Source: Bacteroidales bacterium | GTDB lineage: Bacteria; Bacteroidota; Bacteroidia; Bacteroidales; CAIWKO01 | NCBI GenBank assembly: GCA_035389045.1 | Contig: DAOORA010000019.1 | Coordinates: 48,898 to 68,897, forward strand | DNA: 20,000 nucleotides | Direction of reading: 5' to 3' | Part shown: in pieces, positions 1-20,000 of the stretch | Layout: each line of letters opens with the position of its first letter | Numbering within the stretch: position 1 is the first letter of the stretch | Program-made: the position numbers and the translations under genes | The notes under the pieces: model-generated | Told to the model about the DNA's origin: nothing | What the model saw: the letters and a program-made list of their open reading frames with translations, nothing else | Database searches by the model: none

Positions 1-850
1 TGACCATAAAATTACCGGTATTAACGAAGTTCATATGGTCGAGGAAGGCGACATTACCTTTGTCGATTTTTATAAGTATTATGATAAGGCATTAAACTCA
101 AAAGCCTCTACCGTCATAATAAATAAAAAGGTAACACCACCGGATGGCAAAGCGCTAATAATTTCTGAGGATCCTTTCCGGGACTTCAACAAAATCGCCA
201 CCCGTTTCCGGAAGTTTGAACCCTGTGCGAATCCTATCAGCGATTCGGCGGAAATAGGGGAAGGCACAATTTTGCAGCCAGGCGTGTTTATCGGGAACCA
301 TGTTAAAATTGGTAAAAACTGCATTATTCATTCCAACGTCAGCATTTACGATTATTCCGTTATTGGCGACAATGTCATCATCCAGTCGAATGCGGTTATC
401 GGAGGAGATGCCTATTATTTCAAACGTCGCCCCGATCATTACGATAAAATGGAATCATGCGGAAGGACCATCATACATGACGACGTAGAGATAGGCGCTC
501 TGTGTGCTGTGGACAAGGGTGTATCCGGAGATACTATCGTTGGCCAGGGCACAAAGATCGACAACCATGTTCAGATCGGACATGATACACATATTGGTAA
601 AAATTGTCTCATTGGTGCACATTCAGCCATAGCAGGAGTTACTGTCATTGAAGATGATGTTTGTATATGGGCACAGGTTATGATAAATAAAGACATAACA
701 ATTGGTAAAGGAGCTGTGCTTCTTGCAACGTCCGCCGTAGACAAATCTATGGAAGGCGGTAAGGTTTATTTTGGATCCCCGGCCATTGAAGCACGAAAAA
801 AATGGCGTGAGATAATAGCTTTGAAAAAATTAGCTGAAAATTATAAGTGA
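1..850 (+). CDS. lpxD: UDP-3-O-acyl-glucosamine N-acyltransferase family protein (LpxD-like, hexapeptide repeats), 5'-truncated by the window edge
   Basis: The frame is open from position 2 (DHKITGINEVH) into the ATG at 35, so the true start lies upstream of the window. It has an LpxD-type N-terminal segment (GINEVHMVEEGDITFVD), many [LIV]G-x4 hexapeptide repeats, and the KIDNHVQIGHD motif typical of LpxD. It may be a second LpxD paralogue. Confidence 0.85.
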   Translation, partial: DHKITGINEVHMVEEGDITFVDFYKYYDKALNSKASTVIINKKVTPPDGKALIISEDPFRDFNKIATRFRKFEPCANPISDSAEIGEGTILQPGVFIGNHVKIGKNCIIHSNVSIYDYSVIGDNVIIQSNAVIGGDAYYFKRRPDHYDKMESCGRTIIHDDVEIGALCAVDKGVSGDTIVGQGTKIDNHVQIGHDTHIGKNCLIGAHSAIAGVTVIEDDVCIWAQVMINKDITIGKGAVLLATSAVDKSMEGGKVYFGSPAIEARKKWREIIALKKLAENYK

Positions 851-907
851 TTTTCAGCAAAAACTACCGTTTATTTTTCGTATTGTCGTTCAGAAACATT
901 GTAAAGC

Positions 908-1288
908 ATGGGGGATAAAACATTTGATAAATATTCCAATATCCGCATAAATTACAAATTGTGGATGTCTTCTCAAACCGGTGATGCTATCATTGACGAT
1001 GATAAATGGAAAATGCTCATTTCTATACAGGAACTTGGTTCACTGATGGCAGCTGCCAATAATGAAAAGATAAGTTACCGCAAAGCCTGGGGTGATATTC
1101 GTAAAATGGAAGCTATACTTGGGTTCCGGCTGGTCGAAAAACACCGCGGGGGCAAGTCTGGTGGTATTACCATACTTACAAATGAGGGCGTCAGGCTTAT
1201 TAACTCGTATGTGAGATTTCGCGCTGAATTTCAGCAAAATGTTGATGAAACCATAAAAAAATTTAAAAAAGAGCTGAAACAAGTTTAG
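908..1288 (+). CDS. ModE-family winged helix-turn-helix transcriptional regulator (DNA-binding domain only, no TOBE/Mop domain)
   Basis: The pattern GSLMAAA...ISYRKAW..I..ME..LG..LVEKHRGGKSGG.T.LT..G matches the ModE N-terminal wHTH. At 126 aa it ends in a helix, with no room for molybdate-binding domains. Confidence 0.85.
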   Translation: MGDKTFDKYSNIRINYKLWMSSQTGDAIIDDDKWKMLISIQELGSLMAAANNEKISYRKAWGDIRKMEAILGFRLVEKHRGGKSGGITILTNEGVRLINSYVRFRAEFQQNVDETIKKFKKELKQV

Positions 1289-1295
1289 TTTCCCA

Positions 1296-2033
1296 ATGAG
1301 GATTTTTGTGGCCATCGACGATACAGATAATTCCGAAAGCAAGGGTACGGGTTTCAGGGCCAGAGAACTGGCAGTCCTTATTCAAAAAAAAAATCTGGGA
1401 TTGCTTTATGGAGTAACACGCCACCAGCTTTTTGTACATGAGAAGATTCCATATACATCTCATAACAGTTCAGCATGTATAGTTTTGATTGCTGATGAAA
1501 AAAACCTTCGGAGCATTATTGATGTTTCAGCACAATATCTTATTGAAAATGCTGCCGATGGTTCTGATGCCGGATTATGTGTCTGTTCCGAAAAAAATAT
1601 CACGGCGGAACTGATCTCCTATGCAAAAAAAGCCAAAACAGAAGTCTTGACTATGGATACAGCCATAGAATTGGCTCAGAAACATCAGATTTTTCTGGAG
1701 GGTTTTACGGGAACCAGACAGGGCGTTATAGGATCATTAGCGGCGATCGGACTGCATGCGGAAGGCAACGACGGCCGTTTTCTGCAGGTAAGGGGTATGA
1801 GAGAACTTTTTGGTGTACACACGGTTAAATACATCCTTGAATACACCGGCGTGGAAAAAATCATGTCCACAGAAAACAAAATATTGTTTAATTTCGAAAA
1901 AATTTTTCTTACCGAATGGTGGCGGCCTGTGCTTAATAATAAACAGGCAGTACTATATGTTGAAACAAAAAATGCATGTAATTATGAATACAGGGTTATC
2001 TCAAAAGAGCATATCAAAAACATATCCGACTAA
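1296..2033 (+). CDS. Stand-alone TiaS N-terminal-domain-like (DDTD motif) protein, putative ATP-dependent enzyme of unknown substrate
   Basis: The N-terminus MRIFVAIDDTD...GT, the internal IPYTSHNSS and the GVIGSLAAIG segment parallel conserved motifs of archaeal TiaS. At 245 aa it lacks the C-terminal OB-fold and Zn-ribbon. Confidence 0.75.
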   Translation: MRIFVAIDDTDNSESKGTGFRARELAVLIQKKNLGLLYGVTRHQLFVHEKIPYTSHNSSACIVLIADEKNLRSIIDVSAQYLIENAADGSDAGLCVCSEKNITAELISYAKKAKTEVLTMDTAIELAQKHQIFLEGFTGTRQGVIGSLAAIGLHAEGNDGRFLQVRGMRELFGVHTVKYILEYTGVEKIMSTENKILFNFEKIFLTEWWRPVLNNKQAVLYVETKNACNYEYRVISKEHIKNISD

Positions 2034-2550
2034 GGCTTTATTAACCTTACTTGAGGTGTTGCTCCTGATAAGTATAGGAGCCATCGGGGTTCTGATTCAC
2101 GCTAAATTCCGTTTTCCACTGAGATTGCCCGGGCACTGGGGATTGGTTTACATGGCGTTGATTTTTTCCGGGCGTTTGTTTTCAAAAAAACCTTATGCAT
2201 CAAGCCTGTCAAGCCTGGGCGCTGTTGCTATGTTATTACTGCCCCTTGGATTTAAAGACCCTTTTATGCCTGTCCTGTATATCTTTCCGGGGTTTATTAC
2301 GGACGTTTTCTATAATATCTTTAAAAACGGAAAAAAACAGATAATTCTTATTGCCCTTATTTCCGGAGTGGCTTATATGTCTATACCTTTGTCGCGTTTA
2401 TTTTTAACTTTGTTTACAGGAGTCATATATGGATCTTTCAGTACCGGATATATTTATCCTTTCATTATGCATTTTTTGTTCGGTGCATGTGGCGGCCTGA
2501 CCGGTCTTGGGATATACTCCGTCATTAGGAAAATTCTTAAACGATTATAA
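1984..2550 (+). CDS. Integral membrane protein with about 6 TM helices, ECF transporter S-component-like
   Basis: There are six hydrophobic segments in about 188 aa, and an LPGHWG loop after TM1. The ORF track starts at 1810, but that extension overlaps the upstream gene by more than 200 nt. The in-frame ATG at 1984 (MNTGLSQ) is the more plausible start, though uncertain. Confidence 0.6.
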   Translation: MNTGLSQKSISKTYPTKALLTLLEVLLLISIGAIGVLIHAKFRFPLRLPGHWGLVYMALIFSGRLFSKKPYASSLSSLGAVAMLLLPLGFKDPFMPVLYIFPGFITDVFYNIFKNGKKQIILIALISGVAYMSIPLSRLFLTLFTGVIYGSFSTGYIYPFIMHFLFGACGGLTGLGIYSVIRKILKRL

Positions 2551-2553
2551 TTA

Positions 2554-3444
2554 ATGATAAACCAATCGTTTTTTTTCAAATTAGAGATACTCGTTTTCAT
2601 TGTTGTTTTTTTCTCTTCATGTACCAAAAAAGATACAGACCCGCCTGTTATTACATTTGATGCTTCTGGCGGGCTGGTTTTCAAAGACACGGTATTTCCG
2701 GCCGGAACAAACTTCAAGGTGAGCCTTATTGCCGAAATGGGAGGGTCAAACATTACCAATTTTGTCATCAAAAATTATCACGACGGACAGGTCACCGATT
2801 ATTTTGATACAGGCGTGAATAGCGAAACTATTAATATTACAAAGATACTGACCAAAAATGTTTTTGATACAGAAAAGTGGACTTTTATGGTCATCGATAA
2901 AAATGGTAAAAATGCGTCTGTTTCATTTAATGTATATCGGGATACAAGCGCTGGATATCAATTGGTGAAAGTTTTTCCGGGCGTGATTCTTGGTGCACAG
3001 AAAAACCCTGCAAAAGGAAGCTTTATGAGCCTGAAAAGTGGCAACACATGGTTTCAGCCTGATGCATTCAACATCCAGGATTCAATAGAATTGCTGTATT
3101 ATTTTGACTCAACCGGCGATGCCAATACTATTGCTTCTGCCGGTGCTAACATTGCCACGTTTATTTACCCTGGAAGTACAAGCCCTTTATACTGGTCAAT
3201 CCGGCATGAAACCCGCTTTTATAAGACTGCATATTCAAATGTTGATTTTAATAATGTACAAAACGACAGCCTGTTGCTTGTTGCTTATGATGAAATCAAT
3301 GGTAAGCGTAAGGCCAAAAATCTTGCCGCCGGCGATGTGTATTCATTTAAGACAGCTCATGCACGGTACGGTATGTTTTTAGTGGAACAGGTTCTTGGCG
3401 CCGACTCCGGAATGGTGCAATTCACCATAAAAATCCAGAAATGA
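2554..3444 (+). CDS. Lipoprotein of unknown function, probably surface-exposed partner of the TonB-dependent receptor
   Basis: The signal peptide ends in FFSS-C (Cys23), followed by TKKDTD (Lys then acidic residues, resembling the Bacteroidota lipoprotein export signal). The body looks beta-rich, and its stop overlaps the receptor start (ATGA). Confidence 0.75.
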   Translation: MINQSFFFKLEILVFIVVFFSSCTKKDTDPPVITFDASGGLVFKDTVFPAGTNFKVSLIAEMGGSNITNFVIKNYHDGQVTDYFDTGVNSETINITKILTKNVFDTEKWTFMVIDKNGKNASVSFNVYRDTSAGYQLVKVFPGVILGAQKNPAKGSFMSLKSGNTWFQPDAFNIQDSIELLYYFDSTGDANTIASAGANIATFIYPGSTSPLYWSIRHETRFYKTAYSNVDFNNVQNDSLLLVAYDEINGKRKAKNLAAGDVYSFKTAHARYGMFLVEQVLGADSGMVQFTIKIQK

Positions 3445-5738
3445 TGAAAAAAATTATTGTTTTTAGCATCATTGTGTTGTGGATTATTCAGGTATCTGCC
3501 CAGGGTAAAATAAGCGGTCTTGTAATGGATGAACAGACCGGAAATATACTCCCGGTTGCTACCGTAAAAATCCTTGAGTTAAATATGGTGACTACCTCAG
3601 ATAAAGAAGGCGCTTATGTATTTAAATATATCCAACCAGGGAAATATCATCTCGCCTTCACCTATGTGGGCTATAAAAACGATACCGTTCAGGTCACCAT
3701 GGGGAAAAAAAGTGACCGATATATTATTACAAAACTTACTAAGGCGGTTATCGATATCTCTGAGGTGACTGTCATTGCATCAAGAACCGAAAAAGGGTTC
3801 CGGGTTCCTGCAAGTATGGATGTGATCACCAAAAAACAGTTGCAGGAGTTGCCTGTTGTTTCTGTGGACGATGCATTAGTTTTAGTTTCCGGATTGAATG
3901 CTTCAAGAAATTATGGGATTTATAATAAAACAGGTGATGTAACCTTGCGCGGGCTTAACCGCAACATTTACAGCCTGATACTGCTCGATGGCGTGCCTTA
4001 CAGCCTTTTCGACGGCAGCGCCAACCTGTGGAATAAACTGTATACCGAAAAAATTGATGACATCCAAATCGTAAAAGGGGCAAATTCGGCCTTGTATGGT
4101 AGCAATGCCATGTCAGGTGTAATTTGCATAAATACATACAAACCCGAAAAATCATTTGAAGCCAGGGCTAAGGTTTTTTTCGGGACTTATAATACGCAGG
4201 GCGGGAATCTTGTTGTTGGTGGCAACAGATCCAAAAATGACAGAGGGTTTTACTGGAGTGTCAATGGTTTTTACAGGAAAAGCGGAGGCTATATTATGGC
4301 GCCTGATTCGCTCAGAACACCTTATGATGTGAAAACCTACGTGATGGAATACAACGCATTGGCAAAAACCGGTTATCAGTTTGGTAAAGGTCATAACATC
4401 GAAGTTGAATATGAGTACTCATCCGATAAACGCGGTACCGGTAGTAAATTTTTCGAAGAACAGGGAAGTTATAACCATTACAGAACTCACTTTACCAGAT
4501 TATCATACAATCGTGTGCATGACAACCACGAGATTCATGCCAATGTTTTTTTTAAAAAGGAAGGGTATATAAAACAAAATGAATCCATCAAGAAAAACAC
4601 CGGATTGTACACATTTTACAATACGGACACCGATACACATGACGAAGGGCTTTGGTTCAGTTATACCACCAGGACAATAAAAAATAATGTGCTTACTGTT
4701 GGAACAGATGTTAAAAGCGGTGCTGTTTATTCAAATGATATTTATCATACTTCTGTTGATACCATTGAAAATAATGGGAAAATGGATTTTTTCGGCGTTT
4801 TTATTCAGGACCAGTTATCCCTGCTGAAAGACAAATTTGTGATTTTGGCCGCACTGCGTGCCGATCTGGTACACTTCTACGGAGGGATTTTCCATATATA
4901 TTCACCAACGCTTGCTACATCTTTTTTGTATGATTACCAGGGAGATTTTAAAGCAAAATCGTGGTTTGCATTGAGTCCGAAAGCAGGGTTTAAATATATT
5001 TTTAACGAAAACTTTAATATCTATGCGTTGTATTCCTGGGGTTTCAGGCCGCCACAGATCAACGACCTTTCGCGAACCGGAGATGTAAACAAAGGTTTCA
5101 AACTTGCCAATCCCGGCCTGAAACCTGAACGTATTCAGAGTGTGGAACTGGGTGCAGGATTACGTCCCGCAAAATGGTTGCTGATTCAGCCCATAGTGTT
5201 TTATTCAAAAGGTATAGATTTTCAGTATTTTGTTGCAACTGGCGATTCGGTATATACTTCGGGGGTGAATATGAAACCTGTCATAAAAAGACAAAATGTC
5301 GGAAGAGTTAATATCGCAGGATTTGAACTTAAAACCAGTATCAGTTTTACAAAAAACATGAAACTAACAACTTGTTATTCCTATAATTATTCGGTTATCG
5401 GAAAATACCTGCCGGGCACGGTTGTTACAACCGATCTCACGGGCAGGGACCTGATCGAAGTTCCCAGAAACCTTTTCAGTGGCATTTATACCTGGAATAA
5501 CAGAATTATAACGGCAACTCTTACAGCTAAGTTCATTGATAAAGAATGGGTCGACGATGAAAATACTATCAGACTTGACTCGTATTGGACTTTCGATGCC
5601 AGGATACAGCGTATGTTTTATAACAAAATTAATTTTGCGCTGACCTGTCAGAATATTTTAAACAAACGCTTTGTGGACAGCAAGGGCTACCTTTCGCCAG
5701 GAAGATACTTTTTGTTTGAATTGTCTTTCAACTGGTAA
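3441..5738 (+). CDS. TonB-dependent outer-membrane receptor with N-terminal CarboxypepD_reg-like domain
   Basis: It has a signal peptide, an N-terminal ISGLVMDEQTG...FTYVGY extension, a TonB-box-like EVTVIASR and plug motifs (LRGL, LILLDGVP, IQIVKGANSALYGSNAMSGVI). It also has NPGLKPE and a C-terminal NILNKRF...PGRYF...SFNW aromatic-ended strand. Confidence 0.95.
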   Translation: MMKKIIVFSIIVLWIIQVSAQGKISGLVMDEQTGNILPVATVKILELNMVTTSDKEGAYVFKYIQPGKYHLAFTYVGYKNDTVQVTMGKKSDRYIITKLTKAVIDISEVTVIASRTEKGFRVPASMDVITKKQLQELPVVSVDDALVLVSGLNASRNYGIYNKTGDVTLRGLNRNIYSLILLDGVPYSLFDGSANLWNKLYTEKIDDIQIVKGANSALYGSNAMSGVICINTYKPEKSFEARAKVFFGTYNTQGGNLVVGGNRSKNDRGFYWSVNGFYRKSGGYIMAPDSLRTPYDVKTYVMEYNALAKTGYQFGKGHNIEVEYEYSSDKRGTGSKFFEEQGSYNHYRTHFTRLSYNRVHDNHEIHANVFFKKEGYIKQNESIKKNTGLYTFYNTDTDTHDEGLWFSYTTRTIKNNVLTVGTDVKSGAVYSNDIYHTSVDTIENNGKMDFFGVFIQDQLSLLKDKFVILAALRADLVHFYGGIFHIYSPTLATSFLYDYQGDFKAKSWFALSPKAGFKYIFNENFNIYALYSWGFRPPQINDLSRTGDVNKGFKLANPGLKPERIQSVELGAGLRPAKWLLIQPIVFYSKGIDFQYFVATGDSVYTSGVNMKPVIKRQNVGRVNIAGFELKTSISFTKNMKLTTCYSYNYSVIGKYLPGTVVTTDLTGRDLIEVPRNLFSGIYTWNNRIITATLTAKFIDKEWVDDENTIRLDSYWTFDARIQRMFYNKINFALTCQNILNKRFVDSKGYLSPGRYFLFELSFNW

Positions 5739-5833
5739 GGAGTACATTCCAATCAATCATTTTTCAAATTCTTATATTTATTTTTCCTTATATTAATTAA
5801 TGAGTTTTTATATGAAAATTGTCTATTTTTTAT

Positions 5834-5841
5834 TAATTTTG
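5834..5841 (+). promoter_or_regulatory. Putative Bacteroidota housekeeping-sigma -7 element (TAATTTTG) upstream of lpdA
   Basis: Exact match to TAnnTTTG, 25 nt before the lpdA ATG in an AT-rich intergenic region. Confidence 0.55.
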
Positions 5842-5866
5842 CACTACAAATAACAAGAAGTAGTAT

Positions 5867-7258
5867 ATGAATTTCGATATTATTATAATAGGTTCAGGAC
5901 CGGGTGGTTATGTGGCTGGCATAAGAGCGTCGCAATTAGGTTTTTCCGTTGCTATGGTTGAACAGGCCGAGGTAGGCGGTATATGTCTAAATTGGGGCTG
6001 CATTCCTACCAAAGCGCTTCTGAAATCTGCCCAGGTTTATAATTATGCAAAACATGCCGCTGAATATGGAATTACGCTTACAGGCGATGTTGCTTTTGAT
6101 TTTCAGACTATCGTCAGACGCAGCCGTGATGTTGCGGAAAATATGAGCAAGGGTGTTCAGTTTTTGTTCAGAAAAAATAAAATCGAAGTAATTAAAGGCC
6201 ATGGAAAGATTTTGCCGGGCGGAAAAGTGGAAGTTACCGGCGGTGAAGGCCAAATATCGGTTTATGAGGCAAGACATATTATTCTTGCTACAGGATCACG
6301 TGCACGGGAACTTCCCAATCTGAAAATCGACGGCAAAAAAATTATTGGATACCGCCAGGCAATGACCTTGGAAAAACAACCACAATCATTGGTGGTAATA
6401 GGTTCCGGGGCTATCGGTTCGGAGTTTGCACACTTTTATAATACACTTGGCACCAAAGTGACACTGGTAGAGATGTTGCCCAATGTAGTTCCTGTCGAAG
6501 ATGAGGATGTGTCAAAACAACTGGAACGTTCTTTCAAAAAAAGCGGAATGAAAGTTTATACTGCTTCTGTCGTTGAAAGTGTTGATACCAGTGGCGAAAT
6601 TTGTAAGGTTTCGATAAAAACCCCAAAAAATGTTGAGGTGGTCGAAGCGGAAGTTGTTCTTTCTGCTGTTGGCGTAAGCACCAACCTTGAAAATTTAGGA
6701 TTGGAAGAAACCGGCATACTGACCGAAAGAGGAAAAGTCCTGGTGGATGAGTACTACCGGACCAACCAGGAAGGGTATTATGCCATCGGCGATATTGTAA
6801 AGGGGCCTGCCCTGGCTCATGTGGCTTCGCGCGAAGGTATTGTCTGTGTTGAAAAAATTGCCGGGAAAGACGTGGCGCCTGTGGATTATAGTAATATTCC
6901 GGGCTGTACATATACACATCCGGAGGTTGCCTCAGTGGGATATACCGAAAAAGCAGCCATCGAAGCAGGGTTGACCATAAAAACCGGAAAGTTCCCTTTT
7001 ACTGCCAGTGGAAAAGCCAATTCTTCGGGGTTCAGGGACGGTTTTATCAAAGTGATTTTTGATGCTGATTCCGGCAAATGGCTCGGAGCTCATTTTATCG
7101 GCGAGAATGTTACCGAAATGATAGCCGAAGTAGTAGTGGCGCGTAATATAGGCGCTACGGCTCACGATATTCTCACGGCAGTGCATCCGCACCCCACCAT
7201 GTCCGAAGCCGTTATGGAAGCCGTGGCAGCGGCATACGGTGAGGTGATTCATATATAA
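5867..7258 (+). CDS. lpdA: Dihydrolipoyl dehydrogenase (E3)
   Basis: It has the FAD-binding GSGPGGY, the redox-active GGICLNWGCIPTK, the NAD-binding GSGAIG and the C-terminal HPHPTMSE. Confidence 0.97.
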   Translation: MNFDIIIIGSGPGGYVAGIRASQLGFSVAMVEQAEVGGICLNWGCIPTKALLKSAQVYNYAKHAAEYGITLTGDVAFDFQTIVRRSRDVAENMSKGVQFLFRKNKIEVIKGHGKILPGGKVEVTGGEGQISVYEARHIILATGSRARELPNLKIDGKKIIGYRQAMTLEKQPQSLVVIGSGAIGSEFAHFYNTLGTKVTLVEMLPNVVPVEDEDVSKQLERSFKKSGMKVYTASVVESVDTSGEICKVSIKTPKNVEVVEAEVVLSAVGVSTNLENLGLEETGILTERGKVLVDEYYRTNQEGYYAIGDIVKGPALAHVASREGIVCVEKIAGKDVAPVDYSNIPGCTYTHPEVASVGYTEKAAIEAGLTIKTGKFPFTASGKANSSGFRDGFIKVIFDADSGKWLGAHFIGENVTEMIAEVVVARNIGATAHDILTAVHPHPTMSEAVMEAVAAAYGEVIHI

Positions 7259-7270
7259 TGGTAAACTGAA

Positions 7271-9163
7271 ATGTGCGGTATCTCAGGCATAATAGCTTTC
7301 AGCGAAACAGGAAGAAATTATCTGCAAAACATTCATGCTGCTGTTGCTGCTATGAAAACAAGGGGGCCTGATAATAATGGAGTTTATATCAACGGTAATG
7401 TAGCTTTCGGCCATAACAGACTTTCCGTTATTGATGTTTCCGATGCTGCATCACAACCCTTTACGGATGAATCAGGAAGATATACCATCGTTTTTAACGG
7501 AGAGTTTTTTAATTTCAAATCCCATCGTGATCAGCTCATTTCCCGGGGAATACAACTGAAGTCAACCAGCGATACGGAAGTGCTGTTGTATTTATATATG
7601 CTTGAAGGGACTGCCTGTCTTCAAAAAATAAACGGGTTCTTTGCCTTGGCTATTCATGATAAGCATGAAGATACTGTTTTTATTGCTCGCGACCGCATGG
7701 GCGTCAAACCTTTGTTAATATATAAAGATCGGGACAAACTGTGCTTTGCTTCCGAAATGAAAGCCCTGTTTGCAATGCAGATACCTAAGCAACTAGACAG
7801 GGTGTCATTGCATGCTTATATGCAAATGAATTACATACCCGCCAATTTCACAATGATTAGCCATGTCGTAAAACTGGAACCGGGAAATTATCTGATGGTG
7901 AGGAAAAATTCAGCGGAACAGAAACAATATTATGCGATGCCTTATTCTCCTGGCCAGACAGATGCAAAGGCCGATTATGATACCTCCTGTAAGCGTGTGA
8001 AACAGCTGTTACTTGAATCCGTTGAAAAAAGAATGATTTCGGATGTTCCTCTTGGCGCTTTTCTCAGCGGAGGTGTCGACTCTTCTGTAATAGTGGCTCT
8101 TGCATCGCAATTCACAAAACAGTTAAACACATTTTCTATCGGGTTCAGGGATGAACCTTTTTTTGATGAAACCCGTTATGCACAAATTGTTGCAAATAAA
8201 TTTAACACCAGCCATACTGTTTTTTCTCTTACCCAGGATGATCTTTTGGCTGTTTTGTTTGATGTGCTTGATTATGTTGACGATCCTTTCGCTGATTCTT
8301 CAGCTATTGCAGTTTATTTGCTGAGCAGGGAAACCCGGAAGTTTGTTACTGTGGCCTTATCGGGAGATGGAGCCGATGAACTTTTCGGAGGATATCTGAA
8401 ACATACAGGTGAATATAAGATCAGGATGGCAGGACCACCGGAAAAACTTCTGAAATACTGTTTGCCATTGATTAACAGGCTTCCGCAGTCGCGAAATTCT
8501 GCTTTTTCCAATAAAGTACGGCAGATTGCAAAATATGCCAACGGACTGAAACTCTCAGATCGGGAACGTTACTGGCGGTGGTGTTCTTTTATTTCCGAAG
8601 AAGATGCCGGGCACATCATTTTAAAAAAGATCGACATTGACGAATATCTGGAACGTAAGAATACTATTTTAAAAAATATTACCTGTAAGGGAAGTATGAA
8701 TGATGTTTTGTTTGCCGATATGAAACATGTGCTGGTAAATGATATGCTGACCAAAGTTGATCTGATGTCAATGGCCAGTTCACTCGAAGTCAGAACACCC
8801 TTCCTTGATGTTGAACTTGTAAATTATGTTTTTTCACTGCCTGATTCATTCAAAGTTCAGGGAAACCTCAGGAAACGTATTTTACAGGATGCTTTTAAAG
8901 ACGATTTGCCGGCTGAAATATTTCACAGGGCGAAACATGGTTTTGAAGTTCCCTTATTAAAATGGTTCAGGAATGAGTTGTTTTCCATGATAAATGACGA
9001 CCTGCTTCACGATGACTTTATTGCCGGACAGGGCATATTCAGTGTTGCTGAAACAAAAAAACTCAAAACTCGTTTACAGTCTAATAATCCAGGCGATGTT
9101 CATGCTCAGATATGGGGATTATTGGTTTTTCAATATTGGTGGAAAAAGTATTTTGCAAATTAA
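7271..9163 (+). CDS. asnB: Asparagine synthase (glutamine-hydrolysing) family amidotransferase
   Basis: It begins MCGI (Ntn cysteine) and contains RGPD, GHNRLSVID, FNGE, SDTEV, LSGGVDSS, LSGDGADELFGGY and EVRTPFLD. Confidence 0.93.
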   Translation: MCGISGIIAFSETGRNYLQNIHAAVAAMKTRGPDNNGVYINGNVAFGHNRLSVIDVSDAASQPFTDESGRYTIVFNGEFFNFKSHRDQLISRGIQLKSTSDTEVLLYLYMLEGTACLQKINGFFALAIHDKHEDTVFIARDRMGVKPLLIYKDRDKLCFASEMKALFAMQIPKQLDRVSLHAYMQMNYIPANFTMISHVVKLEPGNYLMVRKNSAEQKQYYAMPYSPGQTDAKADYDTSCKRVKQLLLESVEKRMISDVPLGAFLSGGVDSSVIVALASQFTKQLNTFSIGFRDEPFFDETRYAQIVANKFNTSHTVFSLTQDDLLAVLFDVLDYVDDPFADSSAIAVYLLSRETRKFVTVALSGDGADELFGGYLKHTGEYKIRMAGPPEKLLKYCLPLINRLPQSRNSAFSNKVRQIAKYANGLKLSDRERYWRWCSFISEEDAGHIILKKIDIDEYLERKNTILKNITCKGSMNDVLFADMKHVLVNDMLTKVDLMSMASSLEVRTPFLDVELVNYVFSLPDSFKVQGNLRKRILQDAFKDDLPAEIFHRAKHGFEVPLLKWFRNELFSMINDDLLHDDFIAGQGIFSVAETKKLKTRLQSNNPGDVHAQIWGLLVFQYWWKKYFAN

Positions 9164-9172
9164 ACTGATGTT

Positions 9173-10357
9173 ATGCCTAGAGTATTAAGGATCATCAACC
9201 GTTTTAACCTCGGCGGGCCGACATACAACGCTGCCTATCTTACACGATATATGTCGCCTGAATTTCAGACCTTGCTGGTTGGTGGCATGAAAGACGAAAC
9301 GGAAGAAAACTCTGAATTTATTGTCCGTAATCTTGGAATTGTTCCTGTGATTATTCCTGAAATGCGCCGCTCCATAAACCCGGTTCAGGATGCTGTTGCA
9401 TTAAAAAGATTAATTTCTATCATTGGGGATTTCAGGCCTGATATTGTACATACTCATGCTTCTAAGGCCGGAGCTTTGGGTCGCAGGGCGGCACACAGGA
9501 TGAACGTTCCGGTGATTATTCATACTTTTCACGGCCATGTTTTTGATGCTTACTTCAGTGGCATTAAATCCCATATCTACCAGCATATTGAGAGAGTGCT
9601 TGCTAAAAAATCAACAAAGATCATTGCTCTGAGCGAAATTCAAAAATTTGATCTTGTGCATAAATATAAGATTTGCCCCGAAGAAAAAGTAAGGGTGATA
9701 CCGCTCGGATTTGACTTAAGTCGTTTCAGGGATAGTATGGACGAAAAAAGAATAAAGTTTCGTAAAGATCATTTGCTTGATGATGATGAAATAGCTGTCG
9801 GAATTATCGGGCGTATAGTCCCGATAAAAAATCACACCCTTTTTCTGGAAGGAATTAAATATATCACAGAGCAATCAGGAAAAAAGATCAGGGCATTCAT
9901 TGTGGGCGACGGCGAAGATAAAAATAAGGTGCGGGAAAAATGTCATGCCCTCGGCCTGAGTTGTGTTGATTTTACTGCTGAGAAAAGAAAAGCTGCCGTA
10001 ACCTTTACTTCCTGGATAAAAGATGTTGATTGTGTCAATGCAGGATTGGACATCGTTTCTCTTACCTCATTAAATGAAGGTACTCCCGTGAGCCTTATCG
10101 AAGCCCAGGCATCTGGAAAACCAATAATAACTACAAATGTAGGGGGTATTGAGAATATTGTGATCCCGGGGCAGACGGCATTACTGTCGGATATTGGCAT
10201 TGCAGATTATCGGAATAAGTTAATGAAACTTGTTTTGGACGAAACCATGAGGAGAAATTTCGGTAATGCCGGATGGAATTTTGTTAATCAAAAATTTTCA
10301 TATTTGCGTTTGGTCAATGATATGAAAAAATTATATTATGAATTATTGGCTATGTAA
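9173..10357 (+). CDS. Glycosyltransferase family 4 (GT-B fold)
   Basis: It contains PDIVHTHASKAG, HTFHGH, GRIVPIKNH and the S..EG.P..L.EA motif (SLNEGTPVSLIEAQASGKP). Confidence 0.92.
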   Translation: MPRVLRIINRFNLGGPTYNAAYLTRYMSPEFQTLLVGGMKDETEENSEFIVRNLGIVPVIIPEMRRSINPVQDAVALKRLISIIGDFRPDIVHTHASKAGALGRRAAHRMNVPVIIHTFHGHVFDAYFSGIKSHIYQHIERVLAKKSTKIIALSEIQKFDLVHKYKICPEEKVRVIPLGFDLSRFRDSMDEKRIKFRKDHLLDDDEIAVGIIGRIVPIKNHTLFLEGIKYITEQSGKKIRAFIVGDGEDKNKVREKCHALGLSCVDFTAEKRKAAVTFTSWIKDVDCVNAGLDIVSLTSLNEGTPVSLIEAQASGKPIITTNVGGIENIVIPGQTALLSDIGIADYRNKLMKLVLDETMRRNFGNAGWNFVNQKFSYLRLVNDMKKLYYELLAM

Positions 10358-10375
10358 CTTACGGGTGGAAATTAT

Positions 10376-10383
10376 TAAATTTG
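10376..10383 (+). promoter_or_regulatory. Putative -7 promoter element (TAAATTTG) upstream of wza
   Basis: Matches TAnnTTTG in the 39-nt gap between the GT4 gene and wza. Confidence 0.45.
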
Positions 10384-10396
10384 TAAAAAATTTAAA

Positions 10397-11137
10397 ATGA
10401 AACGCTTAATATATTTATTGGTTCTGGTAATATTTGTTTCGGGGTGCAGGGTTTTTACTCCTTATCAGATGCTGCGGCAGGGAGATTATCCTGTTTCAGA
10501 ATTCCCCGACTCCTTAAAAACCCGGGAGTATATCATTGCCCCCAATGATGAGCTTCAGATAAATCTCTTCACCAAAAATGGGGAACAGATCATTGACCCG
10601 CTGCGTTCAACGAGTGCCAGCAGTGGCGCCGATATAAAATATACCGTTGAATTTGACGGGCAGATAAAACTGCCGATCCTTAACAGAAAACAAATAGCCG
10701 GGAATACTATCCGTGAAGCGGAAAAATTGCTGGAAGACTTATATACCCCTTATTTCAACGAACCTTTTGTGCAGATTAAAGTTACCAATAACCGGGTTAC
10801 CATCTTTCCCGGCGGGCAGGGCAGTCAGGCAACGGTACTCACGCTGGATAATTCTAATACTACTCTTTTTGAAGCCCTGGCCAAAGCTGGCGGAATTACA
10901 GATGGCAAAGCCCATAAAATCAAACTTATTAGAGGAGACCTGAAAAATCCTCAGGTTTATTTTATTGATCTCTCTACTATCGAAGGAATGACAAAGGCCA
11001 ATCTTATATTACAGGCCAACGATATTATTTATGTTCAGCCACGCAACAAAATACCTCAGAAGATATTGGAAAATGTTGCTCCGTATTTGTCTTTGTTTGC
11101 AACCTTTTTAACAATTTATGCACTTTTCGTAAAATAA
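10397..11137 (+). CDS. wza: Polysaccharide export lipoprotein (Wza/OPX family)
   Basis: It has the lipobox VSG-C, a Poly_export motif (YIIAPNDELQI...DGQIKLP) and an SLBB segment (TLFEALAKAGG, LQANDIIYV). It is adjacent to wzc. Confidence 0.88.
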   Translation: MKRLIYLLVLVIFVSGCRVFTPYQMLRQGDYPVSEFPDSLKTREYIIAPNDELQINLFTKNGEQIIDPLRSTSASSGADIKYTVEFDGQIKLPILNRKQIAGNTIREAEKLLEDLYTPYFNEPFVQIKVTNNRVTIFPGGQGSQATVLTLDNSNTTLFEALAKAGGITDGKAHKIKLIRGDLKNPQVYFIDLSTIEGMTKANLILQANDIIYVQPRNKIPQKILENVAPYLSLFATFLTIYALFVK

Positions 11138-11141
11138 AACA

Positions 11142-13640
11142 ATGGATAGAAAGAAAAAAATATCTCTGATAAATGATGAGATTGATTTAAAATTATTCTT
11201 TTATATTTTTAAAAAAAACTTTTATTATCCTTTGATTTTTGTGTTACTTGCCCTGATAGGTGCATTCCTGTATATACGATATACCCTCCCGGTTTACGAA
11301 TCAAAAAGCATTATTCAGATTGATAGAAATGAAGAAGCACGTAGTCTGTTTGCCAATCCTTTGATGCAAACGGATGAAGATAACTTCCTGACAAAAAAGA
11401 TGGAAATTATCAAATCCTACACTTTTATTCAACGGATTGCTAATAAACTACCGCTTGCTGTTTCTTATTTCAGCAAAGGAACAGTACTTGATTATGAACA
11501 TTATAGAAATTCTCCTTTTAATGTTAGTATCAAAGTGAAGAATTCTGCTATATATGGTGTTCCGATAAATGTAAGTTTTTCCGACAACTCAAAAATTGCT
11601 ATCTCCTACAAGCTGGATGGGTTACCTGAACAACAAAAGCTAATCAACATAAATGAGCAGGCTGTTTTGCCGGATTTCGACATTACTTTCGTTTCTGTCA
11701 ATTATAAACGTATCAAAGAAAAAGAGGATTTTCTCGCTGGAGATAAATATTTTTTTGTAGTCAACAACCCTCAGAGTATTGTTCCCGGAATAATATCAAA
11801 ACTCCAGGTAAATATTCTCAATCAGGCTGCAAATACCATTCTTATTCAGTACAATGATAATTGTGCAGAGAAGGCAACCGACATAGTCAACACCATTGCC
11901 GAAGAATTTCAGAGCTACGACATCGAAAAACAGGCACAGAGCGCTGATAAAATGTTGAAGTATATTGATGACAGGATGGGAATCATTTATGATACTCTTG
12001 TAAAATCACAGAGTGATATTATAGGCTTCATGAGGGCCAACAATATTGATTCATCCGACAATAAACCCTTGCCATCCCTGACTTCTAGACTCAATGATTA
12101 TCAAAACCAGATCGTGACTCTTGAACTGGAATCCAACAAGTTGCAGGAAATAGAAAATAATATCAAAGCCTCCGATAAATCTGATCTTACCCGGCTGATC
12201 GTGCTGACAGCTGGCAGTGAATTCAAAGGTTCCATATCCGGTATGCTCAACACCCTTCAGGATCTGATTATCAGCCGTGAAAAATTATTGTATAACCTTA
12301 CCGAAAACAGCGGACAAATAAAAGAACTGGATTATCAGATCGGCGTGCAGAAAAAACTTATTATTGAAAGTATTAAATATCTGAATGATAATATTACTGA
12401 TCGCAAGAAAGAAATAACTGAAAAAATTGATTTGTATGAAAATATGTTGCAGGTAAAAGACCAAAACTATAATTCAGTGGATTTGGCAAGCCTGCAGAGG
12501 ATTTATTCCATTAATGAACGATACTATACTCAGTTGGTTGATAAAAAAGCAGAGTATTCCCTGGCTAAAGCAGGTTATGTGTCGCAGAATACCATCTTAC
12601 AACGGTCGGCGGTTGCTACTGAACCAATTTCTCCCCAAAAAAACAATGTATACTTATTCTCAGTATTGGTTTCTTTGTTATTGGGTTTAATAATCATTAT
12701 TGCAAAGTATGTTGTGTTTGATAATATATTAAATCTTAATGATATTGTTAAACATACAGATATTCCGATTATCGGGCTGGTTCCCAAGTATGAATTAAAA
12801 ATCCCTGTTTCTCAACTCATTGTTGATGACCATCCCAGATCCATTGTTGCTGAAGCATTACGTTCCATTCGAACCAATCTGCAGTTTCTGAACAATGAAC
12901 CGGGCTCAAAAATTGTCGCTCTTTCATCTACGGTTTCCGGCGAGGGAAAAACATTTGTGGCTATTAATCTTGCCGGTGTTATTGCTTTTTCTAACAAGAA
13001 AGTGCTGGTGATAGACATGGATTTGCGAAAGCCTAAAATCCATATAGGCTTTGGTGTGGGTAACAACAAGGGAATGAGTACGATCCTCTCAAAAAAAACC
13101 GATATAAATAATTGTATCAACCATAGTTCTGTTGAAAACCTCGATTTTATCACTGCCGGACCGGTTCCTCCCAATCCTTCCGAATTGATATTCAGCCAGG
13201 AAACAGATACTATCCTGGCCTTTCTTAAGACGAAATATGATTTCATTATTATTGATACTCCGCCGGTCGGCATGGTCACCGACGGAATTAAAGCAATGTC
13301 CGTTGCGGATTATCCCCTTTATATTATCAAGGCAAATTATTCAAAAAGGTATTATATTCTCGATCTTGAACGCATGGTGGAAGACAGCAAACTGAAACAT
13401 ATATCAATAATTTTAAATGCTGCTATACCGTTGAGCATGGCATACCGGTACGGAAAAAAATATCATGGGATCAACAAAAGTTTCAGTTACGGCTATGGCT
13501 ATGGATATGGTTATGGTTACGGTTATGGATATAACATTGATGAAGAGGATGATGGATCCGGTGATAGAAAAAACGGTCAAAAAGTTAAGAGGTCTTTTAT
13601 TGGTAAAATTCTTGGTTTTTTTAGATTAAACAGTAAATAA
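11142..13640 (+). CDS. wzc: Polysaccharide co-polymerase / BY tyrosine autokinase (Wzc family)
   Basis: Two TM segments flank a large periplasmic domain. The kinase part has EALRSIRTNL, Walker A SGEGKT, A' DMDLRKP, Walker B IIIDTPP and a C-terminal Tyr cluster. Confidence 0.93.
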   Translation: MDRKKKISLINDEIDLKLFFYIFKKNFYYPLIFVLLALIGAFLYIRYTLPVYESKSIIQIDRNEEARSLFANPLMQTDEDNFLTKKMEIIKSYTFIQRIANKLPLAVSYFSKGTVLDYEHYRNSPFNVSIKVKNSAIYGVPINVSFSDNSKIAISYKLDGLPEQQKLININEQAVLPDFDITFVSVNYKRIKEKEDFLAGDKYFFVVNNPQSIVPGIISKLQVNILNQAANTILIQYNDNCAEKATDIVNTIAEEFQSYDIEKQAQSADKMLKYIDDRMGIIYDTLVKSQSDIIGFMRANNIDSSDNKPLPSLTSRLNDYQNQIVTLELESNKLQEIENNIKASDKSDLTRLIVLTAGSEFKGSISGMLNTLQDLIISREKLLYNLTENSGQIKELDYQIGVQKKLIIESIKYLNDNITDRKKEITEKIDLYENMLQVKDQNYNSVDLASLQRIYSINERYYTQLVDKKAEYSLAKAGYVSQNTILQRSAVATEPISPQKNNVYLFSVLVSLLLGLIIIIAKYVVFDNILNLNDIVKHTDIPIIGLVPKYELKIPVSQLIVDDHPRSIVAEALRSIRTNLQFLNNEPGSKIVALSSTVSGEGKTFVAINLAGVIAFSNKKVLVIDMDLRKPKIHIGFGVGNNKGMSTILSKKTDINNCINHSSVENLDFITAGPVPPNPSELIFSQETDTILAFLKTKYDFIIIDTPPVGMVTDGIKAMSVADYPLYIIKANYSKRYYILDLERMVEDSKLKHISIILNAAIPLSMAYRYGKKYHGINKSFSYGYGYGYGYGYGYGYNIDEEDDGSGDRKNGQKVKRSFIGKILGFFRLNSK
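13488..13532 (+). repeat. Degenerate 6-bp tandem repeat (TAYGGN)7+TAT encoding the (YG)7Y tyrosine cluster of Wzc
   Basis: The sequence reads tac ggc tat ggc tat gga tat ggt tat ggt tac ggt tat gga tat. Confidence 0.9.
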
Positions 13641-14191
13641 TGAAAAAAATACCGACAGCAATACCTGATGTTTTCGTTATAGAACCCGATGTTTTTGAAG
13701 ATAACAGAGGCTATTTTTTTGAAACCTATAATCAGCAGAAATATGCTGAACTTGGACTAAATGATAAATTTGTACAGGATAATGAATCGTTGTCTGCAAA
13801 AAATGTACTTCGCGGACTGCATTTTCAGAAACCACCCTACGAGCAGGGTAAACTGGTAAGGGTGATTAGGGGAGGCGTTCTTGATGTTGCGGTGGATATA
13901 CGGAAAAATTCTCCGTTTTTTGGTAAATGGGTTTCACAGGAACTTACTGAGCAAAATAAATTGCTGATGTGGATACCACCGGGTTTTGCTCATGGCTTCG
14001 TCACGCTTTTTGATTGCACTGTTTTTTCTTATAAATGTACCGGCTTTTATAACCATGCTTCGGAACAGGTTCTGCTCTGGAACGATACAGATATTGGTGT
14101 CAACTGGATGATTAATAACCCTGTCTTGTCTGAACGGGATAAATCAGGAATGCCTTTGAATAAATTTTGTACTCCATTCATTTACAAGTAA
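13640..14191 (+). CDS. rfbC: dTDP-4-dehydrorhamnose 3,5-epimerase
   Basis: It contains DNRGYFFE, FVQDNES, VLRGLHFQ, DVAVDIR and PPGFAHGF. Its start overlaps the wzc stop (TAATG). Confidence 0.95.
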   Translation: MKKIPTAIPDVFVIEPDVFEDNRGYFFETYNQQKYAELGLNDKFVQDNESLSAKNVLRGLHFQKPPYEQGKLVRVIRGGVLDVAVDIRKNSPFFGKWVSQELTEQNKLLMWIPPGFAHGFVTLFDCTVFSYKCTGFYNHASEQVLLWNDTDIGVNWMINNPVLSERDKSGMPLNKFCTPFIYK

Positions 14192-14200
14192 ATTATTTAG

Positions 14201-14208
14201 TACTTTTG
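14201..14208 (+). promoter_or_regulatory. Putative -7 promoter element (TACTTTTG) upstream of the WecA/MraY-like gene
   Basis: Matches TAnnTTTG in the 36-nt intergenic gap, 19 nt before the GTG start. Confidence 0.55.
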
Positions 14209-14227
14209 CGGGCTAAAATTTTTTAAT

Positions 14228-15310
14228 GTGGAAAAAGAAGAAATATATTCATTGATAGCCTATTTTTCTTTTTTTATTGTTTCGTTTTTTTTTGCTATCC
14301 TTATCAACCGCATATTGGTTACTTTTTCCAGAAATTTAGGGGCAAGAAGCGATGCCGATAATCAGATCCGGTGGAATACCAGAGCAAAGCCTTCTTTCGG
14401 AGGCATGTCTTTTTATATTATTTTTTTACTTTCAGTAACGGCACTGGCTTTTTTTTTCCAGGAAAACAGTTTGTTCCATAACTATAAATTGCTTGGAATA
14501 ATAAGCGCCACCACGCTGGGATTTGTGATGGGGCTATTTGACGATGCATATAATACAAGGGTATATATTAAACTAATTTCCCAGATTTTATGTGGTGTCA
14601 TTTTAATTTATACAGATACATATATTTCTTTATTTGAAAATGACTACCTGAATTATGTTTTCACTGTTCTTTGGGTAGTTGGTATCATGAATTCAATTAA
14701 TATGCTGGACAATATGGATGCAATTTCGACCCTGGTAGCCATCTTTATTTTTTCAGGCATTTTTATTGAAAATATGCTTTCCGGTGGCCTCGGAAATAAT
14801 ATTAATATTATTATTATCGGCATTTATTCTGCTCTGGTAGGTTTCTTATTTTTTAACTGGCCGCCATCAAAAATGTACATGGGCGACACCGGAAGTCAGT
14901 TTTTAGGAGTTCTTCTGGCTGCGTTCGGCATTGTTTTTATTTGGAATTATAAGGAAAGTGACCTTAATGAAATACCAACCAAACAAGTATGTGCGGTTAT
15001 TCTTTTCTTTGCTTTGCCAATCATTGATACAACTACCGTTTCCATAAAACGGATTCTCAGAGGCAAATCACCGTTCATCGGCGGTAAGGATCATACCACA
15101 CATCATTTATCTTATCTGGGTCTGACCGAAAAGCAGGTTGCAGTTGTATATGCCGTGCTTTCAGGGATTTCAATGATTCTTGGACTTGTATGCCTCAATA
15201 TAAAAGCCTGGAATCATTATTATACTATGGGTTTTGCAGCATATTTTCTTATCTTGTTTTCAGTCCTTTTTTATATAGCTAATATTAATAAGGAGAGAAG
15301 TCTGGACTGA
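14228..15310 (+). CDS. Undecaprenyl-phosphate alpha-N-acetylglucosaminyl 1-phosphate transferase (WecA/TagO, MraY superfamily)
   Basis: A polytopic membrane protein with P.FGG, GLFDD, NSINMLDNMD, FNWPPSKMYMGDTGS and DHTTHHL motifs. It has a GTG start. Confidence 0.9.
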   Translation: MEKEEIYSLIAYFSFFIVSFFFAILINRILVTFSRNLGARSDADNQIRWNTRAKPSFGGMSFYIIFLLSVTALAFFFQENSLFHNYKLLGIISATTLGFVMGLFDDAYNTRVYIKLISQILCGVILIYTDTYISLFENDYLNYVFTVLWVVGIMNSINMLDNMDAISTLVAIFIFSGIFIENMLSGGLGNNINIIIIGIYSALVGFLFFNWPPSKMYMGDTGSQFLGVLLAAFGIVFIWNYKESDLNEIPTKQVCAVILFFALPIIDTTTVSIKRILRGKSPFIGGKDHTTHHLSYLGLTEKQVAVVYAVLSGISMILGLVCLNIKAWNHYYTMGFAAYFLILFSVLFYIANINKERSLD

Positions 15311-15311
15311 T

Positions 15312-16319
15312 ATGAAAAGGATCCTTGTTGTTTTTTTGGTTTTGGTGGCAGCTTTTCTACTGGTGGAATTATTTATTTTTTCAAAAAAAAATACCCCCGG
15401 TACACTCTCCGATAGCACCTATTTTGAAGCCGGCAAACGCTATTATAAAATATTTAATGTAAAAATACCTGACAGTCTTGCCTTTGCAGGTGAAAATGTT
15501 CCGCTTGACAAGTTTTATGTTCGGGAGGGGCTCGACCGCGAACTCCTTGTTAACTCTTACTGGCAGTCGAACACACTTTTATTATTGAAAAGATCCTTTC
15601 GTTTTTTCCCTTTGATTGATTCAATATTAGCCGCACACAAGGTGCCCTCAGATTTTAAGTATCTTGCCCTGATCGAAAGTGGCCTTGAAAATGTGGTGTC
15701 ACCGGCCGGAGCTGCAGGATTCTGGCAATTTCTCAAAACCACAGCTTCGTCTTACGGACTTACGGTCAACCAGGAAGTTGATGAGAGGTACGACCTTGAA
15801 AAATCTACTATAGCAGCCTGTAACTATCTTAAGGGCGCCTATCAGCATTTTCACAGCTGGACATTGGCTGCAGCATCTTATAATATGGGCCTTGCAGGAC
15901 TGGATGCGGTGATCGAAAATCAGAAAACTTCCAATTATTATGATCTGTATCTTAATAAGGAAACCCAGCGATATGTCTACAGGATTCTTGCCGTAAAGTT
16001 AATTTACCGGAATCCGGTTGGTTTTGGGTTTTATCTTCGCCACAGGGATCTGTATCCTCCCATACCGTTGTATTCTGTAATTGTTGATTCAGCGGTAGCC
16101 TGCTGGCCCGATTTTGCGCGGGAGAACAACTCCAATTACAGAATCCTGAAAGAACTGAATCCCTGGATAATAAAATATTCGTTTACCAATAAAGAAAATA
16201 AAATATATAAAGTGAAGTTCCCCAAACAGGGGTATGAGCAATATACGAAATTATTTTCGGAGACAAAACAGGAAGAGACCTTGTTTAATGATACGCTGAC
16301 CGTTGACCGGATAAGATAA
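15312..16319 (+). CDS. Lytic transglycosylase, SLT domain (MltD-like)
   Basis: It has an N-terminal hydrophobic anchor and the SLT motifs LALIESG (catalytic Glu), AGFWQF, AASYNMG and ETQRYV. Confidence 0.9.
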   Translation: MKRILVVFLVLVAAFLLVELFIFSKKNTPGTLSDSTYFEAGKRYYKIFNVKIPDSLAFAGENVPLDKFYVREGLDRELLVNSYWQSNTLLLLKRSFRFFPLIDSILAAHKVPSDFKYLALIESGLENVVSPAGAAGFWQFLKTTASSYGLTVNQEVDERYDLEKSTIAACNYLKGAYQHFHSWTLAAASYNMGLAGLDAVIENQKTSNYYDLYLNKETQRYVYRILAVKLIYRNPVGFGFYLRHRDLYPPIPLYSVIVDSAVACWPDFARENNSNYRILKELNPWIIKYSFTNKENKIYKVKFPKQGYEQYTKLFSETKQEETLFNDTLTVDRIR

Positions 16320-16334
16320 GAATTTTATCAGAAA

Positions 16335-19208
16335 ATGCATGATCTTTTACAACATACTGACATAGCAGAGGAACTTCTGTACGGGGATGAGTCAAAACTA
16401 TCAATTTATGGCGCACGGGTGCATAACCTCAAAAATATCGATCTGGTCATTCCCCGTGAGAAATTGGTCGTAATAACCGGTTTGAGTGGCAGCGGAAAAT
16501 CTTCCCTGGCTTTTGATACGATTTATGCCGAAGGGCAAAGACGGTACCTTGAAACTTTTTCAAATTATATAAGGCAGTTCATTGGAAATATCGAAAGGCC
16601 TGATGTGGATAAGATCACCGGCCTTTGCCCGGTGATTTCCATAGAGCAAAAATCCTCGAACAAAAATCCCCGGTCCACCGTGGGAACAATTACCGAGATC
16701 TATGATTTTTTAAGGCTTCTGTATGCCCGCACTTCTGATGCATATTCATATGTAACAGGAGAAAAAATGATCCGTTACAGTGAGCAGCAGATCAATGACC
16801 TGATCTTGCAGAAATACATCAATAAAAATATTATTTTACTTGCCCCAAAAGTCAAGGGCCGTAAAGGGCATTACCGTGAACTTTTTGAACAGATACGCCG
16901 GCAGGGCTATGTTAAAGTTCGTGTTGATGGAGCGATTAGGGACATAAACCACGGCATGCAGCTTGACCGCTATAAAATGCATGATATCGAAGTAGTTATA
17001 GATACCATTTCCATCAAAGAGGAAAATAAATCACGGCTGTCACATTCCGTTCAGTCTGCGCTGAAACTCGGCAAAAACTCCCTGATGGTTGCCGATGTGG
17101 AATCCGGCTACGTGCAGCATTTCAGCCGAATGCTGATGTGCCCGGTGAGCGGAATTTCGTATGAAGAGCCGGAACCCAATACCTTTTCTTTTAATTCGCC
17201 ATACGGCGCTTGCCCCAAATGTACAGGGCTGGGAGAGATACTGGAAGTGGACATGAAAAAGATCATTCCTGATTTTTCAAAAAATATCCACGACGGAGGA
17301 ATTATCCCCATTGGCGTCTATAAAAGCAATTGGATATTTCATCAATTGGAAGCCATCGGAAAACGTTATGATTTTACCCTCGAAACACCGCTGAACAACT
17401 TATCAGAAAAAGCAATTAATATTATCCTTTATGGTACCGACGAACTGTTTTCAGTCAAAAATGAGTACCTGGGGGTATCTGCCCCTTATAAAATGAACTT
17501 TGAGGGCATTATCAATTTTATTGTTAATCAGAATAATGATACTTCATCACCCGCGATAAAAAAATGGGCGGGAAATTTCATGAACAAAACCGTATGTCCC
17601 GAATGTAAAGGGGCTCGGTTAAAAAAAGAATCACTGTTTTTCAGGATCAATAATAAAACAATAGCCGATCTGGCCGGCAGTGATTTATACAAATTACAGC
17701 AATGGTTTCATGAAGCAGAACATTTTTTCGAGCCTTCCCGGTATCAGATAGCTTATGAAATAATTCGCGAAATTCAAAACAGGATAAAGTTTTTATTGGA
17801 TGTGGGCCTTGATTATCTCACACTCAACCGGCCGGCCGCTTCGCTTTCGGGAGGGGAATCACAGCGTATAAGACTGGCCACACAGATAAGTTCTCAGCTG
17901 GTCAATGTTTTATATATTCTTGATGAACCGAGTATCGGCTTGCATCAACGGGATAACCACCGGTTGATAACGGCGCTGAAAGAACTGCGCGATGTAGGTA
18001 ATTCGGTCATTGTGGTAGAACATGATAAAGATACCATGCTTGCTGCCGACCATCTGATCGACATAGGCCCCGGCGGAGGAATTAACGGCGGATATGTTGT
18101 GGCCCAGGGGACGCCAGCCGAGGTGATGAAAACACAAAGCCTTACCTCTCTTTATCTTAATGAAATAAAACAGATCAGGGTCCCGGCCGAACGACGAAAA
18201 GCGAATGGCACAGAGTTAAAACTAGTCGGTGCCTGTGGTAATAACTTAAAAAATATTACGGTCAGTTTTCCGTTGGGCACGTTCATTTGTGTCACTGGTG
18301 TTTCGGGAAGCGGTAAATCTACCCTGATCAATCAGACCTTATATCCTGTTTTAAGCAGGCATTTTTACCGGTCCGAGCATAAAACACTTGAATATAAGAA
18401 GATTGAAGGTTTAAAAAATATTGATAAAGTAATAGAGATAGACCAAAGCCCGATTGGCCGTACACCTCGTTCCAATCCTGCAACATACACCGGAGTGTTT
18501 GATGATATACGCAAATTATTCGTACAGGTCCCGGAATCTAAAATACGCGGTTACCTGCCTGGAAGATTTTCATTCAATGTAAAAGGCGGACGTTGTGAAA
18601 CCTGCGGAGGCGCCGGCATGAAGGTCATTGAAATGAATTTTTTACCCGACGTATATATCCCATGTGAGCATTGTAACGGAAAACGTTATAACCGCGAAAC
18701 ATTGGAAATAAAATATAAAGGAAAGTCAATCTGTGACGTGCTGGAAATGAATATTGATGCTGCCGTGGATTTCTTTTCCCAGATACCATCCATCCTGCAG
18801 AAAATCAAAACACTTCATGATGTAGGACTGGGATATATAAGACTTGGACAGCAGTCGACAACTTTATCGGGCGGTGAAGCACAAAGGGTAAAACTGGCGA
18901 CGGAACTCTCCAAAAAAGACACGGGCCGTACCTTGTACATTCTTGATGAGCCTACCACAGGATTACATTTCGAAGATATCAACGTCCTGCTGAACGTTCT
19001 GAACAAACTGGTTGAAAAGGGGAATACGGTTATTGTTATTGAACATAATATGGATGTGATCAAAATGGCTGATCATATCATCGATCTCGGACCGGAAGGC
19101 GGTGACCGCGGGGGGCAGATCATATGCGAAGGAAGCCCCGAATCTATAATTAACTGTGCTGAAAGTCATACCGCCACATTTTTAAAACCAATACTACAAA
19201 AACAATAA
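16335..19208 (+). CDS. uvrA: Excinuclease ABC subunit A
   Basis: It has [10 protein letters not shown], two Walker A motifs ([16 protein letters not shown]), two LSGGE signatures and CxxC zinc modules, in 957 aa. Confidence 0.98.
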
Positions 19209-19245
19209 AAAAAAAATTAAATAGTTATATAAAAAAAATATTGTC

Positions 19246-19950
19246 ATGCACACACTCAACGAGAAAGAAACGGAACAGGTAAAAGAGGCCTTCAAACAAA
19301 AGGATTGGCAGGAAGTTAAAATCAATGATTCCTGGCAGATCTTTAAAGTGATGTCTGAATTTGTCGATGGCTTTGAAAAACTTACAAAAATAGGCCCTTG
19401 CGTCACCATTTTCGGCTCTGCCCGGACGCCTACGAACCATAAGCATTATGAACTTGCTCAGGACATTGCCTATAAACTGACCAAAGCAGGCTTTGGTGTA
19501 ATTACCGGCGGCGGCCCGGGTATAATGGAAGCCGGTAACAAAGGCGCTCATTTTGGCAAGGGCAAATCGGTCGGACTGAATATTGAACTGCCTTTTGAAC
19601 AAGATGCCAATGAATACATTGATAAGGACAAAAGTCTTTCGTTTGATTACTTTTTTGTCCGCAAAGTCATGTTTGTAAAATATGCTCAGGGTTTTATTGT
19701 TATGCCCGGAGGCTTCGGCACGCTGGACGAGTTTTTTGAAGCTGTCACCCTCATTCAGACCAAAAAAAATGTGAATTTTCCCGTGGTGCTCGTTGTGAGG
19801 GACTACTGGCAGGGATTGATCGATTGGATGAAGGATAAATTAGTCGGCGAGAAAAATATCAGCCCTGATGACCTTGATATTTTTGAGGTGGTTGATACTG
19901 CAGATGAAGCTGTAAAATGTATTGAAGATTTTTACAGGGAATATTCGTAA
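19246..19950 (+). CDS. LOG family (TIGR00730-type) nucleotide phosphoribohydrolase
   Basis: It contains FGSAR, TGGGPGIMEA, FFVRK and the PGGFGTLDE signature. Confidence 0.92.
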   Translation: MHTLNEKETEQVKEAFKQKDWQEVKINDSWQIFKVMSEFVDGFEKLTKIGPCVTIFGSARTPTNHKHYELAQDIAYKLTKAGFGVITGGGPGIMEAGNKGAHFGKGKSVGLNIELPFEQDANEYIDKDKSLSFDYFFVRKVMFVKYAQGFIVMPGGFGTLDEFFEAVTLIQTKKNVNFPVVLVVRDYWQGLIDWMKDKLVGEKNISPDDLDIFEVVDTADEAVKCIEDFYREYS

Positions 19951-19992
19951 GCATACGGTAAACAGCATCTTTCCCACAAAAGAAGTTTGAAC

Positions 19993-20000
19993 TATTTTTG
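19993..20000 (+). promoter_or_regulatory. Possible -7 promoter element (TATTTTTG) for a gene beyond the window
   Basis: Matches TAnnTTTG at the window edge. The downstream gene is not visible. Confidence 0.25.

Follow-up and report, generated by a model that had tools for sequence, protein, structure and literature searches.

A candidate TonB-dependent tungsten acquisition operon in Bacteroidales

What might be taken up by an operon that joins a ModE-like regulator, a relative of an archaeal tRNA-modifying enzyme, a small membrane protein, a surface lipoprotein and a TonB-dependent receptor? The operon (908-5738) lies in a window of 20,000 nucleotides, which is the whole stretch analysed, from a sludge Bacteroidales genome (Table 1). 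ORFs and sequence agree exactly with a first-pass annotation, which had described five co-oriented genes spaced by +7, -50, +3 and -4 nt between lpxD and lpdA. Contigs from the RNA libraries of two studies cover positions 527-1371 and 1236-1393 as well as segments of the genes for the lipoprotein and the receptor, with DNA carry-over possible and no single transcript among them.

Table 1. Genes of the operon and its flanks in the window
Feature	Position	Strand	Basis
lpxD	2-850	+	matches NF002060, 235 bits (cut-off 207)
ModE-N-like winged-helix regulator, 126 aa	908-1288	+	ORF listing and sequence
TiaS-like protein, stand-alone, 245 aa	1296-2033	+	ORF listing and sequence
S-component-like membrane protein (by predicted structure), small, polytopic, 188 aa	1984-2550	+	within ORF 1810-2550; conserved start is the ATG at 1984
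Surface lipoprotein, 296 aa	2554-3444	+	signal peptide ending ...FFSSC, lipobox Cys23
TonB-dependent outer-membrane receptor, 765 aa	3441-5738	+	N-terminal CarboxypepD_reg domain
lpdA	5867-7258	+	matches TIGR01350, 550.6 bits (cut-off 408.8)

Conservation of the gene order

The recurring arrangement of these genes is more than chance because it is kept in most of the loci compared. The core order of TiaS-like protein, small membrane protein, lipoprotein and TonB-dependent receptor is found in 19 of the 20 Bacteroidales genomes for which 12-kb loci were read, and in 26 of 30 shorter loci the lipoprotein gene lies downstream at the distance of one membrane-protein gene. Three of the remaining four stop at a contig end, and the fourth, which has room downstream (L027), contains an in-frame TAA in its TiaS-like match. 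Moreover, in 79 of the 86 loci that extend 620 nt or more downstream, the TiaS-like gene shares at least 49 nt of its 3' end with a +1-frame ORF of 185-222 aa. In the window, the membrane protein gene starts 50 nt before the TiaS-like gene ends, and translational coupling of the two proteins is the best reading of the sequences. Some relatives of the TiaS-like gene in Desulfobacterota (L009, L010) have neither a membrane partner nor tungsten or molybdenum (Mo/W) neighbours.

The locus comparisons support the first-pass view of the five genes as one conserved unit; the ModE-like gene adjoins the TiaS-like gene in only 11 of the 20 12-kb loci and was not found nearby in the other 9.

Domains and predicted folds

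The roles that had been proposed for the individual proteins hold up at the level of domains and folds. The regulator is ModE-N-like by its match to the ModE N-terminal domain TIGR00637 (E 3.7e-22, 78.2 bits, below the cut-off of 98.5); it exceeds the cut-off of PF00126 (30 bits against 26.6), while its match to the ModE model NF007957 is confined to positions 18-103 of 263. A domain search found no molybdate-binding (Mop/TOBE) domain in its 126 aa.

Sequence profiles match the TiaS-like protein to known families at scores below their thresholds: 26.3 bits for PF22641 TiaS_TCKD (E 8.3e-6, cut-off 27), 43 bits for NF040849 TiaS (cut-off 600) and 52.6 bits for TIGR03280, methanogenesis marker 11 (cut-off 255.8). 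An alignment profile of the family matches TiaS in the PDB over residues 1-153 (E 3.2e-10), and the AF2 model (pLDDT 92.6) is matched to 5xob by Foldseek (E 3.3e-11, rmsd 2.2 over 157 columns) and to 3amt_A (Z 21.5, rmsd 1.8 over 151 residues) and 3u02_A (Z 16.1) by VIA-align, all of which backs a TiaS kinase fold. The model consists of an N-terminal TCKD domain (an ATP-using kinase; about 157 residues) and, after it, a beta-rich domain (about 85 residues), with no OB fold or zinc ribbon. Invariant in 37 sequences are D8 D9 T10 D11, R42 H43 Q44, I51 P52 T54 S55 N57 S58, G89 D91 and G157 D159 G160 R161; T18 is nearly so and aligns with Thr18 of TiaS, which we take to be the autophosphorylation site.

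The membrane protein has no Pfam, NCBIfam or PDB match by sequence, and hence no S-component family membership by that route. Its family can be aligned over 20 loci (motifs LPGHHG, GFKDPF and IPLxR), and its Atlas model resembles clusters of the S-component family PF09819 (ABC_cobalt; TM 0.78) and, more weakly, the S-components MptD and QueT. With no ECF module beside the gene, the predicted structure is consistent with the solitary S-component suggested before. The known cargoes of S-components are organic micronutrients and Ni/Co, and oxyanions are not known to be among them.

A surface-capture pair is likewise supported by sequence and models. The lipoprotein belongs to no Pfam or NCBIfam family; its AF2 model (pLDDT 93.5) comprises an Ig/PKD-like domain (27-134) and a HmuY-like domain (136-296), and VIA-align relates the latter to DUF4466 (4ei0_B, Z 15.7), PinO (6r2h, Z 10.0), HmuY (3h8t, Z 9.4), Tfo (6eu8, Z 8.8) and BfrB (8b6a, Z 8.8). 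The receptor exceeds the cut-offs of PF00593 (barrel, 113 bits), PF07715 (Plug, 72.9 bits) and PF13715 (CarboxypepD_reg, 63.3 bits). A second operon of the same genome, on contig C1, encodes a paralogous lipoprotein (E 6e-40) and receptor (30 % identity, E 9e-120) in the order WtpA, lipoprotein, T9SS-tail protein, receptor, 357-aa lipoprotein, WtpB permease and WtpC ATPase.

Tungsten and molybdenum in the neighbourhood and across genomes

At least 26 of the 62 loci of at least 6 kb contain a Mo/W transport or cofactor gene. In 11 Bacteroidales loci (L003-L006, L042, L046, L051, L052, L058, L103, L135) the receptor is followed by MoeA, and likewise by MoaA and MoaC wherever these loci extend far enough. 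Five loci (L044, L049, L061, L084, L094) have a substrate-binding protein gene placed between their ModE-like and TiaS-like genes; the WtpA model TIGR03730 (cut-off 242.75) gives 310-336 bits for those of L044 and L061 and for another that L048 has downstream of its receptor. In metagenome loci of other phyla, the TiaS-like/membrane pair adjoins other TonB-dependent receptors (L008, L093, L101, L109, L144) or (L099, L105, L114, L117, L129) is flanked on one side by a regulator with HTH and PBP_like (PF12727) domains and on the other by a TupA-like protein, TupB and TupC, two MoeA and a TOBE protein. Where the pair shares an operon with TupABC or WtpABC, there seems little need for another importer of the ion, and the pair may act otherwise there.

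The TiaS-like gene is carried by 51 of 301 Bacteroidales genomes, which are mutually related, so that the following counts overstate independence, and which include drafts 63-99 % complete, so that absences are no proof. The tungstoenzyme family AOR (aldehyde:ferredoxin oxidoreductase) occurs in 50 of 51 carriers against 76 of 250 non-carriers, MoaC in 48 against 92 and WtpA in 30 against 70. The 126 AOR-positive genomes have WtpA only (68), both genes (30), the TiaS-like gene only (20) or neither (8), whereas among the 175 AOR-negative genomes WtpA occurs in 2 and the TiaS-like gene in 1. None of the 21 carriers without WtpA has TupA (E <= 1e-10), and 17 of them have no match to PF13531 at 1e-5, that is, no ModA/WtpA/TupA-type binding protein. 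These 17 keep MoeA/MoaC-type genes, which need free metal, and the module may be their sole Mo/W route besides any MolBCA-type system or sulfate or phosphate carrier. The window's own genome, with two AOR-family genes, an FDH-like gene that contains an in-frame TGA, and MoeA, MoaA, MoaC and MogA/MoaB-like genes, needs Mo/W metal.

Proposed function, alternatives and related systems

Neighbours and phyletic pattern agree that the theme of the operon is tungsten/molybdenum, not vitamins or haem, and strongly bear out the Mo/W link that had been drawn from ModE. The module very probably serves the acquisition or handling of these metals, and the metal concerned is quite likely to be mainly tungsten. 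We consider it probable, on balance, that the operon is a TonB-dependent acquisition module for tungsten and possibly also molybdenum. The HmuY-like lipoprotein would capture scarce species (tungstate, molybdate or a complexed form) at the surface, the receptor would take the cargo from it into the periplasm, and its passage through the inner membrane would be the task of the S-component-like protein, with no ABC binding-protein system involved; this carrier role is one that we favour by a little. The translationally coupled cytoplasmic partner may spend ATP in driving or gating this step, or may instead receive the oxyanion in the cytoplasm and deliver it towards MoeA, which would insert it into molybdopterin; ATP use in transport or trapping is a tentative suggestion, for an enzyme whose chemistry we infer. 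Regulation would fall to the ModE-N-like protein. If true, this would be an undescribed Mo/W uptake route joining receptor, surface lipoprotein, membrane protein and TiaS-like enzyme; as the first-pass annotation had supposed, no system of this five-gene composition was found in the literature searched.

Pterin salvage was the leading idea of that annotation. Receptor and lipoprotein would capture molybdopterin, cPMP or the Mo or W cofactor (Moco/Wco), the S-component would import it, and the TCKD enzyme would activate a pterin carbonyl or re-adenylate the cargo. The TCKD of TiaS uses ATP to activate a heterocycle carbonyl, vitamins and cofactor precursors are the usual cargo of S-components, TonB-dependent receptors are suited to cargo that exceeds the size limit of porins, and the surrounding genes are Mo/W cofactor genes; the TCKD model also has a weak likeness to the pterin pyrophosphokinases HPPK (VIA-align Z 6.7-7.1), at chance level by the tool's own note. 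However, genomes with Mo/W enzymes and no moaA/moaC, which salvage should favour, are the opposite of what was found: 48 of the 51 carriers retain MoaC, often with MoeA and MoaA in the same operon, and therefore salvage does not replace synthesis. The 17 carriers that keep metal-requiring MoeA/MoaC-type genes while lacking any ModA/WtpA/TupA-type protein, the paralogous lipoprotein-receptor pair within a wtpABC tungstate operon and the TiaS-like/membrane pair in TupABC operons under tungstate-type regulators argue in the same direction. We thus regard pterin salvage as unlikely; from its context, the cargo is likelier to be the metal oxyanion itself or a complex thereof, with tungsten favoured over molybdenum, and nothing points to a corrinoid or modified nucleoside. 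The uptake-and-activation route proposed earlier is supported in part: the conserved unit, the folds, the surface-capture pair and the Mo/W link stand.

It is still less probable that the pair signals rather than carries, the S-fold protein sensing periplasmic W/Mo and the kinase-like protein relaying this, possibly to the ModE-N-like regulator. The regulator's lack of a Mop/TOBE domain and the nearly invariant T18 would suit such a relay, and one source (PMC11109136) reports the S-component fold in membrane sensor domains of histidine kinases, as well as solitary S-components. But operons in which the regulator itself bears a PBP_like sensing domain also contain the pair, no ModE-like gene was found near it in 9 of 20 Bacteroidales loci, and 17 carriers would be left without any recognisable Mo/W importer. 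An ordinary HmuY/HmuR-type locus for haem or another tetrapyrrole that simply lies near Mo/W genes is very improbable. The lipoprotein fold is compatible with it, TonB-hemin (TIGR01785, 170.6 bits) scores best for the receptor among NCBIfam models, and of solved structures PhuR comes nearest to the receptor (E 2.1e-17), but the cut-off for TonB-hemin is 316.85 bits, His and Met are neither invariant nor nearly so in 26 lipoprotein sequences, the loci read show no hmuS/T/U/V-like genes, and both neighbours and phyletic pattern are Mo/W throughout.

The acquisition module that we favour combines features of several known systems. In HmuY-HmuR, the haem uptake pair of Porphyromonas and Bacteroides, the lipoprotein gene also directly precedes and overlaps the receptor gene, the C-terminal domain of the window lipoprotein has the HmuY fold (Z 8.8-10.0), and haem receptors are the nearest, though distant, relatives of the window receptor, which scores below their cut-off; the window lipoprotein adds the Ig/PKD-like domain and lacks conserved His/Met ligands, and instead of HmuSTUV or other haem genes the operon type has WtpA, MoeA, MoaA and MoaC as neighbours. 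With TiaS, the archaeal tRNA(Ile2) agmatidine synthetase, the TiaS-like protein has in common the TCKD fold of its N-terminal ~157 residues and the motifs IDDTD, IPY and GxIGxLAAxG, but it is bacterial, half as long and without the OB fold and zinc ribbon, presumably the tRNA-binding domains; the invariant motifs RHQL, TSHNS and GNDGR are its family's own, as is, save in some Desulfobacterota relatives, the pairing with a membrane protein.

As in solitary S-components (BtuM for cobalamin, some BioY), the membrane protein is predicted to be a small S-fold protein without an adjacent ECF module and, as in BtuB-type routes, it would act downstream of a TonB-dependent receptor; it differs in its Mo/W rather than vitamin context, in belonging to no S-component family by sequence and in being coupled to a cytoplasmic TCKD-like protein through the conserved 50-nt overlap. 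A functional analogy at most is offered by PnuC with the NadR kinase, that of a small unpowered carrier with an ATP-using cytoplasmic partner: the proteins are unrelated to the window pair, whose two members may not be in contact, and an oxyanion is no obvious substrate for trapping by phosphorylation. There is a kinship of context with the tungstate importers WtpABC and TupABC (and ModABC for molybdate), which share with the operon their gene neighbourhoods and phyletic partners (AOR-family enzymes and Moco synthesis), WtpA and the TiaS-like gene being partly complementary among AOR-positive genomes. Unlike these importers, the window operon encodes neither a binding protein nor a permease or ABC ATPase. 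What it has in addition is a TonB-dependent step at the outer membrane, and for the inner membrane the candidate is the S-component-like protein with its TCKD-type partner.

Layout, expression and conservation of the operon

The five genes of the operon follow one another with intergenic spacings of +7, -50, +3 and -4 nt, exactly those put forward in the first-pass annotation. The start of the membrane-protein gene was set within the upstream gene because a site 49 nt before the end of the latter recurs as the minimal start across loci.

Coordinates of the operon, its flanking genes and a small lipoprotein of related loci
Feature	Position	Strand	Basis
lpxD	2-850	+	ORF listing and sequence
ModE-N-like regulator, 126 aa	908-1288	+	ORF listing and sequence
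TiaS-like protein, 245 aa	1296-2033	+	ORF listing and sequence
Membrane-protein gene	1984-2550	+	ORF open from 1810; start 1984 by comparison of loci
Lipoprotein, signal peptide up to Cys23	2554-3444	+	ORF listing and sequence
TonB-dependent receptor	3441-5738	+	ORF listing and sequence
lpdA	5867-7258	+	ORF listing and sequence
Asparagine synthase-like gene	7271-9163	+	ORF listing and sequence
Small LSAC lipoprotein of other loci	L099:1003-1443; L105:2878-3312; L114:438-893; L117:6914-7378; L129:7393-7839		

A promoter and terminator scan of 700-6000 gave no signal above shuffled background that would divide the five genes: 19 promoter-like sites were found vs 15.9 expected, and 9 terminator-like sites vs 4.3 expected, none of the latter in the intergenic gaps of the operon. 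Rfam returned no family at gathering score over the window, hence no Moco riboswitch, and a comparison of 9-mers upstream of the operon, of a second, wtpA-led operon of the same genome, of moeA and of moaC gave no convincing shared operator motif. In RNA libraries of two studies, contig coverage runs from the end of lpxD through the regulator gene into the start of the TiaS-like gene (527-1371), with further contigs at 1236-1393 and over parts of the lipoprotein gene (2886-3397 and 3124-3410) and of the receptor gene (4348-4650 and 4295-4554). The contigs skip 1536-2763 (the TiaS-like gene in its 3' part, and the membrane gene), which is uninformative either way. The DNA and RNA runs containing this stretch stem from activated sludge and anaerobic digesters. 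The RNA contigs, which show no single transcript, strand or level and may include DNA carry-over, are a weak sign that the operon genes are expressed in sludge communities.

In lpdA, contigs of two DNA runs contain a joint skipping 385 nt (6798-7184), whose shorter arm is only 20 letters long, and loose ends occur at 6778 and 7203; it is probably a conserved lpdA segment of a relative or of another organism, not a deletion. The remainder of the window (9173-19950) is ordinary, with genes for a glycosyltransferase, Wza-like and Wzc-like polysaccharide export proteins, RmlC, a WecA-like transferase, a lytic transglycosylase, UvrA and a LOG-family protein.

A scan of genome contigs yielded ten loci. 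Five Bacteroidales MAGs carry the genes for the ModE-like protein, the TiaS-like protein, the lipoprotein and the receptor in identical order, while in a sixth the contig breaks off at the start of the receptor, after the TiaS-like gene and the lipoprotein, and no ModE-like match was seen. The TiaS-like gene is found once each in 51 of 301 Bacteroidales species genomes. When 1.5-kb flanks were inspected, the lipoprotein lay at membrane-gene distance after it in 26 of 30 loci; a contig end intervenes in three of the four remaining cases, and the fourth (L027), where downstream room is present, has an in-frame TAA in the TiaS-like match. At 12 kb, the order TiaS-like gene, gap of about 600 nt, lipoprotein and receptor was seen in 19 of 20 loci, and a ModE-like gene is nearby in 11 of the 20. 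This gap encodes a conserved membrane protein of 186-199 aa that can be aligned, yet is too diverged for tblastn. Among the 86 loci with at least 620 nt downstream of the TiaS-like gene, 79 contain a +1-frame ORF of 185-222 aa overlapping its 3' end by at least 49 nt, and the TiaS-like/membrane-protein pair therefore constitutes the invariant core. The five-gene arrangement originally noticed in a single sequence is thus real and well conserved.

A 93-aa PpnP-family (PF06865) gene is located just upstream of the ModE-like gene in many loci, and co-oriented with it in L003-L006, L042, L046, L049-L051, L057, L076, L084, L094 and L135; it is missing from the window, where lpxD occupies this place. 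A protein of about 280 aa with a T9SS C-terminal sorting domain is encoded downstream of the receptor in at least 14 loci; it may act for the system in capture, either secreted or anchored at the surface. In the window's genus-mate (L043:8093-10433), the T9SS-tail protein and a 400-aa CehA/McbA-like metallohydrolase lie between receptor and lpdA; the window has neither.

Folds and family membership of the five proteins

The 245-aa protein is homologous to the N-terminal kinase domain (TCKD) of archaeal TiaS. A PDB profile search matched this domain over residues 1-153 (E 3.2e-10) and Foldseek the TiaS structure (E 3.3e-11, rmsd 2.2 over 157 columns), while VIA-align superimposed the AF2 model (pLDDT 92.6) on TiaS with Z 21.5 and an rmsd of 1.8 over 151 residues. 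The second-best match was 3u02, a 240-residue Pyrococcus chain (Z 16.1), and all others remained at or below Z 8.2; HPPK-like folds, at Z about 7, were discounted, this being a level that the tool calls common. PF22641 scored 26.3 bits, slightly below its cut-off of 27. The protein, whose family comprises 425 clusters at 50 % identity (E <= 1e-30), has the motifs IDDTD, IPY and GxIGxLAAxG and a nearly invariant T18 in common with TiaS, and possesses the invariant motifs RHQL, TSHNS and GNDGR of its own. TiaS splits ATP to AMP and PPi, phosphorylates the C34 carbonyl and autophosphorylates Thr18. In the model of the 245-aa protein the TCKD is followed by a beta-rich domain of about 85 residues only, and NF040849 aligns over profile positions 1-157 of 422 with 43.2 bits vs a cut-off of 600. 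Since the OB fold and the zinc ribbon, with which TiaS holds its tRNA, are absent from the model and the score is so far below the equivalog cut-off, identity with TiaS was rejected.

Prediction of a complex between the TiaS-like and the membrane protein gave no answer (score 0.00 vs a mark of 0.32). A search for longer homologues returned a single 1053-aa protein combining HTH, Plug and barrel domains, which is probably the product of fused gene calls, and an 826-aa representative carries DAO and BFD domains; neither explains the chemistry. The sole Bacteroidales locus devoid of synteny is an orphan, diverged copy (L059:7923-8660) with IDNTD for IDDTD and DDPVSSYNS for IPYTSHNS, which has no membrane, lipoprotein or receptor partner. 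Its genome is also the only one with a TiaS-like gene to lack an AOR-family gene, and has no MoaC match either. A Desulfobulbaceae relative, likewise found without a membrane partner, is accompanied by a 286-aa gene of the amino-acid-kinase family (L009:4358-5218), a fold shared by the subunits of the ATP-dependent Mo storage protein; a 169-aa ORF upstream of this relative was rejected as a membrane-protein homologue (hhalign probability 0.04).

The regulator matches the ModE N-terminal domain (TIGR00637, E 3.7e-22; 78.2 bits, below the cut-off of 98.5) and the LysR-type HTH (PF00126, 30 bits, above the cut-off of 26.6). The ModE profile NF007957 is covered from position 18 to 103 of 263 only (46.3 bits vs 369). 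Because it is only 126 aa long, the protein has no room for the molybdate-binding half of ModE, and the C-terminal di-Mop/TOBE domains are lacking.

The membrane protein belongs to no Pfam or NCBIfam family and has no PDB sequence match at E <= 10. In comparisons of predicted with predicted structures, its Atlas model reaches TM 0.78 to clusters in which 20-31 % of the members carry PF09819, the mark of an S-component family, and 0.60-0.62 to the MptD and QueT S-component clusters. Out of 20 aligned membrane proteins, only the Desulfobacterota member matched PF09819 (E 5.9e-4; 20.4 bits, below the cut-off of 25.2), and by sequence the window protein falls into no described S-component family. 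EcfA/A'/T module genes were not found in the operon; at one other locus (L008) a double ABC ATPase is encoded nearby.

The lipoprotein model (pLDDT 93.5) consists of an Ig/PKD-like domain followed by a domain, at residues about 136-296, with the HmuY beta-sandwich fold. For this region VIA-align lists PinO (Z 10.0, 120 residues aligned), HmuY (Z 9.4, 124), BF2707 (Z 9.3, 122), Tfo (Z 8.8, 124) and BfrB (Z 8.8, 126), and the whole protein is similar in shape to the DUF4466 structure 4ei0 (Z 15.7). The HmuY family binds haem through a pair of axial His ligands, with Met used by some homologues; among 26 aligned lipoproteins neither residue appears in an invariant or nearly invariant column. The receptor has a Plug and 22-strand barrel (PF07715, 72.9 bits, cut-off 23.9; PF00593, 113.3 bits, cut-off 27) preceded by an N-terminal CarboxypepD_reg domain of Bacteroidota type. 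Its similarity to characterised receptors is distant and greatest for haem receptors, though with 170.6 bits vs a cut-off of 316.85 it lies outside the haem/haemoglobin receptor subfamily TIGR01785.

Tungsten and molybdenum genes in the neighbourhood and across genomes

The neighbours were surveyed by Pfam and NCBIfam scans and by a tblastn tally over 62 loci of at least 6 kb. At least 26 of these contain a Mo/W transport or cofactor gene, and many of the others are short on one side. In Bacteroidales, MoeA is encoded after the receptor in 11 loci, with an HD-domain or T9SS-tail protein in between, and MoaA and MoaC then follow where the locus extends far enough. The HD-domain protein occupies this position in L003-L006, L046 (3225-4040), L051 and L135; one is also encoded near the Moco cluster of the window's genome (L149:9044-9610). 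Five loci have a binding-protein gene between the ModE-like and TiaS-like genes, and the proteins tested score 288-336 bits with the WtpA model TIGR03730 (cut-off 242.75).

Metagenome loci from outside the Bacteroidota have the order HTH+PBP_like regulator, lipoprotein of about 150 aa, TiaS-like protein, membrane protein, TupA-like protein (238 bits, below the cut-off of 400), permease, ATPase, MoeA and MoeA fused to PBP_like, to which L117 adds a TOBE protein and L144 a MoeB-like one. In L008, L093, L101, L109 and L144 the pair has other TonB-dependent receptors beside it. PBP_like tungstate regulators exist in sulfate reducers. Whereas diderm loci have the receptor and the large lipoprotein downstream, these loci instead place the small, conserved lipoprotein (144-154 aa, lipobox LSAC, no family) immediately before the TiaS-like gene; it may serve the pair as a binding partner outside the cytoplasm.

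The binding protein, permease and ABC ATPase of a WtpABC, TupABC or ModABC set are all absent from 908-5738 and are encoded on another contig, C1, of the same genome. There, a second, seven-gene tungstate operon (about 144.6-153.5 kb, - strand; L150:1551-7484 and L154:4586-7511) comprises WtpA, a lipoprotein paralogue (29 % identity, E 6e-40), a 468-aa T9SS-tail protein, a receptor paralogue (30 % identity, E 9e-120), a 357-aa lipoprotein, the permease WtpB and the ATPase WtpC; just beyond wtpA, on its upstream side, the contig breaks off. No family was assigned to the 357-aa lipoprotein, and its counterpart in the corresponding position of L048 shares 48 % identity with it. The contig of the window itself carries, about 42-46 kb further upstream, genes for MoeA, MoaA, Nramp, MoaC and a MOSC-MogA/MoaB-like protein. 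Upstream of moeA, this moeA-moaA-Nramp-moaC cluster, which has an Nramp metal carrier gene within it, is preceded by about 150 nt in which CAATAG/CCAATAG-like and TGACTGATGAC-like units recur (contig C19, L149:2880-3050). The genome has two AOR-family and two PF00384 (molybdopterin oxidoreductase) genes; one PF00384 match (G000:C4:39884-41164) lies in a 909-aa frame with one in-frame TGA, as would be expected of a selenocysteine formate dehydrogenase.

Phyletic counts were made in one set of 301 Bacteroidales genomes, 51 with (carriers) and 250 without the TiaS-like gene, which are related to each other and, as drafts, may miss genes. An AOR-family gene is present in 50/51 carriers vs 76/250 non-carriers, MoaC in 48/51 vs 92/250 and WtpA in 30/51 vs 70/250. 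Of the 126 AOR-positive genomes, 68 have WtpA without the TiaS-like gene, 20 the TiaS-like gene without WtpA, 30 both and 8 neither, and in the 175 AOR-negative genomes WtpA occurs in 2 and the TiaS-like gene in 1. TupA is missing (E <= 1e-10) from all 21 carriers that lack WtpA, and 17 of them give no match to SBP_bac_11 (ModA/WtpA family) at E <= 1e-5, 12 of these being at least 93 % complete. These 17, a third of the carriers and defined by their lack of ModA-, WtpA- and TupA-type binding proteins, retain tungstoenzyme-family genes, and 16 have kept MoaC, which makes the module a concrete candidate for their metal acquisition. The pattern is as expected if it feeds metal to tungstoenzyme-family proteins and can replace WtpABC. 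Together with the WtpA, TupA, MoeA, MoaA and MoaC neighbours, the AOR co-occurrence upholds the Mo/W link suggested at first reading.

A candidate metal importer and its relation to known systems

From anatomy, folds, contexts and co-occurrence we infer a route in which the lipoprotein would capture a W/Mo species at the cell surface, the receptor would import it using TonB energy, and the S-component-like membrane protein would move it through the inner membrane. The TCKD protein would spend ATP, either driving or gating the carrier or accepting the oxyanion and passing it towards MoeA, and the gene overlap would ensure its synthesis in fixed proportion to the membrane protein; the short ModE-like protein would control the operon. 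The AOR association and the neighbouring WtpA/TupA genes favour tungsten as cargo, with molybdate, or the two metals together, as possible alternatives. Tentatively, the TiaS-like and S-component-like proteins might then represent a new class of inner-membrane tungstate/molybdate importer, which relies on a TCKD-type ATP-splitting enzyme and not on an ABC ATPase to power or complete transport, for instance through a short-lived activated oxyanion passed to MoeA, and which is fed in diderms by a dedicated TonB-dependent receptor and an HmuY-fold metal-capturing lipoprotein. The pair also adjoins complete TupABC or WtpABC sets; there it may carry a different chemical species, for instance a chelate or, where the habitat is sulfidic, thio-anions, or it may serve in handing on metal rather than in transport.

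Salvage of a pterin or cofactor would share the uptake route and the Moco gene neighbours, but it predicts enrichment in genomes without moaA/moaC, and the MoaC distribution among carriers runs directly against this; we regard it as rather unlikely. Capture, two membrane steps, a cytoplasmic ATP-dependent step and the Mo/W link survive from the first-pass annotation, while its preferred cargos (pterin, nucleoside or corrinoid) do not. The pair could also be a sensing device, given that PMC11109136 places the S-component fold in sensor kinases as well; such a role appears improbable. Plain haem uptake would account for the HmuY fold and for the nearest receptor relatives, yet the conserved lipoprotein columns contain no His or Met and the receptor falls short of the haem subfamily, which leaves it very little credit.

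If metal import by the pair is confirmed, the operon would be the first TonB-dependent tungsten uptake system, adding W/Mo to the TonB-dependent cargos and re-using an HmuY-fold protein for a non-haem purpose. A large, widespread bacterial family of 'hypothetical' TiaS-like proteins (425 clusters) would gain a function, and a clue to what methanogenesis marker protein 11 does might perhaps emerge. W/Mo enzymes, i.e., AOR-family oxidoreductases and formate dehydrogenases, drive much of the anaerobic carbon turnover in digesters, sediments and guts. Within a literature search covering mostly open journals, no paper linked TonB-dependent receptors, S-components or TiaS-like proteins to tungstate/molybdate uptake, which makes the novelty provisional; nothing relevant on methanogenesis marker protein 11, on TiaS Thr18/agmatidine or on tungstate-responsive regulation came up in the same literature.

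To our knowledge, the only high-affinity W/Mo importers are the ABC systems ModABC, WtpABC and TupABC, and we know of the TCKD-type kinase domain only from archaeal tRNA modification. Membership in TiaS, ModE, the described S-component families, the haem-receptor subfamily and the haem-binding HmuY group fails in each case on a tested defining feature. The outer-membrane half can be likened to HmuY-HmuR or other lipoprotein-receptor pairs of Bacteroidota, and WtpABC and TupABC are variations on the same theme as the operon. In its predicted structure the membrane protein resembles solitary S-components such as BtuM, and TiaS has only its kinase domain in common with the 245-aa enzyme. The operon is best classed as a TonB-dependent micronutrient uptake system built around a pair of components without a characterised counterpart.

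Follow-up and report, generated by a model that had tools for sequence, protein, structure and literature searches.

A stand-alone homologue of the TiaS kinase domain in candidate tungsten/molybdenum gene clusters of Bacteroidales and Desulfobacterota

To our knowledge, no member of the Thr18-Cyt34 kinase domain (TCKD) fold other than TiaS has a known function, and TiaS has been regarded as an archaeal tRNA-modification speciality. TiaS phosphorylates an organic substrate; it reportedly converts ATP to AMP and PPi with transfer of the γ-phosphate, and is said to autophosphorylate Thr18. The A. fulgidus enzyme (PDB entries 3AMT, 3AMU, 4RVZ and 5XOB) combines the TCKD with ferredoxin-like, OB and Zn-ribbon domains. 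A TCKD is also found in a P. furiosus protein of 252 residues (PDB entry 3U02, a structural-genomics entry with the title 'tRNA modifier TiaS') and in the archaeal methanogenesis marker protein 11 (TIGR03280, a hypothetical equivalog), on which no paper was found in the open-access literature searched. ECF S components classically transport vitamins; some S components, BtuM and BioY among them, are solitary, some facilitators are coupled to a kinase, as in PnuC–NadR, and kinases trap the vitamins that are imported by S components or by PnuC. The described tungsten and molybdenum systems ModABC, WtpABC, TupABC, ModE and the Azotobacter MoSto (2OGX), in which ATP is required for oxyanion deposition, contain no TCKD protein, no TonB-dependent receptor and no ECF S-component-like carrier.

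Relation to TiaS and other TCKD proteins

The window (the whole stretch of 20,000 nucleotides that was analysed) carries the genes listed in Table 1. The TCKD gene, which is present as a single copy in the host genome, encodes a protein that begins MRIFVAIDDTDNSESKGTGF in the translation of the open reading frame (ORF) and contains IPYTSHNSS at residues 51–59 and GVIGSLAAIG at residues 143–152; the motifs quoted in the original prediction, which had proposed a stand-alone TiaS kinase-like domain, are all present exactly as given. A phmmer search of the PDB sequences matched A. fulgidus TiaS (3amt, 4rvz and 3au7) with E values of 6.5e-9 to 7.4e-9, aligning residues 1–157 with TiaS residues 1–155. 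The first gap does not come before residue 22, and D8, D9, D11 and T18 therefore pair with D8, D9, D11 and T18 of TiaS, as had been expected. A family profile of 67 sequences matches TiaS with an E value of 1.4e-14 and P. furiosus 3u02 with 4.4e-15, the latter over residues 1–152. The AlphaFold2 model (mean pLDDT 96.5, pTM 0.92) is TiaS-like: Foldseek aligns it to TiaS with an E value of 3.3e-11 and an r.m.s.d. of 2.4 over 156 columns, and VIA-align against 48,161 chains gives a Z of 23.1 for 3amt_A (r.m.s.d. of 1.7 Å, 154 aligned residues, 27% identity) and of 15.9 for 3u02_A (r.m.s.d. of 2.9 over 144 residues), with the next chain, of unrelated fold, at 7.8. The resemblance is far above chance, and the analysis confirms that the ORF encodes a stand-alone protein truly homologous to the TiaS TCKD.

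Table 1. Coordinates and properties of the cassette genes in the window
Feature	Position	Strand	Length and properties
ModE-type winged-helix regulator, DNA-binding domain alone	908..1288	+	126 aa
Stand-alone TiaS-TCKD-like protein	1296..2033	+	245 aa; ATG start; fold, sequence and profile matches
Small polytopic membrane protein, predicted ECF S-component fold	1984..2550	+	~188 aa
Predicted lipoprotein	2554..3444	+	296 aa; N-terminus MINQSFFFKLEILVFIVVFFSSC, Cys after hydrophobic stretch
TonB-dependent outer-membrane receptor	3441..5738	+	765 aa; carboxypeptidase-regulatory-like N-terminal domain, plug, barrel

The two proteins share the fold, the N-terminal I-D-D-T-D strand, Thr18, the IPY..T..N loop and the GxIGALAA helix, but TiaS is longer by far (∼420 residues) and lies in archaea, whereas the present protein is bacterial, in a tungsten/molybdenum transport context and in a host with TilS (188.2 bits against a cut-off of 93.6), which the original prediction had named as the bacterial enzyme for this tRNA modification. 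Sequence and profile alignments to TiaS end at residues 153–157. The TCKD fold, residues 1 to ∼157, is followed at residues ∼160–245 by a small β-rich domain that is confidently modelled by AlphaFold2; these C-terminal ∼85 residues form a domain different from that of TiaS, and their structural neighbours in the Atlas are unnamed actinobacterial clusters (TM 0.76–0.79 by query). No ferredoxin-like, OB or Zn-ribbon domain was detected by Pfam at E ≤ 1 or in the alignments to TiaS, and reading the sequence gives four Cys residues (61, 95, 97 and 228) and no CxxC pair, so that the predicted lack of an OB domain and a Zn-ribbon holds as far as tested. The Pfam scan places TiaS_TCKD (PF22641) at 26.3 bits (E = 8.3e-6), slightly below the gathering cut-off of 27, a model matched at E ≤ 0.01 by 37 of the 67 sequences of the family; besides it, only PH_BEACH appears at E ≤ 1, at chance level. 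The structural comparison puts the protein clearly in this fold. With 43.2 bits against the 600-bit cut-off of the NCBIfam TiaS equivalog NF040849, over model positions 1–157 of 422, the protein is by this profile not a TiaS, which agrees with the original assignment; two family members, P0053 and P0064, carry the JGI name 'tRNA(Ile2) C34 agmatinyltransferase TiaS'. The closest NCBIfam model is methanogenesis marker protein 11 (E = 3.4e-14, 52.6 bits against 255.8); residues 2–156 match model positions 134–285 of 292, and the marker protein has an additional N-terminal region of ∼130 residues. The P. furiosus protein is also a stand-alone TCKD of similar size, has ∼21–24% identity to our protein and retains the TiaS-type KTRGN loop. 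In our protein this loop reads TSHN, from which an altered specificity had been predicted; what stands is the change itself, which is real in the profile alignment, where T54 and N57 pair with the T and N of KTRGN.

Conservation was counted in 39 TCKD proteins from two phyla. D8, D9, T10, D11, G17, G19, R42, Q44, T54, S55, N57, G160 and R161 are each present in 39/39 and T18 in 38/39, inside a nearly invariant G-T-G; retention of the acidic motif and Thr18, noted originally in one sequence, thus extends to 38–39 of these 39 proteins. R42-H/Q43-Q44, T54-S55-x-N57-S58 and G160-R161 are invariants of the family's own, unlike TiaS. The near-invariance of the Mg/ATP-type acidic motif and of Thr18 suggests catalysis and not mere binding. 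The bacterial family is large: clustering at 90% identity gives 2,937 clusters, and at 50% identity still 839. A search for longer forms gave a single protein of 1,053 residues, with HTH_1, Plug and barrel domains, which is probably a gene-call fusion of the TCKD operon; relatives of intermediate length (287–428 residues) have no further Pfam domain.

The cassette in Bacteroidales

The gene of the ModE-type regulator ends 8 nt 5' of the TCKD gene. The regulator scores 78.2 bits (E = 3.7e-22) against TIGR00637 ModE_repress, with a cut-off of 98.5, and 30 bits against Pfam HTH_1, with a cut-off of 26.6; it matches E. coli ModE (PDB entry 1b9m) at residues 24–102 with an E value of 2.6e-8. It lacks the Mop/TOBE metal-binding domain, and TOBE/Mop was not found anywhere in the host genome. 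Of 20 Bacteroidales loci, 11 have a homologue close to the TCKD gene, as do six of seven loci in another Bacteroidales set. Regulator gene and TCKD gene stand next to each other in the same orientation in the window, in these six loci and, at the least, in L043, L048 and L055. Since the regulator, which matches the N-terminal domain of ModE only, is a DNA-binding domain alone, the TCKD protein could supply the missing sensing, as a metal sensor or co-regulator that senses tungsten or molybdenum (with ATP) and controls the regulator or gates the transporter. The adjacency of the genes and the missing TOBE/Mop domain favour such a role, but ModE_N accompanies the TCKD gene in only 11 of the 20 Bacteroidales loci and clearly in only one of 18 Desulfobacterota loci (L093), the constant partners of the TCKD gene are transport and storage genes, and the conserved acidic motif and Thr18 speak for catalysis over binding alone; we regard a sensor as rather unlikely.

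The membrane-protein gene shares 50 nt with the 3' end of the TCKD gene when started at the Met that aligns with the conserved MNG/MNT of its homologues (in-frame ATGs also occur at 1957 and 1972), and it adjoins the TCKD gene in 19/20 Bacteroidales loci. No Pfam family was found for the protein in the Pfam scan. Its model (pLDDT 88) was compared with 48,161 chains by VIA, and the top 15 are all ECF S components with Z values of 13.7–8.3, among them 5edl_A (13.7), ThiT (12.4), RibU (12.0), BioY (9.3), BtuM (9.1) and FolT (8.3); the set includes YkoE and PanT, and the next, unrelated, chain has a Z of 7.6. Foldseek likewise gave 5edl as the top match (E = 8.2e-3, TMq 0.61). According to the model, the protein has the six-helix S-component fold. 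EcfT/CbiQ (PF02361) was not found in the host genome, which is 96.3% complete. The pair resembles solitary S components in the fold of the carrier and PnuC–NadR in that a kinase-like cytoplasmic gene overlaps the carrier gene; for such pairs, the suggested tungsten/molybdenum substrate class and the kinase type would be unprecedented. Complex prediction for the membrane protein and the TCKD protein returned 'no answer' (score 0.00, mark 0.32) and is weightless either way.

The lipoprotein and the receptor each occur in 18/20 Bacteroidales loci; among the 20, L059 stops at a contig edge, and in L044 both are truly missing. Together with the 19/20 for the membrane protein, these counts bear out the original suggestion of a link between the TCKD gene and the transport genes beside it. 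The lipoprotein family is confined to the Bacteroidota, and its Atlas neighbours are unnamed Bacteroidota clusters; no Pfam or NCBIfam family reaches its cut-off (Pfam SH3DP, E = 0.022, 14.8 against 25; NCBIfam, E = 0.053) and no match was found among the PDB sequences. It is probably the surface partner of the receptor. The receptor matches TonB_dep_Rec_b-barrel (E = 3.4e-32), Plug (3.5e-20) and CarbopepD_reg_2 (2.2e-17) in Pfam; the closest NCBIfam model is TonB-hemin, at 170.6 bits and under the 316.85 cut-off, and the closest PDB entry is PhuR (E = 2.1e-17). There were no Rfam gathering matches to riboswitches (Moco or other) in 13 related loci, and a σ70 promoter scan of positions 700–6000 showed no excess over shuffles (19 sites, 15.9 expected); promoter and terminator scans are uninformative for Bacteroidota.

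As the closest characterised relatives of the receptor are haem and siderophore receptors and S components classically carry vitamins, the transported species could be organic. The TCKD protein might then be a kinase for an organic molecule related to tungsten or molybdenum, either an imported pterin (a breakdown product or precursor of Moco/Wco) or a metal–chelator complex, which it would phosphorylate or adenylylate in the cytoplasm. The vitamin S-component fold of the membrane protein, the bulky ligands usually imported by pairs of TonB-dependent receptor and surface lipoprotein, and the organic substrate of TiaS are all in keeping with this. However, TCKD genes in Desulfobacterota lie beside oxyanion-specific partners (WtpA, TupA-like, ModB/C-TOBE and a MoSto homologue; see below), which handle an oxyanion and not a pterin, and the host encodes its own MoaC, MOSC-MoaB and MoeA, which makes pterin salvage unnecessary. 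We consider a kinase for such an organic molecule unlikely.

Tungsten and molybdenum genes around the TCKD gene

In Bacteroidales, WtpA homologues over the cut-off of 355 are found in L045 (384.8) and L042 (375.8), ModB and ModC-TOBE lie near the TCKD gene in L058, MoeA lies near it in L055, L057 and L061 (L061 also has MoaA-like, MoaC and MOSC-MoaB proteins), and a gene for a tungsten oxidoreductase (AOR) is directly upstream in L047. The scanned neighbours include no tungsten/molybdenum marker in L010 and L044, and this holds partly for L007. In Desulfobacterota, a 276-residue protein of the amino-acid-kinase family adjoins the TCKD gene in nine of 18 loci; the one examined further is homologous to MosB (2ogx_B, E = 1e-67). 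A WtpA/TupA-type binding protein and/or an ABC-TOBE protein is present in 6/18 (WtpA, 444.3 bits against 355), an ECF module (CbiQ and double ABC) in 3/18, a FecCD-type ABC in 3/18 and a molybdopterin oxidoreductase in 2/18. The HMM of the membrane-protein family also matches in Desulfobacterota loci L101, L089, L086, L091, L008 and L092 (E values of 5e-10 to 6e-18); in L086, L089 and L101 the homologue is beside CbiQ and a double ABC ATPase, and in L008 beside a double ABC ATPase, so in that phylum the family behaves like a genuine ECF S component. The TCKD gene therefore shares its neighbourhoods with ModABC, WtpABC, TupABC, ModE and MoSto (and, in relatives, a regulon), and this context points to tungsten/molybdenum acquisition specifically, where the original prediction had named only a small molecule delivered by the adjacent transporters.

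The Desulfobacterota TCKD genes stand beside complete ATP-driven transporters (ECF, WtpABC/TupABC), and the role of the TCKD protein is hence not just to energise a solitary S component; the idea of a mere ATPase for that component is weakened by the loci in which the TCKD gene is accompanied by an ECF ATPase module. It is improbable that the TCKD protein is a protein kinase that autophosphorylates Thr18 and then phosphorylates a transport or storage partner (the S component, the MoSto-like protein or MoeA): the position of T18 within the G-T-G would suit it, but no conserved acceptor site was found in any partner and the partners are not the same in both phyla.

The family is patchy: a phylum-wide sample of 301 genomes has it in one, and a sample of 201 genomes of the order has it in 33. 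In the latter sample, AOR is present in 33/33 TCKD-positive genomes against 53/168 others (Fisher p = 9e-15) and MoeA in 32/33 against 68/168 (p = 2e-10), p-values that overstate the association since kin are not independent. The host genome has two AOR genes, MoeA, MoaC, a MOSC-MoaB fusion (TIGR00177, 112.8 bits against 85.35) and a WtpA-like gene (TIGR03730, 297.4 against 242.75); judged by these genes, the host uses tungsten. A replacement of the molybdopterin adenylyltransferase MogA/MoaB by the TCKD protein was rejected because of the MOSC-MoaB fusion. The TCKD protein might modify cytidine in bacterial tRNA, by agmatidine-type or other chemistry, with RNA bound through a partner, given that its sole characterised homologue is a tRNA enzyme and that JGI names relatives after TiaS. 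We consider this highly improbable: the homology to TiaS stops near residue 157 with no OB domain or Zn-ribbon detected, the host has TilS, the context in two phyla is one of transport and metals with no RNA-related partner, and a patchy family nested in tungsten users does not fit a decoding function.

A palindromic operator, CGATATG-N10-CATATCG, links these genes in relatives. The complete genome of the relative G403 has six sites at ≤1 mismatch (a reversed-pattern control gave 0): three within the cassette, one in front of another lipoprotein/receptor set, one ∼175 nt upstream of where the N-terminal domain of a 720-residue-type AOR matches (measured to this match and not to a mapped gene start) and one 4.7 kb from a different AOR. 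The operator also occurs in the relatives' loci L003–L006, L011 and L034/L055, and the host genome has sites upstream of AOR and around wtpA. The cassette in the window has no copy, even at three mismatches, so that regulon membership is shown for the relatives only.

Proposed role and significance

From what has been demonstrated (homology, fold, conserved motifs, synteny, co-occurrence and a common operator) we infer an ATP use, a substrate and a chemistry: in the cytoplasm, the TCKD protein would use ATP in an enzymatic reaction on imported tungstate or molybdate, a reading to which we give an even chance. The TCKD gene lies in tungsten/molybdenum uptake and storage clusters across two phyla, and its product therefore probably carries out an undescribed ATP-dependent step of tungsten/molybdenum handling and not tRNA modification. 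As proposed, the TCKD protein would be the nucleotide-using cytoplasmic component of a previously undescribed cassette for tungsten (and/or molybdenum) acquisition. The TonB-dependent receptor and the lipoprotein would catch the metal species at the outer membrane and the ECF-S-component-like protein would move it over the inner membrane; the TCKD protein would bind Mg-ATP at the DDTD / GTG / IPYTSHN / GxIGALAA site and act on the incoming species. The likeliest version is a nucleotide-dependent capture of the oxyanion, either by phosphoryl or adenylyl transfer to give a mixed anhydride or as an ATP-gated bound state. Such capture could trap the metal metabolically and so give a direction to uptake through the solitary S component; the metal may then be passed to MoeA or, in Desulfobacterota, to a MoSto-like store.

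The open-access literature searched gave no description of a TCKD protein in a tungsten/molybdenum context, only unrelated or general papers for TonB-dependent or ECF S-component uptake of these metals, and no paper joining AOR with TonB-dependent tungsten uptake or TiaS with an ECF transporter. The searched parts of PMC11980592, PMC13328260, PMC13119186 and PMC13197769 make no mention of a TCKD-type tungsten/molybdenum protein, and nothing on TiaS-like or TCKD domains was found beyond a single mention of DUF1743, in PMC3424549.

With its motifs intact and its genes in clusters for tungsten/molybdenum uptake, storage and enzymes, the bacterial TCKD family suggests a second function for the fold, probably with a different class of substrate. 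More tentatively, and with the odds against it, tungsten/molybdenum metabolism may have an enzyme class that has so far been missing, the stand-alone TCKD proteins, which would activate or trap cytoplasmic tungstate/molybdate with ATP and, with the cassette, would make up the first TonB-dependent ECF-type route for tungsten. If that is true, the TCKD protein would make a phospho- or adenylyl-oxyanion or perform an ATP-gated hand-off to MoeA or MoSto, the archaeal relatives, methanogenesis marker 11 and the 3U02 protein of P. furiosus, might by extension work for tungsten/molybdenum enzymes and not for tRNA, and TiaS would be the derived member of the TCKD fold. The TonB-dependent receptor with its lipoprotein, the ECF S-component-like carrier and the cytoplasmic, putatively ATP-using partner are candidate new parts of tungsten/molybdenum homeostasis. 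They bear on how tungsten is acquired and discriminated at trace levels and on the fate of the oxyanion between transporter and MoeA, and may thus be relevant to anaerobic carbon cycling and to the tungsten enzymes that bacteria of the gut and of sediments possess.

The TCKD protein and its relation to TiaS

The TCKD protein begins MRIFVAIDDTDNSESKGTGF and carries IPYTSHNSS at residues 51-59 and GVIGSLAAIG at 143-152; every motif quoted in the original prediction is present in this ORF where it had been placed. Using phmmer against all PDB chain sequences, Archaeoglobus fulgidus TiaS (PDB entries 3au7, 4rvz and 3amt), the archaeal tRNA(Ile2) agmatinylcytidine synthetase, matches with E values of 6.5e-9 to 7.4e-9 and pairs its residues 1-155 with residues 1-157 of the query. 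The first 21 residues align without gaps, so D8, D9, D11 and T18 pair with the same-numbered residues of TiaS. A profile of 67 diverse relatives matches Pyrococcus furiosus 3u02 (252 residues; E 4.4e-15) and TiaS (E 1.4e-14). In NCBIfam, the methanogenesis marker 11 model matches with E 3.4e-14 and the TiaS model with E 1.9e-11, each far short of its own cut-off, and the Pfam TiaS_TCKD match is slightly below threshold (26.3 bits, gathering score 27). The AlphaFold2 model made from the 67-relative alignment is very confident (pLDDT 96.5, pTM 0.92). Foldseek ranks five TiaS entries first, four of them with E values between 3.3e-11 and 9.5e-11 and the fifth, 3au7, a ZRD-deleted mutant, with 9.6e-7; 3u02 comes next. 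An exhaustive VIA-align comparison with 48,161 chains gave a Z of 23.1 for 3amt_A (r.m.s.d. of 1.7 Å over 154 residues) and 15.9 for 3u02_A, with no other chain above 7.8. The predicted kinship to the Thr18-Cyt34 kinase domain (TCKD) of TiaS is thus borne out by sequence, profile and fold alike, and the assignment is secure.

The likeness does not extend to the rest of TiaS. Every alignment with TiaS stops at residues 153-157, no Pfam match to an OB, ferredoxin-like or Zn-ribbon domain is found, and none of the four cysteines belongs to a CxxC pair, in agreement with the tRNA-binding domains having been described as missing. Residues ~160-245 are a separate β-rich domain with likeness only to unnamed actinobacterial models. 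The host also carries TilS, the bacterial tRNA-Ile2 enzyme, as had been expected (188.2 bits, cut-off 93.6). The TCKD protein is not TiaS.

At E<=1e-3 a word-indexed search returned 2,937 proteins, almost all 240-250 residues long; most come from Bacteroidales/Bacteroidota MAGs and are unnamed or 'hypothetical'. An exhaustive search of 50%-identity representatives gave 839 matches at the same threshold, of which 131 reach E<=1e-30. Two members are named 'ABC transporter substrate-binding protein' by NCBI (P0026, P0105) and two 'tRNA(Ile2) C34 agmatinyltransferase TiaS' by JGI (P0053, P0064); neither name suits the evidence for the family. Translation of the fetched loci gave 39 proteins (21 from Bacteroidales, window included, and 18 from Desulfobacterota). 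Across these, D8, D9, T10, D11, G17, G19, R42, Q44, T54, S55, N57, G160 and R161 are invariant and T18 is kept in 38, with one Ser; the family alignment A1 gives the same picture. The Mg/ATP-type acidic strand and Thr18 are kept under strong selection. The change from KTRGN to TSHN in the original prediction is a fair description, because the profile alignment sets Y53-T54..N57 against the Y-K-T-R-G-N loop that TiaS and 3u02 share. The distribution is patchy: the family occurs in one of 301 genomes sampled phylum-wide (the host, which has one copy), in 33 of 201 from the order and in 22 of 301 from the phylum of the Desulfamplus locus.

Gene neighbourhoods and the tungsten/molybdenum link

In the window the TCKD gene is the second of five genes packed head to tail (see table). 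Among 20 Bacteroidales loci fetched from the 33 TCKD-positive genomes of the order, the small membrane protein is found in 19, the lipoprotein and the receptor in 18 each and ModE_N in 11; L059 is truncated by a contig end and L044 truly lacks the outer-membrane pair. Seven Bacteroidales/Marinilabiliales loci of a named-genome collection, which may partly overlap this set, show the same order. A Por_Secre_tail (T9SS) protein, which could be a secreted binding protein, is encoded 3' of the receptor in 9/20 loci (~280 residues in eight, 472 in L051); the window has lpd there instead. A Ppnp-family (PF06865) gene lies beside the cassette in six of the 20 loci, and its nucleoside phosphorylase annotation has no obvious fit with a tungsten regulon. 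The window genes from lpd through the LOG-family gene are all ordinary; the capsule/exopolysaccharide-type cluster encodes GT4-type (Pfam Glycos_transf_1) and GT4 (Glycos_transf_4) glycosyltransferases, Poly_export/SLBB, a Wzz-GNVR-tyrosine-kinase-like protein, dTDP-4-dehydrorhamnose epimerase and an SLT transglycosylase.

Features and their coordinates (window positions, or locus or genome:contig:position)
Feature	Position	Strand	Remark
ModE-type HTH gene	908-1288	+	
TCKD gene	1296-2033	+	ATG start, 245 aa
Small membrane protein gene	~1984-2550	+	50-nt overlap with TCKD gene
Lipoprotein gene	2554-3444	+	
TonB-dependent receptor gene	3441-5738	+	
lpd	5867-7258		
asnB	7271-9163		
Capsule/exopolysaccharide-type cluster	9173-16319		
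uvrA	16335-19208		
LOG-family gene	19246-19950		
T9SS protein genes	L042:8318-9151; L043:8544-9401; L046:883-1755; L048:2299-3156; L049:8522-9367; L050:8676-9569; L051:930-2348; L056:2418-3257; L057:8490-9338		
Ppnp-family genes	L045:9111-9458; L046:8585-8866; L047:3648-3929; L054:3313-3594; L055:8256-8537; L061:2777-3058		93 aa in five, 115-aa ORF in L045
CGATATG palindrome, relatives (examples)	L003:4967-4988, 5576-5595, 7304-7325; L055:6409-6430, 8141-8160, 8624-8645		
CGATATG palindrome, host (G000; examples)	C26:14309-14332; C23:20413-20436; C1:152417-152440		
Aldehyde dehydrogenase, host	G000:C26:12647-14275 (L111:1148-2776)	-	542 aa
Aldehyde dehydrogenase, relatives	L054:795-2426; L055:8691-10319; L058:9557-11188		542-543 aa, beside cassette
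Second set without TCKD	G403:C1:2717874-2721835 (L113:1375-5336)		
Palindrome of L002	L002:5560-5609		5' of ModE_N

Neighbouring genes in Bacteroidales include WtpA above its curated cut-off of 355 (384.8 in L045, 375.8 in L042), a further SBP_bac_11 protein with ModB and ModC-TOBE (L058), MoeA (L055, L057, L061), MoaA-like, MoaC and MOSC-MoaB proteins (L061) and a 718-residue tungsten oxidoreductase (AOR) immediately 5' of the cassette (L047). Of 18 Desulfobacterota loci, six have ABC-TOBE and/or a binding protein of the WtpA (444.3 bits) or TupA-like kind, three a FecCD-type ABC transporter (one with FmdE) and two molybdopterin oxidoreductases. A ~276-residue amino-acid-kinase-family gene adjoins the TCKD gene in 9/18, and in L009; the one such protein compared matches molybdenum storage protein β (E 1e-67) and α (E 2e-42). 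A single MosB-like gene stands beside the TCKD gene and tungstate transporters in L093, L094, L096-L100, L102, L103 and L009, an arrangement suggestive of a MoSto-type store, perhaps one for tungsten, among sulfate reducers and related bacteria. The TCKD gene is thus paired with tungsten/molybdenum import or storage genes across four transporter types and two phyla, save in L010, L044 and partly L007, where the scanned neighbours held no such marker.

Across the 201 genomes sampled from the order, AOR is present in 33/33 TCKD-positive vs 53/168 other genomes (Fisher p 9e-15) and MoeA in 32/33 vs 68/168 (p 2e-10), both p-values being inflated by kinship among the genomes. TCKD is nested completely within the AOR-bearing genomes of this sample; the sole positive genome lacking MoeA (G494) has its TCKD match as a fragment at a contig end. 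With two AOR genes, a WtpA-like gene, MoeA, MoaC and MOSC-MoaB, the host is, by gene content, a tungsten user.

The small membrane protein has no Pfam family, and its model (pLDDT 88) convincingly matches solely ECF S components: the best 15 of 48,161 chains comprise YkoE (5edl, Z 13.7), ThiT, RibU, PanT, BioY, BtuM, FolT, CbiM and NikM, with Z down to 8.3, and unrelated chains start at 7.6, with Foldseek in weak agreement. In its P-G-x-x-G motif, position 60 is basic in 22/22 aligned sequences (14 His, 5 Lys, 3 Arg). By a family HMM, six Desulfobacterota loci also encode a member (E 6e-18 to 5e-10), and three of these have CbiQ/EcfT with a double ABC ATPase (L086, L089, L101) and one a double ABC ATPase (L008); a TonB-dependent receptor is present in four (L086, L089, L092, L008). 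No CbiQ/EcfT was found in the host genome (96.3% complete), so the host protein appears to be solitary. S components usually carry vitamins, and the characterised proteins closest to the receptor are haem or siderophore receptors; an organic, tungsten/molybdenum-related ligand, a pterin or metallophore, is therefore a live rival to the oxyanion.

A candidate operator

A 24-bp palindrome, CGATATG-N10-CATATCG, first noted 5' of ModE_N genes, is a candidate for the operator to which the ModE-type regulators bind. It reappears in the loci of relatives 5' of ModE_N, between the S-component gene and that of the lipoprotein, and 5' of the 93-residue Ppnp-family gene (L003-L006 and L055). At <=1 mismatch, a relative's complete 4.6 Mb genome (G403) has no more than six sites, against 0 for the reversed control: three within the cassette, one before a second lipoprotein/receptor set, one ~175 nt 5' of where the N-terminal domain of a 720-aa-type AOR is matched (gene start unmapped) and one 4.7 kb from another AOR. 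The second set has a palindrome of its own in front and lies 4.5 kb away from the cassette; it encodes two lipoprotein paralogues (188 and 299 residues) and a receptor paralogue (771 residues, 34% identity to the window receptor).

The host genome has 19 sites at <=2 mismatches vs 4 in the control, including sites 5' of a 721-residue AOR and around wtpA. Its only perfect copy precedes an aldehyde dehydrogenase gene starting 34 nt downstream, whose product is an orthologue (54% identity) of the enzymes beside the cassette in three relatives. With AOR also in this putative regulon, the arrangement hints that aldehyde oxidation may switch between a tungsten-dependent and a tungsten-independent mode. 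The window has no CGATATG palindrome, and its cassette none even at 3 mismatches. In L002, the closest named-collection relative (TCKD 68% identical), the box is replaced by a different perfect palindrome, AGCTTTGGTTT...AAACCAAAGCT; the window has neither, and this subgroup's regulators may bind to a different site. Since the ModE-type regulator lacks a metal-binding domain and no TOBE domain was found in the host genome, the TCKD protein could possibly serve as the sensor.

Possible function

The TCKD protein is probably cytoplasmic, as it has no signal sequence and its N-terminus is the first core strand. By analogy with TiaS it would bind ATP in the same manner, and it may act on the species delivered by the transporters. 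TCKD stays constant while the transporter varies (solitary S component, full ECF, WtpABC/TupABC or FecCD-type), and we therefore favour an enzyme or chaperone for imported tungsten/molybdenum species over a mere energiser. In the version we prefer, the protein would use ATP to capture or activate the oxyanion, and this would give directional uptake through an S component without an ATPase. This version is attractive because TiaS reportedly converts ATP to AMP and PPi, transfers phosphoryl to an oxygen nucleophile and autophosphorylates Thr18.

Full-text searching of an open-access library found no text on methanogenesis marker 11, on TCKD proteins that stand alone, on tungsten uptake of the TonB-dependent or ECF type, or on any connection of TiaS-like proteins with tungsten/molybdenum; DUF1743 is mentioned once in PMC3424549. 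Searching recent tungsten-related papers by term, and another one by abstract and outline, likewise turned up no such protein. The TCKD protein has a known fold in a new architecture, and its functional setting is both new and specific. The prospect that it marks an enzymatic step new to tungsten/molybdenum metabolism is realistic.
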